A stretch of 64,000 nucleotides of DNA from a bacterium UBP2_UBA5202 (GTDB lineage: Bacteria > Edwardsbacteria > AC1 > EtOH8): the NCBI GenBank assembly GCA_002412795.1, contig DHVS01000029.1, forward strand, positions 195,282 to 259,281. Reading direction: 5' to 3'. Below are positions 1-64,000 of this stretch, piece after piece. The translations under genes and the position numbers were made by a program. The notes below the pieces were generated by a model. The model was not told the DNA's origin and made no database searches. It saw only the letters and a program-made list of their open reading frames with translations. The stretch's first letter is position 1. Each line of letters starts with the position of its first letter.

Positions 1-1512
1 CAAAAGGTTGATGCCGACCAGGACATCGAACTCGCCCAGGCGCAGGCCTCTCAATATTTCCACCCGCTCGATGGCATCGATCTCGGAATGCATGTAGCGC
101 ACCCTCACTCCGGCCTGGTCCAAATATTCCGAAAGGTCCTCCGACATCTTCTTGGTAAGGGTGGTGACCAGCACCCGCTCCTTCCGCTCCACCCGCTGGC
201 GGATCTGCTCCAAAAGATCGTCTATCTGCCCGGTGATGGGTTTCACCTCCACCTCGGGATCCACCAATCCGGTGGGCCGGATGATCTGCTCGATCACCCT
301 TCCCTGGGACCTATTAAGTTCGTAGTCGGCCGGGGTGGCGGAAGTATAGATGACCTGGTTGACCATGGACTCGAATTCCGGGAATCTTAGCGGCCGGTTG
401 TCCATGGCCGAGGGCAGTCGGAACCCGAAATCCACCAGGGTCTCCTTGCGGGAGCGGTCCCCGGCGTACATCCCGCCGATCTGGGGAATGGTGACGTGGG
501 ACTCGTCCACGATCAAAAGATAGTCCTTGGGGAAGAAATCCAGCAGGCAGAACGGGCGCTCGCCCTCCTGGCGGCCGGAGAGATAGCGGGAATAGTTCTC
601 GATGCCGGAACAGTAGCCCAGCTCCTTGATCAGCTCCAGGTCGTACTTGGTGCGCTGCTGGATCCGCTGGGCCTCCAAAAGTTTTCCCTGGTTGGTAAGG
701 TCGGCCACCCGCCACTTGAGCTCCTCTTCGATGCTCTGGAAGGCCGTCTCCAGCCGGGGCGGGGAGACCACGAAATGTTTGGTGGGATAGATGGCCACCC
801 GGTCCCGCGATTCCATCACCGTGCCGGTCAGGGGATCGAACTGGGAAAGTTTTACCACCTTGTCGTCGTCCAGCTCTATCCGGATGCCGATGTTCTCGTC
901 GCCGGGATGGACCTCGATGAAGTTGCCTCTTACCCGGAACGTGGCCCGCTCAAAAGCCACGTCGTTGCGGGAGTACTGGATGCGGACCAGTTGCTTCATG
1001 ATCTGCTCCCGGTCGGCCTTCTGGCCCAGCTCAAGAAGAAGCACGTACTCCTTCCACTCGTCGGGCGAGCCCAGGGAATAGATGCAGGAGACCGAGGCCA
1101 CGATGATCACGTCCCTCCGTTCCAGCAGGGCCGCGGTGGACTTCAGCCTCAGCCGGTCGATGTCGTCGTTCTTGGAGGCGTCCTTCTCGATGTAGGTGTC
1201 GCTGGACGGGATATAGGCCTCGGGCTGGTAGTAGTCGTAGTAGGAGATGAAATATTCCACCGCATTGCGGGGAAAAAAGCCCTTGAACTCGCCGTAAAGC
1301 TGGGCGGCCAGGGTCTTGTTGTGGGAGATGATCAGGGTGGGCCGGTTGAGCTGGGCGATGACGTTGGCCATGGCAAAGGTCTTGCCGCTGCCGGTAACGC
1401 CCAGCAGGACCTGGTCCTTGACCCCTGCGTTGATGCCTTCCAGCAGTTGCCGGATGGCCTGGGGCTGGTCCCCGGTGGGTTTGTAGGTGGATTCGAGTTT
1501 GAACTGGTTCAT
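1..1512 (-). CDS. uvrB: Excinuclease ABC subunit B (UvrB), C-terminal part cut by window edge
   Basis: Reverse strand from ATG at 1512-1510 reads [55 protein letters not shown]...[16 protein letters not shown] (Walker A, UvrB beta-hairpin region). The listed + ORF 496..1533 is its mirror image. Confidence 0.95.
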
Positions 1513-1515
1513 GTT

Positions 1516-1755
1516 TTAAATAAAATACAATGAGAGCAGTGTTGCGGCAGAAACAATAATTGAAATCCTATACATAAGTAAACTGGACGATGAAATGTCG
1601 TCCTTAATTTTTTGTTTTTCTTCCTTGCTGCTGTCCCTCTTATTCATATACAAACTAAAATCAATGATTTTGCTGTCTATGGGTTTTGCATAAATGAATA
1701 ATATACCCAGAATTATTGGCCCGAATATTTTAACAAATAAATGCATGCGTTTCAT
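1516..1755 (-). CDS. Small hypothetical membrane protein (79 aa)
   Basis: ORF in a visibly AT-rich stretch between glmS and uvrB. Two hydrophobic segments (FGPIILGILFIY, IIVSAATLLSLYFI). No recognisable family. Confidence 0.3.
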   Translation of the reverse strand: MKRMHLFVKIFGPIILGILFIYAKPIDSKIIDFSLYMNKRDSSKEEKQKIKDDISSSSLLMYRISIIVSAATLLSLYFI

Positions 1756-1812
1756 TCTCCTTTCAATAATAATACAACGTATTAACAGTGAAAGTCAATT
1801 GCAAAGTATGCA

Positions 1813-1845
1813 ACAGAACCCCGCCTTGCGGCGGGGTTCTGTTTT
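1813..1845. terminator. GC-rich hairpin downstream of glmS (possible terminator)
   Basis: ACAGAACCCCGCC-TTGC-GGCGGGGTTCTGT followed by TTT on the + strand, about 90 nt beyond the glmS stop. The U-tract is on the wrong strand for glmS, so the call is weak. Confidence 0.3.
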
Positions 1846-1932
1846 GACCTAACCTGGTTGGGTCCGACCACATTCTATCATGCCGGGCATGCATGTAGGG
1901 GCAATTCATGAATTGCCCCTACGGTAATTATA

Positions 1933-3765
1933 TTATTCCACCGTCACACTCTTAGCCAAATTCCTCGGCTGGTCCACATTGCACCCCCTGGCCACCGCCA
2001 TATGATAAGCCAGCAGCTGCAGCGGCACCACGTTAACTATCGGCCCAAAGTAGCTGACCGTCCGGGGCACCCGGATCACAAACTCGGCCAGGCTGTCTAT
2101 CTCGTGGTCGTCTTCGTTGGCGATGGCTATCACCCTGCCCTTGCGGGCCCGCACTTCCTGGATGTTGCTGATCACCTTGCTGTACAGTGCGTCCTTGGGG
2201 GCCACAACGACCACCGGCATATTCTCGTCTATCAGGGCTATCGGCCCGTGCTTCATCTCGGCCGCGGGATATCCCTCGGCGTGGACGTAGGAGATCTCCT
2301 TCAACTTCAGCGCGCCTTCCAAAGCGGTGGGGAAATTGCTGCCCCGGCCCAGGTAGAGGAAGTTGCGGACGTTCTTGAATTCTTCGGCCAGCTGTTTTAT
2401 CTGCTGGTCCAATTCCAGCACTTTCTTGACCTTCTCCGGGATGGTGGCCAGTTCGCCTGCCAGCACCCTGCCCCGGGTCTGTCCCATGCCCTTGCGGCGG
2501 GCCAGCATGATGGAGATCAGCGCCAGGCCTGCGATCTGCGAGGTAAATGCTTTTGTCGAGGCCACCCCTATCTCCGGCCCGGCGTGAATGTATATACCGG
2601 CCTCGGTCTCCCGGGGAATGGTGCTGCCCACCACGTTCACTATTCCCAGCGCAGCCGCCCCCTTCTGCTTGGCCTCGCGCAATGCGCCCAGGGTGTCGGC
2701 GGTCTCGCCGCTCTGGCTGATGACGAACAGCACGTCCTCCGGGCCGATCACCGGACTGCGATAGCGGAACTCCGAGGCATAGTCCACCTCCACCGGGATC
2801 CGGGCCATCTGCTCCAGCATGTACTTGCCGGCCAGGGCCGCGTGCCAGGAGGTGCCGCAGGCGGTGATGATTATTCTTTTGGCGTTGACCAGCCGGTCCA
2901 TCACCGGCAGCAGGCCGCCCAGGTGGGCGTCGCCCTCTTCCACCCGTAAACGCCCCCGCAGGCAGTTCAAAATTGATTCCGGCTGCTCGTAGATCTCCTT
3001 GAGCATGAAATGGTCGTAGCCGCCCTTCTCGATCTGGGCCAGGGACAATGTGATCTGCTCCACCTGTTTCACCACCTCCTGGTCCCGGATGGTCTTGATG
3101 GTGCAGGCCTCCTTGGTAATGCAGGCTATCTCGTCGTCGTTAAGGTAGACCACCTGCCGGGTATGCTCCACCAGGGCCGAGGCGTCCGAGGCGATGTAAT
3201 TCTGGCCCTCGCCCAGCCCGATCACGATGGGGCTGCCGCGGCGGGCGGCGATTATCTTGTCCGGCTCTTTCTGGGATATCACCAGGATCCCGAAGGTGCC
3301 CTCCACCTCCAGCAGGGCATAGCGCACCGCGGTGCAGAGGTCGCCGGTCTTCTTCAGCATCTCCTCTATCAGGTGCACCAGCACCTCGGTGTCGGTGGCG
3401 GTCTTGATGACGTGGCCGTCCTGGATCAGCTTTTTCTTGATGGTGGCGTAGTTCTCGATGATCCCGTTGTGGATCAGGGCGATGGTGCCGCTGCAGTCCA
3501 CATGGGGGTGGGCGTTAAGGTCGCTGGGTTCGCCGTGGGTGGCCCACCGGGTGTGGCCGATGCCCAGCCCGGAATCAAGATCTTGGCCCTGCAGCAGCTG
3601 TTCCAGGTCGGAGACCTTGCCAGCCTTCTTTTTGACCACCAGCCTGCCGTCCTTGACCAGGGCCACCCCGGCCGAGTCGTAGCCCCGGTATTCCAGGCGT
3701 TTCAGGCCCTCCAGCAAGACCGGCAGGGCTTTGCCCCCGCCGATGTATCCCACTATTCCGCACAT
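1933..3765 (-). CDS. glmS: Glutamine--fructose-6-phosphate aminotransferase (isomerising)
   Basis: 610 aa. MCGIVGYIG N-terminal Cys nucleophile of class II amidotransferases, two SIS domains, C-terminal ...LAKSVTVE. Confidence 0.97.
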   Translation of the reverse strand: MCGIVGYIGGGKALPVLLEGLKRLEYRGYDSAGVALVKDGRLVVKKKAGKVSDLEQLLQGQDLDSGLGIGHTRWATHGEPSDLNAHPHVDCSGTIALIHNGIIENYATIKKKLIQDGHVIKTATDTEVLVHLIEEMLKKTGDLCTAVRYALLEVEGTFGILVISQKEPDKIIAARRGSPIVIGLGEGQNYIASDASALVEHTRQVVYLNDDEIACITKEACTIKTIRDQEVVKQVEQITLSLAQIEKGGYDHFMLKEIYEQPESILNCLRGRLRVEEGDAHLGGLLPVMDRLVNAKRIIITACGTSWHAALAGKYMLEQMARIPVEVDYASEFRYRSPVIGPEDVLFVISQSGETADTLGALREAKQKGAAALGIVNVVGSTIPRETEAGIYIHAGPEIGVASTKAFTSQIAGLALISIMLARRKGMGQTRGRVLAGELATIPEKVKKVLELDQQIKQLAEEFKNVRNFLYLGRGSNFPTALEGALKLKEISYVHAEGYPAAEMKHGPIALIDENMPVVVVAPKDALYSKVISNIQEVRARKGRVIAIANEDDHEIDSLAEFVIRVPRTVSYFGPIVNVVPLQLLAYHMAVARGCNVDQPRNLAKSVTVE

Positions 3766-3804
3766 ACTATCAACTTCCTATTTGTTTCATTTGTCACCCA
3801 GCGT

Positions 3805-3981
3805 GTCATCCTGAGAAGTCCCACCTGCTCTATGAGTTGAAGGATCGTCTGTTTTATTCATTCTAAATGTCACCCTGAGGCTTGCCCTGAGCCGTGTCGA
3901 AGGGATTGCATCCTGCCCGAAAAACCGAATGGCGACATTCATCCTTCGATCAGTAAGGCAAGGAGTAAGGCTCAGGATGAC
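3805..3981. repeat. Intergenic GTCAYCCTGAG-type inverted-repeat element (REP-like)
   Basis: GTCATCCTGAG (3805-3815) and its exact reverse complement CTCAGGATGAC (3971-3981) flank GTCACCCTGAGG (3869-3880) and GCCCTGAGCCGTGTCGAAGGG (3884-3904). Related strings at 5700-5719, 43505-43530 and 61473-61576. Confidence 0.6.
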
Positions 3982-3993
3982 AGCAGATCAAGG

Positions 3994-5337
3994 TTACTTA
4001 AGTCTTTTTATCGTATCAACCAACCCTTGGGTGGTCTTCCGGTCTTTGCCCTCGGCTATCACCCGCACTATCGGCTCGGTGCCCGAGGACCTGACATGCA
4101 CCCAGGCATCCTGGAATATTACCTTCACCCCGTCGCTGGCGTCCATCTTCTGCCCGGCATATTTCTTTTTAACCAAAGCCAGCAGCCTTGCAGGGTCCTT
4201 CACCACCAGCGTTTCCTTGATCATGCTGTAATGGGGAAGTTCTTCAGCTAATTGCGAGATGCTCCTGCCGCTCCCGGCCATTAGCTGAAGTATCAAAGCC
4301 ATCCCGGCGGTGGCGTCGCGGCCGTAGTTCAGCGACGGGATTATGATGCCGCCGTTGCCCTCTCCGCCTACCACGGCCCGGCTCTTTTTCATGGCGCCCA
4401 CCACATTGGCCTCGCCGATGGCGGTGCGGATGACCTTGACGCCAAACCTGGCGGCGGCATCCTCCACCATCCGGCTGGTGGAAAGGTTGGTCACCACCGG
4501 GCCTTTTTTGTTCCGGAGCATGAACATCACGGCCAGGGCCAGGGAATACTCCTCGCCCAGGGCTCTCCCCCGGTTGGAGACTATGGACAGCCGGTCCACG
4601 TCGGCATCGGTGGCAAAGCCGATGTCGGCCTTGTGCTTTTTGACCGCGGCTTCCAGCGCTTTCAGGTTCTTGGCCTGGGGTTCTATGGGCCTGGGGAAGT
4701 CGCCGTTGGTCTCGGGATAAAGCGAGATCACCCGGCAGCCCAGTTCCTTCAACAGCAATTCGAATATAGGTCCGCCGGCCCCGCGGCAGGTATCGGTGAC
4801 CACCTTGTATCTTCGTTTCCTGATCAGGGGCAGGTTCAGAAAAGGCAGATCGAGTATTCTTTGGACATGGTCACCGATGGCAGTCTGGTAACGGAACGAG
4901 AAACCCAGATCATCGAAGCCCACATATCTCTGCTGTTTGTTCTGGAAAAGCGAGATCACCTTCCGGCCCTGCTGTTGGTTCAGGAAGATCCCTTGGCCGG
5001 AGACAAATTTCAGGGCATTCCACTGGGGCGGGTTGTGGCTGGCGGTGATGGCGATGCCGCCCCTGGCCCCCAGTTCCCGGACCATCAGTTGGACGGTGGG
5101 GGTGGGAACTATCCCTATCTTGATCACGTCGCAGCCGACGGACTGCAAAGCAGCTTCCACCGCCGACTCCAGCATGGGCCCGGAATGGCGGGAGTCGCGG
5201 CCCACCACGATCCGTCCCTGTCCGCAGAAGGTGCCGAAGGCCGCGGCGAAACCGGAGACATTCTCCGGGGTCAGGCTCTGGCCCACTACTCCCCGGATCC
5301 CGGCCACGCTGATCATTAAGTTGCTTTTATTTTTCAT
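3994..5337 (-). CDS. glmM: Alpha-D-phosphohexomutase family, probable phosphoglucosamine mutase
   Basis: 447 aa. Phosphoserine loop ITASHNPPQWNALKF, metal site FATDADVDRL. Immediately upstream of glmS on the same strand. GlmM versus PMM/PGM specificity cannot be decided from sequence alone. Confidence 0.7.
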   Translation of the reverse strand: MKNKSNLMISVAGIRGVVGQSLTPENVSGFAAAFGTFCGQGRIVVGRDSRHSGPMLESAVEAALQSVGCDVIKIGIVPTPTVQLMVRELGARGGIAITASHNPPQWNALKFVSGQGIFLNQQQGRKVISLFQNKQQRYVGFDDLGFSFRYQTAIGDHVQRILDLPFLNLPLIRKRRYKVVTDTCRGAGGPIFELLLKELGCRVISLYPETNGDFPRPIEPQAKNLKALEAAVKKHKADIGFATDADVDRLSIVSNRGRALGEEYSLALAVMFMLRNKKGPVVTNLSTSRMVEDAAARFGVKVIRTAIGEANVVGAMKKSRAVVGGEGNGGIIIPSLNYGRDATAGMALILQLMAGSGRSISQLAEELPHYSMIKETLVVKDPARLLALVKKKYAGQKMDASDGVKVIFQDAWVHVRSSGTEPIVRVIAEGKDRKTTQGLVDTIKRLK

Positions 5338-5445
5338 ATTTTACAATTAAAATAACAAGGAGCTATTTTATAAGGAATCCATGAAGGCAGGAAGCAATTT
5401 GTATCATAGCCTGTACTTTCACGTGCGAGGGTTAAGGCCCTCCTA

Positions 5446-5501
5446 GAGCCGCTGACCCCGCCAGGGCGGGGCAAGGTAAAAGCCAAGCATGGAGCCGCTG
5501 A
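5446..5501 (-). repeat. Degenerate copies of the tRNA-Thr 3' end
   Basis: AAGCCAAGCATGGAGCCGCTGA at 5480-5501 is identical to 5574-5595 (tRNA 3' end plus flank). GAGCCGCTGACC at 5446-5457 equals 5586-5597. Confidence 0.8.
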
Positions 5502-5583
5502 TCCTCCTACGCTAAAGCGGAGCCTGCCCTGAGAATAACCGCATACTTTGCAGGCAAAGGGGCGGACAAGCCCAAGCCAAGCA

Positions 5584-5659
5584 TGGAGCCGCTGACCGGA
5601 ATCGAACCGGTGACCTACGCTTTACGAGAGCGTCGCTCTACCAACTGAGCTACAGCGGC
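5584..5659 (-). tRNA. tRNA-Thr (anticodon CGU), CCA encoded
   Basis: Reverse complement folds as a cloverleaf: acceptor GCCGCTG/CAGCGGC, D arm GCTC-AGTTGGTA-GAGC, anticodon stem ACGCT/AGCGT with loop CTCGTAA (anticodon CGT), T arm ACCGG-TTCGATT-CCGGT, then T-CCA. 76 nt. Confidence 0.92.
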
Positions 5660-5718
5660 TTGGATGTGCTATCTTGTTGTGCCGGACCCCCTGCGTCCCG
5701 CCCTGAGCCTGTCGAAGG

Positions 5719-5736
5719 GAGCTACAGCGGCTTGGA
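5719..5736 (-). repeat. Exact copy of the tRNA-Thr 5' end plus upstream flank
   Basis: GAGCTACAGCGGCTTGGA at 5719-5736 is identical to 5647-5664. Confidence 0.8.
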
Positions 5737-5803
5737 CTATCCCACTAAATACACTAAAACAAACTAAAATACACTAAGAAATGCTAATAATATTTTGTGC
5801 CTT

Positions 5804-6586
5804 TTAGTGGGCAGGTATTTTCCTTTTGTGCCGTAATTTTAACATCAAACCGGCCGTGATTGCAATTAAAATGATACCCATGCTGATCCACTGATTATTG
5901 GTCAAACCAAAGCTCCATCTTTGGGACTGCTCGTAGATCCGGAACTGGTCGCTGACGAAGCGCCATATCCCGTAAAGCAAAAAGAGAAGGCAGATGGAAA
6001 AGCCTGAAAACTTTCGCTTGTTCCGCAGGGTCCACAGCAGGCCGAAGGCCGCAAAACCAAACAGGGCCTCGTAAAGCTGGGTGGGATGAACCGGGCATCC
6101 CGAAGCCAGCTCGGCAGCGCCGTTGACCGGGAAAGTTACCGCCCAGGGAAGACTGCTTGGTTTGCCGAAACAACAGCCGTTAAGAAAACAGCCTATCCGG
6201 CCCAGTCCCAGGCCCATGGCAAATCCGGGCGCCGCAATGTCGGCTATGGTCCAGAATGATATCTTCCGCACCCGGCAATAGGCCACCGCCGTCAAGGTCC
6301 CCAGGATGAAACCGCCGTAAAAGGTCAGTCCCCCCTCCCACACCGCCAAAGCCTTCCAGGGGGTTGAAGAGTACTCGTTCCAATGGGTGGTCACGTACAT
6401 CAGGCGGGAACCGATGACCGAGCCGGCCATGATGAACACGCTCAGGTCTACGACCAGGTTCTTGTCCAACCCGAATTTCTTGGCCTGCAGTTCCATCAGC
6501 CAGATCCCGGCCAGAAAGGCCAGGGCCAGCATCAACCCGTAACTGTGCAGTGTCAGGGGTCCTATTTTAAAAATGTCTGGAAGCAT
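5804..6586 (-). CDS. lgt: Prolipoprotein diacylglyceryl transferase
   Basis: 260 aa polytopic membrane protein. N-terminus IGPLTLHSYGLMLALAFLAG, GRIGCFLNGCCFGKP motif, HPTQLYEA motif. Confidence 0.93.
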   Translation of the reverse strand: MLPDIFKIGPLTLHSYGLMLALAFLAGIWLMELQAKKFGLDKNLVVDLSVFIMAGSVIGSRLMYVTTHWNEYSSTPWKALAVWEGGLTFYGGFILGTLTAVAYCRVRKISFWTIADIAAPGFAMGLGLGRIGCFLNGCCFGKPSSLPWAVTFPVNGAAELASGCPVHPTQLYEALFGFAAFGLLWTLRNKRKFSGFSICLLFLLYGIWRFVSDQFRIYEQSQRWSFGLTNNQWISMGIILIAITAGLMLKLRHKRKIPAH

Positions 6587-6713
6587 CTATTGCAGTTTAC
6601 TGTTTACTGTCCATTCGTTTGTTAGGCAAGCCGTCTTTACTCAGGACAAGTTTTGGCGTTTGGGGTTATTAGTATTCTGCCTTTATTTTTCATTTTCTGC
6701 CTTCGTTTTCCGT

Positions 6714-7937
6714 TTAGTACTCATACCGCCTCAGGCCGATGTTCAAAAGTATCCCGGTCATCACCAGCATGGTTATCAGCGACGTTCCCCCGTAGCTCAG
6801 GAACGGCAGGGGTATCCCGGTCACCGGCATTATTCCCAGGGTGACACCGATGTTCAGAAAAACTTGAAATCCCATGATGCCGATGATCCCGATGGCGGTG
6901 AAACTGGCGAAACGGTTGCGGGCTTGCCGGGCAATAATCATGCCCCGGAACAAAAGCCAGAAGAAAAGCGAAAGCACCACCAAGACCCCGATCAAGCCGA
7001 ATTCCTCGGCGAAGGTGGAAAAGAGGAAGTCGGTGTGCTGTTCCGGCAGAAAGGAAAGCTTTTTCTGGGTGCCCTGCAGAAAACCCTTGCCCAGCAGTCC
7101 GCCTGAGCCCACCGCTATCTTGGACTGCAGCACATGCCAGCCGGCCCCCTTGGGATCCAGGTCGGGGTTGATGAAGGTCAGCAGCCGTTTGCGCTGATAT
7201 CCCTTGAGCCCGTACCAGACGGCCGGGGCCAGGCTGCCGATCAGGATGTTGATCAGGAATATGGGCAGGGCGTGCTTGAACTTGACCCGGAAGAACCAGA
7301 AAGCCAGGGCCATCAGCAGCATGAAACCGATCCAGCTGGGCATAGAGATCACGGCCACCATAGAGAGCACCGGCGAGACCATGAAGAAAAAGTTGCCGAA
7401 GGACAGCCCCTGCCAGAACACCATGGTCAGAAAAAGCGCGGCGAACGACAGCGAGGTCCCCAGATCGGGCTCCACCAGCACCAGGGCCGCCGGAAGCAGC
7501 ACTATGCCCATGGGGACCAGAAGTTTCCAAAATTTATCCAGTGAAAAATCGTGGGCCGAAAGCACTTTGGCCAAAACGAAGACCGTGGCCAGCTTGGCCA
7601 GCTCCGAGGGCTGGAACCTGACGAACCCTAAATTTATCCAGCGGTGGGCCTTCATCACCGGCGGGGCGAACAGCACCGCCACCAGCAGAATCAACGAAAC
7701 TATGTACAACGGCCAGGCAAATGCCTCAAAATAACGGAAGGGCACGGCGATGGTAAAAGCCATCAGCAGCAGGCCCAGGCCCAGCGAGAAGAGCTGCTTT
7801 TGCCACAGACCCAAAAACTGGGGCTGATCGATCTGAGTGGCGCTGTATATGGCTACGATGCCGATGGCGCACAGCAAAAGAACTGCCGACACCAACTGCA
7901 GGTCAAAATCGCGGGAGCCGAAAAATTTGATCTTCAT
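6714..7937 (-). CDS. rodA: Rod shape-determining protein RodA (FtsW/RodA/SpoVE family)
   Basis: Polytopic SEDS protein (…QPSELAK…, GIPLPFLSYGGTSL C-terminal motif). The likely start MKIKFF at 7937 forms an ATGA overlap with the mrdA stop. The ORF-track start at 7994 is probably an extension. Confidence 0.9.
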   Translation of the reverse strand: MKIKFFGSRDFDLQLVSAVLLLCAIGIVAIYSATQIDQPQFLGLWQKQLFSLGLGLLLMAFTIAVPFRYFEAFAWPLYIVSLILLVAVLFAPPVMKAHRWINLGFVRFQPSELAKLATVFVLAKVLSAHDFSLDKFWKLLVPMGIVLLPAALVLVEPDLGTSLSFAALFLTMVFWQGLSFGNFFFMVSPVLSMVAVISMPSWIGFMLLMALAFWFFRVKFKHALPIFLINILIGSLAPAVWYGLKGYQRKRLLTFINPDLDPKGAGWHVLQSKIAVGSGGLLGKGFLQGTQKKLSFLPEQHTDFLFSTFAEEFGLIGVLVVLSLFFWLLFRGMIIARQARNRFASFTAIGIIGIMGFQVFLNIGVTLGIMPVTGIPLPFLSYGGTSLITMLVMTGILLNIGLRRYEY

Positions 7938-9745
7938 TGCATCACCGCCTTGGCCTGGTCCGGTTGCGGGAGCAGGCCCCTTATCTCCAGACATTTTCGC
8001 ATGATCTTTCCGGCTATGGGAGCGGCTACCTCCGAGCCGTGCCCGGCGTTCTCCACCAGCACCGCCACTGCTATGACCGGCTCATCCTGGGGGGCAAAGC
8101 CCACAAACCAGGAATGGTCGTTACCGTGGGGGGTCTGGGCGGTCCCGGTCTTGCCGCAGACCTTCACCCCGTATATCCTGGCGGCCCCCCCGGTGTGGCC
8201 GGGTTCGTTGACCGCCCCGTACAGGGCCTGTTTTATGACCGATATCGTACCGTCGGAAAGAGGCAGCCTTTTTTTGCTGATGACCTCTCCCATCAGCACT
8301 TTTCCCGCATGATCCTCGGCCCTTAAAAGCAGATGGGGCTGGCACCACACTCCCCCGTTGGCCAGGGCCGCATACAGGGATGCCATCTGCAGCGGGGTGG
8401 CCATCACCTCGCCCTGACCTATGGACATGTTGGCCGAATGCCCCGCCGTTTTGGCGTTCCTGCCCAGGCGTTTCTGGTAATAGAGATCGTCGGGGATCAG
8501 GCCGGAATTTTCCTGGGGCAGGTCTATCCCGGTTGCCTGATTAAGGCCCAGTTTTTCAGACCATTTGGCCATGCCGTTTATTTTAAGCAGCATTCCCAAT
8601 TGGTAGAAATATACGTTGCAGGAATTGACTATGGCGCCGCGCAGGTCCAGCGAACCGTGCCCCCCCTTTTTCCAGCATTTAAAGGACCGGTTGCCTATCA
8701 CCAGGCTGCCATGACAGGAAGTCTTCATTCTTTGCTCCGGAGTGATCAGCGATTCCTCCAGGGCCGCGGCGGCCGTGACCACCTTGAAGGTGGAGCCCGG
8801 CGGATAAGCACTGCGGATGGCCCGGTCCCACAAGGGGTAGCTGGAATCGTTGACCAGCCGGTTCCAGTCATCGGCCCGGATTCCGGCGGCAAAAAGGTTG
8901 GGGTCAAAGTTGGGGCGGCTGACCAGGGCCAGCACCCGGCCGGTCCGGGGTTCTATGGCCACCGCCGCTCCGATCATTTCCCCGGTAAAAAGGCTTTCCG
9001 CCAGGGACTGCAGCCGCCAATCGATGGTCAGGGATATGTTGCTGCCGGGGTCGGGCTCTATCCTTTGGGCTTCGGATACCGTTCCCAGATCACGGCCCCT
9101 GGCATCGACCTCGATGAAATCCCAGCCGTTGACGCCCTTCAGATAATTTTCGTATTTAAGCTCCAGTCCGCCCTTGCCGATGTAATCGCCGTAGTTGTAG
9201 CCCTGGTCCCTGTATTTGGCATACTCGGATTGTCCCAGTGACGAGGTGTATCCCACCAGATGGCTGGCCAGGGAGCCGTATTCAACCTTGCGCAGAGACT
9301 CCACCTCCAGCCGCAAAGCCGGCAGGTTCAGAATGTTCTCTTCGATCCGGGCCACCTGTTCCGGCGAAAGGTCCTTGACCAGCACCACCGGGTCCTTGGG
9401 AAATATGCGGCGCTGGGAGATCACCGAGCTTCTCAGCAGCAGGCTGTCCAGCCCCAGCAGGACGGCGGCCTTGCTGACCGAGGCCTGCCAGTCGTTAACG
9501 GTCACCAGCACTAGATCGAATCCGGGGCGGCTTTGGGCTATCAGCACCCCGTTGCAGTCAAAGACCAGACCCCGGGGCGCCGGGATCATCAGCCTCCGCA
9601 GCCGGTTCTGCTGGGAAAGCCTGGCGTAATGACCATGCTTGACCACCTGCAGATATCCGGACCTGAACAGCAGGACGGAAAAACCCAGGACCAACAATGC
9701 CAGAATGGAAAGTACCCTTTCCCTGCTTCCCAGTTCATTAGCCAA
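7934..9745 (-). CDS. mrdA: Penicillin-binding protein 2 (elongasome transpeptidase)
   Basis: 603 aa. N-terminal TM, STFK active-site motif (PPGSTFKVVTAAAALE), SCN motif (IVNSCNVYF), KTGTA motif. Located between mreD and rodA. Confidence 0.92.
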   Translation of the reverse strand: MANELGSRERVLSILALLVLGFSVLLFRSGYLQVVKHGHYARLSQQNRLRRLMIPAPRGLVFDCNGVLIAQSRPGFDLVLVTVNDWQASVSKAAVLLGLDSLLLRSSVISQRRIFPKDPVVLVKDLSPEQVARIEENILNLPALRLEVESLRKVEYGSLASHLVGYTSSLGQSEYAKYRDQGYNYGDYIGKGGLELKYENYLKGVNGWDFIEVDARGRDLGTVSEAQRIEPDPGSNISLTIDWRLQSLAESLFTGEMIGAAVAIEPRTGRVLALVSRPNFDPNLFAAGIRADDWNRLVNDSSYPLWDRAIRSAYPPGSTFKVVTAAAALEESLITPEQRMKTSCHGSLVIGNRSFKCWKKGGHGSLDLRGAIVNSCNVYFYQLGMLLKINGMAKWSEKLGLNQATGIDLPQENSGLIPDDLYYQKRLGRNAKTAGHSANMSIGQGEVMATPLQMASLYAALANGGVWCQPHLLLRAEDHAGKVLMGEVISKKRLPLSDGTISVIKQALYGAVNEPGHTGGAARIYGVKVCGKTGTAQTPHGNDHSWFVGFAPQDEPVIAVAVLVENAGHGSEVAAPIAGKIMRKCLEIRGLLPQPDQAKAVMQ

Positions 9746-9767
9746 GAATTCATCTCCAGTCTAAAGG

Positions 9768-10268
9768 TTAGGTCAGGCTCAATTTTGTTTTCCCGGGCCG
9801 GGACAAGAAATGCTTCATCTGCGGCATCAATAGAGCACCCAGCAGGACCGTGAACAGCGCGCTGCCCAGGCCGAAACGAAGTAAAACCGAAAAATATCCG
9901 CCCGGCCCCCCTCCGCCCCGGCCCCAATACTCGAAAAGCTGGCGCACCAGAGACAGCAGGCCGACTGTCAACAGCTGGCTGGAAAGCTGGTCCTTGTATA
10001 TCCTTTCCCGCAACGATCCGGCCCAGTATCCCGAGACCGCGCCGCTGAGGGTGAACAGGCCCATGGTGGACGGGTGATAGCAGTCGGCCATAAAGCCGGC
10101 CATTACCCCGGTCAATATCCCCGGACCGGTGCCCAGGGTCAGGGCCGTCAGACCGATGATCATGGCCATGAAATCCGGCAGCAAACCCCAGACCGACAGC
10201 AGTCCGGAAAGCGAGGACTGTACGAACACCGCCAGCCAGGCCAGTAAAAATAGTTTTAAATATCTCAT
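9768..10268 (-). CDS. mreD: Rod shape-determining protein MreD
   Basis: 166 aa, about 5 TM segments. Start overlaps the mreC stop (10265-10268). Canonical mreBCD position. Confidence 0.75.
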   Translation of the reverse strand: MRYLKLFLLAWLAVFVQSSLSGLLSVWGLLPDFMAMIIGLTALTLGTGPGILTGVMAGFMADCYHPSTMGLFTLSGAVSGYWAGSLRERIYKDQLSSQLLTVGLLSLVRQLFEYWGRGGGGPGGYFSVLLRFGLGSALFTVLLGALLMPQMKHFLSRPGKTKLSLT

Positions 10269-11218
10269 TGCGGCGATTTCTCCAGCTGCAGCGGAGTGGT
10301 GTCGGGAAGTTCTATCCTGAACTCCGGAGCCCGGATGATTACCTGAGGCTGGTATGATCTTTTTCGCTTAGCTGCCCTGACAGCCGAAGTATCCGGAACT
10401 GGTACCGGAGTCAGCAGAGGCAAAGCAGGATCCTGCCCGCCCCTGATCACCAGCACCTGGTTGATGCGGTTAAGGTCCAGAGCTGGCCGGACCTCCACGT
10501 CCAGCACCAATTTTCTCTTGTCCATCCCCACCTTCTCCACCACTCCCAGCATCAGCCCGTAGGGGAACACCCCTCCGTAGCCGGAGGAGACCAGGGTGTC
10601 GCCCGGAGCCACATCGGCCCTCAGGGGAACCCGGTCGAACAGGCAGGACATTCCGGCCGTGGTCCTGAATATCCCCAGCACCCGGCTGCGCAGATCGATG
10701 GCGCTGACTCGGGAATCCGGACTGAATACGGTCTGAACCGTCGACTGTTTTTTATCCGCGCTTGTGATCAGCCCCACCAGGCCCAGGGTGGAGAGCACCA
10801 CCAGGCCGGGCTCAAGGCTGTCTCCGGCGCCCTTGTCTATCAGCAGGTCAGGGCTGAGCAGCACCGGCTCCCGTCCCGCTATTTGGGCGGTTACCAGATT
10901 CCAGGACGAAAGTTTTTTAAGTTCCAAAGCCTGGCGCAGTCCGGCATTCTGGCGGGCCGCCTCCAGCAGGCCGGCATGCTCCAAATTGAGTTTGGCCAAT
11001 TGGTCTTTAAGAACGGCATTCTCTTTCCAACTGGCCATCAGGGAGCGGGCCCGGGACAGCGGCCATTCCAGGGGGGCAAAGATGGTTCCCACCACCTTCT
11101 GTCCCAGCCACAGCTTGGCGCCCTGGGGCAGGATCATCAGGGTGGCTGACAGAATGACTGCTGCCCCCAGCGAGGCCCAGTCGGTCTTTTTAAGAAATCT
11201 GAAGTTTAACAGCCGCAT
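10265..11218 (-). CDS. mreC: Rod shape-determining protein MreC
   Basis: 317 aa. N-terminal TM, coiled-coil (LKDQLAKLNLEHAGLLEAARQNAGLRQALELK), beta-barrel region with GDTLVSSGYGGVFPYGLMLGVV motif. Confidence 0.88.
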   Translation of the reverse strand: MRLLNFRFLKKTDWASLGAAVILSATLMILPQGAKLWLGQKVVGTIFAPLEWPLSRARSLMASWKENAVLKDQLAKLNLEHAGLLEAARQNAGLRQALELKKLSSWNLVTAQIAGREPVLLSPDLLIDKGAGDSLEPGLVVLSTLGLVGLITSADKKQSTVQTVFSPDSRVSAIDLRSRVLGIFRTTAGMSCLFDRVPLRADVAPGDTLVSSGYGGVFPYGLMLGVVEKVGMDKRKLVLDVEVRPALDLNRINQVLVIRGGQDPALPLLTPVPVPDTSAVRAAKRKRSYQPQVIIRAPEFRIELPDTTPLQLEKSPQ

Positions 11219-11366
11219 CTAAGTTCTGTAGTTTCATTATTACCGGGGTCAGAATGTCAATACCATTTTTATCAGGAATCCATGAACCCATGAATGTTCA
11301 ACATTGGGACCCTGATGGTTTCCTGTATTCCTGGTTTCCTTATATGATAATCGAATCACTTGATTG

Positions 11367-12431
11367 TTATTCCTTGCGGCTCTGCATCAGCACCTTTTCG
11401 TAATCGGACGGAGACTCCAGCACCTTGCCGGCCCCCATTACTATGCATTGCTGGGTTTCCAGCGCCAGTTTGATAGGCAGGTTGGTCTCCTCCCGCAGCA
11501 GGGCATCCAGGCCCTTAAGCAGTGAACCTCCACCGGTCATGGTAATCCCGGCGTCCACGATGTCGGCGGCCAGTTCCGGCGGGGTCTGCTCCAGCGCTTT
11601 CTTGACCGCCAGCACGATCTGGGACACCGGCTCGCGCAAGGCCTCGCGGATCTCCTCGCTTTTGATCTTGATGGCCCGGGGGATGCCCTGCACCACGTCC
11701 CGGCCCTTGACCTCCATCTCCTTGCTTTCCTCCACCGGAAAGGCCGAACCGATCCTGATCTTGATCTCCTCGGCAGTCTGTTCCCCGATCAGAAGGTTGT
11801 GGGTCTTGCGCAGGTATTCCAGGATGGCTTCGTCCATCTCGTCGCCGGCTATCCGGATGGATGTGTTGCGGACGATGCCGGACAGGGCGATCACCGCGAT
11901 CTCGGTGGTGCCGCCGCCGATGTCTATCACCATGCTGCCCATGGCCGAATCCACCGGCAGGCCCACCCCGATGGCGGCGGCAATGGGCTCGGCGATCAAA
12001 AAGACCTCGCGGGCCCCGGCGTGCTCGGCCGAGTCGCGCACCGCGCGCTTCTCCACTTCGGTGATCCCCGAGGGAACGCAGATGATGACCCGGGGCCGGA
12101 TCAGGGTCCGGCGCTTCTGGGCCATCTTGAAGAAGGCCCTGATCATCTCCTCGCAGATCTCAAAGTCGGCGATCACTCCGTCCTTCATGGGCCGGATGGC
12201 CCGGATCTCGTCGGGGGTGCGGCCCAGCATCTTCTTGGCCTCGTTGCCCACCGCGATCGGCATCCCGGTCTTCTTTTCGATGGCCACCACCGAGGGCTGG
12301 TTCAGGACGATCCCCTTGCCGGCCACGTAGACCAGGGTGCTGGCGGTTCCCAGATCCATCGCCATGTCGTGGGAGATCACGGATCCGAAGATGTCCCTTA
12401 AAATGTCCCTGAGGTCAGGCAGCTTTATCAT
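11367..12431 (-). CDS. mreB: Actin-like rod shape-determining protein MreB
   Basis: DLGTASTLVYV phosphate-1, IDIGGGTTEIAVI phosphate-2, TGGGSLLKGLD adenosine motif. ATG at 12431 is preceded by GGAGGAATAA. The ORF-track start 12503 is an upstream extension. Confidence 0.96.
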   Translation of the reverse strand: MIKLPDLRDILRDIFGSVISHDMAMDLGTASTLVYVAGKGIVLNQPSVVAIEKKTGMPIAVGNEAKKMLGRTPDEIRAIRPMKDGVIADFEICEEMIRAFFKMAQKRRTLIRPRVIICVPSGITEVEKRAVRDSAEHAGAREVFLIAEPIAAAIGVGLPVDSAMGSMVIDIGGGTTEIAVIALSGIVRNTSIRIAGDEMDEAILEYLRKTHNLLIGEQTAEEIKIRIGSAFPVEESKEMEVKGRDVVQGIPRAIKIKSEEIREALREPVSQIVLAVKKALEQTPPELAADIVDAGITMTGGGSLLKGLDALLREETNLPIKLALETQQCIVMGAGKVLESPSDYEKVLMQSRKE

Positions 12432-12586
12432 TATTCCTCCAATTGGATGGTATGTTCGAAGTATTAAAGTATTAACGCAGGACGAGTAGTAACGATCGGG
12501 CACGATTGGTATGCGATTGTTCGACCAATTTATGTATATTGTATCACCATTGAATTGCCCATTGCATCCTCAGCGAAGCGCATTAG

Positions 12587-13423
12587 TCAGCTCCCGGTGC
12601 TCTCATAGGCCTTGACCCCCTGTTTCCAGGTAAACATCCCCAGCCCGAAGAACAACAGGCCGATGGCCGGGGTCAGCCAGGCGTACAGCACATACTTGGA
12701 CGGCCTGAGCACCTGAACCGCCGGATAAAAGGCGGTGAAAGCGTAGGGAATGATCCAGCTTAGGATGAATTTCAGCTTGGGACCGTAGATGGTTACGGGA
12801 TAGCCGGAAAAATTCTGCATCAGGTGGAGCACCGAGACCAGGCTGCCCCGGTCGTTGAACCAGAAGGTGGCGCTGACCGCGGCGGTAAAGACGCCCAGGT
12901 ATATCAGGCAGGCCGACAGGGCCATTCCCAGGATCATTAGGTGCTGGGACGGTGAAAGGCTGATCTTCAGATGATGCAGGGAATACAGCATGATCACCAG
13001 GCCCACCAGAATGTTGGATATCTCCTCAAAGTGTATCCGCTCGATTATCACCTGAAAGAAGCTGTCCAAAGGCCGCAGCAGCACCCGGTCGAACCAGCCC
13101 TCCACGATGTAGCGCTCGCTCACTTCGAACAGGTTGGAGAAGAACAAAAAGAACAGGCCCAGGGTCAGCTGGGAAAAACCGTAGATGTAGAATATCTCGT
13201 AACGGTACCAGCCCTTAACGTGGGGAACCCGGCCGAACAGGGCGGCCACGAACAGCACCCCGATCATCTGGGTCATGAAATTGGCTATGAACCCCGCCCA
13301 GAAATCCTCCCGGTATGCCAGCCGGGACTTGAGCGAGTTGGAAACGTTGGCCCAGGCCAGGTTTATGTAAAAAAGGGTTCGGCGCATATATAACGAGGAT
13401 ATAATGTGCTGGTATGAACTCAT
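12587..13423 (-). CDS. ABC-2 family transporter permease (DUF990-like)
   Basis: 278 aa, about 6 TM. Third gene of the ATPase + two-permease operon. Confidence 0.7.
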   Translation of the reverse strand: MSSYQHIISSLYMRRTLFYINLAWANVSNSLKSRLAYREDFWAGFIANFMTQMIGVLFVAALFGRVPHVKGWYRYEIFYIYGFSQLTLGLFFLFFSNLFEVSERYIVEGWFDRVLLRPLDSFFQVIIERIHFEEISNILVGLVIMLYSLHHLKISLSPSQHLMILGMALSACLIYLGVFTAAVSATFWFNDRGSLVSVLHLMQNFSGYPVTIYGPKLKFILSWIIPYAFTAFYPAVQVLRPSKYVLYAWLTPAIGLLFFGLGMFTWKQGVKAYESTGS

Positions 13424-13431
13424 CCCTTGCT

Positions 13432-13469
13432 CCCTTCTCTTTTAAAGAGAAGGGCCGGGGTTGAGTTGG
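13432..13469. repeat. Half copy of the CCCTTCTCTT hairpin / GGGGTTGAGTT element
   Basis: CCCTTCTCTTT-T-AAAGAGAAGGG followed by CCGGGGTTGAGTTGG. Inverse orientation of the element at 22767-22850. Confidence 0.6.
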
Positions 13470-13481
13470 AATGTTTTCAGT

Positions 13482-14285
13482 TCACCCCCCCTGTATCTCC
13501 AGCCTCCTGATCCCATAGTGCCACAGTAACTGCCCGGCGGCGTAGATGATGATGATCCACATAATCTGCAGCAGCACCCCCTGGTGGACCCGGGACAGCG
13601 GCTCCATGCCCAGATAGATCCGGAGCGGCGCGTAGGCGATGTACTTGAAGGGCAGCCAGAACAGGGCGTCCTGGACCCAGCCCGGAAAAAAGGTGATGGG
13701 GATCATCACCCCGGAAAAGACCTCCACCAGCAGCTGCTTGAAGCGGAACACCCCCTCGTTGTTGCGGGTGAAGAAGGCCACCAGCCCGGTCAGATAGCTG
13801 ATCCCGGCGTGGAGGAAGAAACTCAGGATGACGCTGATGGGGAACAGGTAAGGCCCCAGTTTGCCCGAGGGCAGTTGGATCGGGAACAGGAACGAGGCCA
13901 CCACGATGATGGGCAGGGTCATGAAGACGAACATGAAGACGGCCCGGCCGAAGGATCGGAAATAGTGGTAGAGCTGGAAATTGGTGGGTTTCAGCAGATC
14001 CATCACTATCGAGCCGTCCTTGACCGCGTCCCCGATCATCCGGTCTATCCGGTTGGCGAAGAAGGTCCGGGCCGACCAGCCTATCACCACGTAGGTCATC
14101 ATCTGTTCCATGGTGAACCCGGCTATCACCTGCCGGCCGGAATAGACCGCCTTCCACAAAAAATAGTTCAGGGCGATGATCAGCAGATAGGAGACGAAGC
14201 TGGCCAACACCTGAAAGCGGTAGGCCAGGTAGGTGATGTAGCCCAGCCGCATGAACTGCCAGTATTTGGCGAACCGCTTGGTCAT
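13482..14285 (-). CDS. ABC-2 family transporter permease (DUF990-like)
   Basis: 267 aa, about 6 TM. Start overlaps the ATPase stop (14282-14285). Confidence 0.7.
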   Translation of the reverse strand: MTKRFAKYWQFMRLGYITYLAYRFQVLASFVSYLLIIALNYFLWKAVYSGRQVIAGFTMEQMMTYVVIGWSARTFFANRIDRMIGDAVKDGSIVMDLLKPTNFQLYHYFRSFGRAVFMFVFMTLPIIVVASFLFPIQLPSGKLGPYLFPISVILSFFLHAGISYLTGLVAFFTRNNEGVFRFKQLLVEVFSGVMIPITFFPGWVQDALFWLPFKYIAYAPLRIYLGMEPLSRVHQGVLLQIMWIIIIYAAGQLLWHYGIRRLEIQGG

Positions 14286-15286
14286 TGGACCTTTCGGGCC
14301 TGGTAGACCCGGCGCACGATCTCCTCGATCGGCGGCTCCTCCAGCCCGATGTCCCGGACGTCCAGGCTGGACAGCAGCAGGTGCATCAGCTGGGCGGCGT
14401 TGACCTGATTGCGGTTGAAGCTGATCTCCCAGTGGTAGGGGTCGGTGGATTGCATGTCCAGCGGATAGTCCTTTAACAAATCTGCCAGCCCCGAGAGTTT
14501 TACCGGGAAGATGGTCTCCAGCAGCAGCCTCCGGCTGGCGTCCACCCCGTCCTTGAGGGCCTTCAGCTCCCCGTCATAGATGATCTTTCCGGCGTCTATC
14601 ATCAGCACCCGGCTGCACAGCTCCTCGATGTCGGACAGGTCGTGGGTGGTCAGGATGACGGTGGTGCCGTATTCCTGGTTGATCTCCCTGATGAACTCCC
14701 GGATGTTGGCCTTGACCGCCACATCCAGCCCGATGGTGGGCTCGTCCAAAAAGACTATCTTGGGATTATGCAGCAGCGAGGCCGCCAGGTCACAGCGCAT
14801 CCGCTGGCCCAGGGAGAGCTTGCGCACCGGGACCTCCAGCAGCTCCTTTAGTCCCAGCACCTGGTCAAATTTCTCCAAACGGGCCTGGTAATCGGACATT
14901 GGGATCTCATATATCTTCTGCAGCAGGTTGAACGACTCCATCACCGCGATGTCCCACCACAGCTGGGTGCGCTGGCCGAAGACCACCCCGATCTGCTTGA
15001 CATGCTGGTAGCGCTGCTTGTAGGGTATCAGCCCCTGGACCCGCACCTGTCCCGAGGTGGGCACCAGGATCCCGGTCAGGACCTTGATGGTGGTGGATTT
15101 TCCCGCGCCGTTGGGACCGATGTAGCCCACTATCTCGCCGGAGTCAATGGAAAAGTTGACCTGGTTCACGGCGTGAACGGTCTCGTATTTCCGGGCCCAA
15201 AGATCCTTGAAAGCCCCGCCCAGTCCGGGCCTCCGGCGGTAGCGTTTGAAATCCTTGACCAGGTTATTTACTTCGATGATAGGCAT
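14282..15286 (-). CDS. ABC transporter ATP-binding protein
   Basis: Walker A GPNGAGKSTT, signature LSLGQRMR, Walker B VFLDEPTIGLD, H-loop TTHD, about 100-aa C-terminal extension. Confidence 0.92.
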   Translation of the reverse strand: MPIIEVNNLVKDFKRYRRRPGLGGAFKDLWARKYETVHAVNQVNFSIDSGEIVGYIGPNGAGKSTTIKVLTGILVPTSGQVRVQGLIPYKQRYQHVKQIGVVFGQRTQLWWDIAVMESFNLLQKIYEIPMSDYQARLEKFDQVLGLKELLEVPVRKLSLGQRMRCDLAASLLHNPKIVFLDEPTIGLDVAVKANIREFIREINQEYGTTVILTTHDLSDIEELCSRVLMIDAGKIIYDGELKALKDGVDASRRLLLETIFPVKLSGLADLLKDYPLDMQSTDPYHWEISFNRNQVNAAQLMHLLLSSLDVRDIGLEEPPIEEIVRRVYQARKVQ

Positions 15287-15529
15287 CTATAAACTATAAA
15301 TCCTAATTACAAAATACTAAATACTAATCAATTTCTAACTATCAAAACACCAAAAGCACTAAATAGTTTGATGAGTTAGGATTTATGCATTTGAGATTGT
15401 TTAGATCTTAGGAATTAGTGCTTAGAATTTGTTAAATTTATGGCATTTTATTAAGTCTTGTATTCTATCACAAGTCATAAATAGTGTCAATGCAATAAAT
15501 TAAGATGATAAACAAATTATTAAAAAATA

Positions 15530-15556
15530 AAGAACGAAGCCCAAACTTCGTTCTTT
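15530..15556 (-). terminator. Intrinsic terminator after the methyltransferase gene
   Basis: On the minus strand AAGAACGAAG-TTTGGG-CTTCGTTCTT followed by TATTTTTT, about 30 nt past the stop at 15589. Confidence 0.6.
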
Positions 15557-15588
15557 TAAGTGTACGAATTATGAGATTTCACCTGATT

Positions 15589-16407
15589 TTACTGTTTTAA
15601 CCCCCAAACTATCATCCGGGGCAGGGCTTTGGGCGGGATCTTGGCAAAATCCTCCAAAACAGAATCTATCAGCTTCCCCGCCTCCGGCCCCCAACGCTTG
15701 ACATAGGCGGGCCGCCGCTCTTTCAGCGTTTTGGACATTATACCGGCATATCCGGGTGTATCGGGAACATCCAGACCGGATGACCTGATGTCCTTTAAAC
15801 CCAGTTTTCCTAGAAGCGCAATGTAATGCTCCAGCAGATGCAGGCCCCAGCAGACCTTGCCTTCGATAGCCGCCAGTTGGACGTTCATCCGCTCCATCCG
15901 GCCTTCGGCCGACTGGGTTTCAACGTCAGCAAATCCGTCCTTGATCTTGTCGTAAACCACGAACACCCCGCCCGGGGCCAGCACCCGGATGCAGTCGGCC
16001 AGGGCCTTGGCCACGTCGCCGTCGGCGCTGACGAAGTCGTGCAAGGCCATCCGGGAGATCACCAGCCCGGCCGAGCCGTCCGGCAGGGGCAGGCTGGTGG
16101 AATCGGACTGCAGCACTTCCAGCCGAAGGTCCTTGAACCGTTCTTTCAGCCTGGCCGCCGTGGTATCCAGCCGCTCTACCGCGTAAAGCTTCCCTGTGAT
16201 CTTGATGTATTTCTGCAGCAGTTCTTCGGTGAAATCGCCCATTCCCGCACCCAGCTCCACCGCCGGCAGGACGAGCCAATCGAACAACGGCTTGAGCGCC
16301 TTCTGTTCTTCGATTTCCAGGGCTTCCTCCTTTAGAAAGTACTGCCGGGATTCTTCTTCGGAGATCTCAGCCTCCTTGGCGAATTCCAGTATTTCTTTTT
16401 GATTCAT
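15589..16407 (-). CDS. Class I SAM-dependent methyltransferase
   Basis: 272 aa. Motif I VELGAGMGDF, post-I acidic residue, LAPGGVFVVYD motif. Confidence 0.75.
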   Translation of the reverse strand: MNQKEILEFAKEAEISEEESRQYFLKEEALEIEEQKALKPLFDWLVLPAVELGAGMGDFTEELLQKYIKITGKLYAVERLDTTAARLKERFKDLRLEVLQSDSTSLPLPDGSAGLVISRMALHDFVSADGDVAKALADCIRVLAPGGVFVVYDKIKDGFADVETQSAEGRMERMNVQLAAIEGKVCWGLHLLEHYIALLGKLGLKDIRSSGLDVPDTPGYAGIMSKTLKERRPAYVKRWGPEAGKLIDSVLEDFAKIPPKALPRMIVWGLKQ

Positions 16408-16458
16408 AAATCTTTCGACATAAGTTGAATGATTGCTTTTCTCAAGTTATTGGCTGCC

Positions 16459-16541
16459 GGACCTAACCCCTGCCCCTTCCCCACAAGGGAAGGGATAATG
16501 GTCTCCCCCTCCTTACGGGAGGGGGTCAGGGGGGCGGTCGG
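16459..16541 (+). repeat. Double-hairpin intergenic element ending in GGGGGCGGTCG (copy 1 of 3)
   Basis: GGACCTAACCCCTGCCCCTTCCCC-ACAA-GGGAAGGG...CTCCCCCTCC-TTAC-GGGAGGGGG-TCAGGGGGGCGGTCGG. Aligns over about 83 nt with 22619-22700 and 25867-25950, same orientation. Supplies the stop and last codons of the GNAT gene. Confidence 0.8.
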
Positions 16542-17323
16542 TTTCCCCTTTCCTTAGCCATGAATTCGTTGTATTCTGTGGTTATTTCAAAACCCAGTTT
16601 TTGGTAGAATCTGATGGCATCCGCGTTGTCAGTCTTTACATTGAGCCCGATGATTTCCACAGTCTTCAGCAGTTTCAGGCACAAGGCCGCCGTGACAATG
16701 GTTCCCAGTCCCTGGCCGCGGAACTCAGGCAAAGTGGCGATATTCCCCAATGCCGCCACTTTGTATCTTGGAGAATAGACATGGATCCCGGCGATGCTGG
16801 CCAGTTGTCCTTTGTGCCTGATCCCAAAATACTGCCCGGTCTCCAGCATCCGGACGTCGAACCAGTTGCCGGAATAGGCGGAAGCGTAGAATTCCAGTAT
16901 CTCCTCTTTGTCCCTGGCGTCAAGTTGAACGGCGTTGGAAACATCAACAGCGTCAAGCATGCTTTTATCGGTCAGGGTCATTTTATGGTGGGTGCCGTGC
17001 GGTTCCAGCGCAAATCTTTCTTCCAGCGGTTTTTCGCAGCCACTGGTCAGATGGCAGTAGAACCTTTTTGGCAGTTTATCCTTAAGCTCATTAAGCAGCT
17101 CCGGCATTGAAACAGAACCGGCGTCTTCCAAAGCCAGCAGTACCGGGAGTTCTGTGCCTTGGTACAAAAGCGCCAGGGCACTGATCATTCCCTTCTCTTC
17201 CAAGGCGTACCAGGCGGTATAGGGAAAAAAGAACTCGTCCAGATCGCCCAATTCGTAAAGGTGGAGAGCAGAGTTCCTGCGAAAGAAAGATTCTATTCTG
17301 TTTATATCGGTTAAAATATTCAT
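16526..17323 (-). CDS. GNAT family N-acetyltransferase
   Basis: 265 aa. C-terminal acetyl-CoA binding motif PEFRGQGLGTIVTAAL and ...AIRFYQKLGF. Confidence 0.72.
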   Translation of the reverse strand: MNILTDINRIESFFRRNSALHLYELGDLDEFFFPYTAWYALEEKGMISALALLYQGTELPVLLALEDAGSVSMPELLNELKDKLPKRFYCHLTSGCEKPLEERFALEPHGTHHKMTLTDKSMLDAVDVSNAVQLDARDKEEILEFYASAYSGNWFDVRMLETGQYFGIRHKGQLASIAGIHVYSPRYKVAALGNIATLPEFRGQGLGTIVTAALCLKLLKTVEIIGLNVKTDNADAIRFYQKLGFEITTEYNEFMAKERGNRPPP

Positions 17324-17395
17324 TGACGCTGAAGATCGATTTTACTCCCATTCATAAGCATTTTAAAATAAATTAAGCCAAGAGTCAAACAAAAA

Positions 17396-17420
17396 AGCGG
17401 CCTGCTTTTCGCAGGCCGCT
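17396..17420 (-). terminator. Intrinsic terminator after the DUF1858 gene
   Basis: AGCGGCCTGC-GAAAA-GCAGGCCGCT followed by TTTTTTG on the minus strand, 16 nt past the stop. Confidence 0.7.
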
Positions 17421-17435
17421 TCTCTAAGTGCTGGA

Positions 17436-17657
17436 TCACTTTTTCTCCACCGGTTCGGTCTCTTTAAGACAAGCGTTCAGCTCGACCACTAATTTTTCGG
17501 CGTCCAATCCGTGGGTGATAGCCCCCTGCTCCACCGTTTCCCGGTAGGCCACGCTGCAGCCCACGCAGAAAAGGCCATGGGAATAAAATACCTTGATGGT
17601 CTTGGGGTGCTGGTTGACCACCTCCATGATGGTCATTTCCTTGGTGATCTGGTCCAT
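17436..17657 (-). CDS. DUF1858 (hybrid-cluster-protein-associated redox disulfide) domain protein
   Basis: 73 aa. MTIMEVVNQHPKTIKVFYSHGLFCVGCSVAYRETVEQGAITHGLD matches the DUF1858 pattern with a CxxC pair. Confidence 0.8.
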   Translation of the reverse strand: MDQITKEMTIMEVVNQHPKTIKVFYSHGLFCVGCSVAYRETVEQGAITHGLDAEKLVVELNACLKETEPVEKK

Positions 17658-17669
17658 AAAGCAGTCAGT

Positions 17670-17783
17670 TTACTTCTGCTTCTTCATCGGCTTGCCGCAG
17701 CAATCCTTGGGAACCTTGGAGGTCTTGCCGCAGTCATCGCACTTGTAGTCCACTTTGCTTCCGCACCCGCAACAATTGCACAT
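17670..17783 (-). CDS. Very small Cys-rich protein (37 aa), putative metal-binding
   Basis: ATG at 17783 to TAA at 17670 reads MCNCCGCGSKVDYKCDDCGKTSKVPKDCCGKPMKKQK (9 Cys). 12 nt upstream of the DUF1858 gene, GC3-rich codons like the host. Below the ORF-track size cut-off. Confidence 0.45.
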   Translation of the reverse strand: MCNCCGCGSKVDYKCDDCGKTSKVPKDCCGKPMKKQK

Positions 17784-17899
17784 TTTAAGTCGCTCCTTGT
17801 TTATTGAGTTTTGTTTATTGGCCGTTTGTTTTCAAAGATAAGTAATTATCACTCTAAAAAGTCGATTTGTCAAGACCTTGGGCATTAATGTAGTTTTAC

Positions 17900-19930
17900 T
17901 TATTTCAATAAAATAAGTTTCTTGGTCTCCGTCAATGTCCCCGCCTGCAGCCTGTAAAAATATACGCCTCCTGCTAATTCTACTGCGTTGAAATCAGAGG
18001 AATGCAATCCGGCTGGTTTAAGACCGTTAACCAATGTAGCAACCTGCCGGCCAAGCATGTCATAAACTTTAAGGTTGACATGACCGGCGGATAACAATTG
18101 ATAGCTGATCGCTGTTTTAGACTTAAAGGGATTGGGATAGTTCTGGTTTAAGCCAAATCGCATCGGTTCAACGGTTGTTTCAGCATTATCCACGCCCATA
18201 TAAGTCGTATCAAGAGTTATGTAAGCCTTGGCAATGTTGCCCCATAGCGTATCGGAAGCCCGGACTTCGCCAACCCGGTATTTAATTGTATCAACGGTGC
18301 CGTTGGCGATACCTGTGTCAAATGTCAGCGCAGTTATGCTGTCAGTAGTGCCCACGCTGACGTTGGTCACATGCAGTACAAGATTATTACGCTTCGTTTC
18401 CACGTCGCAATCGTTAAGTAACAGCCTTGAAAGCACAAAAATTCTGTTGGATATTAGCGTATCATAAAAAGCGAATGGGGCATTATCCAAACCTTGCAAG
18501 CCGGGGTAGGTGCTGTCGGAAAGAATGGTCCAAGTTGTATTAAAGCTCCATGAGCTGAAGCTGGTGGTTTGCTTCATCGGGGCTGTGGTCAATCCAGTAA
18601 TAAAGGATACTCCGCTGTCAACCCCTACCCCAACAATCAATCCCGAAGTCTCTGTATTCCAGTAACAATCATTCAGAGTATCGCTGGTTTCATTATACCC
18701 TAAAAGACCTCCTATATAATTACCTGTACCCAACACAGCACCTGTTGAGTAGCTTTTACTCAAAATGCCAAACCTATTCATACCTATAAGTCCGCCCACA
18801 CGAGTCATACCAACTACTTGACCTGAAGCATAACTGTTATTAACATTACCATCGCTACTATTTGTACCAACAAGACCGCCAATAGCAGTATCGCCATATA
18901 TGGAACCTGTGGCATAACATGCAATAACACTACTACTGCGATTGTACCCTGCCAAACCTCCAACCTGATATGGGCCAGTAACGTTTCCTGTGGCAAAGCA
19001 TTTATTAATGCTACTGCTCCACACATTTTCACCCATCAACCCTCCCACGCTACAACTGTCGCCCATTACCGAGCCGGTGGCATAACTTCCAGCCACGGCA
19101 CCGTACCAGCTGTAACCTACAAGCCCGCCAACCCTAAAAGAGCCAGTCACAGAGCCAGTGGCATAACAACCATTTACTGAACCAGAAGAGGTGTTAAGAG
19201 TGGTTCCGACCAGACCTCCAACCTGCCATTTGCCCGTTACGGTACTTATAGAGTAAGATTCACTCACAGTGCCATTGGAGTTAAATCCGACCAAGCCACC
19301 AGCATTATCAAAAATGCACGTTACCGAACCTTCAGCGCAGCTTTTAATTATATCTCCATATTCACCATTATAACCGACCAACCCACCAACAGTTCTATAA
19401 CCAGTAACTGAACCGTTAGTGTAGCACACCATTATATTACCACCATCGTTCCAACCCACAAGACTGCCAACATCATTTTGCCCTTTGATTGAACAACCTA
19501 ACAACCCGAGACTATCTATAGTAGCATTAAAATCTAAAAATCCAAATAGACCCACATGATTAACTGTATCACGATTAATTGTTAAACTGTTAATAACATG
19601 TCCTCCGCCATGAAAGACACCGGTAAAAGGTGCACTGGGATATTTACCTATTGGCACAAACCCGCTGTCGCCATGCTCGGTGGCAGAAGGCGATGCATCA
19701 ATATCGGCAGTCAACCGGTATACGCCGTTTAGAGAATAGGTTAACGAATCAGTACCTACCACTTTCAAGTCTTCATAATCGGCTATCAGAAAAGGATCGC
19801 CTTCCGTCCCGCTGCCGCTGGGGGTACCGCCTGTGGCATAGGCCAGGCTCTGCGGTAGAAACACCAGCATAATCGCCTGCAAGCCAAACCAGGCAAAACG
19901 CTTTGCTGACTTGGTAAGTTTTGTCTTCAT
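17900..19930 (-). CDS. Secreted GLUG-motif repeat protein with T9SS-type C-terminal sorting domain
   Basis: 676 aa. Signal peptide. At least 9 repeats of [VI]GGL[VIAL]G[YFTM]N. C-terminus NQNYPNPFKSKTAISYQL...LKVYDMLGRQVATLVNG...GVYFYRLQAG...KKLILLK. Confidence 0.82.
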   Translation of the reverse strand: MKTKLTKSAKRFAWFGLQAIMLVFLPQSLAYATGGTPSGSGTEGDPFLIADYEDLKVVGTDSLTYSLNGVYRLTADIDASPSATEHGDSGFVPIGKYPSAPFTGVFHGGGHVINSLTINRDTVNHVGLFGFLDFNATIDSLGLLGCSIKGQNDVGSLVGWNDGGNIMVCYTNGSVTGYRTVGGLVGYNGEYGDIIKSCAEGSVTCIFDNAGGLVGFNSNGTVSESYSISTVTGKWQVGGLVGTTLNTSSGSVNGCYATGSVTGSFRVGGLVGYSWYGAVAGSYATGSVMGDSCSVGGLMGENVWSSSINKCFATGNVTGPYQVGGLAGYNRSSSVIACYATGSIYGDTAIGGLVGTNSSDGNVNNSYASGQVVGMTRVGGLIGMNRFGILSKSYSTGAVLGTGNYIGGLLGYNETSDTLNDCYWNTETSGLIVGVGVDSGVSFITGLTTAPMKQTTSFSSWSFNTTWTILSDSTYPGLQGLDNAPFAFYDTLISNRIFVLSRLLLNDCDVETKRNNLVLHVTNVSVGTTDSITALTFDTGIANGTVDTIKYRVGEVRASDTLWGNIAKAYITLDTTYMGVDNAETTVEPMRFGLNQNYPNPFKSKTAISYQLLSAGHVNLKVYDMLGRQVATLVNGLKPAGLHSSDFNAVELAGGVYFYRLQAGTLTETKKLILLK

Positions 19931-20014
19931 TCAACTGTCCTTTTTGTTATTTTGAATTAAACTTTAACTTTGATTCAGCACCTATACCCTGTAATCTGTC
20001 CCCTGTACCCTGCG

Positions 20015-21487
20015 TTAAGCTACCACCCTTATCTTCCCCGGCTGCCCGGCCTCCGGCCCCACCAGGATGGCTCCGATCTTCTTCATGTCCCTTAAATACT
20101 CCACCGCCTCTTTGGTGATCCGTTCGCCCGGCACTATCACCGGGATGCCCGGAGGATAGACGGTAAAGAACTCGGTTGAGATCTCGCCCACCGAATCCTT
20201 TAAGGGTATGGTCTTGTAACCGGCAAAGAAGGCTTCCCTCGGGGTCAGCGACATGGCGGGATAGTTGGACGGGAACTGGATGTCCAGCTTCTTCAGCCGG
20301 GTGTTGGGCTGGCAGGAGCCGGCCAGCGCCTTCAGCGCCGCCAGCAGTTTGCCGGCCTCGGCCGGTCCGTCGGCCAAAGTGAAGATGAAGGCCACGTGGT
20401 CCCAGTCGGCCATCTCGGCCTGGATGTTGTATTTCTCATTAAGTATCTGGCTGGCCTGGTATCCGGTCAGGCCCAGCTTGTCCACGAACACGATCAGCTT
20501 GGAAGGATCTAGCTTGAACGGCTTGACGTCCTCGGGATTCAGGCAGTACAGGCCCTTGACGGCGTTGATGTCCTTCTTCAGTTTGACCGAGATCTTGATG
20601 GATTTTTCCAGCAGTTCCCGGCCGTGCAGGGCCATCTGCCTCCGGGCCAGGTCCAGCGAGGCCATCAGCAGATAGGACGGGCTGGTGCTCTGGGTCAGCA
20701 AAAGAACCTCCTCCAGGTCCCGGGTGTCTATGTTGGGCCCCTTGACGTGCAGCATGGAGGCCTGGGTCAGGCCGGAGATCAGCTTGTGAGTGCTCTCCAC
20801 GCAGATGTCAGCCCCGGCCTCCATGGCCGAGGTGGGCAAACTTGGATGGAACAGAAAATGGGGGCCGTGGGCCTGGTCCACCATCACCACCCGGTCGTTG
20901 AGATGGGCCAGTTTGACAATTTTCTCCAGGTCGCAGCAGATGCCGTGGTAGGTGGGCGAAGAGACGAACACCGCCCGGGCTCCGGGATTTTTATCCAACG
21001 ATCTCTCCACCGTTTCCGGGGAAACATTCAGGATCAGCCCCCACTCTTTATTTATCTCGGGGTGGATGTAAACCGGCAGGGCCCCGGACATTATCAGCCC
21101 GGCGATCACCGACTTGTGGGTGTGCCGGGGAACTATGATCTTGTCGCCGGGAAACAGCACGCCCATCAGCATGGCCAGGTTGCCGCCGGTGGAGCCGTTG
21201 ACCAGAAAATAGCTGTGGTCAGCCTGGTAGGCCTTGGCGGCCAGGGCCTGGGCTGCTTTTAGGACGCCGGTGGGATGGAACAGGCAGTCGGTCTCCGGCA
21301 GGACGGTCAGGTCCATCCGGAAGATGTTGTCGCCCACCAGCTGTCGCCAGGCCGGGTCTATGCCCCTGCCCTGCTTGTGGCCGGGGGTGTGAAAGGCCGC
21401 CTTGGGCTGTTTGACGTAGTCGGCCAGGGCCTCGAACAGCGGGGCCCGGCTCTGGGGGGAGCGGTTGGGAGAAGTTCTATGCTTCAT
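20015..21487 (-). CDS. speA: PLP-dependent Orn/Lys/Arg decarboxylase (biosynthetic arginine decarboxylase-like)
   Basis: 490 aa. FHTPGHKQGRG N-terminal motif, PLP-lysine context ESTHKLISGLTQASMLHV. Adjacent to speE. Confidence 0.8.
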   Translation of the reverse strand: MKHRTSPNRSPQSRAPLFEALADYVKQPKAAFHTPGHKQGRGIDPAWRQLVGDNIFRMDLTVLPETDCLFHPTGVLKAAQALAAKAYQADHSYFLVNGSTGGNLAMLMGVLFPGDKIIVPRHTHKSVIAGLIMSGALPVYIHPEINKEWGLILNVSPETVERSLDKNPGARAVFVSSPTYHGICCDLEKIVKLAHLNDRVVMVDQAHGPHFLFHPSLPTSAMEAGADICVESTHKLISGLTQASMLHVKGPNIDTRDLEEVLLLTQSTSPSYLLMASLDLARRQMALHGRELLEKSIKISVKLKKDINAVKGLYCLNPEDVKPFKLDPSKLIVFVDKLGLTGYQASQILNEKYNIQAEMADWDHVAFIFTLADGPAEAGKLLAALKALAGSCQPNTRLKKLDIQFPSNYPAMSLTPREAFFAGYKTIPLKDSVGEISTEFFTVYPPGIPVIVPGERITKEAVEYLRDMKKIGAILVGPEAGQPGKIRVVA

Positions 21488-21597
21488 GTTTTTAGTTTTT
21501 TATTTTTGCCACAAAGACACAAAGGCACCAAGGGTTTTTATATATACAGGTAATTGAATTTGTGTCTTAGTGTCTTGGTGGCAGAAGTTCACTGGTC

Positions 21598-22509
21598 TCA
21601 GGCGAACTTAGCCGTCATCAGTTTCTGGTCCGTGATCACCCGCTGTTGTTTCTCAAAGTCCCGGCGCAGGAACTTGGGCAGGCAGAACATCCCCAGGTGG
21701 GTGATGCCGTCGTAGAACTCCAGTTTCTTCAGGCCCCGCTTCCGGATCAGGTGGTCTATCTGGGCCGGGGAATAGGTCAGCGGGTCGTAGGTCTTGGAGC
21801 CCATGATGAAGCCCCAGGGCAGGCCGAACGAGGGGATGATCACCTGGTAGATGTTGACCACCGGGAAGGCACAGGCGATGGTCTTGGCGATGGAGGTCAG
21901 CATATCCGTGTCGTGGACCCTGGTGGTGCCGGCCTGGAGGGTGATGATGCCGTGCTCGGTCAGCCGGCTGTGAAGCAGCTGGTAGAACTCCCTGGTATAC
22001 AGCTTGAAGGACGGCCCGCCCTCGATGGGCTCGGTCAGGTCTATGATGATGACATCGAACTTCTCTTTTGACTTCTCCAGATAGGTCCGGGCGTCCATGT
22101 ACAGGACCTTGGAACGCTTGTCGGTGAAGGCCCCGCCGGCCCACTCCGGCAGTTCCTTGCGGCAGAAATCCACCAGCTGCTTGTCGATGTCCACCATCAC
22201 CGCCTGTTTAACGCTCTTGTGCTTAAGGATGTCGCGCAGGGTCTCGCCCTCCCCCCCGCCCACGATCATCACCTTTTTGGGATCGGGATGCAGCAGCAGC
22301 GGCGGGTGCACCAGGGCCTCGTGGTAGATGAAGGAATCCTTTTCCGAGCTCTGCATCCGCTCGTCCAGGAACAGGCAACGCCCGTAGTTGCTGGTGTCCA
22401 CGATGTCTATCTTCTGGTATTTGGTCTGGGTGCTGACCACGGTCTTTTTGACCCCGTGCAGGTGGATCTCGTCCATCCAGTGTTCCAGGTAGTAGTTGCT
22501 GGCGGGCAT
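21598..22509 (-). CDS. speE: Spermidine synthase (polyamine aminopropyltransferase)
   Basis: QKIDIVDT..GRCLFLDERMQSSEKDSFIYHEALVHP, VGGGEGETLRDILKH, DVIIIDLTEP motifs. The likely start MPASNYYLEHW is at 22509; the ORF-track start 22596 is an extension. Confidence 0.9.
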   Translation of the reverse strand: MPASNYYLEHWMDEIHLHGVKKTVVSTQTKYQKIDIVDTSNYGRCLFLDERMQSSEKDSFIYHEALVHPPLLLHPDPKKVMIVGGGEGETLRDILKHKSVKQAVMVDIDKQLVDFCRKELPEWAGGAFTDKRSKVLYMDARTYLEKSKEKFDVIIIDLTEPIEGGPSFKLYTREFYQLLHSRLTEHGIITLQAGTTRVHDTDMLTSIAKTIACAFPVVNIYQVIIPSFGLPWGFIMGSKTYDPLTYSPAQIDHLIRKRGLKKLEFYDGITHLGMFCLPKFLRRDFEKQQRVITDQKLMTAKFA

Positions 22510-22618
22510 GTTGGAATTCTCCGGTGGTTTGTATTTGGATTGTTGTAACAGAATATGTTTGAGGGTTAATGATACTATATATTGGGAAAAAATCAATGAT
22601 TATTTTATCGGTTAGGCC

Positions 22619-22700
22619 GGACCTCTCCCCTGCCCCTCCCCTGGGATGGGAGGGGAACAAGCCTCCCATCCTGCCAGGAGGGGGATTGAGGGGGCGGTCG
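22619..22700 (+). repeat. Double-hairpin element ending in GGGGGCGGTCG (copy 2 of 3)
   Basis: GGACCTCTCCCCTGCCCCTCCCC-TGGGAT-GGGAGGGG...CCTCCC..GGAGGGGG-ATTGAGGGGGCGGTCG. Confidence 0.8.
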
Positions 22701-22766
22701 TCCCTTGACATTTGCCCCAAATGCTAATATAATTAAAGGTTGCCTTTTTCCTTTGCCGGGTCACTG

Positions 22767-22850
22767 AACTCAACCCCTTGAACCCCTTCTCTTCCCAAGA
22801 GAAGGGGACGGCCTGTCCGCCGTTGCAACGGCGCAGGCTGGGGATGAGTT
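22767..22850. repeat. 84-nt MITE-like element with 11-nt terminal inverted repeats
   Basis: AACTCAACCCC (22767-22777) versus GGGGATGAGTT (22840-22850) match in 10/11 positions as an inverted repeat. Internal hairpins CCCCTTCTCTT-CCCA-AGAGAAGGGG and GCCTGTCCGCCGTTGCAACGGCGCAGGC. Confidence 0.6.
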
Positions 22851-22897
22851 AAATATTCTGTAAAATCATCAATCATTCTTGTCAGGATACCAATCAC

Positions 22898-25714
22898 ATG
22901 ATGGACAAACTGACCATCCGGGGGGCCCGGGAGCACAACCTCAAGAACATAGACCTGGAGATCCCCCGGGACCGGCTGGTGGTGATCACCGGGCTGTCCG
23001 GCTCGGGCAAATCCTCCCTGGCCTTCGACACCATTTACGCCGAGGGCCAGCGCCGCTACGTGGAGTCGCTGTCGGCCTACGCCCGCCAGTTCCTGGGTTT
23101 GATGGAGAAGCCCGACGTGGACTTCATCGACGGGCTTTCCCCGGCCATTGCCATTGAACAGCGGGCGGCCAGCAAGAACCCCCGCTCCACCGTGGGCACC
23201 GTCACCGAGATCCACGACTACCTAAGACTGCTGTTCGCCCGGATCGGCCGCCCCCACTGCCCCAAGTGCGGCCAGCCCATCTCGTCCCAGACCGTCCAGC
23301 AGATCACCGACGCCATTCTGGAACAGCCCGAGGGCACCAAGCTGGCCATCCTGGCCCCGCTGATCCAGAGCCGCAAGGGCGAGTACCGGGAGCTTTTCGA
23401 CAAACTGCGGCGCGAAGGATTTGTGCGGGTGCGGATAGACAAGAAGCTGTACGACATCGACGCTTTACCAGTTTTGGACAAGAACAAGAAGCACGCCATA
23501 GACGCGGTGGTGGACCGGATGACCATCGGGCCCAGGGCCCAGAAGCGGATCGCCGATTCGCTGGAAGTGGCGCTGAAGCTTTCGGAAGGTTTGGTGGCGG
23601 CCATATACAACGACCAGCAGGAAGTGCTCTACAGCGAAAAACTCTCCTGCACCAAGTGCCATATCTCGCTGGGCGAGCTTTCGCCCAGGATGTTCTCCTT
23701 TAACAGCCCCTTTGGGGCCTGCCCGGCCTGCTCCGGGCTGGGCACCAAGATGGAGATAGACCCCGAGGCCCTGGTCCACAACCCGGAGCTGACCGTCAAC
23801 CAGGGGGCCATCTCCCACTACGGCGACCCCATGGGCCACTGGATCGGCAGCCACCTGGAGGCGGTGGCCAAGGCCTACAGCTTTTCGCTGGACGAGCCCT
23901 GGGAAAAGATGTCCCAGAAGAACCGGGACATCCTGCTCTACGGAACGGACAAGGAGGTCAAGGTCCGCTACCAATCGGCCTCAAATGACAACGTCTACCA
24001 GTACCACAAAAAGTTCGAGGGCATCATCCCCATGATGATGCGCCGCTACCATCAGACCGATTCCGACTACGTCCGCTACGAGGTGGAAAAGTTCATGTCC
24101 ATCCTGCCCTGCCCGGTCTGTCTGGGGGCGCGATTGAAGCCGGAATCGCTGGCGGTGAAGGTGGCCGGCAGGTCCATCAACGAGCTGTCAAAACTGTCGG
24201 TGAAGAATTCCCGGCTGTTCTTCGGCTCCGAGCTGAAGCTGAGCGAAAAGGAAAAGACCATCGCCAAGCAGGTGCTTAAGGAGATCAACTCCCGCCTGGG
24301 CTTTTTAACCGACGTGGGGCTGGACTACCTGTCATTGGACCGGCACTCGGAATCGCTGTCCGGGGGCGAGGCCCAGCGCATCCACCTGGCAACGCAGATC
24401 GGCGCTTCCCTGACCGGGGTGCTCTACGTGCTGGACGAGCCCTCCATCGGCCTGCACCAGCGGGACAACGTGAAACTGCTGAACACCCTGGTAAAACTGC
24501 GGAACATCGGCAACACCGTGATAGTGGTGGAGCACGACCAGGAGACCATGCTGGCCGCCGATTTCATAGTGGACCTGGGCCCGGGGGCCGGGGCCGGGGG
24601 CGGCGAGATCGTGGCGATGGGGACGCCCAAGAAGGTGATGCAGACCAAAACCTCTTTGACCGGGCAGTACCTGGCCGGAACCAGGAAGATCCCGGTGCCC
24701 AAGAAGCGCCGTCCCGGGAACAAGCTCAGCCTGAAGCTTTTGGGCTGCCGGGAGAATAATCTAAAAGATCTGGACGTGGAGTTCCCTCTGGCAAAACTGA
24801 TCGGCATCACCGGGGTCTCCGGCTCCGGCAAAAGCACGCTTATCAACGACACCCTGTACCAGGCCCTGGCCCAAAAGCTTTACCGCTCCCGCACCCAGCC
24901 GGGCAAGCATAAAAAAATGGAAGGCTGGGAGAACCTGGACAAGGTGATCAACATAGACCAGTCGCCCATCGGGCGCACCCCCCGCTCCAACCCCGCCACC
25001 TACACCGGGCTGTTCACCACCCTGCGCGAGCTTTTTGCCCTGACCCAGGAGTCCAAACTGCGGGGCTACGCCAACGGAAGGTTCTCCTTCAACGTCAAGG
25101 GCGGGCGCTGCGAGGCCTGCGAGGGCGACGGGATCGTGAAGATAGAGATGCACTTCCTGCCGGATGTCTACGTCCCCTGCGAGGTCTGCAAGGGCCAGCG
25201 CTACAACCGGGAGACGCTGGAGGTGACCTACAAGGGCAAGAACATAGCCGAGATCCTGAGGATGACCGTGGCCGAGGCCCAGGGGTTCTTTGCCAACATC
25301 CCCAAGGTGGCCCGCAAGCTGACCACTTTGGCCGACGTGGGCCTGGGGTACATCCAGCTGGGACAGTCGGCCACCACCCTGTCCGGCGGCGAGGCCCAAA
25401 GGGTTAAGCTCTCGGCCGAGCTGTCCAAGATAGCCACCGGCAAGACCCTGTACATCCTGGACGAGCCCACCACCGGCCTGCACTTTGAGGATGTCAAGAT
25501 GCTGCTGGCGGTGCTGCACCGTCTGGCCGACCTGGGCAACACCGTGATAGTGATCGAGCACAACCTGGACGTGGTTAAGTCATGCGACTGGATTATTGAC
25601 CTTGGCCCCGAGGGCGGCGACGAAGGCGGGTTCGTTTTGGCCTGCGGCACCCCGGAACAGGTGGCGGCCAACAAGGCGTCTTATACCGGGCAGTATTTGA
25701 AGAAGGAACTGTGA
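22898..25714 (+). CDS. uvrA: Excinuclease ABC subunit A
   Basis: 938 aa. [34 protein letters not shown], zinc modules ([27 protein letters not shown]), two ABC signature/Walker B sets. Only convincing + strand gene in the window. Confidence 0.97.
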
Positions 25715-25866
25715 CCGGTGGTGGTTTCGATACACCCCGCCGGTGGCTGAGTGACCGGCATTTAGATTAAATGCCGGTTGTATCGAAGCCCGGCGGGGCA
25801 CTCAACCACCACCAAACGGTCAAACGTTAAAGGGGCGGGTCAATGCAATTGACCCGCCCCGTTCTT

Positions 25867-25950
25867 GACCTCTCCCCAACCCCTCTCCAATGTGGAGAGG
25901 GGCCTTTTGCTTCCCCCTCCGCTACGGAGGGGGAACGAGGGGGCGGTCGG
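25867..25950 (+). repeat. Double-hairpin element ending in GGGGGCGGTCG (copy 3 of 3)
   Basis: GACCTCTCCCCAACCCCTCTCC-AATGT-GGAGAGGGG...CCCCCTCC-GCTAC-GGAGGGGG-AACGAGGGGGCGGTCGG. Abuts the stop codon of the P-loop gene at 25951. Confidence 0.8.
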
Positions 25951-26394
25951 TCACCCCGCCAGCCTTTCTATCTCCCTCACCACTTCCTCCACCGGCTTAA
26001 GACTGGTATCTATCACCAGGTCGCAGGGCACGTCCTGCCACATGGCCTCCTGGTCCTGTATCATCTTGGATATCTGAGGCGTGACCTCGGTGGAGCGCCC
26101 GGCAAACCGGGATTCCAGCACCTTTTGGGGCGCGGTGAACCGGACCAGGCTGAACTTGCCCATGGCTTTGAACTTCTCCAGGTTGCTGGTGCCCACCAGG
26201 ATCAGGATGACGTTCCGCTTGCCGGCCACCGCCTCTTTAAGGACGGCCTGGAACTTCCTCCAGGCCTCGGCCGGGCTTTTGGCCATGCGGTAATAGCCCT
26301 TGCCGGAATAGACCTCGGCCTTGAGCTTGTCCTTTAACAGGGCCGCGGCGCTGGATTTGCCCGAGCCCGATGGCCCGGCGAACAACAGCAGCAT
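25951..26394 (-). CDS. Small P-loop NTPase, nucleotide-kinase-like
   Basis: 147 aa. Walker [12 protein letters not shown] at the N-terminus. No further specific motifs recognised. Confidence 0.55.
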   Translation of the reverse strand: MLLLFAGPSGSGKSSAAALLKDKLKAEVYSGKGYYRMAKSPAEAWRKFQAVLKEAVAGKRNVILILVGTSNLEKFKAMGKFSLVRFTAPQKVLESRFAGRSTEVTPQISKMIQDQEAMWQDVPCDLVIDTSLKPVEEVVREIERLAG

Positions 26395-26832
26395 TGCTTA
26401 CCCCTTTTCTTTATTAATGTCTCTCTAAATTTCTCAGTAAAAGAATAAAGCAGGTTCGGTAATAACTCCGATATTATCTCAATTATGTTCTTTTCTTTTT
26501 GTGCCGCCAACAAGAAAAGAACCAAAAGAAAAAGCTCGTCGCTAAAAACTCTCCGGGCGTTGTGCTTCTCGTTGATGACGGGCTTGTCTGAACTCGGGCT
26601 TTGTCCAGCCCTCAAACATGCAGACAAGCTTTTTCCGCCATCAACTGCGATGCTCACTGATCGTTTTAACGCGACTTACCGAGGTTGGCACCTGAAGTGC
26701 AATACCGAAGCGATCGCTAAGAATATTAATATCCCCTTGGCGTGCTTTGCGGCTTCGCGGTTTGAATATTTATGGTCCTTGGATAAATATACAGCTTTTG
26801 CTATGGGTTGTCAATGGTATATAGGGGAATAA

Positions 26833-26856
26833 AAAAAGCCGCCCAATCGGGCGGCT
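26833..26856 (-). terminator. Intrinsic terminator (bidirectional shape) after the 83-aa gene
   Basis: AGCCGCCC-GATT-GGGCGGCT followed by TTTTTTT on the minus strand (TTTT on the plus strand). Confidence 0.75.
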
Positions 26857-26864
26857 TTTGGTCT

Positions 26865-27116
26865 TTAGGCGTTGGGTAACTGGGGTGGTTTATAAACCTT
26901 GGATGCGCCGGGATCAAGGGCGATAATGGCCGATTCGGCCATCGCCAGGGTGTCGTAGGCTCCAAAGACATTGGCCATGGCAAAGTCGTTGACGTCCTTT
27001 TCCGAGGAATAATACCAGACGCCGGTCTCCTGCTTGGCTACGGACTGCTGATAAGCCTGGTCGGATGACGGATGTACCACGTATTTGGGTCCTGCCTCAC
27101 GAATGCAAATGTACAT
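26865..27116 (-). CDS. Hypothetical 83-aa protein, paralog of 45539..45796
   Basis: MYICIREAGPKYVVHP..GVWYYSS..NVFGAYDTLAMAESAI aligns with (T)YLCIREVGTEYLLQP..NVWYFITS..NVFGSFGSYRDLQSAFSAM. Strong SD AAGGAGGTGA 6 nt upstream. Confidence 0.65.
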   Translation of the reverse strand: MYICIREAGPKYVVHPSSDQAYQQSVAKQETGVWYYSSEKDVNDFAMANVFGAYDTLAMAESAIIALDPGASKVYKPPQLPNA

Positions 27117-28055
27117 TCAATTCACCTCCTTTTCTTTTTGGTTTAACTGGTTGGTTATTCTTTTTGCTTCTTCGTTAAGACCGGGGATGTCTATGTTCAA
27201 AGCTCTCATTTTATCTAAGTATTCCCGGGCTTGGCCGATCTCGTTCATTTCGTTGTAAACATCCCCAATGTTCAAGAGGGAAACTGCCTGCATGTATTTA
27301 GTTCCTTGTTTTACTGCTATATCATAGCATTTGTAAAATGATGCGTTGGCCTCCTTGTATTGGTGACTTTTGAAGCAAGCAAGCCCGGCGAAACAGCAAC
27401 TATTCAATAAGTTAGTAGTATCGCCAATTTTAGTGGCTATGTCTTCTGATGTCTTTAAATATTTAATCGCTGATTGGTGATTATCAACTTCACTGTATAA
27501 AAAACCCAACGACCCATAAATATGTCCGATGTTTCTAATATCCGATAGGCCTTCATAATAGGCTACCAACTCTTCTAATATTTTTATGGCCTCATTTACT
27601 TTCCCGGTGGCATGGTAACTATCAGCTATATTCTCCAGACATATGCACTCATTCTTCTTGTCCCCGTTCTTTTTGCAGATCTCCAAACCGGAGGCATAGT
27701 ATTCATAGGCCTTGTCGTTCTTTTCCAGGTACTGCATCAGCTTGCCCAGGCCGTTGTAGCACTCCACCTGGCCGGAGAGGTCCCGGTGGGCCAGGTATTT
27801 CTCCAAGGCCCGGTTGTAATGGGCCTCGGCCTGGGCGAACTCGCCCTTGACCAGGCTTACCAGCCCCTGACAGCTGATGGCCTCGGCCTGCCGAACCTGG
27901 TCGCCCTGGAGGGCGGCGGCGGCGTGCATCCGCACAAAGTCGCCCAGGGCCTTGTCGTAACTGCCTATCAGACGGTAAACCTCCCCCCTTTTGCGGTAGA
28001 GCAGGAACAGAGAGGTCAGGGGTTCGTTCAGTTTATGCCGGCGGGGTTGGGGCAT
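27117..28055 (-). CDS. TPR-repeat protein (312 aa), paralogous to the TPR module of the 1583-aa kinase/activator
   Basis: Repeated 34-aa A/Y/L pattern. Segment KNGDKKNECICLENIADSYHATGKVNEAIKIL resembles ENGDKQNMLICLSNVSSKEQLMGKTAYAIKTL in ORF 47100..51851. Confidence 0.8.
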   Translation of the reverse strand: MPQPRRHKLNEPLTSLFLLYRKRGEVYRLIGSYDKALGDFVRMHAAAALQGDQVRQAEAISCQGLVSLVKGEFAQAEAHYNRALEKYLAHRDLSGQVECYNGLGKLMQYLEKNDKAYEYYASGLEICKKNGDKKNECICLENIADSYHATGKVNEAIKILEELVAYYEGLSDIRNIGHIYGSLGFLYSEVDNHQSAIKYLKTSEDIATKIGDTTNLLNSCCFAGLACFKSHQYKEANASFYKCYDIAVKQGTKYMQAVSLLNIGDVYNEMNEIGQAREYLDKMRALNIDIPGLNEEAKRITNQLNQKEKEVN

Positions 28056-28115
28056 GCCGTTTACTGTTGCCTGTTTTGCGTTGACTGTTTAGTGTCAGTT
28101 TTTAAAATTAAAAAA

Positions 28116-28135
28116 CCCCGTCATTGCTGACGGGG
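28116..28135 (-). terminator. Intrinsic terminator after the 165-aa/66-aa gene pair
   Basis: CCCCGTC-AGCAAT-GACGGGG followed by TTTTTTAATTTT on the minus strand. Confidence 0.7.
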
Positions 28136-28269
28136 CGTTGATATCTTGCTGGTGCAAGTTCAGCAGGCACTCGTGATCGCCAATCCCACCAGCCAGACTT
28201 GACGAATAGACTGCCTACTATAATGTAATGCAATTATACTTATATCAAACCGCCCTGTCAAGGGAAATA

Positions 28270-28470
28270 TTAAATATTTTTCAAACAATTTATGGGCTGA
28301 TATCTCTCCATTCGTTTTAGCAAACTGTTGTATTTGAATACCGGGAATGCCGTCTTGAACTTGTAGGGGCCGACGGTGTCCTTGTAATATTTCTTGGCGA
28401 TAACGACCCAGTAACATTTATTGTTTTGATCGTCATACTGGGGCAGTTCGTATTTGCTGATATACATCAA
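28270..28470 (-). CDS. Hypothetical small protein (65-66 aa)
   Basis: ORF 45 nt downstream of the 165-aa gene and upstream of the terminator. TTG/ATG start, weak SD. Rich in K/Y. No family recognised. Confidence 0.4.
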   Translation of the reverse strand: MMYISKYELPQYDDQNNKCYWVVIAKKYYKDTVGPYKFKTAFPVFKYNSLLKRMERYQPINCLKNI

Positions 28471-28515
28471 TTCCCGGTCGTCCTTATCCCGGCGGAAATA
28501 GATATTTGTTGTTTT

Positions 28516-29013
28516 TTAAATGGTATGCCTTATCCACGGCAGCCTCTTTCCGCGTGACGGTATATAAAACTCCGATTTCAACTCATGCCGTCCGTTTTCC
28601 TTGTTCTTATACATGAATTTAACGCCGTCATCAAGGCTGATGCTGATCTTGTTCCCGAAACGGTCTTCTATGGGGCCTTCAACGTAATTTTCAAAAAACT
28701 TCAAGGCATCGCCTTCAGTATAATTAGGGCCGAAGCATTGCACCAGTTCATGGTCCGGAGGGAATAAATTATCATTTACATGATGATAGTCAATTAATTT
28801 AACCAACCTGGTTATTTCATTTCTTTTGAGGGTAACTTTAACAACCCGGCCCTTTAACCCCTCAATTTTACGGACCAAAGCGTAATAGGATATTTTGATC
28901 ACATCATAAAATATATGCGCTATTGTTTGGAAATTGCTAAAATCATGTACTTTGGCAATTTCCCGCAATTTATGCAATATTTCTTCTTGAGAGTTAAAGT
29001 TATGGGGCAACAT
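28516..29013 (-). CDS. Hypothetical protein (165 aa)
   Basis: AT-rich ORF. No family recognised. The C-terminal half carries conserved-looking H/K/R residues (GRHELKSEFYIPSRGKRLPWIRH). Confidence 0.55.
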   Translation of the reverse strand: MLPHNFNSQEEILHKLREIAKVHDFSNFQTIAHIFYDVIKISYYALVRKIEGLKGRVVKVTLKRNEITRLVKLIDYHHVNDNLFPPDHELVQCFGPNYTEGDALKFFENYVEGPIEDRFGNKISISLDDGVKFMYKNKENGRHELKSEFYIPSRGKRLPWIRHTI

Positions 29014-29153
29014 ACCTATTCCATGTAACTAATTCGTTAAATAGTGTTTACTGGATAGTGTCTGCCGTTAACAATTCACGACTTGTCCGAAGTAGCCTTG
29101 GGCGTAGTCGGATTCACAATTCACAGTTCAGTGTCCCCCGGTTGGCGGACAGA

Positions 29154-29561
29154 TCAACCCAAGCCGTGTTGGTTGAAAAAGGGGCCGTACTGCATATCGC
29201 TGCCCTTGATGTGCTTTAACAGCCAATCTTTAAGGAACAGCATCACCTCGATGGATAAACCCTGCCGGCCCTTATCCGCCTCGACTTTGAACTCCAGCAC
29301 CCGTTTCACGAAGTCGTTGTGCTCCCGGATGTGCTCCGGGGCGCCGGGGTATTGGTACAGCTCAAAGTATTTTTCCTCGGTGGCAAAGTGGGTCTGGGTG
29401 TAGGCTAACAGGCCGTCTATTATTGAATCGATCACGTCCTTCCCCCGCCCCAGGGCCATGGCATCGTGAATGCCGTTGAGCAGGCCGACCAGTTTTTGGC
29501 GCTGGTGGTCTATTTCTCTGACGTGGACGTTGTAGCTGTCGTTCCAGGTGATGAAGGCCAT
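29154..29561 (-). CDS. Bacteriohemerythrin (hemerythrin-like metal-binding protein)
   Basis: 135 aa. WNDSYNVHVREIDHQRQKL, HFATEEKYF, EHIREHNDF, DWLLKHIKGSDMQY give the H-HxxxE-HxxxH-HxxxxD iron ligand pattern. Confidence 0.92.
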   Translation of the reverse strand: MAFITWNDSYNVHVREIDHQRQKLVGLLNGIHDAMALGRGKDVIDSIIDGLLAYTQTHFATEEKYFELYQYPGAPEHIREHNDFVKRVLEFKVEADKGRQGLSIEVMLFLKDWLLKHIKGSDMQYGPFFNQHGLG

Positions 29562-29571
29562 GTTTGGCTCC

Positions 29572-29648
29572 GGGGTGGAGGGTTGGGATTGGGGCTAGGG
29601 GGGTGCGGTTAGGGCGGGCTGGGGCTGATGAGGACGGCGGGGCGGGGC
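29572..29648 (+). other. G-run-rich tract (potential G-quadruplex former)
   Basis: About ten runs of 3 or more G within 77 nt (GGGGTGGAGGGTTGGGATTGGGGCTAGGGGGGTGCGGTTAGGGCGGGCTGGGGCTG...GGCGGGGCGGGG), at the junction of the GC-rich hemerythrin gene and the AT-rich block. Confidence 0.6.
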
Positions 29649-29662
29649 TTTGTGTTCAGTAT

Positions 29663-30667
29663 TTAGTCATTTTCTTCTATAATTTCAGGAACATAAACCT
29701 TTTTCAACGGGATAAGACCCTTATACTTTGAATCAAACTTTTCGTAATGTTCCATTATCAAATCTACCAGCTCCACCCCATCGATCAAACGTAAATTACT
29801 TTTACTTTTGGCAAAGTTTTTTGCTGAATTAGTAAATGTACCAAGGGTAACAAGCAAACCATACTCATTAGCAGAGACTTTACCATATAAAGCGGAAACA
29901 ATTGGGTCACCAATACTGCCGTCCGTGCTTTTAACTTGTACTTTGATTATTGGCGGTTCAAAGCCCAAATCATCTTTATGGGCGATTATGTCAATTCCAC
30001 CATCAGGTCCTTCCGGGGAGACACGGGTTTTATATCCAATTACGTTTAATAATTGGGCTACAAAATCAGCGAACGGATGACCTTTTAATTCAGTACTTAG
30101 TTGCTTTAGAATAAAATCTTTTGTTGTTTCTTCTATATCCTCTGCCACGATGCCAACTGTTGGATCATTTTTCTCTTCTTTTGGTTCTTGCTTACCTTCC
30201 AAAGATACAATAAATTCATCAGCGTAATTTCTTATTTGGAAAAATGCCATGGCTGAACCTACCTCATATAGGGCGCCTTGGGTAAAGTTTGTCCTTGGGT
30301 GTTTTTTGAGCCATTTAACAGTTCTGGTATGAGGGTATTTATCGCTAATGTTTGGTTCGTATTTATAATCGCCTTCAATAATCCCAATATTAATGGTTCG
30401 CTCTTGTCTTGAAGGATATACTATATAATCGCCTGTTTTCATTTCATGTACAAAACGAAACAATTGGCCAGCATTATTGTATATTTTGCCGGGCTTGTAA
30501 TCAGGGTATACGCTTGTTACTTTGGCTTTGAATGCTTCTCTATTGGGCTTTATTAAAGAAAGATCGCCAATAATTTGCCAGCCCAAAGCAACTTTATCTT
30601 TTTTTAGAAAGAGAGAATCTGCATCACCTTCATGCCCGGCGTGTATGCCCCATACTGGCTTTATCAT
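29663..30667 (-). CDS. Mrr-family (PD-(D/E)xK) restriction endonuclease with N-terminal PUA/EVE-like domain
   Basis: 334 aa. C-terminal Mrr_cat pattern GPDGGIDIIAHKDDLGFEPPIIKVQVKS...SANEYGLLVTLGTFT. The N-terminal about 150 aa (WGIHAG..ALGW..EMKTGDYIVYP..INIGIIEGDYKYEP) resembles PUA-like readers; that part is inference. Confidence 0.78.
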   Translation of the reverse strand: MIKPVWGIHAGHEGDADSLFLKKDKVALGWQIIGDLSLIKPNREAFKAKVTSVYPDYKPGKIYNNAGQLFRFVHEMKTGDYIVYPSRQERTINIGIIEGDYKYEPNISDKYPHTRTVKWLKKHPRTNFTQGALYEVGSAMAFFQIRNYADEFIVSLEGKQEPKEEKNDPTVGIVAEDIEETTKDFILKQLSTELKGHPFADFVAQLLNVIGYKTRVSPEGPDGGIDIIAHKDDLGFEPPIIKVQVKSTDGSIGDPIVSALYGKVSANEYGLLVTLGTFTNSAKNFAKSKSNLRLIDGVELVDLIMEHYEKFDSKYKGLIPLKKVYVPEIIEEND

Positions 30668-30682
30668 TTCAACCCCCTAACA

Positions 30683-32104
30683 CTAAAGTTTAATATTTAA
30701 CTTTTCGACTTCAATGTGGATCCACTTCTCTGCCTCTTTTTCTGTTTTCTCAATAGCCATCTCAACCCCACGCTTGGCGATTTCAAGTAAGGCCTTTGAT
30801 TTCTCGCGGTCGCAAAAAGATTGGTTAATTTTATCGGATATTTTCTTCTGTTGTTCTATTGGTAGAATTGGTATAAGCACATCTTTTATTTGATCTAAGC
30901 GCCAATGGTCAATTATTGAACCACCCACATCACGTTCCATTTGTTTTTGTACAATAACAGAATTTAATACAAGGGTTAGGTATTCTGGTATTATTTCATG
31001 CTTATTTTTTATATGTAAGCGTAGGATACCGCTTGAAGGTATCATTTTAACTGGTTTGTCTTTTAGATAATATGCAATGCCCGGTGTAGCGTCTTTAGAT
31101 AGAAGTATTTCCCCCGCTAAAGGTTGGTAGCCCTCTAATTCTTTGTATACTTTGTCAGATATATATTGTTGGTTATCGTTATTGATCCCATATTTTGAAA
31201 GATTGCTAACTCGTAAAAACGGTATACCCTCTTCTTGGTATTTTTCACTACCTGGCTCAAAACATTTTGTTATTGTTACAATGTCGCCAAGTCTGGCATA
31301 GTTTCTTACGGTTTTAATGGCTTTTTCTATTTCTTCATAGATTGGTCGGTAATATTCTGCATCTATGCGTTCCTTGGCTTGCGTGTCCGAATAGTTTTTA
31401 ACATATGATAATTGCTGTTTTGTTATCCACTTTAAAAACCCAAGTTCGGAAAGAAGGATTTGCTCGGCTTGGATATATAGCTTCTTTGCTTCATTACCAA
31501 TAGCAAATGCTTCTTCAACTTTGGAACGAATTGATTTTTGGAATACATCGGTGGGTAAAAATACCTTAATCTCTTTTAGGTCAGATAAATTCAAACCTTG
31601 TTGGATGGCGCCTCTTGCTCCACGCAAACAAAACAGTTGCCCCACATTTGAATTTAAATAAGCTACTAAATAAAACGGGTCAACCTTTTTAGATCGGATA
31701 ATTGTGCTTTTACAACTAAAGATTGACGAAGCATCTTTCTTAGTAGCAATTGCTACTTTGCCCAAAGTTCCAACAACCGTTACCAATAAATCATTTACCC
31801 TAATGTGGAATTGCGGTAGTTTATTGTAGACCTGCTCCGGTATAAAAGCCGGGGCATCGTCGCTTATTATAAAATCGTTTATATCCCTATTCCGTACATA
31901 TTTAAAAGACGAATTGGGGACATATTGATCCATCGTAACAGTAGAACCAAATGGGCCTATAATAAAAGTGGCATGGTCACTTAATGTACCATTGCCTTTT
32001 TTATCAAGCAGATTAATTTTATCTAATACCTCTGCCCTGTAATACTCGGCATCAACACGCAATTCCAAATTTAAACTGCTGAATTTTACAATGGAAGTTT
32101 GCAT
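30683..32104 (-). CDS. hsdS: Type I restriction-modification specificity subunit
   Basis: 473 aa. Two target-recognition halves separated by repeated conserved helices (VDAEYYRAEVLDKI / IDAEYYRPIYEEIE). Immediately downstream of hsdM. Confidence 0.85.
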   Translation of the reverse strand: MQTSIVKFSSLNLELRVDAEYYRAEVLDKINLLDKKGNGTLSDHATFIIGPFGSTVTMDQYVPNSSFKYVRNRDINDFIISDDAPAFIPEQVYNKLPQFHIRVNDLLVTVVGTLGKVAIATKKDASSIFSCKSTIIRSKKVDPFYLVAYLNSNVGQLFCLRGARGAIQQGLNLSDLKEIKVFLPTDVFQKSIRSKVEEAFAIGNEAKKLYIQAEQILLSELGFLKWITKQQLSYVKNYSDTQAKERIDAEYYRPIYEEIEKAIKTVRNYARLGDIVTITKCFEPGSEKYQEEGIPFLRVSNLSKYGINNDNQQYISDKVYKELEGYQPLAGEILLSKDATPGIAYYLKDKPVKMIPSSGILRLHIKNKHEIIPEYLTLVLNSVIVQKQMERDVGGSIIDHWRLDQIKDVLIPILPIEQQKKISDKINQSFCDREKSKALLEIAKRGVEMAIEKTEKEAEKWIHIEVEKLNIKL

Positions 32105-32107
32105 GAG

Positions 32108-34162
32108 CTATTTCCAAAAGCTTAATTTATCTTTTTTTGCCCACTCTATAAAAGCTTCAGCTATACCATCCGGTAGCTCACCTTTGTGATTATGCAAATC
32201 ATGCTCAACAATAAAATGCCCATATTTATCAAGTTTTTTATCCTTCCCATAAGTATAAATATAATTGTAATCTCCTGAATTATCTTTGCCCGGTCTTTCA
32301 GAAACAGCAAAGAATATTGGATAATCATCTTTTTGAGGACAAAGTTTATCATCCCATTTTTGCAAAAACAAAACACTGGTCTTTGTGCCGGTGTGCGGTT
32401 TAAATGTGTTCACATGCAAACCAACAACCGCCAATATCCTGGCCTTACCAGAAATATATTCTCTTATATCTTTATCTGTTGTATTATTAAACCTACCCTG
32501 TGGCAATACTATGGCTAAGCGACCACCAGGTTTTACAAAATCAAGGTTCCGTTCTATGAAAAGAATGTCCCGACCAACCTTAGGTTTTGGCTTTTTCTTT
32601 TCGTTAAAACCCAATTCATATTTGTGTATAATGCTTGATTCTTTTATATCCCCGGCAAACGGCGGGTTTGCCATAAGAATATCAAAATTGTATTCTTTGT
32701 TGCTGTTTCTGTCCTTTTGTAAAGCTTCTAACCGTTTCAACCCTTTGCCGTATGTGTCCCGCCATTGGTTATCAGTTGTCCTTTGGTCCCAACGATCATA
32801 ATCAAGCGTGTTCAAATGCAAAACATTTGTTTCGCCGTCTCCGGCAATAAGGTTAAGGGTACGTGCAACACGAACGACCTTTTCGTCAAAATCAATGCCA
32901 AACACCCTTAACACATCTTCCTTTTCTTCTTGGGATATCTCTGTATTTTCAAAAAGATGACCGGTTAGGTGGAATATAGTATGGACGGTAAAACCGCAGG
33001 ACCCTGCGGCGGTGTCAATCATATACTCGCCCTTTTTAGGGTTGAGCATTTTTACGCACATGTCTATTACATGCCTGGGTGTAAAATACTGGCCCTTTTC
33101 ACCTTTAGCCGACTTGCTTATTAAATACTCAAAGGCTTCGTCAATGACCTGCAAGTTTGAATTGAATAGTTTGATGTCCTGCAAACTGGAAACGCAAATG
33201 GACAAATGCGAAGGCGTCAAATCAAGTTTGCTGGCATCGGGAAATACCCCCGGCCATTTTTTCTTGGCTTCATCAAACAATTTTTGTATTTTGGCATATA
33301 GCTGGGCTCCAGTTTGCCCGGTATTTCTGAATTCCAGCACTCTAAAAGTATTGTCATCCAAACCAGCTAACGCTTTTTTAATGTCATCGTATGTATATTC
33401 GGGATTTTTACTACCGTCTGCGATACCGGGGAGTTTTTTACTATTTAAAAAATAGCTTATAACGGTTTTATCCTGTTGGCTTTTGTTTTCATCATACAAC
33501 TTGGTAAAAATAAGTTTGAATACCTCTTCAAATACATCAACCCCGGCGTTTGCCAGGACTTCATCCTCCATCTCGGTGATTATGTCTTTTAAAGTCTTGC
33601 CTTCGTTGGGTATTTTGTCCTTAATAATAAGATCGCGAAGAGTAAAGCGTTCTTTTAAAATATCCTCGAGGGTTTGATCCGCTTTTGGAATATCGGTAAT
33701 ATCTTCAAAGAAATTAGGATCTTTACGGTTGTAATGTGAAATCTGCCCGCCGTTTGACCATACACCAATAGGCGCACCGGTAGCGTTGCAATAAGACCTT
33801 AATTGCTCCTTGCCGTCTTTTAATTTAGGTTTTTTAACCTCAACTATTATATATTCTGTGGTCGGTCTATCCTTATCAAAAATGACGATATCGGCCGTTT
33901 TGGTTTCCCGGCCAAACGTAACCGAATGCTCAAAACGAATACGCCGTTTAGGATAGCCATATTCGTTAATAAGTTTTGCGGCGTATAGCTGGCGTACGAC
34001 CTCTTCAGGCTTTAACTGTACTTCCTTATCTCTTATTATGCAAACAACGTAAGGCTTACCCTTGATCACTGTAATTTTAGCTTCAAGGGCTTTAATTTCT
34101 TTTGGGTTAAAGAGAGAAAGGTTATAGTTTGAGTCTTTAAGTATATCAATTATACTAGCCAT
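32108..34162 (-). CDS. hsdM: Type I-like N6-adenine DNA methyltransferase with N-terminal HSDR_N (PD-(D/E)xK-like) domain
   Basis: 684 aa. N-terminal ADIVIFDKD...YIIVEVKKPK nuclease-fold signature typical of HSDR_N. SAM motif DTAAGSCGF. Catalytic LMANPPFAG. Confidence 0.9.
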   Translation of the reverse strand: MASIIDILKDSNYNLSLFNPKEIKALEAKITVIKGKPYVVCIIRDKEVQLKPEEVVRQLYAAKLINEYGYPKRRIRFEHSVTFGRETKTADIVIFDKDRPTTEYIIVEVKKPKLKDGKEQLRSYCNATGAPIGVWSNGGQISHYNRKDPNFFEDITDIPKADQTLEDILKERFTLRDLIIKDKIPNEGKTLKDIITEMEDEVLANAGVDVFEEVFKLIFTKLYDENKSQQDKTVISYFLNSKKLPGIADGSKNPEYTYDDIKKALAGLDDNTFRVLEFRNTGQTGAQLYAKIQKLFDEAKKKWPGVFPDASKLDLTPSHLSICVSSLQDIKLFNSNLQVIDEAFEYLISKSAKGEKGQYFTPRHVIDMCVKMLNPKKGEYMIDTAAGSCGFTVHTIFHLTGHLFENTEISQEEKEDVLRVFGIDFDEKVVRVARTLNLIAGDGETNVLHLNTLDYDRWDQRTTDNQWRDTYGKGLKRLEALQKDRNSNKEYNFDILMANPPFAGDIKESSIIHKYELGFNEKKKPKPKVGRDILFIERNLDFVKPGGRLAIVLPQGRFNNTTDKDIREYISGKARILAVVGLHVNTFKPHTGTKTSVLFLQKWDDKLCPQKDDYPIFFAVSERPGKDNSGDYNYIYTYGKDKKLDKYGHFIVEHDLHNHKGELPDGIAEAFIEWAKKDKLSFWK

Positions 34163-34239
34163 TGCTTCACCTTTTTATATTTGTAAGCGTATAGTTTCTA
34201 TAACTATACGCTTTTTGTGGTTTTAAAGTCAAGCAATAA

Positions 34240-35106
34240 TTATGTTATATATCTCTTTGAATTAGTCGTGCATTTTCTACCAGTTAAGGGTGCGGTAAAA
34301 TAATCTTCATCTAAAAGTTTTACCAATTCTTTTATTTCTTTACGGCTTGTTGGTAATACTATTTTCCCCTCTCTAATGTTGATAGCCACCCCATATTCCC
34401 TACCTACACGTCTAATGTTTGGTATAGTAACATTATCTAGTACTGAGTTCCTTTTTAACAGTGCAATTCTCTTTCTTACTATTTGATTTGAATTTGTTTT
34501 AAATAACTCTCGGTTAGTGATTAAAAACATCTCGTTGTCGATAAATTCATCTATTTCAGCATCGGTTGCCTCTCGATAATACTCCGTTAGGCTCAAAAAC
34601 TTTCTTGTGTTTGCATACGATATAAAATATAAATTACCATCAACGAACAAAGCTGTAATCCTGTCCTGTAGCGTCATGCCTGGCTCTTCCAATTTTGAAT
34701 ACGTTTCCCTACTGTTGATTAAAGTAACACCACGTTTTAAGATTCTCCGTGAATCAAAAACCTGAAATGCTATATACCCATTGTTTTCTACTCGAGGTCC
34801 AAAAAACAAACATTTTAACGATATATTTTCATCATTCAGGTTCAATACCCCACAACTTATAGGGTTGTTTATGGCAGCAAGAATGTCGTCGCTCATTTCA
34901 TAATTAGGTATTTTATAAATCTCGCCCACCTCTGCAGTATAGTCACCAGTAAATTCAATTTGCTCGCATTCAGGATCAATAAATATTTCTTTTTGCCTGG
35001 TTAAATACCTTATTACTTCTGTTTGTACATCAGCAGTTAACGGTATTCGTTTTATGCTTTGCGGATCATTAAGTATCGCGAATAAATTTATAGCTGGTTG
35101 TGGCAT
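34240..35106 (-). CDS. DUF4868-like protein, candidate KwaB of a Kiwa-type defence pair
   Basis: 288 aa soluble protein. SD GGAGG inside the end of the preceding 4-TM gene. Size, partner and RM-adjacent context fit Kiwa. Family assignment is from memory of the architecture, not from a search. Confidence 0.45.
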   Translation of the reverse strand: MPQPAINLFAILNDPQSIKRIPLTADVQTEVIRYLTRQKEIFIDPECEQIEFTGDYTAEVGEIYKIPNYEMSDDILAAINNPISCGVLNLNDENISLKCLFFGPRVENNGYIAFQVFDSRRILKRGVTLINSRETYSKLEEPGMTLQDRITALFVDGNLYFISYANTRKFLSLTEYYREATDAEIDEFIDNEMFLITNRELFKTNSNQIVRKRIALLKRNSVLDNVTIPNIRRVGREYGVAINIREGKIVLPTSRKEIKELVKLLDEDYFTAPLTGRKCTTNSKRYIT

Positions 35107-35108
35107 GT

Positions 35109-35630
35109 TTAAACCTCCAATAACATGTATTCTGTTAGTTGAACAACTGTTTTAACGTTTTTACAGTTGCTTATTGTGTTTTTTGAAATAAGAACATACG
35201 AAATACCACCATCTAAAGTTACTTCATAAAAATGATACTGGTATGGTCCTATACCTATAAGTGGGTTAAAATGATATGCATGAGTTGACCATACCACAAT
35301 AAAAAACAAAACGCCAACGAAACAAAGCACTGGCTTGTTTACTGCATCTGTACTCTGATTAATGAAAGGTAACAGGTAAACAAGGATAAAGCCAACAATC
35401 TCTTTATCAGCAGTTTGTATGGCATCAACTTTAACAGGCATTTTTTCTAGTTTTATTTTAGCCAATTCTAAAATACATTTGCATAGTATTACCAATGCAA
35501 GCGCTATTATAAGATAAACCCAACCTTGCTTAATATCCCATTTTTCACTAAATTTAATAAACCATAACGTTAGCAGCACTGGGGCCAATGATGTGCTAAC
35601 CAATAAAAGTTTTGCTAAACAACTGATCAT
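35109..35630 (-). CDS. Four-TM membrane protein, candidate KwaA
   Basis: 173 aa with four hydrophobic helices (LLLVSTSLAPVLLTLWFI, VYLIIALALVILCKCIL, IVGFILVYLLPFI, VLCFVGVLFFIVVW). 2-nt gap to the next gene. Confidence 0.4.
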   Translation of the reverse strand: MISCLAKLLLVSTSLAPVLLTLWFIKFSEKWDIKQGWVYLIIALALVILCKCILELAKIKLEKMPVKVDAIQTADKEIVGFILVYLLPFINQSTDAVNKPVLCFVGVLFFIVVWSTHAYHFNPLIGIGPYQYHFYEVTLDGGISYVLISKNTISNCKNVKTVVQLTEYMLLEV

Positions 35631-35706
35631 TTTACACCTTACATGCTAATGGTTTATATTTGAATTATTAACTTTATTATACACATATGGGGTGACAAAA
35701 TCACAA

Positions 35707-35955
35707 TTAATATTCTAATGTGAATTTCCGTACTAAAACATGCATTACAACACGTTTTTTCCCACCCCCGGCTGTACCTGATTCAACCAATTTATCAACG
35801 ATTATTTGGCCGGTTTTAAAACATTTTTTATAATCAGCCAATTTTAAATTATGCATTCCTTTCAAGTGTTTTAATATACCTCGCCCTATATCAGGATTAC
35901 CGCATACTTTACACCCTGATGTATTTTGTTGCGTGTTCTTTTTTTTTCGTGGCAT
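35707..35955 (-). CDS. MucR/Ros-like C2H2 zinc-finger protein (82 aa)
   Basis: CKVCGNPDIGRGILKHLKGMHNLKLADYKKCF resembles the Ros/MucR CxxC...HxxxxH finger followed by the (T)PxEYRxKW-like helix. An A9 run lies in codons 3-6. Confidence 0.5.
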   Translation of the reverse strand: MPRKKKNTQQNTSGCKVCGNPDIGRGILKHLKGMHNLKLADYKKCFKTGQIIVDKLVESGTAGGGKKRVVMHVLVRKFTLEY

Positions 35956-35960
35956 TTATT

Positions 35961-36021
35961 GCTCCTTTTTGTTTTGGTTTATTTTCTGACTGCCAAGATC
36001 CACCCGAGAATCCCTCCCCTG
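35961..36021 (-). repeat. Conserved 5' leader, copy 1 (upstream of the MucR-like gene)
   Basis: GCTCCTTTTTGTTTTGGTTTATTTTCTGACTGCCAAGATCCACCCGAGAATCCCTCCCCTG aligns with 36284-36347. 15-nt identical core AGATCCACCCGAGAA. Confidence 0.7.
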
Positions 36022-36064
36022 GGTATCGTTCACGTTTCACATTTCACGATACACTAAAGACCCC

Positions 36065-36277
36065 TCACTGCCTGGTCCCCTCGGTGATGGTATAGGTATA
36101 CCCATACCTCCAGCCCGTTTCCCCGGCCCCGCCCTGGTACCCCAAAGCCAGCGTCCCCTTCTCCCATTTCCGGGCCTCCTCCTCGGCGGCGAACGTTTTC
36201 TCCACCCTCCAGTCCACCGGGTCCCCGTGCTCCTGCTTACTTTTTACCGGATCATCGGTCAAGCCTGCGTATTTCAT
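36065..36277 (-). CDS. Hypothetical 70-aa protein
   Basis: MKYAGLTDDPVKSKQEHGDPVDW...EEEARKWEK...GGAGETGWRYGYTYTI. GC-rich codons. SD AAAAGGAGC. The N-terminal Y-x-G-x-T-x-D-P...EH pattern is loosely GIY-YIG-like, but no confident family. Confidence 0.55.
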   Translation of the reverse strand: MKYAGLTDDPVKSKQEHGDPVDWRVEKTFAAEEEARKWEKGTLALGYQGGAGETGWRYGYTYTITEGTRQ

Positions 36278-36283
36278 CTACCT

Positions 36284-36362
36284 GCTCCTTTTCTTTTGGT
36301 TGTTTGTTTCTGGCCTCTGCCCAGATCCACCCGAGAACCCCTCCCTGTCGGAGGGGTTCTCT
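36284..36362 (-). repeat. Conserved 5' leader, copy 2 (upstream of the 70-aa gene) plus perfect 12-bp hairpin
   Basis: Aligns with 35961-36021. Adds hairpin GAGAACCCCTCC-CTGTC-GGAGGGGTTCTC (36333-36361). Confidence 0.7.
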
Positions 36363-36436
36363 CTTTTGGTCATAACCCGCGCCCCGGCCTTATCCCTGCC
36401 GTTTGCCCGAAAACCCAGCATACTTTTGCCCGGCTC

Positions 36437-36643
36437 GGGCAGGTGCTTTTGGCCGCCCCAACTTGAGGTCGCATTTTGCGGCCTCAAGTTTGACTGTTCG
36501 GTCCGGTTCAGCCGGAACATGAAATCTTCTGGAAACCTGGCCCGGTTGCGATTGACCTGATCATTAAGCCTTTTAACGCTCACCCCGTAAAGCGCCGCCA
36601 GGTCCCGCATCCAGCAGATTTCTTTCCTGAAGACTGGTAACCG
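36437..36643 (-). pseudogene. ORF6N (KilA-N-like) domain remnant
   Basis: (RLPVFRKEICW)MRDLAALYGVSVKRLNDQVNRNRARFPEDFMFRLNRTEQSNLRPQNATSSWGGQKHLP matches the ORF6N core (DLAxLYGV..LNxxVKRNxxRFPEDFMFxL...NLRSQNATSSWGG). It lacks the usual N-terminus and start, and loses similarity after SSWGG. Confidence 0.65.
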
Positions 36644-36680
36644 GTGCAGAAGGGCGCTGCTATCCGTATATTTTCAAACG

Positions 36681-37406
36681 CTATTTGCTGTCTTGTGGCT
36701 CGCGGTTTGAATCGCGGACGACCAAAGTAGTTTCCACCTGGGCATATCTGTTCTTTCTTAGAAATGTATGCCTGCCCAATTTGTCAAAATCACCGTTTAT
36801 CCCGGTAAAGCTCATAACCTGCGTTATTAAAGGCGTATCATCCACGCTCCCGAGTATGCCCCCCAATAGGCCGGTGAGGGCTATAAGTGTGTCTGGTAAA
36901 ATAGATGCGCCGCCGGTGGCAACCGCTTTGACCACATTTTGAATGACGGTCATATAACTTTGATCCTGCTGAAGTTTTTGCAGGGCCGCCCCCGTATCGC
37001 GGATACCCTTATTGCTCTTGATTATTGAGGCCACCAGATGAATTTGGCTGGGGGGCTTTAAACTTTCGCTTGTTGGTTCCCAATAATATGCCGTGCGTTC
37101 AACCGGCAGTTCCTCGTTATCATCAACATTGGCAAAGCCTTTTATGCTTATTGTCTGCGGATTCCCTCCAAGGTTATCCACCGTTGAAAGCAGGAGGTAA
37201 AGATCCGAGTAACGGACAATCCAAGGTATGTAAGCTTGCTTATTATCAAGAATGAGCACCCGGGCCAGGCGCAATTCAAGCCCGGTAAGTTGATTGGAGG
37301 TTGGTATTCCCACCAGGCCGTAGCTTTTTACTTCCGCCAGGCTGATTGGCGCAGACGGCAGACTCATAGAGTCCACGTACAAAGTCGGCTTGATATTTAG
37401 GCTCAT
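36681..37406 (-). CDS. Hypothetical 241-aa protein of unknown family (second gene of the DUF900 operon)
   Basis: Strong SD (CTAAGGAGAATT-ATG). No Cys. Gly-zipper-like hydrophobic segment ATGGASILPDTLIALTGLLGGILGS. No motif recognised. Confidence 0.6.
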   Translation of the reverse strand: MSLNIKPTLYVDSMSLPSAPISLAEVKSYGLVGIPTSNQLTGLELRLARVLILDNKQAYIPWIVRYSDLYLLLSTVDNLGGNPQTISIKGFANVDDNEELPVERTAYYWEPTSESLKPPSQIHLVASIIKSNKGIRDTGAALQKLQQDQSYMTVIQNVVKAVATGGASILPDTLIALTGLLGGILGSVDDTPLITQVMSFTGINGDFDKLGRHTFLRKNRYAQVETTLVVRDSNREPQDSK

Positions 37407-37475
37407 AATTCTCCTTAGATTTACTGCTATTGGTTTATGATAACGATATTTTTAGCCTGGGCGCCGGTAGCAGCC

Positions 37476-38434
37476 CTATTGATTAAGCAAGCTCCGGTCA
37501 ACGCCTCTCAGGATATCTCTGATCAACGCCAGGGGTTCTTCTTCATCCAGCGCTTCCGAATGAGTATCCTTTTCGCCGGTGATGATATCTGAGATATCTA
37601 TATCGCAGACATTGTCATAAACATCGGCCCGGCCGGCCAGCCCGCTCCGGCCCAGCCGCCTGGTGCCGAAATGCTTCAAGCCCGCCGAAGCCCCCAGCAC
37701 CTGGTCTTTGCCGGTATACAGCGCCGTGATCCGGTAGCACAGGTTGGCCATCAGACTGCCGTCGCTTTCCGCCGGCTGATGCTTCTGAAAAATGTCGTTG
37801 TCCACGTCCGCCGCCACCATCACCAACTGGTGGACCAGCGTGATCAGCTGGGGATTGTTAAGCTGGCGGGAGGCGATGGCCAGGGCTTTCTGGATCACGT
37901 AATTTCCCATGCTGTGGGCGATGATGGATATCTTGGCTTTACAGGGCTTAGCCTTGTCCTTTAAGGCCAGGTGTTGGTTGGTAAGCAGGACGTTGTGCAG
38001 GCTGACCAGCATTTTGGCCAGTTCGGGCCCCGAGGCCCGGGCGTCCTCCCGGTCCGGCAGGTAACCGTAGACCGCGTCATTGGACGGCCAGCTGAAAAGA
38101 ACCAGCGCCCCCAGGCTGCCGGGACCGGAATATAGCTTGGATTTCAGGGTCATGTAGCGTTTTACGGAATCTTCCCATCCGTTATTGTACCCGTGGACGA
38201 ACAACGAAATGTGCTTTTGATCCTCGTTTTTTCCTCCCCTATCTTCGGGAATTCTAAGGCAATATCCGTCAAAGCCGCTGCAAATTCTCCCGGTTGGCAT
38301 TTCTTCCACCAATCCGGTTTTAGGTAATCGCCGCCGTTGCGCGCATTGTAATAGTACTGCATCTTTTTTCCCCTGTTTTTCCCCCAGATGCCGTTTTCGA
38401 ATATGCGGTTTGTCACCATGAATGAATCCGGCAT
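37476..38434 (-). CDS. DUF900-type alpha/beta hydrolase, reading frame interrupted by a -1 frameshift at an A6 run (38227-38232)
   Basis: Frame of ORF 38162..38434 gives the family-typical N-terminus MPDSFMVTNRIF.... Frame of ORF 37476..38534 continues with HISLFVHGYNNGWEDSV...LFSWPS...ISIIAHSMGNYV (nucleophile elbow)...VMVAADVD. The first about 100 aa of the 352-aa ORF look non-protein-like. Confidence 0.75.
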
Positions 38435-38683
38435 AGTATATTCCTTTCTTCTTTACCTGGTTAAATAATCGGCAATAAGATTTTCCGTCCTGCGGGTTTT
38501 CCCTGCGCCATGCGCAACCAGTTTTAAGTTCCACTTTATAAATGCTTTTCAGCCAGCCCCAAAAGCAGTCTTGTGCACCTGCCCGGTTTGCCTTTTTCCA
38601 TTGGTAACCGCTTTAAGCTATAAGCCGTATGCTATACGCTGTACCCTAAACCCTAAATCCCAACCCATTGCAATTACTAACCT

Positions 38684-38975
38684 TATCCCCTTGCTTACCC
38701 CCAATTCCCCCCAGGGGATATACAATTCCCCCCAGGGGGAATTCTTTTCCCCCAAGGGGAGCAACCATATCCCCCAGGGGATATTTAATCCCCCCAAGTA
38801 GAAATTATCCTTCCCCAAGGGGCGCGGCAGTTTCCCCAAGGGGGAAGACTCCTTCCCCAAGGGGCAATTACTTTCCCCTTTGTTACACAGTTCCCTCCCC
38901 CTGGGGATATTGCCAATCCCCAGGGGGAAACTGTTTTCCCCCGCCTAGCGCTGGCCCCCTTTTTCCCCGGCAGGG
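38684..38975. repeat. Array of about 12 phased 21-bp repeats, each with a CCCC-N(1-2)-GGGG palindrome (iteron-like / protein-binding array)
   Basis: Units start near 38704, 38725, 38746, 38768, 38788, 38810, 38831, 38852, 38873, 38895, 38916, 38935. Examples: TTCCCCCCAGGGGATATACAA, TTCCCCCCAGGGGGAATTCTT, TTCCCCAAGGGGCGCGGCAGT, TTCCCCAAGGGGGAAGACTCC. Intergenic, between the 121-aa gene and the DUF900 gene. Confidence 0.8.
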
Positions 38976-38988
38976 TGCGGTCAAAAAA

Positions 38989-39354
38989 TTACGCGCTCTT
39001 TTGCTTCTTGCCCCTGGACGCTTCCTTGGACATCTGCTCGCGGATCTTGCGCAACTGCTTGGACAGGGTCTGGTCCTTGCCGATGACGCCGACCATGGCG
39101 TCCATCATCGAGGAGGCCTGGATATAGGCCGCCGTGGTGGAAGCCACCGCCTTTTGGGTGGCCTTGTGCAGTTCGGCCTTCTTGGCCTCCTGGGCCGCGT
39201 CGTCAACAAAGGCCTGGTTGGTGGCTGTCTCTAAGGACGTGGTCTTGGCCGTGGTATCGAACCCGGATGCCTTGAGCGCGGCAGCGTTGTCTTTAAGGAA
39301 CTGGACTACCAGCTTGCAGAACGCCATCATCTGGGCATAGGTCAGCTTGGCCAT
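38989..39354 (-). CDS. Hypothetical all-helical 121-aa protein
   Basis: GC-rich codons. SD AAAGGAGC. Ala/Lys/Gln-rich with basic tail (KEASRGKKQKSA). No family recognised. Confidence 0.6.
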   Translation of the reverse strand: MAKLTYAQMMAFCKLVVQFLKDNAAALKASGFDTTAKTTSLETATNQAFVDDAAQEAKKAELHKATQKAVASTTAAYIQASSMMDAMVGVIGKDQTLSKQLRKIREQMSKEASRGKKQKSA

Positions 39355-39572
39355 GGGGTGCTCCTTTCAGATTTGGTTGTGGTTTTGTTATAGCTATAAG
39401 CTGTAAGCCTTCAGCTGTAAGCTTCTAATTACCGGCTGCTGGATAGCGGAGAACCTTCACGCTTCGCTTTTTGCGGCCCGGTGCCTGCCGTCCGGTTGTC
39501 TTGGCGGATATGCCTGAAGGAACACAGCCCTGCGTCCCTTCAGGCTTTTTAGTATAGATGTACTGCCCGGCG

Positions 39573-42500
39573 CTACTTCAGCGCCACCATTTTCTTAGTG
39601 CTGTTGAACTCGCCCGAGACTAAGCGGTAGAAGTAGATTCCTGCCGCCGCCTGTCTGCCCGCTTCGTCGTTGCCGTTCCATTTGACGCTGTACGGCCCGG
39701 GGTTTTGGGATTCGTTGACTAAGGTTTTTACCACCTGACCCAGGGTGTTGTAAATTTTCAGACTGACCTGGCCCTGCTTGGCCAGCTGGTAACTGATGGT
39801 TGTCTGCTTGGAGCAGGGATTGGGCGCATTCTGCATAAGTTCGTAACGGTAAGCCATGGGTTTGGCTTCGCCCATATCAGCTTGCGCTCCGCCGTTGCCG
39901 GTCTTTCTGCCGGTGGCCTTGTCATAAGCGAACAGTTCATATTTATCGCAGGTGACGATGGCCCCCTTCTTCAGGTTTACGATCTTAAGAACGCCCTCGC
40001 CATCCTGACTGACCGGCTGGGGCAGGTCCTTCTCGAAAACAGCCATTTGGCCGCTGGGAACTTTAACTGTACCCAGCGAGACATTGTCCACCCATATCTG
40101 ATAGATATAATCGGCCTTGTCTGAATATTGCTGATACAAGCTTATCTTCAGGGTGTTCTTTTGTTCGCTGTTCAGGGTCGGCAGGTAGTATTCCAAAGCC
40201 GTGCTGTCGTAGTCCACGGTTATGCCAGTGGATTTTTTAGCGCTATAGGTTATAAAGCCGTCCCTTTCCAGGGTATAGATTGACGGAGTTTCACCGCCCA
40301 CATCGGCGGACAATGCTGCTGTCACCTGGCCTGCCGAATCCCGGGCAATAAGTGAATATAATGGGCCGGTACCTTCGGTCCAAATGGTGGTCATCTTATT
40401 ACCGTCGGCATTTTGGCGATAGGCGATCTGGGGATATACAGAAGGCTGGGTCGGGTTTTTACTGTAATCTTGTTCCACCTGCCAGGCAAAATCGGCATAA
40501 TTCGCATAACAGGCCTTATAAAGTTCGTCTGTGGTTGCTTCGCTCCAGGCGATGTAATTGCCGTCAAATACCGGGTTAAGCGATGCGGTTAATGGGCTAT
40601 TGCTCACGTTCTCGGAACCTTCCCAGCTGAACGGTGTATACAAAGCTTTTGCCAATGCCAAGCCCCAGTTGCCCTTGTTGTGGAAGATATCGTTGCCCTC
40701 CTGCCAGACCACATGGATATCGCCGTAGAAGGCCAGCGAAGGCTCGTCGGAAACAACCTCCGGGCTTTGGGACAGGTTGACCTTGTTTTTCCAAGCGCTG
40801 GTATAAGGATCGTAAACTTTCCAGTATATTTCGCCCTCGTAGTCCCAGGCTACATGTATGCCGCCTTTGGAATCTATGCAGATGGTGGGAGAGGCGGGAT
40901 TCTCCTGTGGGTCGCCGCCGGAACCGCTGGTGGAATCCAGGGTATTCCAGGCAAACGCAGTCCCTCCAGCCGGGCGGAAGCCGTAAAGCAGTTTCCAGTA
41001 CCAGGTATAGCCTGAGGCGCTGTTCCAACTGTCAATTTTTTCCAAGACCAAATGGGTTCCGGCAGAATTTACCACCATGGCCGGCGGACTGGCCTGATGC
41101 ATCTGGTCCCAATAGCCCGGCGCTTCCATAAGGGTCTCAACATTCTGCCATGTGGCGCCGGTATGTTTGGCCGTTTTTAATACCCAGCCCACGCTGGGGG
41201 TCTCGGCTTTCCAGGCAATCACCGTGTCCGGGCCGTAAATACCGATGACGGAGGAGGGGTTTGTTCCTTCAGCGTAAACGGCAGGACCCGAAGCCCAAGT
41301 GCCCGACCAGGTATACCCGTCGTCTATGGAATTTTGGTAGAACACCGAATCGGCCGAGGTATATGTTAAATGCAGTTTGCCGTTGCTGTCGTAAAGCAAA
41401 TGCCGGCCGTTGTTGTAGGCCGTGGCCATTGCTGTATTGGAATTGGTGAAGGCCTTGGTGTTAATTTGTACATAGGGACTCCAGCTGCCGATATTGCAAG
41501 ATCTGTCCATGGCCGTCACATGCATTTGCAAGGTTTGACCAATTAGATAATCCGGCACAATGTAAGACCAGGTAGTTCTTTCGATGGGGGCAGAGTGATT
41601 AACCGTATATTTAGAAGATGGTTTGCTGGCAAATACGCCCACCGGTTCGGGGCAGACCCAGTAGCCACCAAAATTTGGTTCTAAAGTGGGGTCCTCTTCC
41701 GGCCAACGCAAATTAATGCATTTAGTAACAGCATCATAATAGCCAGTAGGTTGCGCAACTTGAGGCGGCTTGTCAGTGTCAAAAGTAGTTATGCTTACTT
41801 CAGTAGTATCGGTTTCCGCCTTGGGTATCCCAACCATTATATCCCAATACATTACCCTATAAGTATAATTTTTGCCTATAGAGACATTTTCATCAGTATA
41901 GGTAGTGCCCCCGTCTACAGAATCTATCAGAACATAAGCCGTGGAACCGTTAACTTTTCTGTATATATAGTTCCATCTATAGTTATTATAATCCCATTGT
42001 AGCATTATTTTTTTTCCATGTTGCCCGGCTAATTGCGTAGCAGTTAAACTAATAGGAAACCTGAGATATTCCTCTTTTAACCCGCCAGCTGGCCCAACAT
42101 TATAGTTGGCATAATTTGTCCGGTAATTAACCCATATATTTTTGTTCCATTCCATTTTTACAAAAGTATTGCCCATGCGTGTTACTGCAAAGGTTGTTTT
42201 ACCCTGCCCCGCTCCACCAGTAAAAGCCCAATCCCTATATTCCCATGGACCGGCAATCGTGGGCGCAGTATAAAAATTTAAGAGCACACCAGACGGCACA
42301 CCCGGTTGTTGTTCCCAAGTTACTTCTAATTCATTATAAATCTGATTATTTACGCTTAAGACACTAAGATCATAAGTTTCACCTTCTATTATGGCATTAT
42401 GGCTTCTCATAATCCGGCAACTATCGCCGACGGTCCACTGCCCGGCAATATCTCTTAAATTATACGAAGGGTCGTCATAATTGTGATAACCCCAATTTAT

Positions 42501-43436
42501 GCTGCCGTCGCTGCCCACGCCCTGATTGCCTACCACATCGTAAAACCACTGGCTTGCAGGGAAGGTGGCCGAATTAGCGGTTAATTGCCAGGTTGTGCCT
42601 CCGTTAGCGGTATATGCTACTTTGCCGTCGGAAAGAGCTACGCTCAGATTGTTCAAGTCTGCGGCGCTTACTTTAAATATTGCCAGCCTGGTGCCCAACG
42701 GCGTATTGGTGCCGGCCGGAAAACTATAAGTTCTATCAAACAGCACGGTATTGGCCGGATCATTACAGATTTGCCAATTGCCGCCGCCATCGCTGCTTCT
42801 GGAAATTAAGCAGCTGTTATCCCCGCTCACTATAATTTGGCTGCTGTTGGCTGGGTTGACCCAAAGCCCGTGATACCAAAGGGAAAGCGAATCGGCATTG
42901 GGCGAAGGCCGTTTTTGGGTAGGCAACCAAGTGGTGCCATTGTACTTTAACACCACACCATCCCCGCAGCCAATATAGCCATAATAGTAACTGCCGCTGG
43001 CAATCATTTTAATTGACAGGAAGGGATAGGTGGCAGACCATTCAGTTCTCCACGTACTACCCCCATCGGTAGTCCTTAACAGTATCCCCGAATATCTATC
43101 AGTTCCGGTGTTCTTATAGCCCACTATCCAGCCGTTTAGCGTCCCGGCAAAACAGACATCCATAAAATCATAGTCGGCCTGGCTTGTTATTACTGATTTT
43201 TCCTGCCAGTTCCATCCGCCATCGGCGGTATAAAGCACGGCCCCTTTGGTTCCCACGGTCCACAGTTTGTACCCGTCTATCTTGGCTATGCCTTTCAAGT
43301 CGCGGTCTATACCCGGTTCTGTTCCATGACCCAATTGCACCACCCAGTCGCCTTCGGCGTAATAAGTGTCGCCAAGGCTTTGTCCGGCCAATCCAACGGC
43401 CAATAACAGGGCAATTAAAAGTATTCTCTTTTTCAT
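39573..43436 (-). CDS. Large secreted BNR/Asp-box beta-propeller protein with T9SS-type C-terminal sorting domain
   Basis: Likely start MKKRILLIALLLAVGLAGQSLG at 43436 (signal peptide). Asp-box motifs TADGGWNW, TTDGGSTW, SSDGGGNW, TANGGTTW, SIDDGYTW. C-terminus NAPNPCSKQTTISYQL...LKIYNTLGQVVKTLVNE...GIYFYRLVSG...KKMVALK. Confidence 0.82.
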   Translation of the reverse strand: MKKRILLIALLLAVGLAGQSLGDTYYAEGDWVVQLGHGTEPGIDRDLKGIAKIDGYKLWTVGTKGAVLYTADGGWNWQEKSVITSQADYDFMDVCFAGTLNGWIVGYKNTGTDRYSGILLRTTDGGSTWRTEWSATYPFLSIKMIASGSYYYGYIGCGDGVVLKYNGTTWLPTQKRPSPNADSLSLWYHGLWVNPANSSQIIVSGDNSCLISRSSDGGGNWQICNDPANTVLFDRTYSFPAGTNTPLGTRLAIFKVSAADLNNLSVALSDGKVAYTANGGTTWQLTANSATFPASQWFYDVVGNQGVGSDGSINWGYHNYDDPSYNLRDIAGQWTVGDSCRIMRSHNAIIEGETYDLSVLSVNNQIYNELEVTWEQQPGVPSGVLLNFYTAPTIAGPWEYRDWAFTGGAGQGKTTFAVTRMGNTFVKMEWNKNIWVNYRTNYANYNVGPAGGLKEEYLRFPISLTATQLAGQHGKKIMLQWDYNNYRWNYIYRKVNGSTAYVLIDSVDGGTTYTDENVSIGKNYTYRVMYWDIMVGIPKAETDTTEVSITTFDTDKPPQVAQPTGYYDAVTKCINLRWPEEDPTLEPNFGGYWVCPEPVGVFASKPSSKYTVNHSAPIERTTWSYIVPDYLIGQTLQMHVTAMDRSCNIGSWSPYVQINTKAFTNSNTAMATAYNNGRHLLYDSNGKLHLTYTSADSVFYQNSIDDGYTWSGTWASGPAVYAEGTNPSSVIGIYGPDTVIAWKAETPSVGWVLKTAKHTGATWQNVETLMEAPGYWDQMHQASPPAMVVNSAGTHLVLEKIDSWNSASGYTWYWKLLYGFRPAGGTAFAWNTLDSTSGSGGDPQENPASPTICIDSKGGIHVAWDYEGEIYWKVYDPYTSAWKNKVNLSQSPEVVSDEPSLAFYGDIHVVWQEGNDIFHNKGNWGLALAKALYTPFSWEGSENVSNSPLTASLNPVFDGNYIAWSEATTDELYKACYANYADFAWQVEQDYSKNPTQPSVYPQIAYRQNADGNKMTTIWTEGTGPLYSLIARDSAGQVTAALSADVGGETPSIYTLERDGFITYSAKKSTGITVDYDSTALEYYLPTLNSEQKNTLKISLYQQYSDKADYIYQIWVDNVSLGTVKVPSGQMAVFEKDLPQPVSQDGEGVLKIVNLKKGAIVTCDKYELFAYDKATGRKTGNGGAQADMGEAKPMAYRYELMQNAPNPCSKQTTISYQLAKQGQVSLKIYNTLGQVVKTLVNESQNPGPYSVKWNGNDEAGRQAAAGIYFYRLVSGEFNSTKKMVALK

Positions 43437-43499
43437 TTTTGTTCCCCTTTTGGTTTTTTGGTAATTGTCAGTTAAATTAACCGTTTTACCATATTGCAA

Positions 43500-43665
43500 C
43501 ACTTGTCCTGAGCGGTGCACTGAGCCACCGCCTTTGGCGGGGGTATACTTTTCCGAGGTGTACTTCGACGAGCTCAGCACAAGTTTACCGAAGCACTTGT
43601 CCTGAGCGGTGCACTGAGCCACCGCCTTTGACGGGGTATACTTTGCCGAAGTGTTTACCGAAGCA
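43500..43665. repeat. Tandem 94-nt-period direct repeat between the two T9SS cargo genes
   Basis: CACTTGTCCTGAGCGGTGCACTGAGCCACCGCCTTTG is identical at 43500-43536 and 43594-43630. TTTACCGAAGCA occurs at 43584-43595 and 43654-43665, and the latter copy contains the stop codon of the FG-GAP gene. Confidence 0.85.
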
Positions 43666-45319
43666 AGGTCATCTTCTTTACCATGCTTTCTCCTCCTGTT
43701 TTAAGTTGATAGATATATATTCCGTTGGAAACCCTTTGCCCGTCATCATCGCACCCATTCCACCGAACTTCATAGCTACCCACCTTCTTATCTTCATTGG
43801 CAAGCACCCGCACTACCTGCCCGGCTATATTGTAAACCTTCAAGCTGACTTTACCCGATTGGGAAACTTGGTATTTTATGGTTGTTTGATGACTGAATGG
43901 ATTGGGTGAGTTCTGCAGCACATTGTTAATTGCTAATTGTTCATTGTTCACTGGTTGCCCTGCCACCCCGTCGGGGCCGGTGTATTTGCACAGCCACACG
44001 GTTTTTTGCGAATATCCTTGGGGATTGGAAAATAACACTTCATCCTTGCCATCTTTATCCACATCACCGGCTGCCGCCATGTTAAGCAAATAATCCGTTG
44101 ACCATCTGCCTTGCATATAGCCCGTGGAATCGGTGGTCATTGTCTCCTTGCCCAGCCATATTTCGCATTGGCCTTCCCCTTCCATAACAGCGCTGGCATT
44201 ACCAAGGACAATGCCAAGCTCTGACAGACTATCATCGCTTAACCGCCCTAAACATCTTGTCATTTTACCAAGCCAGGTAAAGGTATCGGCACCGACCTTG
44301 GTAATATCCGGAATGCTGTCCATGCCTGGCCCGCCTTTAAGCAGGTAAACCTTGCCCTGATAATTGCCGCTCCCATAGCCGCCGGGATAGTCCGGCGAGC
44401 TAAAGCTGATATAGCCGTTTTGCCTGCTGCCGCACCAGCCCAAGGGATACCAACCTATTGAATAATTGGGTATTTCACCATGAAACCAGATATCGGGCAA
44501 AGTGTCCATCGGGTTTCCGCCGAAATAGACATATATTTTACCTGCCAAATAATAGCTTTCGCTGTTATCTTTAGCACCTATAGCTATATCGTCAAAGCCA
44601 TCACCATTCAAATCCATTCCACTAACTACTTCGGTTCCAAATTCCTCTTGACTATCGTTGATGCCCCCGTTTAGCACTACATCCGGCCAGGTATGCAAAC
44701 CAAGGGTATCGCCATAGTAAACATATACCCTGCCATCCAACCAATTATTAACGCTTGATCCAAGTGCCCCCACCACCAAATCATCAATACCGTCGCCGTT
44801 AATATCCCCGCTGCTTACCGAGCAGCCGAACATTTCGCGTGTGTTTTTACGGGTAACGCTCCAGTCCACTGCTGTATCCATCGTATTGCCGCCATAATAT
44901 ACATAAACTTTGCCGTCTTCGTAATTGGCGCCATAAGCAAGTGCCCCAACAGCAACATCGTCAAAGCCATCAGCGTTAAAATCACCAGAGCACATATTAA
45001 ACCCGTACAAATTTGTGGCATTTTCACCGGTTAAAATTACATCGACCGTTGTATCTATAATATCCGTAAATATTTTTACGGTCCCTTTATAGGGGTTAGC
45101 AGAATATCTGTTCCATGCCGGGCACCCAACAATAATGTCGTTATAACCATCTCCATTGATATCTCCACCAGACAATGACATTCCAAAATCTTCAACTGTA
45201 TCAACTCCTGCTCGTTGCCAAATGATGTCAAGGTTGTAAGCGGTCTGCCCCGCTGCCGGGCACGAATACAGAATGCTGAATATGGAAAACAGCAGAAGAG
45301 ATGCTCTTGTGCGTTTCAT
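43655..45319 (-). CDS. Secreted FG-GAP/VCBS repeat protein with T9SS-type C-terminal sorting domain
   Basis: 554 aa. Signal peptide. Repeated GD[IF]NGDG[YIF]DD[IVL].VG motifs (at least 5). C-terminus NSPNPFSHQTTIKYQV...LKVYNIAGQVVRVLANE...GIYIYQLKTG...KKMTLLR. Confidence 0.88.
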   Translation of the reverse strand: MKRTRASLLLFSIFSILYSCPAAGQTAYNLDIIWQRAGVDTVEDFGMSLSGGDINGDGYNDIIVGCPAWNRYSANPYKGTVKIFTDIIDTTVDVILTGENATNLYGFNMCSGDFNADGFDDVAVGALAYGANYEDGKVYVYYGGNTMDTAVDWSVTRKNTREMFGCSVSSGDINGDGIDDLVVGALGSSVNNWLDGRVYVYYGDTLGLHTWPDVVLNGGINDSQEEFGTEVVSGMDLNGDGFDDIAIGAKDNSESYYLAGKIYVYFGGNPMDTLPDIWFHGEIPNYSIGWYPLGWCGSRQNGYISFSSPDYPGGYGSGNYQGKVYLLKGGPGMDSIPDITKVGADTFTWLGKMTRCLGRLSDDSLSELGIVLGNASAVMEGEGQCEIWLGKETMTTDSTGYMQGRWSTDYLLNMAAAGDVDKDGKDEVLFSNPQGYSQKTVWLCKYTGPDGVAGQPVNNEQLAINNVLQNSPNPFSHQTTIKYQVSQSGKVSLKVYNIAGQVVRVLANEDKKVGSYEVRWNGCDDDGQRVSNGIYIYQLKTGGESMVKKMTLLR

Positions 45320-45538
45320 GGTTTTATCCTTTTTAGAGTTCAGTTACAACTTATATCTATTCCTTGGTTCATTCCAAGGCCATTGTTTGCAAAGCCAAGC
45401 CGCTTAACGCGGCGTGTACACCTGTTGTTTGCGCTAAAATACCAAAAAAGCCCTGCCGCCACCGGACGCTGTGCGCATCCGGAAGCCAGGGTTGTTTCTG
45501 GTCAGGTATCCGTCAGGACAGACATAAGGCAGGTTCGT

Positions 45539-45796
45539 TCAAAGTGAATTGTTTCCCTCGGCCCTTTGTATCAAAGGATCCACCATAGTCATGGCGCTGA
45601 AGGCGGACTGCAGGTCCCGGTAAGATCCGAAACTGCCGAAGACATTGTACAGAGACAGAGGACGGGAGGTGATAAAATACCAGACGTTTTCCTTTTTCCC
45701 GGAAACGGAAGTTTCCTTTACTTTACCGGCAGGCTGCAGCAGGTACTCCGTCCCCACCTCCCGGATGCAGAGATATGTCGGGTTTTGATCATTCAT
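45539..45796 (-). CDS. Hypothetical 85-aa protein, paralog of 26865..27116
   Basis: ATG at 45796 preceded by AAAGGAGC. The ORF-track start at 45826 is a TTG extension. Shared motifs Y[IL]CIRE.G..Y, [GN]VWY[YF], NVFG[AS][YF]. Confidence 0.65.
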   Translation of the reverse strand: MNDQNPTYLCIREVGTEYLLQPAGKVKETSVSGKKENVWYFITSRPLSLYNVFGSFGSYRDLQSAFSAMTMVDPLIQRAEGNNSL

Positions 45797-45968
45797 TGGC
45801 ACTGCTCCTTTCCGTGGATCACTCAAATGGTAATTTTCCTGCCTTCATGCCCGTCCGCCGTAGCTTTAGCGACCGCTTACGCTATTATATTTACTGCCTC
45901 GTGCGCCTTAGCTACAGCGGTGGCGCAAGGCAGGGTTTCCTTATTGCGGTCAGCGCCTCAGCCCTGTT

Positions 45969-46223
45969 TCACCGGTGCTGCCGGTGGCAGTCCAAACACA
46001 GTATCTCGCAGTTGGCCGCCAGGTCCGGCGCCTTGCCGCTTATGATCAACCGGGGCAGGGCTATCCAGCCATCGTGATGTTTGATCTCCACTACTGAGTT
46101 CTTCTTTTCCCAATACAGCGGCCTGCCGCAAAGCTCCTTCCGGCCCTGGGACACTACCGCCCCCTCGCATTTGCCGCCGGCCCGGTCCCAGGCCTTTTTA
46201 AGGGTCTCTTCCGAGAAATGCAT
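45969..46223 (-). CDS. Small HNH-like nuclease-fold protein (84 aa)
   Basis: From internal ATG at 46223: MHFSEETLKKAWDRAGGKCEG...CGRPLYW...EIKHHDGW...AANCEILCLDCHRQHR (CxxC...HH...N...CxxCH pattern). Confidence 0.5.
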   Translation of the reverse strand: MHFSEETLKKAWDRAGGKCEGAVVSQGRKELCGRPLYWEKKNSVVEIKHHDGWIALPRLIISGKAPDLAANCEILCLDCHRQHR

Positions 46224-46242
46224 TTTATAACCTCTTGTAATG

Positions 46243-46437
46243 TTAGCCTGGCCGATGATCCCGGTCAAACAGGCAGAACGCCTTGTGTTCCTTGTGTTTC
46301 TTCCAATAGCAATCGCGGGCATCACAACACTGGTATTTGTAAGGCCCGTTTCGATCCCCATCTGGAATTTTTATCCTGTGCTTAAGTTTGCAGACCGGTA
46401 AATTGTTGTCCGAATTAGTTTGTACGATTAGAGGCAT
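46243..46437 (-). CDS. Hypothetical Cys/His-rich 64-aa ORF
   Basis: ORF only. SD-like GAGAGGAG sits too close to the ATG. CKLKH...CCDARDCYWKKHKEHK. Confidence 0.3.
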   Translation of the reverse strand: MPLIVQTNSDNNLPVCKLKHRIKIPDGDRNGPYKYQCCDARDCYWKKHKEHKAFCLFDRDHRPG

Positions 46438-46462
46438 ACTCCTCTCTATTGGCTTGTTTTGC

Positions 46463-46645
46463 TTAAGGCATTTTGACCGGCTCGGCCATCAGCATGGCCT
46501 GGTGGTAGATGATCACCCTCCGGGCCGGCTGGCTGTCCTTGACCGTGGAGATGACCATTTTAAGGCCGTCCTGGGCCAGGACTTTTCCGTAAAAGTCCTG
46601 GCCCGTGTTCAGAATGAAATGGTATGTGTCTATCTTGTTATACAT
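46463..46645 (-). CDS. Hypothetical 60-aa protein
   Basis: Host-like GC3-rich codon usage. GKVLAQDGLKMVISTVKD...RVIIYHQAML is loosely Sm/KOW-like. No SD. Confidence 0.4.
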   Translation of the reverse strand: MYNKIDTYHFILNTGQDFYGKVLAQDGLKMVISTVKDSQPARRVIIYHQAMLMAEPVKMP

Positions 46646-46690
46646 GGAAAATGATCGTTTAATGTTTTATGGGTATTGAAGTGGCTCTGC

Positions 46691-46831
46691 TTACCAAGGT
46701 GGCGGGGGCGGGACTGGCGGATCATCGTCCAATACCACTATGGGCTTATTGATAACGGCAGAATACGCCGGAATCGCTATGGAGCTTACCAAGAGAAAAG
46801 CTGCCAGGATGAATAATGCTGCCTTTTTCAT
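46691..46831 (-). CDS. Small secreted peptide (46 aa) with Pro-rich C-terminus
   Basis: MKKAALFILAAFLLVSSIAIPAYS-AVINKPIVVLDDDPPVPPPPPW. SD AAGGAG 6 nt upstream. Below the ORF-track cut-off. Confidence 0.4.
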   Translation of the reverse strand: MKKAALFILAAFLLVSSIAIPAYSAVINKPIVVLDDDPPVPPPPPW

Positions 46832-47000
46832 TTCTGTCTCCTTAGGTTTAAGTTTGTGTTGACAGCATTATATACATTCAATTTCTGTGCCAGGGACGCA
46901 TGTTCAAAAACACAGTGTTTCTAACAAGTTAATTTTCAATGCGTTAAGAATAAAATGGTTTCCCGCGTTAGGTTTTGCATTTGGGCATAAAAACAAAAAA

Positions 47001-47020
47001 GCGGGACAGGTATGTCCCGC
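47001..47020 (-). terminator. Intrinsic terminator after the kinase/activator gene
   Basis: GCGGGACA-TACC-TGTCCCGC followed by TTTTTTGTTTTT on the minus strand, 80 nt past the stop. Confidence 0.7.
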
Positions 47021-47099
47021 TCGTTTTTCTAAAACTTCAATATTATCCGTTTAAGGTCTTATTCCACAAAGTGATGCGAAAAATGACAACCATGTCCCG

Positions 47100-50000
47100 C
47101 TATTTGACATTTTTGTCCCGCTTTACCCCGTGCTTGCCGGTTAACCGGTAAAAATGCCTCTTGGAAACGCCATAAATTTTGGCCGCTTTGGTAAAATTGT
47201 ACCCGGCGCTTTCCAAACTCCTTATTATCAGCTGTCTTTGGCTGCCCTCATGGTTATCTCTAATGCTTTGAGCGTCATCTACCCGGTATCCTTCAATTTC
47301 CAATTCATTCTCGGTAATCCTTCTTTTGGAAGCCAGTAAAACCGCCTTTTGAATGGTATTCTCCAACTCCCGGATGTTTCCCGGCCAATTGTGCATCACA
47401 ATGGCCCTCTTTGCCCCTTCGTTAAAAGACAGGCTTCCTTTATTGAATTTCTTTTGATACTTGTTCTTAAAATACTCGGCTAATACCAGTAAATCCTCGC
47501 TTCTTTCCCTTAGCGGCGGGATGTCTATCTTGATCACCTTCAGCCGGTAATACAGGTCCTCCCGGAACCGTCCCTCGTTGATCTCTATCTCCAGGTCCTT
47601 GTTGGTGGCGCAGATCATCCGGACATCCACCCGGCTGGCCGTCTCGCTGCCGATCCGCCTGATCTCCCCGGCCTCTATCACCCTTAACAGCCGGGCCTGC
47701 ACCCCGGGGCTGGCGCTGGCGATCTCGTCCAAAAACACCGTGCCGCCGTCGGCCGCCTCAAACAGCCCGGTCTTGTCCTTGCTGGCTCCGGTGAACGACC
47801 CTTTTACATAGCCGAACAGCTCCGATTCCAAAAGCGTCTCCGGCAGGGAGCCGCAGTCCAGGGCCAGGAACTTTTTGTCCTTGCGGGCCGAAAGCTGGTG
47901 CACTATCTGGGCCGCCATTTCCTTGCCGGTGCCGGATTCCCCGTCCAGCAGCACCGTGACATCGGTGGGAGCGGCGGCCTTGATCCGTTTGATCATGCTT
48001 TTGACCGCCGGGGAGTTACCGATCATCCCCTGCAATGCCTTGGACCCGGTAACTTGATGCTCCCTGCTCTTTGACCTCAGTTCTTCCAGCAACCGGTGGC
48101 TTTCTATCACCGCCCCCAGGATCTGGGCCAAAGCCTTGGTGAAATCCCTCTGGGCCTGGCTGAATAACCCCGGTTTAAGCCGGGAATCCAGGTAGATGGC
48201 GCCCAGGTTCCCTTCCCTTGACTTTAGCGGCAGGCATAACAGCGAGCGGATGGCATTGCGCTTGACGCTTAAGCGCGAACTGAGGGCCTCATCCAATTGG
48301 GCGTCGTTGGAGACCACCATGGTCTCCCCGGAGGCCGCGGCCATCACGGCATTGGAGGAAAATTCCAGCGCATCGTGCTGGGTCAGGGGATCCAGGTCCA
48401 CCTTGGCCGCCAGGAAATGTTTGGAGTTCTCATCGTTCAGGAACAAGCCCCCCCTTTCGGCATTAAGAAGATTTACAGTTACGTCCAAACAACTTTGAGC
48501 CAGCTCGGCCTGGTTCTTTTCGGGGTCCAGCAGGGCGGCTATCTGGTACAGCCCTTCCAGCATCCGGGCCCCGGGCAGGAGATTGCCCGGAGCGAACAGC
48601 CGGTGGACTGCGGCCAGGATGGTGTTTCTGGTCCGCTCCAGATAAACCGGGGCCCCCATTTTCTGGAACTCGGCCTCGGCCGCCAGCAGGCCGGGCATCA
48701 GTTTTTCGGCGTCGTTAAAACTGTCCGATTCCATGGCCATTTCCCCCGTCTTAAGCCAGGCTTTGGCCGATTCGGCCGGATCGCCGCTGTCCTTTAGCTC
48801 GCCTGCGGCTTGCATCGCCAGATCCAGGCCTTTGTTTATATCGCCATTTTTAGCCATATAAAATCCTTCCAGCATTTTTAGCTGCGCCTTTTCTATTGCA
48901 TCCCCGGCCTGGGTCCTGGCCCGGCCCAGATAATCCTTCATTGATGAATGATCATTGAGATATCCTGCCGCCAAAGCACCGTAATAAATGCAATCCCATT
49001 GTATTTTAAAGCCCTTTGCAGATGCCAAAGACATTGCTTTCTCAATGCTATCAAGCCCTTCCCGATGGCGGTTGTCTTCGGCACAAACAATTCCCATTTC
49101 TTTTCTTATGATAACTTCAACATAATCCAACTCGTTTTTTAACGATATGTCCAGACAATGGGTTAATGTTTTTATGGCATACGCTGTTTTACCCATAAGT
49201 TGTTCTTTGGAAGAGACATTAGACAGGCAGATAAGCATGTTTTGTTTATCACCGTTTTCTTCGTAAAGTGCATACGCTTCAAGGTATTTTTCTTTGGATA
49301 GTTTTATCTGGGCCGATTTCCCGTAAATCAGGGCTAAATTAGCTGTTATATTGGCCTGCATGGCAAGGCCTTCATTTGGACTAAAATTGCTTTCCGCTTT
49401 TTGCAGACACAAAAGAGCCTGACCCCAGTTTTTTAAACTGATATTTATCAAGCCTAAATAACATAAGGAATAACAAAGCATGCTGTTTTGCCCTTCCTGT
49501 TCCACCAGGTTGCTGCTCTGCTCCAGAGATGTTTTGGCATTGACTAAATCGCCTTCCTGCCACTGGCTGTAGCCCAAAATATTTAATAATTTTGCTTTTT
49601 CTATCGGATCGGATATCTCAATCATAGCAGCTTTTTCGGCCCAATCTATCACCTGCTTGAAATCGTTTGAGCGCTGATGATGCCTGGCCAACAAATTATA
49701 TATTTCAAAATATGTGACGTTGGAGCATCGGCCAGAATTGGCAATTTCCAAAGATCTGTGTAAGTTATCTGCGGCCTCTTCCGCTCTTCCCTGCAGACCC
49801 AGCACCCTGCCCTTGTAGGCCAGGTAAAGGCTCTTCTGATCGTCATTATTTACGGCAGGGAAACCTTCTTCCAAAGTTTCCAATGCCTTGGTATGATCGC
49901 CCTTGTTGGCATATAGCTTGGCCAGGGTCTGATAGTACTCCCACTCACCGGAAAGCTGTCCCGCCAATGTCTTCCACAACTCTATGGCCAAAGCCCACCG

Positions 50001-51851
50001 GCTTACCCGCTGGTAAAGGGCGGCCAACTGCCGGACTATCTGGGTCTGTTCTTTGGTCCCCAGCCGCCCGGAATCAACCAGCAGCCGCCCCACATAAAGC
50101 ATCTTTTCCAGGTCATTGTCGTTCTGGGCCTGTTCGAATATACTTTTGCCTTCGGTCAGCCATTGCTGCTGGACATTATTTTCATTCCAGAATATCCAGC
50201 GCGCCATGGAGGGAAATTCTGGCCGCTCTGCGGAAATCGCCGCCGTTTTTATCCGGTCAGTTTCAGACGGAGGTATCTGTTCCAGGATGAAGGTCCGTAG
50301 AATGTCCCCGTCCACCCGGCCGCTGTCGTCCAGCCAGTACTCCGGGTCGGGGCCCGCCGTCTTCATCTGCGATCCCGCGCAGTCTTCCAGGCAGATCTTC
50401 TTCAATGCCTCCCGGCCATCAGCGTCAAGCAGTTGCCAGCGCCGGCCGATGTCACCGGCGATCTCCTCCGGCAGGATCCGGCCGGTGAACATCTTCTGCC
50501 AGTCTATCTGCCAATGGTCCTGCTTTTGGCTGATGACGGAGACACTTTGGCAGTGTTCCAGATAGGCCCTGGCATGGGCAACGTTGCTGCCGGCCTGCCG
50601 CCAGACCCAGTCGGACAGGTTTTCCAGCTCCCAGTTGCTTATCCCCGCCAGATAGCCGGCCAGGACCTTGGAATATTCCTGCTTGTGGAACTTTACCAAA
50701 GCCAGTGCCTGGCCCTTTGGGGAAAGCCGGGGGGTTGACGGATCAATGGCGGCCACTGATCTGCCGGGCCGGTCTTTAAGCCAGGCCGGTATTTCTCCAT
50801 CCTTCAGACCATCCACCAGCAAGACAGCATCTGAAGGAAGCACCTTAAATAGTTTCTCGCCTTCTGACTCACCGGCATTGAAATAAACCGATGTCTGCCC
50901 GGCCATCTGGCAGACGAAGTTCAATTCCCTTAAAAAGGCCGTCTTTCCCCGGCCCGGGCCGGCTGAAACAGTGAACAGGCCGGATCTCCCCGGACGCAAA
51001 TGTTCCACGGCTTTGGCCAGCGCCTGGTTTTGGCCGGAAAAGCGAAAAGACCCCGGACTTTCCAGACCACATCCGCTGCCGGAATGCCTTAAGGCCTGAA
51101 CCAGCTGCGAGGCGGAATGATATCTTTCCTGGGGCCAATAGTTCAAAGTTCTGATCCCGATCTCCGACCGTTTGTCATCCAATGATTCCCTGATCCCCAG
51201 GTTCCAGGACAGGTTTTCCTCCAGCCTGTCCGTGGCCGCCGGAAGCTGCCCGGTCATCATCCAAAAAAGCAGCAGGCCCAGGCTGTAGACATCGGAGCTT
51301 TGGGTGGGCCCGGTGCTGCCGTTAAGGACCTCGGGAGACGAGTATTCGGCGGTGCCGGTAAAACCGGAACTTGTTTCATCGCCGGTTTTCCGGGCCAGCC
51401 CCAGGTCAATCAGCTTTACCCCTCCATCCCGGCCAATCAGGATGTTCTCCGGCTTGATGTCCCCGTGGATGTATTCCCGGCCGTGGAGATAGGACGCAAC
51501 GCCGGCCAGCCTGACCCAGATATCCCACAGCTCTTTTTTGTCCGGCTGGTTCTGCCGGATGTAGGCATCCAGAGTGGCCCCGGGGAAATGCTCAAAGGCG
51601 GCCAGGGACTTTTCATCCTGGCGGTAAAAGTCAAAGGCCTTCAGCAGGCCGGGATGGTCCATCCGGTAAAGCCGGATGAACTCCAGTTTCAGGTCCTGGC
51701 CGGATTTTTGGGCGGCGGCTTTGACCACCACCGGCCGGCCGCTTAGCCTGTCTTCGGCCAGATAAACTTCGCCTTCGCCCCCCTGCCCCAGTTTTTCCAG
51801 CACCCGGTAGCGCCAGTGCAGGTCTGCTTTATGTTTTGTTGCTTGACTCAT
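47100..51851 (-). CDS. Multidomain regulator: Ser/Thr protein kinase + P-loop (STAND-like) + TPR + GAF + sigma-54 AAA+ activator + Fis-type HTH
   Basis: 1583 aa. Kinase motifs GQGGEGEVY, VVVK, HGDIKPENILI, DLGLA, GTAEYSSPE. Walker A SAGPGRGKTAF. Long TPR region. GAF (LCLPLKSREGNLGAIYLDS). Enhancer-binding-protein core VLLDGESGTGKE, GSFTGA (GAFTGA variant), GGTVFLDEI, ATNKDL..FREDLYYRL. C-terminal HTH NFTKAAKIYGVSKRHFYRL. Confidence 0.9.
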   Translation of the reverse strand: MSQATKHKADLHWRYRVLEKLGQGGEGEVYLAEDRLSGRPVVVKAAAQKSGQDLKLEFIRLYRMDHPGLLKAFDFYRQDEKSLAAFEHFPGATLDAYIRQNQPDKKELWDIWVRLAGVASYLHGREYIHGDIKPENILIGRDGGVKLIDLGLARKTGDETSSGFTGTAEYSSPEVLNGSTGPTQSSDVYSLGLLLFWMMTGQLPAATDRLEENLSWNLGIRESLDDKRSEIGIRTLNYWPQERYHSASQLVQALRHSGSGCGLESPGSFRFSGQNQALAKAVEHLRPGRSGLFTVSAGPGRGKTAFLRELNFVCQMAGQTSVYFNAGESEGEKLFKVLPSDAVLLVDGLKDGEIPAWLKDRPGRSVAAIDPSTPRLSPKGQALALVKFHKQEYSKVLAGYLAGISNWELENLSDWVWRQAGSNVAHARAYLEHCQSVSVISQKQDHWQIDWQKMFTGRILPEEIAGDIGRRWQLLDADGREALKKICLEDCAGSQMKTAGPDPEYWLDDSGRVDGDILRTFILEQIPPSETDRIKTAAISAERPEFPSMARWIFWNENNVQQQWLTEGKSIFEQAQNDNDLEKMLYVGRLLVDSGRLGTKEQTQIVRQLAALYQRVSRWALAIELWKTLAGQLSGEWEYYQTLAKLYANKGDHTKALETLEEGFPAVNNDDQKSLYLAYKGRVLGLQGRAEEAADNLHRSLEIANSGRCSNVTYFEIYNLLARHHQRSNDFKQVIDWAEKAAMIEISDPIEKAKLLNILGYSQWQEGDLVNAKTSLEQSSNLVEQEGQNSMLCYSLCYLGLINISLKNWGQALLCLQKAESNFSPNEGLAMQANITANLALIYGKSAQIKLSKEKYLEAYALYEENGDKQNMLICLSNVSSKEQLMGKTAYAIKTLTHCLDISLKNELDYVEVIIRKEMGIVCAEDNRHREGLDSIEKAMSLASAKGFKIQWDCIYYGALAAGYLNDHSSMKDYLGRARTQAGDAIEKAQLKMLEGFYMAKNGDINKGLDLAMQAAGELKDSGDPAESAKAWLKTGEMAMESDSFNDAEKLMPGLLAAEAEFQKMGAPVYLERTRNTILAAVHRLFAPGNLLPGARMLEGLYQIAALLDPEKNQAELAQSCLDVTVNLLNAERGGLFLNDENSKHFLAAKVDLDPLTQHDALEFSSNAVMAAASGETMVVSNDAQLDEALSSRLSVKRNAIRSLLCLPLKSREGNLGAIYLDSRLKPGLFSQAQRDFTKALAQILGAVIESHRLLEELRSKSREHQVTGSKALQGMIGNSPAVKSMIKRIKAAAPTDVTVLLDGESGTGKEMAAQIVHQLSARKDKKFLALDCGSLPETLLESELFGYVKGSFTGASKDKTGLFEAADGGTVFLDEIASASPGVQARLLRVIEAGEIRRIGSETASRVDVRMICATNKDLEIEINEGRFREDLYYRLKVIKIDIPPLRERSEDLLVLAEYFKNKYQKKFNKGSLSFNEGAKRAIVMHNWPGNIRELENTIQKAVLLASKRRITENELEIEGYRVDDAQSIRDNHEGSQRQLIIRSLESAGYNFTKAAKIYGVSKRHFYRLTGKHGVKRDKNVK

Positions 51852-51926
51852 TGACTAAAGTATACCCTCTTACCATTATTATTTCAAGCCTAAAGTAATT
51901 TGATCTGGCTTTTGGGGACATAAAAA

Positions 51927-51946
51927 ACCCCCGGATCGCTCCGGGG
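51927..51946 (-). terminator. Intrinsic terminator (bidirectional shape) after the efflux operon
   Basis: CCCCCGGA-GCGA-TCCGGGGG flanked by an A-run and a T-run, 19 nt past the permease stop. Confidence 0.75.
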
Positions 51947-51964
51947 GCTTTTTATGAATTTATC

Positions 51965-53203
51965 TTACTCGTATCTCAACGCCTCTATCGGGTCCATTTC
52001 CGCCGCCCGCTGGGCTGGATACCACCCGAAGAATATTCCCACCGCCGCCGAAAATCCGAAGCCTAAAAGCACCGACCACCAGCTGACCGAAGCCGGCAGC
52101 TTGATGACCAGAGAAACCAGCCCGGCCAGGATGAATCCCAGTATCATCCCGGTCACCCCTCCCACCAGCGACAGGCTCACCGCCTCGATGATGAACTGCC
52201 TCATGATGTCCTTCTTGCGGGCCCCGATGGCCTTCCGGATGCCGATCTCCTTGATCCGCTCGCTGACCGATACCAGCATGATGTTCATGATGCCGATGCC
52301 GCCCACCAAAAGCGACAGCAGGGTTACGCCGATCATCAGGCCGAAGACCCCGGCGGTTATCTTCTTGAATATCCCCATCAGCTGGTCGGCCGTAACTATC
52401 CCGAAGTCATCCGGCCTGGAGGGGGGCACCTTGCGCCTGCGGCGCAGCAGCTCGGTGACCTCATCCTTGGCCGTCTCGATGTGAGCCACGTCCAGCGGCT
52501 GGACCGCGATGGTGACCGAACCGCCCCGGCCCCGGTTGCGGATCTGACCGGTGAATATTTTTTGGAAGGTGGAAATGGGGATGATCAGCATATTGTCCTG
52601 ATCATTCCCCAAAAACGACCCCTTTTTGCCCAGCAGGCCTATCACCTCAAAGCGGTTGCCATTGATGATCACTTCCTTGCCCAATGGATCCTGTTGGCCG
52701 AAAAGTTTTTCCACCACGGTGGAGCCCAGCATGGCCACCTGGCGTCTGTGAACCATGTCCACGTTGGACAGGGGCCGGCCGTCAACGATCTCGTAGTCGG
52801 CGATGAACTGGTATTCTGGGGTGGTGCCGTTTACCTCGGTGCCCATTACTTCCTGTTTCTGGTATTTTACATTGGCCATGTTTTCAAGTATCGGAGCCAC
52901 CCTCAGCACCGAGGGGCAATTGTCCCTGATGGCGTAGGCGTCTTCGATGGTCAGGTTCTTGCGGCCCCTGGTCTTCAGCCAATCGTCATGGCTCATTACC
53001 AGCCCCTGTTTCTGGACATAGAGGGTGGTGGTGCCCAGCGACGACAGTTGTTTGGCGATCATCTTGTTGAAGCCGTCGATCAATGCCAGCATGCCGATCA
53101 CCGTCAGCACCCCGATCATGATGCCCAAAGTGGTCAGCCCCGAGCGGAGCTTGTGTGCCCAGATGGCGTCAAAGGCCAGCCGGACCGATTCCCAGATGTT
53201 CAT
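51965..53203 (-). CDS. ABC transporter permease, MacB/FtsX family
   Basis: 412 aa. N-terminal TM, large periplasmic MacB_PCD-like domain, three C-terminal TM with FtsX pattern (ERIKEIGIRKAIGARKKDI). Confidence 0.87.
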   Translation of the reverse strand: MNIWESVRLAFDAIWAHKLRSGLTTLGIMIGVLTVIGMLALIDGFNKMIAKQLSSLGTTTLYVQKQGLVMSHDDWLKTRGRKNLTIEDAYAIRDNCPSVLRVAPILENMANVKYQKQEVMGTEVNGTTPEYQFIADYEIVDGRPLSNVDMVHRRQVAMLGSTVVEKLFGQQDPLGKEVIINGNRFEVIGLLGKKGSFLGNDQDNMLIIPISTFQKIFTGQIRNRGRGGSVTIAVQPLDVAHIETAKDEVTELLRRRRKVPPSRPDDFGIVTADQLMGIFKKITAGVFGLMIGVTLLSLLVGGIGIMNIMLVSVSERIKEIGIRKAIGARKKDIMRQFIIEAVSLSLVGGVTGMILGFILAGLVSLVIKLPASVSWWSVLLGFGFSAAVGIFFGWYPAQRAAEMDPIEALRYE

Positions 53204-53272
53204 ATTAAAAATCCTTTGAAGCTATATGCTGTAGGCTCTAAGCATGGACTGATAGCTTAAAGCAATAAGGTT

Positions 53273-53953
<681 letters not shown>

Positions 53954-53959
53954 CAGGGC

Positions 53960-55282
53960 CTACTTTCCGGCATTATCTGGTTTCCCGGCCGCCTTGGCGG
54001 TACCGGTCTTTATCTTGTCGTTGTGTTTCAGGTTCCGCAGCACACTAAACGGCCCCTTGACCACTTCCTGGCCTTCGGTCAGGCCGCTGACCACCTCGAT
54101 ATTTTCCTGATCCGATGCCCCGGTCTGCACCGGAGTAATCACCGCCCGTCCTTTTTCCATCACATAGACCACTTCCTGCTCCTTCTCCCTGATCTTTTTG
54201 CCGTCAGCCGAACTGTCTCCGCCGGAAATGCTGCCTTTTTCCTTCCGGCCCTTCTTGGGTTCTGCCTGTTTGCGCTCCATCTCCACTTTGCGCATCACCA
54301 CCGATTGGATGGGGATCAGTATGATGCCGGTCTTATGGGCGGTGGTGATATCCACGTTGGCCGACATCCCGGACTTGAGATCCATCGATTTGTCTGTGAT
54401 CCTGGTCTTGACCGTGTAATTGACAGAAGCGGCGCTGGTGGATGAAGTATTGGTGCTGATGGCGGCGTTGCCCACTTCCGATACCACCCCCTTGAAGGTC
54501 TTGCCGATGATGGCATCCACCTCCACCTGGGCCTCCTGCCCCAGCTTGATGTCCCTGACGTCGCTTTCGTCCACCTGGGCCGCCACTTCCATCTGCGACA
54601 GGTCGGCCACGGTCATGATGACCGAACCGGCGTTGTTCATGGTTCCGGTGACCACCACTTCCCCCACCTCCACGTTCAGCTGAACCACCGTGCCGTTGAT
54701 GGGCGAGGTGATGGTGGTCTTGGCATAGGTGTCCTGGGCCTGCTCCAGCGAAGCCTCGGCCTGGGTCAGCCTGGCCCGGTCCAGATTATACTGGGTGGTG
54801 GTGGCTTCGTGTTCCTCCTGGGAGATCAGCCCGGCGGAAAAGAGTTCCTGCTTGCGCTTGTAGATCAGCTCTGTCTGGGCCAGGTTGGCCTGGGCTAGTT
54901 CCAGGCTGGCCCGGTTCTGCTTGACCTGGGCGGCATAGCTGGCGGGATCGATCTGAACCAGCACCTGTCCCTGGCGGACCCTGTCGCCCTCCTTGACCGG
55001 CAGCCGGGTGACCTTGCCCATCACATAGGCCGAGATCTGGACCACTGTCTCGGCCTTGACATTGCCGGGCGCCGAGACGGTGGAGATGATGTCGCCCTTT
55101 TTGACCTTGGCCGGCTGAACGGTCAGCTTTTTGCTGCCCCGGGCGATATTGGAAACGACCAGGATCAGCACGATGAGCACAGCCCCGGATATGATCCATA
55201 ATTTTTTACTTTTGAAGTTTATCGCTTTCACTTGGCCTCTCCTGAAATTTATTTGAAATGTTTGCTTAAATACTGAAAACAT
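53960..55282 (-). CDS. Efflux transporter periplasmic adaptor (HlyD/MacA family)
   Basis: 440 aa. N-terminal TM, lipoyl/hairpin coiled-coil (QVKQNRASLELAQANLAQTELIYKRKQELF), beta-barrel (ITSPINGTVVQLNVEVGE). Confidence 0.86.
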   Translation of the reverse strand: MFSVFKQTFQINFRRGQVKAINFKSKKLWIISGAVLIVLILVVSNIARGSKKLTVQPAKVKKGDIISTVSAPGNVKAETVVQISAYVMGKVTRLPVKEGDRVRQGQVLVQIDPASYAAQVKQNRASLELAQANLAQTELIYKRKQELFSAGLISQEEHEATTTQYNLDRARLTQAEASLEQAQDTYAKTTITSPINGTVVQLNVEVGEVVVTGTMNNAGSVIMTVADLSQMEVAAQVDESDVRDIKLGQEAQVEVDAIIGKTFKGVVSEVGNAAISTNTSSTSAASVNYTVKTRITDKSMDLKSGMSANVDITTAHKTGIILIPIQSVVMRKVEMERKQAEPKKGRKEKGSISGGDSSADGKKIREKEQEVVYVMEKGRAVITPVQTGASDQENIEVVSGLTEGQEVVKGPFSVLRNLKHNDKIKTGTAKAAGKPDNAGK

Positions 55283-55419
55283 TAGAATCTTATCTCACAC
55301 AGAGACACAAAGACCACAGAGCCTTTACTTAGGTTACAAATTTAGCTAAACTTCTTGGCGTTCTTAGCGGCTTTGTGTGAAGAGTAATTTGCAGATATAT
55401 TCTTGTTGATCGGAGCCAG

Positions 55420-56691
55420 TTACCACTTGCCCAAAGCCTTGTCCAGCCTGGCCAGGGACAGGTAATAATCGCACAAAGTATTGGCCGCCTGCTGCTGGGC
55501 CTGGTTGTAGGTCAGCTGGCTGGACAGCAGGTCCAGCACCGAGGCCGAACCCAGCCGGTATTTTTCAGTGGTCAGCTTGTAATCTTCTCCAGCCTGCTGC
55601 AGCAGATCGGTCACCAGGCCGATGGCTTCACGGGACATGGCCAGGCTCAGTTTGGCCAGCTTCAGCTCGGAATAGACCGCCTGCCGGGCCGAAAAGAGAT
55701 CGGCGTCGGCTGTTTTCAACTGGGCGGCGGCCTGGCGGATGCGGGAGGCGGAAATGCCTCCGTCAAATATATTCCAGTTCAATGAAAGAGATGCGCTCCA
55801 GGAGTCGCGGTCTATCCAGTCGGAATTATCCTTGAATTGCCGCGAGTCGGAATATCCGTAACTATAGGAACCGGATAGGTAAGGGAGTTTGTCAAGCCAG
55901 GCCGACCAAAGCCCGGTTTTTTTGCTTTTTTGGTTCTTGCTGGCCAGACGATAGGCCGGGTTCTGTTCCAGTTCGGAGGCAGTGACACTGTCGTTGAAAG
56001 CTTTCATCAGGCTGGTGTCGGGGAAATCCAGGCTGGGATTGATGACCGCTTCGCCCGAAAGGCCCAGCAGGCCGGCCAGCGATTGCTTGGCGGTCAGCAG
56101 ATTGCTCTCGGACGAGAGCAGGTCCACCCGGTTCTGGGTCAGCCTGACCTGGATTTTAAGCATGTCGGCCCGGCTTAAGGAACCCAGTTGAAACATGGCT
56201 TCGGCCCGCTTGGACTGTTCCTGGCTTTGCTTGACCGAAGACCGGGCCACTTCCACCGCCTTTTCCAGCTTGGCCAGCCCGTAGAACGCCTCCTTTACCC
56301 GGTAGGCCAGCGAAGCCACCGCCAGCTGGTAGGCCGCCCCGGCCGACTGCCGGGCCAGCGCCGTGCCGGTGATATCGGCCCAGCCGGACAGGTTAACCAG
56401 GCTCATCCCGACGTTCAGGCCGGTACTGTAGGTGTTGGAATGCCCGTTCTGGTCGACGGTGGCCGGGCCTCTCTGGGAAAAACTGGAGTTTGCCGAGAGG
56501 TGGGGAAGAATGGTTCCCACCGAACCCTGCAAGGATGCTCCGGCCAGGCTCAGATTGGCCTGGGCCTTTTTAAGCTCCGGGCTTTGCTTTAAAGCCAGGG
56601 AGACGCACTGCTCCACGTTCAGGGAATCTACGGCTTGGGCTGGCCAGGAGAATTGTAACAGGATAAAAACCGCTAAAACTATCTTTTTCAT
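55420..56691 (-). CDS. TolC-family outer membrane efflux protein
   Basis: 423 aa. Signal peptide. Two internally repeated OEP halves with coiled-coil segments. Confidence 0.85.
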   Translation of the reverse strand: MKKIVLAVFILLQFSWPAQAVDSLNVEQCVSLALKQSPELKKAQANLSLAGASLQGSVGTILPHLSANSSFSQRGPATVDQNGHSNTYSTGLNVGMSLVNLSGWADITGTALARQSAGAAYQLAVASLAYRVKEAFYGLAKLEKAVEVARSSVKQSQEQSKRAEAMFQLGSLSRADMLKIQVRLTQNRVDLLSSESNLLTAKQSLAGLLGLSGEAVINPSLDFPDTSLMKAFNDSVTASELEQNPAYRLASKNQKSKKTGLWSAWLDKLPYLSGSYSYGYSDSRQFKDNSDWIDRDSWSASLSLNWNIFDGGISASRIRQAAAQLKTADADLFSARQAVYSELKLAKLSLAMSREAIGLVTDLLQQAGEDYKLTTEKYRLGSASVLDLLSSQLTYNQAQQQAANTLCDYYLSLARLDKALGKW

Positions 56692-56735
56692 GGCATCTTT
56701 ATAATTGTGTTGCTTCGTATGTTGACCGATTGATC

Positions 56736-57359
56736 TTATAATAGATTGTTCCCGATAACATTACGGACTTCCCGATGCAAATGTTTCCCGTTCTTAGCCG
56801 CCCCGTATAAAAATAATTCCATGATCCGGTCGACGATCTTGTCCTTTCCCTGCCCGGAGAACTCCATCACCGTCGTTTTGGTCATTACTGCCAGCTGGAT
56901 GGCCAGCAAACGGGGGTTTTCTCTGACAAAATGGCCGTCTTTCATTCCTTTTTCAATGACCTCGGCGATTGAATTTATGATCTTTTTGTTCTGTAAGTGA
57001 ATGGACTTATGCCGTTTGTGCATGTCCCGGGCTCCGGTCTCGGCTATCAATTTAAATAGGCTTCGGTTTTTCAGCAGCAGATCTGCCATATCCGACATCA
57101 TCTTCCCCAGTTTTTGTTCTGGCGAAGCTTTGCTTTCCAGATCAATCGAAAGGCAGGTCAAAAGGTCTTCCACCGCCTGGTCCAGGATGCTGAAATACAG
57201 GTCGTCCTTGCTGCTGAAATAGCGGTAGATGGTGCCCTTGCCGATGCCGGCCTTCCCGGCCACATCTTCCATCAGGGTCTTCTGGAACCCCCTCTTGGCA
57301 AACACCGCCGCGGCGGCTTTTAATATTTCCTGGCGTTTCAGATCGGTAACCGTTCTCAT
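56736..57359 (-). CDS. TetR/AcrR family transcriptional regulator
   Basis: Likely start MRTVTDLKRQEILKAAAAVFAKRGFQKTLMEDVAGKAGIGKGTIYRYFSSKDDLY (HTH) at 57359. First gene of the efflux operon. Confidence 0.88.
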   Translation of the reverse strand: MRTVTDLKRQEILKAAAAVFAKRGFQKTLMEDVAGKAGIGKGTIYRYFSSKDDLYFSILDQAVEDLLTCLSIDLESKASPEQKLGKMMSDMADLLLKNRSLFKLIAETGARDMHKRHKSIHLQNKKIINSIAEVIEKGMKDGHFVRENPRLLAIQLAVMTKTTVMEFSGQGKDKIVDRIMELFLYGAAKNGKHLHREVRNVIGNNLL

Positions 57360-57588
57360 TTTATGCCTTTGTAAAATGGATAATGGAACTGACTGGTCAG
57401 TTCTATTATATGCCATAAACCATAATATGTCAAGGGGGTTCAAAATGTTTTTAGGAATCAGCTAACGGCCTTTCACCGGAGGCTCCCGCCCTGGAGGGTA
57501 ACGGATGCCTGAGGGAAAGGCCGTTTAATGGTAAAATTATTATAATCATTAGACCGCGGATACCGGTAAAAGGTTTAATCGGAAACAA

Positions 57589-57618
57589 TAATAGCCCAGC
57601 CATTTATGGCTGGGCTAT
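57589..57618 (-). terminator. Hairpin after the acyl-CoA dehydrogenase gene (probable terminator)
   Basis: AATAGCCCAGCC-ATAAA-TGGCTGGGCTATT followed by a T-rich stretch on the minus strand, about 20 nt past the stop. Confidence 0.5.
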
Positions 57619-57638
57619 TAAAGCAAAGAAACTGTCCC

Positions 57639-58802
57639 TTATTCCTTCCCTCCGGCCGCCTCCTTGATCAGGTTGGAGGCGATCACGGTGCGCTGGATCT
57701 GGTTGGTGCCCTCGTAGATCTGGGTGATCTTGGCGTCTCGCATCATCTTCTCCACCGGGTATTCCTTCATGTAGCCGTAGCCTCCCAATACCTGGACCGC
57801 GTTGGTGGTCACTTCCATGGCCACATCCGAGGCGAAGCACTTGCACATGGCGCTCTCCTTGGCGAACTTCTTCTCGCCGGAGTCTATCATCCTGGCAGTG
57901 GCATAGACCAGCGACCGGGCGGCCTCCAGCTTCATGGCCATGTCGGCCAGCATGAACTGCACCCCCTGGAAGGCCGAGATCGGCTTGCCGAACTGGACCC
58001 GCTCCCGGGAATACTTGACCGCCTCGTCCAGCGCCCCCTGGGCGATGCCCAGAGCCTGGGCCGCCACGCCGGGCCGGGTCCGGTCCAAGGTGCCCATGGC
58101 CACTAAGAAACCCATGCCCTCCTTGCCCAGCACCTGGTCCTTGTGGATCCGGCAGTTGTCGAACACCAGTTCGCGGGTGACCGAGGCCCGGATGCCCATC
58201 TTGTTCTCCTTCTTGCCGAAGGAGAAGCCGGGGGTGCCCTTTTCCACGATGAAGGCGGTGGCCCCGCGGCTGCCCTTGGCCTTGTCGGTCAGGGCCACCA
58301 CGGTATAGATCTCGGCCTCGCCGCCGTTGGTGATCCACTGCTTGGTGCCGTTAAGTACGAAGAAATCCCCGTCTTTGACCGCGGTGGTCTGGATCCCTCC
58401 GGCATCCGACCCGGCGTTGGCCTCGGTCAGGCCGAAGGCCCCCAGTTTCTTGCCGCTGGCGATGTCCGGCAGATATTTTTTCTTCTGCTCCTCGGTGCCG
58501 AACAGGATGATGGGAAAGGTTCCCAGCCCGGTGGCGGCAAAGGACAGCGAGATGCCCCCGCAAAAACGGGACAGCTCCTCGGTGGCGATCACCATCTCCA
58601 TCACCCCGCCGCCCAGGCCGCCGTAAGCCGCCGGGATATAGACCCCGCAGATGTCGGCCTCGGCCAGCAGCTTGATTATGTCCCAGGGGAATTCACCGGT
58701 CTCGTCGTAATGCTCGCGCACCGGCTTGATCTTCTCCACCCCTATCTTGTGGCAGAGGTCCTTGATCATCATCTGTTCTTCGGTCAGGTAATAATTCATC
58801 AT
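57639..58802 (-). CDS. Acyl-CoA dehydrogenase (short/medium-chain type)
   Basis: 387 aa. LTEANAGSDAGG, GTKQWITNG, QFGKPISAFQGVQFMLADM, C-terminal catalytic ...YEGTNQIQR. Confidence 0.94.
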   Translation of the reverse strand: MMNYYLTEEQMMIKDLCHKIGVEKIKPVREHYDETGEFPWDIIKLLAEADICGVYIPAAYGGLGGGVMEMVIATEELSRFCGGISLSFAATGLGTFPIILFGTEEQKKKYLPDIASGKKLGAFGLTEANAGSDAGGIQTTAVKDGDFFVLNGTKQWITNGGEAEIYTVVALTDKAKGSRGATAFIVEKGTPGFSFGKKENKMGIRASVTRELVFDNCRIHKDQVLGKEGMGFLVAMGTLDRTRPGVAAQALGIAQGALDEAVKYSRERVQFGKPISAFQGVQFMLADMAMKLEAARSLVYATARMIDSGEKKFAKESAMCKCFASDVAMEVTTNAVQVLGGYGYMKEYPVEKMMRDAKITQIYEGTNQIQRTVIASNLIKEAAGGKE

Positions 58803-58982
58803 GATGGTTCTGGCTGTCCTTTTGATTTATTTGTGAAAATATGTATTCCAGGATAAGAAAACTTGCGTGAATTCTCGTTTACCTTGATCGGCCACATAGA
58901 TCGGCCACATAAAGCACATAAATCACAAAATAAATTTTTTTTTGTGCACTCTGTGCCTTTTGTGGCTAAATTAGACAGGTAT

Positions 58983-59723
58983 CTATGATCCCTCACTCTT
59001 GAGTTTTTCCAGGGTCTGCTGGGCCGCCAGCTGTTCGGCTTCCTTCTTGGTGCCGGCCCGGGCCAGTCCGTAGCGCTTGCGGGAGATCTTCAGCTCCACC
59101 TCAAAGGTGCGGTGGTGCTCGGGGCCGGCGTCCGACTTAAGACTGTAACGGACGGGTCGGTCATCCCGGCGGGACTGCATGTATTCCTGGAGCAGTCCCT
59201 TGAAATTCTTGTAGGCCTCGTTGTTGGAAAGATGGATGATCTGCCAAAAGAGCGTCTTTTGCAGGAATATCCTGACCGCATTAAGGCCCGAATCCAGGTA
59301 ATAGGCCGCGATCAGCGATTCCATGGCATCACAGAGGATGGAGTCCTTGTAGCGCCCACCGGAAGAAACCTCCTCCCGCGACATCTCCAGCAGTTCCCCC
59401 ACCCCCAGTTCCTTGGCCAGCTTGGCCAGTATCTTCTTGCTGACCACCAGTGACCGGACCTCGGTCAGCTGGCCCTCGTCGTCCTTGGGCCGGCTGGTGT
59501 ACAGGTATTCGCAGACCAAAAGACCCAGCACCGAATCGCCCAAAAGTTCCAGCCGTTCGTTGGAATCTATGTGGCGCCCGGCGGCTGAACGGTGTTTAAG
59601 GGCCTGGAGAAAATAACTGCGGTTCTTTATCTTCCATCCCAGCCGCTGCCGGATCTTGTCCAGGGCCTGCTGGCGTTCCGGGGAGAGTTTTTTATTCCCA
59701 GCGCCGAATAACTTTTTAAACAA
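58983..59723 (-). CDS. rnc: Ribonuclease III
   Basis: RNase III signature ERLELLGDSVLGL, followed by a dsRBD (PEHHRTFEVELKI...GTKKEAEQLAAQ). Confidence 0.93.
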   Translation of the reverse strand: MFKKLFGAGNKKLSPERQQALDKIRQRLGWKIKNRSYFLQALKHRSAAGRHIDSNERLELLGDSVLGLLVCEYLYTSRPKDDEGQLTEVRSLVVSKKILAKLAKELGVGELLEMSREEVSSGGRYKDSILCDAMESLIAAYYLDSGLNAVRIFLQKTLFWQIIHLSNNEAYKNFKGLLQEYMQSRRDDRPVRYSLKSDAGPEHHRTFEVELKISRKRYGLARAGTKKEAEQLAAQQTLEKLKSEGS

Positions 59724-59821
59724 TTGAATACCTGGATTGAATATTAGAAAATTTGACTTCCAAACGACAAATTCAGATTAAAGTGATTTTTGATGATGCT
59801 GTTGTAATATATTGTTAAGCC

Positions 59822-61075
59822 TTACGATATGAATTCCCTGAAAGCCAGGGAAACATTGTGCCCGCCGAAACCGAATGAATTGGAAAGCGCCGCTTTGACC
59901 TTGGCCGTCCGGGCCTTATTGGGCACGTAATCCAGATCGCATTCCGGGTCCGGAGTGGTGTAATTTACGGTGGGATGTATGACCCCATGCTTGATGGTCA
60001 GCACCGTGGCGATGGCCTCCACCCCGCCGGCCGCGCCCAAAAGATGCCCGGTCATGGATTTGGTGGAAGAGACCGCCAGTTTTTTGGCATGCTCGCCAAA
60101 GACAGTTTTGATGGCCGCAGTTTCGTATTTGTCGTTCATGTCGGTGGAAGTGCCGTGGGCGTTGACGTAATCAACCTCCTCCGGCTTCAGATCGCCTGTC
60201 CTCAGCGCCATTTTCATGGCCCGGGCCGCTCCCTCCCCTCCGGGGGCCGGGGCCGTCATATGATAGGCATCTCCGCTGGCGCCATAGCCGCAGATCTCGG
60301 CATAGATCTTGGCGCCCCGGGCCTTGGCGTGTTCCAACTCTTCCAGCACCAGTATCCCTGCCCCCTCGCCCATCACAAAGCCGTCGCGGTCCTTGTCGAA
60401 GGGCCGGGAGGCCTGTTCCGGATGGTCGTTGCGCAGGGAAAGCGCCCTCATGGCGCAGAAACCGGCCAGGGCCAGCGGGGTGACCGGGGCTTCGGCCCCG
60501 CCGCAGATCATGGCATCGCAGTCCCCGGTCTGGATGCTTTTCATCGATTCGCCTATGGCATGCCCTCCCGAGGCGCAGGCCGAGACCGTGGCCAAGTTGA
60601 GGCCTTTGGCCCCGAAGGCTATGGACACCTGTCCGGCCGCAATGTCGATGATCATCATGGGCACGAAGAACGGCGAGATCCTGTCCGGACCGGCTTCCAG
60701 CAGCTTTTGGTGCTGGGCCTCCCAGGTCTCGGTGCCGCCGATGCCGGAACCGATGATCACTCCCACCCGTTCGGCGAATTCGCCTTCGATCTTCAGGCCC
60801 GAGTCCTCCACCGCCATCTTGGCTGCCGCCATGGCGTAATGGGTGCAGCGGTCCATCCGGCGCAGTTCCTTGCGGTCCATGAACTGGGCCGGGTCAAAAT
60901 CCTTGACCTCGCCGGCGATCCGGGCGCTATATTTTGATACGTCGAACCGGGTGATCTGCCCAATCCCATTCCGGCCCTCGGTCAGACTTTTCCAAAATTC
61001 ATCCTGACTGTTTCCCACGGGGGATATGACCCCCATTCCGGTGATGACAACCCTTCGTTTCATAATCTTTTTCAA
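59822..61075 (-). CDS. fabF: Beta-ketoacyl-ACP synthase II
   Basis: [16 protein letters not shown], active-site [31 protein letters not shown]. Confidence 0.96.
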
Positions 61076-61098
61076 TCTGCCGTTGTTGTTTTTGGATG

Positions 61099-61131
61099 GA
61101 GAGGCGCCTGCTTTAAAAAGCGCCTCTCCTG
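61099..61131 (-). promoter_or_regulatory. Stable hairpin between acpP and fabF (possible attenuator or processing site)
   Basis: GGAGAGGCGC...GCGCCTCTCC 10-bp stem with a 12-nt loop, in the 78-nt acpP-fabF spacer. Confidence 0.4.
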
Positions 61132-61153
61132 TTTCTGCTCGGGGTCAGGGTAT

Positions 61154-61411
61154 TTATTTGCCGGCCTTCTCGGCCATCTTCTTTTCGATATATTCCACCG
61201 CCACGCCCACCTTGGTAAGCTTTTCGGCTTCGTCGTCCGGGATCTCCATCCCGAATTTCTCTTCCAGGGCCATCACCAGTTCCACGGTGTCCAGTGAATC
61301 GGCGCCCAGATCCTCGATGAACGAGGCCTCCATGGTCACCTGCGAAGCGTCCACGCCCAACCGGTCGATGACGATCTTCTTGACATCATCAATAATTGCC
61401 ATTTGTTTCAC
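61154..61411 (-). CDS. acpP: Acyl carrier protein
   Basis: [20 protein letters not shown] phosphopantetheine-attachment motif. The true start may be the second Met (61402). Confidence 0.94.
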
Positions 61412-61472
61412 CTCCTTTTCAAGTAGTTTATTTAATTGTTGGTATGTTTGATTTGCTTGATTTCTTATCCTG

Positions 61473-61576
61473 CTGTCATGGATGTCATCCCGAGGTTTCT
61501 TTCTTGCCCGGCTGTCTGAGGGATGACACTTTCACCCTTCGATTTGTAAGGCACGGTGCAACGCTCAGGGTGACAG
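61473..61576. repeat. GTCAYCC...GGRTGAC hairpin repeat element between fabG and acpP
   Basis: TGTCATCCC-N29-GGGATGACA followed by TCACCCT-N31-AGGGTGA. Same family as 3805-3981. Confidence 0.6.
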
Positions 61577-61610
61577 ATAAATTAGTGCCTTTTCGTGGGG
61601 GATCGAAGGG

Positions 61611-62351
61611 TCACATCACCAAACCGCCGTCCACCTGCAGCACCTGGCCGGTGATATAGGTCGACTGCTCGGAGACCAGGAACAGCACCGCGTTGGCCAC
61701 ATCGTCCACGCTGCCCATCCGGCCCAGCGGGATGCCCTTCTTGTAGTTCTCCTTGACCTCGTCGCTTAGCTTGGCGGTCATGGCGGTCTCGATGAAGCCC
61801 GGGGCAATGGCGTTGCAGGTGATGTTGCGCGAGGCGAACTCCTTGGCGGTGGACTTGGTGAAGGCTATCAGCCCGCCCTTGCTGGCCGCGTAGTTGGACT
61901 GCCCGGCGTTGCCCATCACGCCGATGACCGAGGACATGTTGACGATCCGGCCATAGCGCTGTTTCATCATGATCCGGGTGACGGCCTTGGTCAGCAGGAA
62001 TGCGCCTTTAAGGTTGACGTCCAGCACCAGGTCCCAGTCCTTCTCCTCCATCCGCATCATCAGGTTGTCGCGGGTGACCCCGGCATTGTTGACTAAGATG
62101 TCCAATGCCGGGAATGTCTCCTGGGCCTTCTTGACCAGTTCCGTGACCTCGTTGGCATCGGCCACGTTGCATTTGACTGCGATGGCCTTCCGGCCCATGG
62201 CCTCGATCTCTTTAACGGTCTTCTCGGCCTCTTCAATATTGACATCGCTGACCACGATGTTGGCCCCGGCCTTGGCCAGCGCCAGGGCAATTGATTTCCC
62301 TATGCCCTGGGCCGAGCCGGTGACGATGGCGTTTTTATCTTTTAGTTGCAT
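61611..62351 (-). CDS. fabG: 3-oxoacyl-ACP reductase
   Basis: TGSAQGIGKSIAL (TGxxxGIG), NNAG, SSVIG..YAASKGG catalytic S/YxxxK. 246 aa. Confidence 0.94.
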   Translation of the reverse strand: MQLKDKNAIVTGSAQGIGKSIALALAKAGANIVVSDVNIEEAEKTVKEIEAMGRKAIAVKCNVADANEVTELVKKAQETFPALDILVNNAGVTRDNLMMRMEEKDWDLVLDVNLKGAFLLTKAVTRIMMKQRYGRIVNMSSVIGVMGNAGQSNYAASKGGLIAFTKSTAKEFASRNITCNAIAPGFIETAMTAKLSDEVKENYKKGIPLGRMGSVDDVANAVLFLVSEQSTYITGQVLQVDGGLVM

Positions 62352-62403
62352 AGTTCTAGTGTTATAAATATTAACTTCGCTGTGTGAAATATATTATTCA
62401 TTT

Positions 62404-63312
62404 TTATTTTACCTCAACCGGTGTATACTTTATTACTTTCAAACCTTCGTCGCTTCCTACAATTTGGTAACAATTCAAATGATAATCAAATGCAATATTG
62501 TTGGAACTAGTAATATACGTTTCCTTTTCACCGCTGCCCCAAATACTTGACAATAAATAAACCGTACATTTTGTTTGGCCTTTGCCATTTTGATAAATAA
62601 CTCTCTTTTGTTCAACACCATCAACATAAGCTTTCAAACCATTCAACAAAATACCACGTGCCCATAAACCTTTAGTAAAGGCACCTGTGTCAACAATTGC
62701 AGATTTTGACAAAATGGCATCTGCGTTTTTATTATTAACTTCAGCAGTATATTTTTCAAGCGGCACAAAGCCTTGTATTAGATCACTTGTTTGGGGTCGT
62801 AGTGCTGGCCTTGACCAGACATATATTCCACCATCCATATTATTATAAAAATTAATAGCACCAATTCCGGCAGGGATTGCATATGAATTAACAACTTTTT
62901 TCGTCTTCAAATTAATTTCTGCTATAGCAGGTCTTGCTTTTTTATTATCACGAACCATTAGATACAGTATTTGCACTTTAGAATCAACCGTCATTGCACC
63001 ACGCACTGAAAATTCAGTATTTGACAGTTGTATATCATACAAAAAATTACCATTAGGGCTAAAAACATTGATTTTACAAGTATAAATATCAGCAATATAT
63101 ATTGATCCTTCTTTATCAACTGTCATTGAAGACGAAAAACCTCTAACTTCCTCAAACGGTCCCAATTGAAATTCCCCCAGTTCATTACCCCATTTAGCCT
63201 CAATCAAAACCTTTTTAGTATAACTCTCTGGTGTACTGTCTTGCTGTGCGCACACAACAAAAGCAAAAGAAACCACTAACCCAACTATTAAATATCTAAA
63301 ATAACTTACCAT
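62404..63312 (-). CDS. Hypothetical secreted protein (302 aa), AT-rich insertion in the fab operon
   Basis: Signal peptide (LIVGLVVSFAFVVCAQQ). Beta-rich repeats suggestive of a propeller (EGSIYIADIY..INVFSPNGNFLYDI). Visibly much lower GC than the flanking fab genes. Confidence 0.6.
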   Translation of the reverse strand: MVSYFRYLIVGLVVSFAFVVCAQQDSTPESYTKKVLIEAKWGNELGEFQLGPFEEVRGFSSSMTVDKEGSIYIADIYTCKINVFSPNGNFLYDIQLSNTEFSVRGAMTVDSKVQILYLMVRDNKKARPAIAEINLKTKKVVNSYAIPAGIGAINFYNNMDGGIYVWSRPALRPQTSDLIQGFVPLEKYTAEVNNKNADAILSKSAIVDTGAFTKGLWARGILLNGLKAYVDGVEQKRVIYQNGKGQTKCTVYLLSSIWGSGEKETYITSSNNIAFDYHLNCYQIVGSDEGLKVIKYTPVEVK

Positions 63313-63328
63313 TGGTATTAATAACCTG

Positions 63329-64000
63329 TTAAACCTTTTTCAGTGCTTCCAGCGTCTCCGCCAGGGTCTTGCTATCCTCCACGTTCAGCACATTGATCTC
63401 CGGGACGATCCGCTTGATCAGCCCCTTCAGCACCCGGCCCGGCCCGCATTCCACCATGGTGGTCACTCCCAGCGAGTCCATCTTCTTGACCGACTCTTCC
63501 CAGCGCACCGGCTTCTTAACCTGCTCTATCAAAAGTTCCTTGATGGTAGCCGGGCTGTGCACCGGCTCGGCCGAGACATTGGCGATCACAGGGCAGGCCG
63601 GTTCTTTGAAAACAACCTGGTTCAACGCCCGGCGCATGCCGTACTGGGCTATGTCCATCAGCTCGGAATGAAAGGCGCCGGAGACCTCCAGCTGCACCGC
63701 CCGCTTGGCCCCCTTGGCCTTGGCCAGCTCCATGGCCTTCTCCACCGCCCTGACCTCGCCCGAGATCACGGTCTGCTCGGAAGAATTGAAGTTGGCGGCT
63801 TCCACGATGCCCGATTCCCGGGCCTGGTAACAGATATGCTCCACGTCCTTGGGATCAAGTCCCAGGATGGCGGCCATGGTGCCGGGCTGGATGTCGCCGG
63901 AGATGGCCATCAGCGAGCCGCGGATGCGCACCAGGCGCACGGCGTCCTCAAAGGCAATGGCCCCGGCCGCCACCAGGGCGGAATATTCCCCCAAGCTGTG
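63329..64000 (-). CDS. fabD: Malonyl CoA-ACP transacylase, N-terminal part outside the window
   Basis: ...GEYSALVAAGAIAFEDAVRLVRIRG (after the GHSLGE nucleophile region, which lies off-window), VSGAFHSELM, C-terminal ...LKGLIKRI. Confidence 0.92.
   Translation of the reverse strand, partial: HSLGEYSALVAAGAIAFEDAVRLVRIRGSLMAISGDIQPGTMAAILGLDPKDVEHICYQARESGIVEAANFNSSEQTVISGEVRAVEKAMELAKAKGAKRAVQLEVSGAFHSELMDIAQYGMRRALNQVVFKEPACPVIANVSAEPVHSPATIKELLIEQVKKPVRWEESVKKMDSLGVTTMVECGPGRVLKGLIKRIVPEINVLNVEDSKTLAETLEALKKV

Follow-up and report, generated by a model that had tools for sequence, protein, structure and literature searches.

A frameshifted DUF900 hydrolase gene and an intact gene of an unannotated family with a predicted C2-like fold beside a bacterial defence island

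Results

Two accessory genes adjoin a defence island

The locus lies on the minus strand of a bacterial DNA stretch of 64,000 nucleotides, the whole of which is referred to here as the window. It consists of a DUF900 hydrolase gene split by a frameshift (gene 1) and, downstream of it, an intact gene for a protein of an unannotated family (gene 2; Table 1). Upstream of gene 1 lies a tandem array (~38700–38880) whose periods are 21 and 63 bp, and gene 2 is followed by a truncated ORF6N-type gene, which the models match only over its first ~58 amino acids. The Kiwa (KwaA/KwaB), restriction-modification (RM), Mrr-like and ORF6N genes at 29.6–36.6 kb share the strand of genes 1 and 2, and the first-pass annotation was right on both this arrangement and the position beside the 21-bp repeats. 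Its Kiwa, RM and Mrr-like genes make the neighbouring region, with a GC content of 0.33–0.39, a true defence island. The GC3 values are 0.74 and 0.59 in the two parts of gene 1 and 0.53 in gene 2, compared to 0.26–0.38 in the Kiwa/RM block, and because of this sharp difference we infer that genes 1 and 2 were not acquired together with the island.

Table 1. Features at the locus, in positions of the window
Feature	Coordinates	Strand	Evidence or remarks
Low-GC island: Mrr-like PDC-S02, type I S subunit, type I methyltransferase, KwaB, KwaA	29663..35630	-	
ORF6N-type gene, truncated, directly downstream of gene 2	36278..36610	-	PADLOC PDC-S05 E=4e-18, residues 2-58; Pfam ORF6N
Gene 2, intact, 241 aa	36681..37406	-	ORF; unannotated family; predicted C2-like beta-sandwich
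Gene 2 helical insert, residues 138-184, three helices	36855..36995	-	Predicted model; Gly/Ala-rich hydrophobic segment inside
Intergenic spacer between genes 1 and 2, 69 nt	37407..37475	-	AAGGAG 37411-37416
Gene 1, 3' part, DUF900 alpha/beta-hydrolase core	37476..38228	-	Frame B, stop TAG 37476-37478
Gene 1, 5' fragment	38162..38434	-	Frame A ORF, 90 aa, TAA stop
A6 homopolymer	38227..38232	-	Inferred 1-nt deletion site splitting gene 1

Gene 1 is a frameshifted DUF900 hydrolase gene

Gene 1 has no uninterrupted reading frame. Only the first 69 codons of frame A (to ~38228) represent the true DUF900 N-terminus (MPDSFMVTNR...EFPKIGEEK), and the remainder of the 5' fragment is out-of-frame read-through to the stop codon. 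In an alignment with nine homologues the break maps between Pro63 and Asn70, with the invariant Pro63 in frame A and the invariant Asn70, Gln73 and His75 in frame B. Addition of one A to the A6 run restores the frame (...EEKNEDQKHISLFVHGYNN...). As assembled, gene 1 is a pseudogene. The same truncated product is found on four contigs, among them one of assembly GCA_002345865.1, which is not an independent confirmation of the frameshift because its DNA matches the window at 100% identity for 12.8 kb. The two-gene operon of the first-pass annotation consequently stands as regards the presence and position of both genes, but its first gene is not one open reading frame. The annotation spoke of a "repaired operon", which implies that the break was known, yet presented its finding as a working operon.

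The family assignment made at that stage, from the motifs TNR, FVHGYNN, FSWPS and AHSMGN, is borne out. The repaired 319-aa protein matches the Pfam model DUF900 (PF05990) with E=3.7e-28 and 99 bits, well above the cut-off of 20.5, and PF05990 is also recorded for a truncated 274-aa call of the gene. Besides MVTNR near the start, the protein carries the core motifs FVHGYNN, FSWPS and the GxSxG-type nucleophile elbow AHSMG in its 3' part, the last extended to AHSMGN. The elbow serine, Ser175 (codon 37911–37913), is present in all 10 aligned sequences, in which FVHGYN and WPS are conserved too, and the frameshift aside, gene 1 retains all the residues that its homologues share without exception. 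It belongs to a large, widely distributed subfamily (1,920 clusters at E≤1e-10); more than 100 homologues among the matches listed share 55–61% identity with the repaired protein over 98–100% of its length. Elsewhere the partner genes upstream of subfamily members vary; their products have no Pfam match, and some are rich in hydrophobic stretches. No relatives were found in plasmids, and the DUF900 profile had no match among PDB sequences.

The function of DUF900 was listed as unknown in a 2024 survey (PMC11878206). Among the archaeal homologues of cinquedea, a secreted bactericidal phospholipase from archaea, 69% have a recognisable DUF900 domain (bioRxiv 10.64898/2026.06.10.730825). Unlike that secreted enzyme, gene 1 is frameshifted and, judged by eye from the sequence, has no obvious signal-peptide-like start.

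Gene 2 is intact and belongs to an undescribed family

The basic description of gene 2 in the first-pass annotation is accurate throughout: a 241-aa protein with no cysteine, a 69-nt gap to gene 1, a Shine-Dalgarno sequence (AAGGAG, 4 nt ahead of the ATG) and a hydrophobic segment, here residues 163–187 (ATGGASILPDTLIALTGLLGGILGS). The N-terminus M-x-LNF is conserved in 17 homologues, which supports the start codon. A consensus scan detected no terminator-like hairpin in the spacer, and a promoter scan yielded promoter-like sites at chance level (3 found compared to 2.8 expected).

Searches against Pfam, NCBIfam, PADLOC and PHROG gave no match for gene 2, and a profile search of PDB sequences gave a single chance match (E=0.09). 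The "orphan" of the first-pass annotation is nevertheless conserved, with ~113 representative clusters at 50% identity and 18 homologue clusters in one search. The family, hitherto undescribed, consists of ~240-aa proteins with a patchy distribution in Bacteria and Archaea, and gene 2 is one of its intact members. Searches of IMG/VR, GenBank phages and PLSDB plasmids found no relatives. Asp54, Asp77, Asp95, Asp96 and Asp190 are conserved in the close subfamily, but only Asp190 throughout the family. Four of them (Asp54, Asp95, Asp96 and Asp190) make up a cluster that might imitate the calcium sites of C2 domains. In the literature searched on DUF900, Hydrolase-3TM and "C2 domain + anti-phage", neither this pair nor the gene 2 family is described, and no family of PADLOC-DB v2 matches gene 1 or gene 2 at E≤1, in agreement with the earlier remark that the pair resembles no described anti-phage system.

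A C2-like fold is predicted for gene 2

The AlphaFold (AF2) model of gene 2 (pLDDT 85.1, pTM 0.81) confidently predicts a C2-like beta-sandwich with a Gly/Ala-rich helical insert of ~47 residues. The insert is bounded by Arg136 and Asp190, both nearly invariant across the family. The conserved N-terminal strand (M-x-LNF...LP) is joined to the core by a low-confidence linker of variable length (residues ~17–38). Hydrophobicity is confined to one borderline segment, the top 19-residue Kyte-Doolittle window scoring 1.65 (residues 167–185).

When the model was compared with PDB structures by Foldseek, C2 domains dominated the matches, less strongly in another PDB search. They include the C2 domains of a Notch ligand (E=1.5e-4) and of perforin, together with cPLA2, NEDD4L, E-Syt2 and PI3KC2a, with E-values of 1.5e-4 to 1e-2 and probabilities mostly of 0.9–1.0. 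The TM score against perforin C2 is 0.51–0.55 when normalised by the target, while the query-normalised scores against C2 domains are a modest 0.30–0.35. The eight-stranded beta-sandwich and its similarity to solved C2 domains belong to a predicted model; the Pfam C2 model does not match gene 2, and identity to C2 structures is 7–11%. The eukaryotic C2 domains (perforin, cPLA2, PLC-delta, the Notch-ligand MNNL/C2, NEDD4L, E-Syt) are the closest structural matches to the predicted sandwich, from which they differ in that gene 2 is stand-alone, prokaryotic and without sequence similarity to them, and has the helical insert that canonical C2 domains lack. A Foldseek search of viral structures (BFVD) gave no meaningful match.

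We also considered a gasdermin identity for gene 2 and rejected it: no gasdermin was present among the 50 Foldseek matches listed for each of two PDB searches, and Pfam and PADLOC gave no such match. The first-pass annotation had suggested a membrane-active partner. That suggestion fits a predicted fold of the lipid-binding C2 type with a hydrophobic helical insert, whereas the associated gasdermin-like idea is unsupported.

DUF900 and gene 2 do not form a conserved pair

The first-pass annotation proposed a defence pair of DUF900 and gene 2, and named a lack of co-occurrence elsewhere as an outcome that would refute it. The result goes against the proposal. DUF900 was found in 0 of 60 other gene 2 loci, including that of the closest homologue (68% identity), which stands alone behind an AT-rich intergenic region; conversely, gene 2 was found in 0 of 8 loci of the DUF900 subfamily. 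The locus is a pair of neighbouring accessory genes rather than a conserved two-gene system, and DUF900 is a one-off, now dead partner of a gene 2 family member. Since the pair is a one-off and half broken, the evidence says that the claim of a new DUF900-plus-orphan defence system should be dropped. A working operon of this kind would, if true, have been a new defence system; the original proposal is only partly supported, in that the island next door is real, but the arrangement is not conserved, gene 1 is broken and the GC3 is unlike that of the island.

Gene 2 homologues recur beside effector-type enzymes

The enzymes that recur beside gene 2 homologues are C1 and C14 peptidases, patatin, other alpha/beta hydrolases, metallophosphoesterases, GH108 and TIR proteins. 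A protein combining Peptidase_C1 and DUF676 is encoded 14 nt upstream of a gene 2 homologue in an alphaproteobacterial MAG, and in Hymenobacter the gene for a homologue of this protein (31% identity over 640 aa) and gene 2 are divergent. In locus L025 the gene 71 nt upstream encodes Peptidase_C14, which is also in the same cluster in L021, and Peptidase_C1 is 76 nt upstream in L026; in L004 the neighbour is a Trypsin_2-Endonuclease_NS protein. Patatin is directly downstream in several loci, TIR_2 is downstream in L039 and L069, and GH108 occurs in two Hymenobacter genomes. Abhydrolase_6, Metallophos and M15 proteins are also among the neighbours, and one natural fusion (P0024) joins a GH19 endolysin-like domain to the gene 2 domain. 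Another recurrent upstream partner, of 215 aa and here called unk215, has no Pfam match and only a non-significant one to NlpC/P60 (E=0.64); from its motifs SHCF and YCSAF we guess that it might be papain-like. Spacing to the C14, C1, patatin and unk215 partners is operon-like (14–190 nt).

Some surroundings are of a defence type, with CBASS and an RmrA-like gene in L004, RAMP/Csm3 (type III CRISPR) near the homologue in L040, an OLD-family nuclease in L038 and an SLFN-like helicase in L003. PADLOC matches are few among the 150 proteins neighbouring gene 2 homologues, and many homologues have no enzyme neighbour and lie amid housekeeping genes (L005, L006, L010, L027, L045). A single lineage with shared synteny (unk215, gene 2, M4 peptidase) contributes much of the sample, so that independent associations are far fewer than the loci. 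An all-against-all BLAST of 17 partner proteins revealed no shared adaptor segment beyond expected paralogues, and by eye none of the partner proteins inspected starts with an obvious signal-peptide-like sequence. Given the recurrence of diverse hydrolase and TIR genes, a modular architecture, in which an effector enzyme is combined with a protein of the gene 2 family, is plausible, and in this broader form the original proposal survives.

Discussion

The reading that we prefer, with confidence a little short of even and in part on the strength of a structure model, is that the locus holds two accessory genes, the first of them recently dead, and that the gene 2 family acts as a membrane-targeting or membrane-perturbing cassette together with an adjacent effector enzyme. 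Gene 1 would have encoded a DUF900 serine hydrolase of the esterase or (phospho)lipase type, inactivated very recently by a 1-nt deletion in the A-run. The gene 2 protein would be a cytoplasmic component that targets or perturbs the membrane, either alone or with an adjacent peptidase, lipase, phosphoesterase, peptidoglycan hydrolase or TIR effector; its part in a conflict response, or one akin to abortive infection, may be to recruit the adjacent enzyme to the membrane's inner face or to break through the membrane itself. With the DUF900 partner dead, gene 2 is the one gene of this pair that can still be active. Judging from the predicted fold and the neighbours, the family probably contributes membrane targeting or perturbation to conflict modules.

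In our opinion the object of interest is the gene 2 family, which is widespread, wholly unannotated and has a confidently predicted C2-like fold that is, to our knowledge, uncommon in prokaryotes. Its pattern of neighbours is of the kind that has led to new immune modules before. Confirmation would make the family a new membrane-targeting component of bacterial conflict systems and possibly an evolutionary parallel to eukaryotic effectors with C2 domains. Eukaryotic cPLA2 unites a C2 and a lipase domain, and C2 docks the lipase (cPLA2) or a pore-former (perforin) on membranes; gene 2 homologues beside patatin and alpha/beta-hydrolase genes echo the C2-plus-lipase design in trans. We speculate, as a doubtful extension, that the family is an unrecognised prokaryotic C2-like module for membrane docking or disruption with interchangeable effectors in trans and occasionally in cis. 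It would then be a bacterial and archaeal counterpart of the perforin/cPLA2 "C2 plus effector" design, the effectors being lipases, caspase- or papain-like peptidases, phosphoesterases, muramidases and TIR proteins.

It is also conceivable, although on balance somewhat unlikely, that genes 1 and 2 are unrelated accessory genes brought together by chance in a variable, decaying region, with gene 2 serving, for example, in envelope or stress physiology. The two families co-occur in none of the 60 gene 2 loci and 8 DUF900 loci, their GC3 differs at this locus, and gene 2 has a strong Shine-Dalgarno sequence of its own and a closest homologue that stands alone behind an AT-rich intergenic region. 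Gene 2 is solitary amid housekeeping genes in several loci, and the region contains other gene wrecks (the truncated ORF6N gene besides the frameshifted DUF900 gene). Chance does not readily account for the association with C1-type peptidases, which repeats across phyla, for the operon-like spacing of 14–190 nt to C14, C1, patatin and unk215 partners or for the GH19 fusion; repeated TIR, patatin and caspase-type neighbours are moreover atypical for housekeeping genes.

An improbable alternative is that gene 2 encodes a protease-activated pore former with gasdermin-like logic, in which the N-terminal strand restrains the protein, a peptidase cuts the linker and the helical insert enters the membrane; the module in the window would have lost or swapped its protease. 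The conserved M-x-LNF...LP strand, followed by the variable low-confidence linker, is consistent with such a mechanism, and the length of ~240 aa, the beta-rich core and the defence-island setting of some loci recall bacterial gasdermin operons. So do the caspase-, papain- or trypsin-like peptidases, which adjoin gene 2 in five loci (L004, L018, L021, L025, L026; homologues with 39–56% identity to the window protein). The window itself has no adjacent activating protease: its partner is an esterase-type hydrolase, and partners elsewhere are mostly non-proteases. The predicted fold differs from that of gasdermins, none of which is among the 50 Foldseek matches listed per PDB search, no bGSDM match arises in PADLOC or Pfam, and gene 2 lacks the N-terminal cysteine of bacterial gasdermins, or any cysteine for palmitoylation. 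In the co-directional peptidase loci (L018, L025, L026) gene 2 is downstream of the peptidase, in which they differ from gasdermin operons.

Cassettes of the holin-endolysin or Rst_Hydrolase-3TM type resemble the preferred cassette reading in pairing a cytoplasmic wall- or lipid-degrading enzyme without an obvious signal-peptide-like start with a small protein bearing a hydrophobic segment, and the likeness extends to the enzymes through the GH108, GH19 and M15 partners. Gene 2 differs from holins and 3TM proteins in being mostly a soluble-looking sandwich with one borderline hydrophobic stretch (a single window at 1.65) rather than a multi-TM protein, and the lack of relatives in IMG/VR, GenBank phages and BFVD argues against a phage lysis cassette.

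Quite improbably, the two-gene system could be intact, the frameshift being an assembly or sequencing error or bridged by slippage on the A-run, so that DUF900 and gene 2 would be a working lipase and membrane-docking pair, a unique recombinant of the general architecture. Only one base, in a homopolymer, is affected, and gene 1 is otherwise undamaged with its invariant residues kept. The 69-nt spacer has no terminator-like hairpin, patatin and other alpha/beta hydrolases pair with gene 2 homologues elsewhere, and cPLA2, which joins C2 and lipase domains, is among the Foldseek matches. Against this, the truncated product recurs on four contigs, though the contig compared is identical DNA; A6 is short for efficient slippage, and the pair is absent from all other loci sampled (60 gene 2, 8 DUF900).

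Finally, we consider it very improbable that the locus is a toxin-immunity pair, with DUF900 as the interbacterial lipase toxin and gene 2 as an immunity protein orphaned by toxin decay: lipase-type toxins commonly precede a small immunity gene, orphan immunity genes outlast toxins, homologues of the bactericidal archaeal phospholipase mostly carry a DUF900 domain, and gene 1 is broken while gene 2 is intact, but one immunity family would not be expected beside C1, C14, patatin, phosphoesterase, GH108 and TIR genes, neither protein starts by eye with an obvious signal-peptide-like or trafficking-domain sequence, and gene 2 is never beside the 8 sampled DUF900-subfamily genes.

A separate comparison with Rfam gave a single sub-threshold match (rnk_pseudo, 30.8 bits against a gathering score of 55), which we took as chance.

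Genes 1 and 2 are not a conserved pair

The first-pass annotation had combined a DUF900 hydrolase gene (gene 1) and the downstream gene for a 241-aa orphan protein (gene 2) into a candidate novel two-gene defence operon. Homologues of gene 2 were collected at 60 loci by exact-protein look-ups, a scan in which each GTDB species was represented by a single genome, and a metagenome scan, which contributed 40 of them; the GTDB-species scan yielded a Thermoplasmata archaeon, an alphaproteobacterium, a Thermodesulfobacteriota MAG, a deltaproteobacterium and three Hymenobacter isolates. A tblastn search with the repaired gene 1 detected DUF900 in 0 of these 60 loci, and the closest relative of gene 2 (68% identity) is solitary, located behind an AT-rich spacer without DUF900. 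Gene 2 was likewise found in 0 of 8 loci, representing four contexts, with close DUF900-subfamily members; there DUF900 is preceded by variable non-Pfam proteins, some of them hydrophobic-rich, or lies beside uvrA. Across the sampled loci the two families are in clean mutual exclusion. Since absence of the pair elsewhere is what the first-pass annotation had itself named as counting against its proposal, we consider it well supported that the pair is not a conserved operon and, with gene 1 also split, the proposal is not upheld. Two other explanations of the arrangement to be read beside these counts are that the genes are adjacent by chance and that they constitute a toxin-immunity pair.

Close DUF900-subfamily genes in three collected loci (L064, 4702-5634; L015, 4149-4955; L014, 3575-4927) are preceded by unrelated non-Pfam proteins. 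Those of L015 and L064 contain long hydrophobic stretches, and the one from Lysobacter has a Gly-rich segment at its C-terminal end (LGTLLGGIGGYVLAQGVG); there are hints that DUF900 has varied membrane partners of its own. In Verrucomicrobiae-type contigs (L066-L068) the DUF900-subfamily gene is directly upstream of uvrA, which in the window is about 12 kb away; its proximity in both is probably a coincidence.

Features of the window
Feature	Position	Strand	Remark
uvrA	22898-25714		
Low-GC block	29663-35955		
KwaA	within 29.6-36.6 kb	-	PADLOC, E=1e-58
KwaB	within 29.6-36.6 kb	-	PADLOC, E=3.5e-82
Type I methyltransferase and S subunit	within 29.6-36.6 kb	-	PADLOC
Mrr-like PDC-S02 protein	within 29.6-36.6 kb	-	PADLOC
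Pseudomonas rnk leader match	36256-36367	+	Rfam, sub-threshold
Truncated/frameshifted ORF6N/PDC-S05 gene	36278-36610	-	models matched by residues 2-58 only
Strong hairpin	36333-36361		
Gene 2	36681-37406	-	241 aa
Gene 1, catalytic core	end 37476	-	frame different from ATG
Gene 1, frame A	38434 (ATG) to 38162 (TAA)	-	ORF reading
A6 run	38227-38232		
ORF spanning array	38618-38860	-	80 aa
Tandem array	38643-38878		periods 21 and 63 bp

Gene 1 is frameshifted

Every DUF900 hallmark listed at first pass is present in gene 1, but the gene is split across two frames, with FVHGYNN, FSWPS and AHSMG outside the frame of the ATG. One A added to the A6 run gives a 319-aa protein that matches Pfam DUF900 with 99 bits (E=3.7e-28) and aligns end-to-end with homologues of ~320 aa at 55-61% identity, and a frameshifted DUF900 gene is a well-supported description. 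The break falls between the invariant Pro63 and the invariant Asn70, Gln73 and His75. Because the frame is split at the A6 run with conserved residues on either side, gene 1 as assembled is, judging from its sequence, a very recent pseudogene. The alternative is an intact operon masked by a sequencing error. A truncated product of 274 aa is recorded identically for four contigs; the retrieved one (DDWH01000003.1, GCA_002345865.1) matches the window at 100% identity across 12.8 kb and therefore does not represent independent evidence for the truncation. The function of DUF900 is listed as unknown in a 2024 survey (PMC11878206).

Gene 2 has a predicted C2-like fold

Inspection of the ORF confirmed what had been noted of gene 2: the protein has zero cysteines, AAGGAG is located 4 nt ahead of the ATG, 69 nt separate the ORF start from the gene 1 stop codon, and the hydrophobic segment is present (residues 163-187, ATGGASILPDTLIALTGLLGGILGS). 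The peak 19-residue Kyte-Doolittle window (residues 167-185, score 1.65) is borderline as a membrane segment. Gene 2 has no match in Pfam, NCBIfam, PADLOC, PHROGs or PDB sequences; it has 18 homologue clusters in a collection of 5.8 billion proteins, and a profile search gave 113 family representatives at 50% identity. Among 103 members only Pro119, Arg136 and Asp190 are near-universal. Two distant members (P0063, P0091) contain an N-terminal duplicated ~70-aa module (residues ~1-170, motif Y-x-FSNGN-x-IFRN...PTS-x-EG) fused to the gene 2 domain.

AlphaFold2 modelling reached pLDDT 75.8 with 18 sequences and pLDDT 85.1 (pTM 0.81) with 96. The model is a beta-sandwich (strands 40-52, 67-77, 84-94, 104-109, 121-131, 191-201, 211-218, 222-232) interrupted between main strands five and six by three helices (138-146, 149-163, 170-184), an insert bracketed by Arg136 and Asp190; the short N-terminal strand and helix connect to the core through a linker modelled with low confidence. 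The PDB matches listed by Foldseek are mostly C2 domains, including those of Notch ligands (E=1.5e-4, probability 1.00), perforin (target-normalised TM 0.51-0.55), cPLA2, NEDD4L, E-Syt2, PI3KC2a, PLC-delta and dysferlin. Gasdermin is absent from these listed matches, which argues against the gasdermin-like, protease-activated pore former whose fold the first-pass annotation had raised. It is well supported that gene 2 is intact and represents a new family whose predicted fold is C2-like. The calcium- and lipid-binding loops of C2 domains share one tip, and from strand alternation we infer that the helical insert and the subfamily-conserved Asp54, Asp95, Asp96 and Asp190 would sit together at one tip of the sandwich.

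Genomic surroundings

PADLOC bore out the Kiwa, RM and ORF6N genes reported on the same strand as genes 1 and 2 and shows them to form a true block of defence genes. The Kiwa/RM block has a GC content of 0.33-0.39 (GC3 0.26-0.38) compared with 0.52 in the window, and GC3 is 0.53 in gene 2, 0.59 and 0.74 in the two DUF900 parts and 0.69 in the ORF6N fragment. Given this contrast, genes 1 and 2 adjoin a recently acquired island rather than belong to it. Their own stretch includes two damaged genes; from the ORF6N truncation and the DUF900 frameshift, we interpret 36.0-38.5 kb as accessory DNA in decay that borders the low-GC island.

The low-GC block, which looks like a recent horizontal acquisition, contains the Mrr-like, S-subunit, methyltransferase, KwaB and KwaA genes and also codes for an 82-aa zinc-finger-like protein; its 684-aa methyltransferase has HSDR_N_2, N6_Mtase and Eco57I domains. 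The repeat array described upstream of gene 1 was recovered; its units have palindromic CCCC(W)GGGG cores, and its hairpins are among 17 terminator-like sites in 36000-39600 (5.1 expected). The product of the ORF spanning it would consist of heptad-like PWGE/PLG repeats; a 73-aa gene is annotated there in one assembly. The rnk-leader match, which overlaps the strong hairpin, is below the Rfam gathering score (30.8 bits versus 55, E=0.021) and was taken as chance.

Neighbours of gene 2 homologues

Homologues of gene 2 have recurrent enzyme neighbours without any single conserved partner, in a raw tally where many loci are of shared ancestry.

Genes adjoining gene 2 homologues
Neighbour	Arrangement	Where found
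215-aa protein, no Pfam match	immediately upstream, two flanking syntenies	17 loci, one lineage
670-aa Peptidase_C1 + DUF676	14 nt upstream	alphaproteobacterial MAG
Homologue of the 670-aa protein (31% identity over 640 aa)	divergent	Hymenobacter fodinae
Peptidase_C14	71 nt upstream	L025
Peptidase_C1	76 nt upstream	L026
Patatin	directly downstream	several loci
M4 protealysin-like peptidase, Metallophos, Abhydrolase_6	adjacent	several loci
GH108 + PG_binding_3	divergent	two Hymenobacter genomes
Trypsin_2-Endonuclease_NS	divergent	L004; CBASS and RmrA-like gene nearby
TIR_2	downstream	L039, L069
OLD-family nuclease	near	L038
SLFN-like helicase	near	L003
Peptidase_C11	near	L044
RAMP/Csm3	near	L040

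The H. fodinae cluster also includes Peptidase_C14 and Peptidase_M15_4, and in one family representative, P0024, an N-terminal GH19 endolysin-like domain (phrog_181, E=9.5e-33) is naturally fused to the gene 2 domain. Several loci have no enzyme neighbour of these kinds, and a common adaptor segment was not found among the partner proteins.

What survives of the operon proposal is a broader and weaker version, new here, in which the gene 2 family is a candidate modular partner of diverse effectors. The family could represent a cytoplasmic membrane-docking or membrane-perturbing cassette, its protein acting alone or together with an adjacent effector enzyme; the lipase-type partner would be dead in this genome. 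C2 domains have established roles in cPLA2 and perforin. The membrane-cassette reading draws on those roles and on a 2026 preprint on a bactericidal archaeal phospholipase, with a recognisable DUF900 domain in 69% of its archaeal homologues (bioRxiv 10.64898/2026.06.10.730825). We regard the window locus as a degraded one-off and the gene 2 family as a reasonable candidate for follow-up.

In a Thermodesulfobacteriota-like metagenomic lineage (L008, 7292-10545; also L009, L035, L036, L050, L055 and L056) the order is the 215-aa protein (SHCF and YCSAF motifs), the gene 2 homologue, a small TM2-like membrane protein, an M4 protealysin-like peptidase and emfourin, with patatin or DUF362/metallophosphoesterase genes inserted at variable points.

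Follow-up and report, generated by a model that had tools for sequence, protein, structure and literature searches.

A phased array of 21-bp repeats travels with the gene for a small helical protein in Edwardsbacteria, Marinilabiliales, and cable bacteria

Directly downstream of the gene for a 121-residue protein, an Edwardsbacteria genome carries an array of 21-bp repeats that is real, non-coding, helically phased, and genetically linked to that gene. The gene and the array travel together as one block, and this module recurs in FCB-group bacteria and in cable bacteria. In our best reading, to which we assign a probability of roughly 45%, the repeats would form a non-coding, cis-acting nucleoprotein array that is bound by the adjacent protein.

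The array occupies positions 38684 to 38977 of the window (the whole 64,000-nucleotide stretch analyzed here) and is assigned to neither strand. Counted from 38684, it comprises 14 slots, each exactly 21 bp long, in an unbroken register with no indels. The full 10-mer CCCCNNGGGG is present in 9 of the 14 slots (starting at 38705, 38726, 38747, 38768, 38810, 38831, 38852, 38894, and 38915); two internal units keep a single half-site (38789, CCCCAAGTAG; 38873, CCCCTTTGTTAC), and the flanking slots at 38684, 38936, and 38957 are degenerate. Each unit is a GC-rich 10-mer that alternates with an AT-rich 11-mer (76% GC in the cores versus 32% in the spacers), and the spacers are duplicated as 42- and 63-bp super-repeats. 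Tandem Repeats Finder reported periods of 21 and 63, and a repeat search recovered families spaced by 21, 42, and 63 bp. Self-identity of the array was 0.50 at lag 21 and 0.56 at lag 63, against a highest value over all lags of 0.38 in shuffled arrays (n = 2,000), and the self-identity scan found no 21-bp periodicity elsewhere in the window. All 15 exact matches to TCCCCN(1-2)GGGG in the window lie inside the array, while shuffled sequences gave a mean of 3.8 and never 15. The first-pass annotation had described repeats with a CCCC-N(1-2)-GGGG palindromic core, spaced 19 to 22 bp apart. Repeats and core are both real, with nine full units, but the variable spacing is not, as the 10-mer recurs strictly every 21 bp; the apparent spread arises because the C and G runs vary in length. 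Its view of the region as a helically phased array of protein-binding sites agrees with this architecture. It had also placed the array upstream of the DUF900 gene, which is correct (start at 38534) but incomplete: the local genes are all on the minus strand, so the array lies 3′ of the gene for the 121-residue protein (stop at 38989) as well as 5′ of DUF900.

To find what accompanies such arrays, open reading frames around 28 of them were clustered by BLAST, and a single conserved neighbor emerged, a small protein whose gene always ends beside the array. An array with a 21-nt period lies 3′ of a gene of this family, on the same strand, in 24 of 25 distinct loci, L143 being the sole one without it. 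The linked loci belong to Marinilabiliales, Edwardsbacteria, and cable bacteria, and the linkage covers at least three phyla and protein subfamilies that are only 25 to 35% identical. In many of them, an intrinsic terminator lies between the gene and the array. In the window, the small gene (38989 to 39354, minus strand) has its stop codon 11 nt from the nearest, and last, register slot. Its product had been one of two candidate partners proposed earlier, and it is singled out by the linkage. The other candidate was a "MucR-like protein" 3 kb away; Pfam finds no such protein even at E values up to 10. These comparisons indicate that the partner of the array is the upstream small gene and not the DUF900 genes. 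The window and its closest relative, L012, have nothing in common but an 822-bp block (38546 to 39367, minus strand; 91.8% identity) that comprises a 13-nt leader, the gene, the array, and the tail, and both flanks are unrelated. Relative to L012, the array carries 16 substitutions and one whole-unit indel in about 290 nt and the gene carries 19 substitutions in 366 nt; by these counts, the array diverges no faster than the gene.

Beyond the array, the module continues into a tail that is conserved with L012 (38545 to 38683, minus strand). The tail contains a G-quadruplex-like run (GGGTTGGGATTTAGGGTTTAGGG, 38644 to 38666), five heptamers of the form TAYAGCN (38609 to 38643), with 55 nt identical in L012, and an end motif (GGCTGGCTGAAAAG, 38545 to 38558) at which the homology to L012 ends. 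Five tandem heptamers (AGAAGCT, TACAGCT, GAAGGCT, TACAGCT, and TATAGCT; 39392 to 39426, minus strand) also lie 36 to 70 nt upstream of the ATG of the small gene. The two blocks use the same heptamer in the same orientation and thus bracket the gene plus array. Within the array, a pair of neighboring units makes up a perfect inverted repeat of 13 bp around a 7-nt loop (38896 to 38928, plus strand), which is followed 3′ on the plus strand by AACTGTTTTC and is terminator-like for transcription that enters the array opposite to the direction of the small gene.

The protein family is unannotated and comprises 328 clusters at 50% identity, all of them "hypothetical." The confident AlphaFold2 model of the all-helical 121-residue protein (pLDDT of 91) is a helical hairpin whose central helix spans 57 residues. 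With this model as the query, Foldseek found nothing below an E value of 1 in the PDB or BFVD; the sequence had no match in Pfam, NCBIfam, or PADLOC and no meaningful one in PHROG, and its only match among PDB sequences was MafG, at an E value of 0.018. The predicted structure offers no recognizable DNA-binding fold. The family is also not basic (median pI of 6.1; median net charge of −1) and has only short basic clusters, at both ends. Some members are tandem duplications inside one open reading frame, which hints at a dimeric unit. Longer members were considered as informative fusions and rejected, since they proved to be mis-called starts or tandem duplications. A metagenome search with the protein profile recovered only 7 loci. 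In five cable-bacterial loci, a −1 frame remains open past the stop codon of the small gene.

Across lineages, the period stays constant at 21 while the motif changes, from CCCC-NN-GGGG to TACCC-NN-GGGTA (L128), TTCC-N4-GGAA (L147), and GGAC-AA-GGAAAT (L150); in cable bacteria, CCCC and GTCAC half-sites are mixed in all four combinations. A fixed spacing of two helical turns is what binding to one face of duplex DNA predicts. Among 194 units, G-U-type mismatches numbered 31 when read on the sense strand and 37 on the antisense strand, half units were G-only in 32 cases and C-only in 23, and flanking dinucleotides within a unit showed no co-variation. This lack of strand polarity and of co-variation shows that the half-sites behave independently, as expected of protein half-sites and not of base-paired stems, and their independent and symmetric loss fits dimer sites on one face of duplex DNA. 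The flanks of the unit are polar relative to the gene in the 118-residue subfamily (YG-CCCC..GGGG-AT). Proteins that are 73 to 85% identical, and that differ mainly in a disordered C-terminal tail, adjoin arrays with visibly different inner motifs; recognition would have to depend on shared outer bases or on DNA shape. The half-site consensus of the family is approximately AT-YY-CC NN GG-RR-AT.

Arrays of this kind also occur alone. Among arrays found by DNA pattern, the 8 kb of sequence retrieved lacked a family gene in roughly half of the Bacteroidota cases and in all of those from Acidobacteriota. Genomes of Acidobacteriota and of some Bacteroidota contain several such look-alike solo arrays each; in Thermoanaerobaculia and other Acidobacteriota, ordinary housekeeping genes flank them, and conservation extends over the whole 21-nt unit. 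The search for a family homologue beside the Acidobacteriota arrays returned one marginal candidate (L062; hhalign probability of 48%), which has a different arrangement and no array after the gene. The solo array L036 keeps the last bases of a family gene and was thus derived from a linked copy. Within Carboxylicivirga, L021 has the gene and an array, whereas L026 and L036 are arrays without it, and one gene with several arrays fits a trans-acting binder. Pattern matches in Streptomyces and other actinomycetes were mostly 3-unit repeats, G/C runs, or proline-rich coding repeats (L024) and were set aside as unrelated.

The main proposal of the first-pass annotation was that the array serves as the operator or promoter region of the downstream DUF900 operon. 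Array and DUF900 start are indeed just 150 bp apart, with the array upstream and the strand the same, and any DUF900 promoter must sit in or near the module tail. However, the comparative data have already largely refuted this proposal, which we consider highly improbable. The conserved partner is the upstream gene; the gene 3′ of the array varies by locus and lineage, with no conserved one found, and it is convergent in at least six loci. DUF900 and the 241-residue protein gene are missing after the orthologous arrays of L012, which shares only the gene and array and is followed by other genes, and of L144, where the array leads toward ORF6N across about 0.9 kb of unrelated DNA. Translation of the array into heptad repeats (SPRGxxx on the plus strand, or PLG/PWG on the minus strand by readthrough of the stop of the small gene) has almost no chance of being correct. 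A period of 21 nt is divisible by three, and several frames are open across the array, namely, a plus-strand open reading frame of 188 residues (38668 to 39234), a minus-strand frame of about 109 codons, and a readthrough frame of 67 codons in the window; the −1 frame is open for 83 to 126 codons from the stop codon in five cable-bacterial loci. Against this, four of the six frames of the window contain stops, its open frames are lost in the orthologues L144 and L145, all six frames are stopped in L006, L052, and L149, and the register slips by 1 nt in L002, L052, and L113. In addition, terminators lie ahead of many arrays, the plus-strand frame is half antisense to a real gene, and the depletion of stops in the CCC-CNN-GGG frame is equal on both strands and explained by composition. 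Coding was thus rejected for the window and for the whole class by six-frame translation, counts of stops per unit and over contiguous stretches, and inspection of the frames after the stop codon; no frame is open across lineages, as the earlier non-coding call held. A non-coding RNA of 21-nt repeats, whose GC hairpins or GGRA-type motifs would serve to bind or to titrate some protein, perhaps that of the adjacent gene, is unlikely but not negligible as the product of the array. Its counterparts would be sponge RNAs of the CsrB/RsmZ kind or the repetitive antitoxins of type III toxin-antitoxin systems (ToxI/ToxN, CptIN, and TenpIN), in which short tandem direct repeats likewise adjoin one small gene in defense-rich regions, with a terminator between the two that would here set the ratio of products. 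The unit polarity in the 118-residue subfamily, where "GGGGAT/GGAAT" is best kept on the sense strand, and a protein that is acidic to neutral, unlike a DNA binder, also speak for an RNA. Each strand folds better than its shuffled versions do (z = −3.7 and −4.5), but these scores are equally good on the two strands and do not discriminate. Conversely, G-U and A-C mismatches show no asymmetry, the loss of a half shows no compensation within or between units, CCCC-NN-GGGG is unable to close a 2-nt loop, and an exact 21-nt period across different motifs has no obvious RNA rationale. No conserved promoter could be defined before the array, and Rfam 15 gave no match at the gathering threshold and only chance-level matches at E values up to 10. 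The repeats of ToxIN precede the toxin gene, have units of 36 to 45 nt that form pseudoknots, and accompany a toxin with an endoribonuclease fold; here, the 21-bp units follow the gene and, often, a terminator, the protein is a predicted helical hairpin with no ToxN-like nuclease fold or PADLOC match, and no strand-specific signal was seen.

A reading of the array as REP- or BIME-like palindromes, structural or selfish in nature, which general host factors would use or which would block transcription in both directions, and which would stand beside the gene only by descent, with no action of its protein, is decidedly unlikely, although the multicopy solo arrays of near-identical architecture in Acidobacteriota and those of Bacteroidota speak for it. 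Like the REPs and BIMEs of Enterobacteria and Pseudomonas, the arrays are intergenic, GC-rich palindromes in regularly spaced clusters, can occur in several copies per genome, and may have termination or protein-binding roles; terminator-like hairpins form from neighboring units more often than expected (10 found versus 2.4), and "C-only + T-run" and "A-run + G-only" units resemble oppositely oriented terminators. Classical REPs are imperfect hairpins of 20 to 40 nt in alternating orientation, with variable linkers and RAYT transposases. Here, by contrast, a palindrome of 10 bp (4 + 4 bp around 2 nt, with non-palindromic flanks) is repeated head to tail in strict two-turn phase beside a specific gene, and no RAYT transposases were seen, in line with the earlier judgment that this is not a typical REP. 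Also against a REP-like element are the linkage in 24 of 25 loci, the retention of gene and array together while both flanks change, and the descent of L036 from a linked copy. The dispersed REP without positional link that the first-pass annotation had raised does not appear to describe this lineage, where the 64-kb window holds one array copy and the partner gene is fixed; solo arrays do occur in Acidobacteriota and some Bacteroidota. It is very unlikely that the array serves, or once served, an integrated plasmid-like or phage-like element as an iteron origin or a partition centromere, as had also been suggested. Iterons, such as those of the R6K gamma origin (7 × 22 bp), P1 oriR/incA (19-mers at 21-bp spacing), and RK2 oriV (17-mers at 22 bp), are tandem direct repeats at two helical turns, with a core and a variable spacer in 5 to 14 copies; they are usually asymmetric monomer sites and can titrate or "handcuff" their binding protein. 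The 21- to 22-bp spacing and 10 to 17 copies found here fit iteron and centromere arrays, the exact register of 14 slots matches iteron spacing, and the array sits in a low-GC island. However, its core is dyad-symmetric, it lies at the edge of a chromosomal island, and no Rep initiator was found among the neighboring open reading frames with Pfam, NCBIfam, or PHROG; inspection of 38400 to 39600 likewise revealed neither DnaA boxes nor an AT-rich unwinding element. Centromere arrays, of which F sopC and R1 parC are examples, are also comparable. In systems such as F sopC/SopB, R1 and pSK41 parC/ParR, tubC/TubR, and alp7C/Alp7R, about 10 to 12 short repeats adjoin the gene of a small protein, their phasing allows a cooperative nucleoprotein filament, and their sequence quickly diverges among relatives; F sopC, each of whose direct repeats contains an inverted repeat, lies directly downstream of sopB, which encodes its binder, as the array lies just downstream of the small gene. 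Here, by comparison, the 21-bp unit has a 4 + 4 bp dyad. The family gene is adjacent to and inherited with an array in 24 of 25 loci, and its product, a predicted helical hairpin, is unlike the folds known from centromere-binding proteins (ribbon-helix-helix, HTH, or winged helix). As noted earlier, no rep or par genes stand beside the array, and scans of the window and of 23 of 24 related loci found no Rep, ParA, ParM, or TubZ, the exception being L151, with genes for bactofilin and an actin-like ALP_N protein about 1.1 kb downstream. The loci are chromosomal (genomes of 2.7 to 6.1 Mb), tblastn found no match to the protein in 72,556 plasmids or 50,697 phages, and six independent assemblies carry the identical array and give no hint of an episome. 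The array is also not a CRISPR, as the earlier reading held. CRISPRs have repeats of 23 to 50 bp, unique spacers of similar length, and cas genes. The array resembles them in its regular alternation of a palindromic repeat and a variable spacer with a fixed period, but that period of 21 bp (10-bp repeat and 11-bp spacer) is far below that of any CRISPR, cas genes are missing, and the spacers are duplicated rather than acquired; the sole CRISPR-type Rfam match, CRISPR-DR18, scored 21.4 bits against a gathering score of 50.

Under the preferred reading of a nucleoprotein array, the array would consist of short, dyad-symmetric putative protein sites that are two helical turns apart and all face one side of the DNA. 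Together with the small gene, it would make up a self-contained module of about 0.8 kb in the order gene, often a terminator, array, and conserved end motif. In the most likely mechanism, dimers of the adjacent protein would occupy the half-sites and then polymerize in a cooperative manner along the phased repeats to give a single large nucleoprotein complex, much as small centromere-binding or iteron-binding proteins do. As a likely outcome, a variable and often defense-carrying region would be bordered by a fixed protein-DNA block, or boundary; defense genes adjoin 8 to 10 of 16 annotated loci and include restriction, Kiwa, AIPR/Mza, and SLFN-helicase genes. Such a block might act as a roadblock or insulator, as a nucleation site, or as an anchoring or centromere-like site. 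We infer both the identity of the binder and the formation of a cooperative filament from the sequence comparisons described above. Several findings run against this reading: the protein is neither basic nor endowed with a recognizable DNA-binding fold, closely similar proteins adjoin arrays with different inner motifs, the flank polarity of the 118-residue subfamily is needless for a purely symmetric site, and many arrays (about half in Bacteroidota and all in Acidobacteriota) have no family gene in the 8 kb retrieved.

A full-text literature search found no description of such arrays or of their motif. A bolder proposal, which we regard as tentative and rather doubtful, is that the gene and array represent a widespread, hitherto unrecognized two-part chromosomal module that builds a large, sequence-specific nucleoprotein block at the borders of variable (defense) islands by means of a new kind of DNA-binding fold. 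If true, this block could be a roadblock to transcription or replication, set a boundary or nucleate silencing, or act as a hot spot of recombination through which the adjacent defense cargo is turned over. Recognition of the class has a practical side, since gene callers place spurious open reading frames on these arrays (73 to 108 residues in L131 and L144) and repeat finders could mistake them for mini-CRISPRs, and both errors can be prevented. The module, one small protein and an array of ~300 bp, is also carried by the cultivable Draconibacterium halophilum and Maribellus sediminis. If the pairing is functional, a new protein family of 328 clusters would be defined together with its cis element. 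To our knowledge, the anchors of defense-island hot spots are poorly described in Bacteroidota and related phyla, and the module may mark, and possibly shape, the edges of these hot spots.

The intergenic stretch at 38684 to 38977 of the window comprises 14 slots of 21 nt in a single register with zero indels, as seen when it is laid out in 21-nt lines. The first-pass annotation had described tandem repeats here, which the sequence itself bears out, but its spacing of 19 to 22 bp becomes exactly 21 when the core is taken as the fixed 10-mer CCCCNNGGGG; the apparent range arises because C and G run lengths vary. The full 10-mer is present in nine units, two internal units carry one half only (CCCCAAGTAG at 38789 and CCCCTTTGTTAC at 38873), and the outer 3 of the 14 slots are degenerate. 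TRF returned periods of 21 and 63, and a repeat search gave spacings of 21, 42, and 63. All 15 exact occurrences of TCCCCN(1-2)GGGG in the 64-kb window lie within the array (shuffle mean, 3.8). Array self-identity reached 0.50 at lag 21 and 0.56 at lag 63, whereas the highest value in 2,000 shuffles was 0.38, and the same scan detected no such periodicity elsewhere in the window. Cores are 76% GC and spacers 32%. The array is thus beyond chance, and its sequence is identical across six independent assemblies of the window's organism. A G-quadruplex-type run, GGGTTGGGATTTAGGGTTTAGGG (38644 to 38666, minus strand; ACCCTAA repeats on the plus strand), directly follows it.

Every gene around the array is on the minus strand. 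In that order, a 1,349-aa BNR protein with a T9SS sorting tail (39573 to 43622) is followed by the unannotated 121-aa protein (38989 to 39354), the array, a DUF900 hydrolase (37476 to 38534), and a 241-aa protein. The array is therefore upstream of DUF900, as first described, but equally downstream of the 121-aa gene. The DUF900 and 241-aa genes (36681 to 38534) resemble an inserted two-gene cassette, and defence-family models gave zero matches to either product. Next comes an ORF6N protein (PADLOC candidate family PDC-S05) and then the Kiwa pair KwaA/KwaB (34240 to 35630), in the lowest-GC part of the island (33 to 34%); KwaA (173 aa) matched NCBIfam NF041622 at an E value of 1e-8, under the curated cutoff, and KwaB (288 aa) matched Pfam PF16162. 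Beyond Kiwa, 29663 to 34162 encodes a type I restriction-modification (R-M) system (a 684-aa HsdR_N/N6_Mtase fusion and a 473-aa specificity subunit) and an adjoining Mrr-like endonuclease (334 aa). From approximately 30 to 36 kb, GC content drops to 33 to 40%, compared with about 58% in the background, and the array therefore sits on the upper border of a defence island. For the supposed MucR-like protein nearby, no Pfam match was found. A 1,583-aa protein at 47100 to 51851 combines a Ser/Thr kinase, TPR repeats, GAF, a sigma-54 activator AAA+ domain, and a C-terminal HTH.

The first-pass annotation proposed searching public genomes for the same unit and its flanking genes. A scan that took one genome from each species and required three CCCCNNGGGG cores with 10 to 12 nt between them gave at least 120 loci. 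Among the matches listed, about 28 are true arrays of 5 to 17 units, with core spacings that are nearly all multiples of 21, and their hosts belong to very different lineages (GC content, 31 to 69%): Marinilabiliales and Prolixibacteraceae, Carboxylicivirga (three arrays), Geofilum, Tannerella, Treponema, Thermoanaerobaculia and other Acidobacteriota (several arrays per genome), and Candidatus Edwardsbacteria. The orthologue of the window array is in Edwardsbacteria DeMMO3_1 (L012) and is shorter by one unit. Many other matches are chance or G/C runs in actinomycetes. Many of those in Streptomyces and other actinomycetes (L004, L005, L007 to L009, L017, L025, L038, L044, L080, and others) are found no more than about 100 nt from where the retrieved stretch begins, contig end or not; they are made up of G/C runs spaced about 20 bp apart and are probably an unrelated repeat.

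When ORFs lying up to 3.5 kb from the 28 listed arrays were compared all against all by BLAST, the only family common to different taxa was that of the 121-aa protein, and in each such case the 3' end of the small gene abuts the array. A family profile found 251 proteins in a clustered collection and, by exhaustive search, 328 clusters at 50% identity, none with a Pfam domain or informative name. When loci were fetched from the protein instead, 24 of the 25 distinct loci had an array of 21-nt period downstream of the gene and on its strand; the exception (L143) has a single unit. A clear intrinsic terminator separates stop codon and array in a 118-aa subfamily, and in cable bacteria the array begins right at the stop codon. 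What comes next varies by locus (DUF900, serpin, a PixA-like protein, a methylase, or convergent restriction genes), so the small gene, rather than DUF900, is the conserved partner of the array. Arrays without the small gene also exist. One of these, L036 (1032 to 1300) in Carboxylicivirga sp. M1479, is a paralogue of the gene-linked L021 array (6515 to 6810) and retains the stop codon and following bases of the small gene (TAATGCCAAAGGCTT); it therefore descends from a linked copy, and linked arrays can give rise to solo arrays.

Gene and array also travel as a block. The window and L012 have only 38546 to 39367 in common (822 bp, 91.8% identity), with unrelated flanks on both sides, and within this block the array (16 substitutions and one 21-nt indel) is conserved as much as the gene (19 substitutions). 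At L144, whose protein is 80% identical, a diverged array is followed by about 0.9 kb of unrelated DNA towards ORF6N, and the DUF900 and 241-aa genes are missing. At its distal end the module is marked by a GCTGAAA(G)-type motif (38545 to 38558 in the window), which also follows the arrays of L137, L138, L147, and L149; within a few bases of it, the window ceases to match L012, and L137 ceases to match L149. Since variable cargo begins directly past this motif, a recombination or insertion boundary is one possible reading of it. Five tandem TAYAGCT-type heptamers flank the gene-array pair on each side in the same orientation (39392 to 39426 and 38609 to 38643), the downstream block lying within 55 nt identical to L012, against 8% overall divergence; the four G-runs at 38644 to 38666 are all kept in L012, with different loops. 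The small gene of the 118-aa subfamily is preceded by about 130 nt of conserved leader (L149, 4880 to 4985; L137, 497 to 605; L128, 5873 to 5985; and relatives), in which a TAnnTTTT promoter-like box and two hairpins are found together with an A-run and, after it, a hairpin, GGCCACCTG...CAGGTGGCC, that has compensatory changes and a loop carrying the near-palindrome CTGnnAAGCTTnCAG. It matched no Rfam family and may be an attenuator or leader or an opposite-strand terminator. L151 (6526 to 8165) has bactofilin and actin-like (ALP_N/MreB-like) genes about 1.1 kb downstream of the module; no other locus has a cytoskeletal or partition-type NTPase close by.

The period is 21 in all lineages, often with a 42- or 63-nt super-period, while the motif drifts. 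Most loci have (CG/TG/AT)CCCC-NN-GGGG(AT/CG); D. halophilum (L128) has TACCC-NN-GGGTA and ATTCCC-NN-GGGAAT, L147 has ATTC-N6-GAAT (TTCC-N4-GGAA), Maribellus (L150) has GGAC-AA-GGAAAT, and cable bacteria combine CCCC/GGGG and GTCAC/GTGAC half-sites in all four ways. Recurrent half units include GAAAAC-A-GGGG and CCCC-T-GYTTTT, and the family-wide unit reads AT-YY-CC NN GG-RR-AT. The L147, L128, L150, L141, and L142 proteins are 73 to 85% identical and differ mainly in the C-terminal tail. A confident AlphaFold2 model of the 121-aa protein (50-sequence alignment; pLDDT, 91) has helices at 6 to 22, 24 to 29, 35 to 91, and 96 to 120, forming a hairpin around a 57-residue helix. Foldseek against the PDB and BFVD returned nothing significant, and a PDB sequence search returned MafG only (E = 0.018). 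Family proteins are close to neutral (median pI, 6.1) and have short basic clusters at either end; the family is absent from plasmid and phage collections. Several members of 211 to 265 aa (P0121 to P0127 and others) carry two tandem domain copies in one ORF, which hints that the protein may be dimeric.

The array is real and non-coding. That it is translated as a heptad-repeat protein, the least probable account, conflicts with stops in four of six window frames and in all six frames of several arrays, with 1-nt register slips, and with loss of the open window frames in L144 and L145. The CCC-CNN-GGG frame does have fewer stops, but to an equal degree on either strand (22 and 21 stops per 259 units), and this is therefore a composition effect. 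Each of the five cable-bacterial (Electrothrix) loci has a −1 frame, as counted from the small gene, that stays open for 83 to 126 codons from the stop codon through the array (L130, 6313 to 6561; L154, 4313 to 4621; L155, 422 to 766; L156, 4313 to 4579; L157, 4313 to 4690), giving heptads such as YPQGDYV/PSQGAKG and then xxxxNDx; further on, with stops or a frameshift in between, is a conserved LLxKLEQxFG peptide or motif. Chance could account for this frame, as could a genuine repeat protein or a product of frameshifting.

A repeat RNA, though unlikely, ranks first among the alternatives. Hairpin formation is unsupported: G-U-type mismatches are without strand bias (31 sense and 37 antisense in 194 units), and core-flanking dinucleotides do not pair above the chance rate; moreover, a 2-nt loop cannot close, and an Rfam search of the array gave no family. 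With coding and hairpins set aside, the sequences leave a putative array of duplex-DNA sites: symmetric, independent half-sites (32 G-only and 23 C-only half units) and a two-turn period kept despite motif change would be expected of dimer sites sharing one face of the duplex. Against this simple picture, the 118-aa subfamily has polar unit flanks, and neighbouring units can form terminator-like hairpins (for example, a perfect 13-bp stem at 38896 to 38928) more often than expected (10 versus 2.4). A REP-like structural repeat unrelated to the small protein would suit the Acidobacteriota solo arrays, which sit between ordinary genes, and is somewhat less probable than a repeat RNA. Centromere and iteron arrays share this architecture, yet the suggested relic origin or centromere is very improbable, as there is neither the Rep gene of iterons nor the motor NTPase of partition systems. 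An operator for DUF900 is slightly less probable again, because the gene after the array differs everywhere. The best-supported mechanism, at a probability of roughly 0.45, is that phased dimer-binding sites and the adjacent small protein would act as one module; on genetic grounds, we infer that the protein binds the array. Such arrays are apparently an undescribed class, and a literature search returned no description of them.

Defence genes adjoin the module in 8 to 10 of 16 annotated loci: ORF6N, Kiwa, type I R-M, and Mrr in the window, type IIG R-M (L012), HNH-ScoMcrA with SRA or PLD plus an SLFN helicase (L128 and L150), a type IV restriction enzyme with HNH (L137), AIPR/MzaE (L141), a Dcm-type methylase with HATPase (L147), and MvaI/BcnI R-M with Vsr (L149). 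Two Draconibacterium genomes share the same FGase gene but differ in the defence cargo that separates it from the module, which thus delimits a variable hot spot on one side. The array may act as a boundary or roadblock at the edge of a defence island, the role that we favor.
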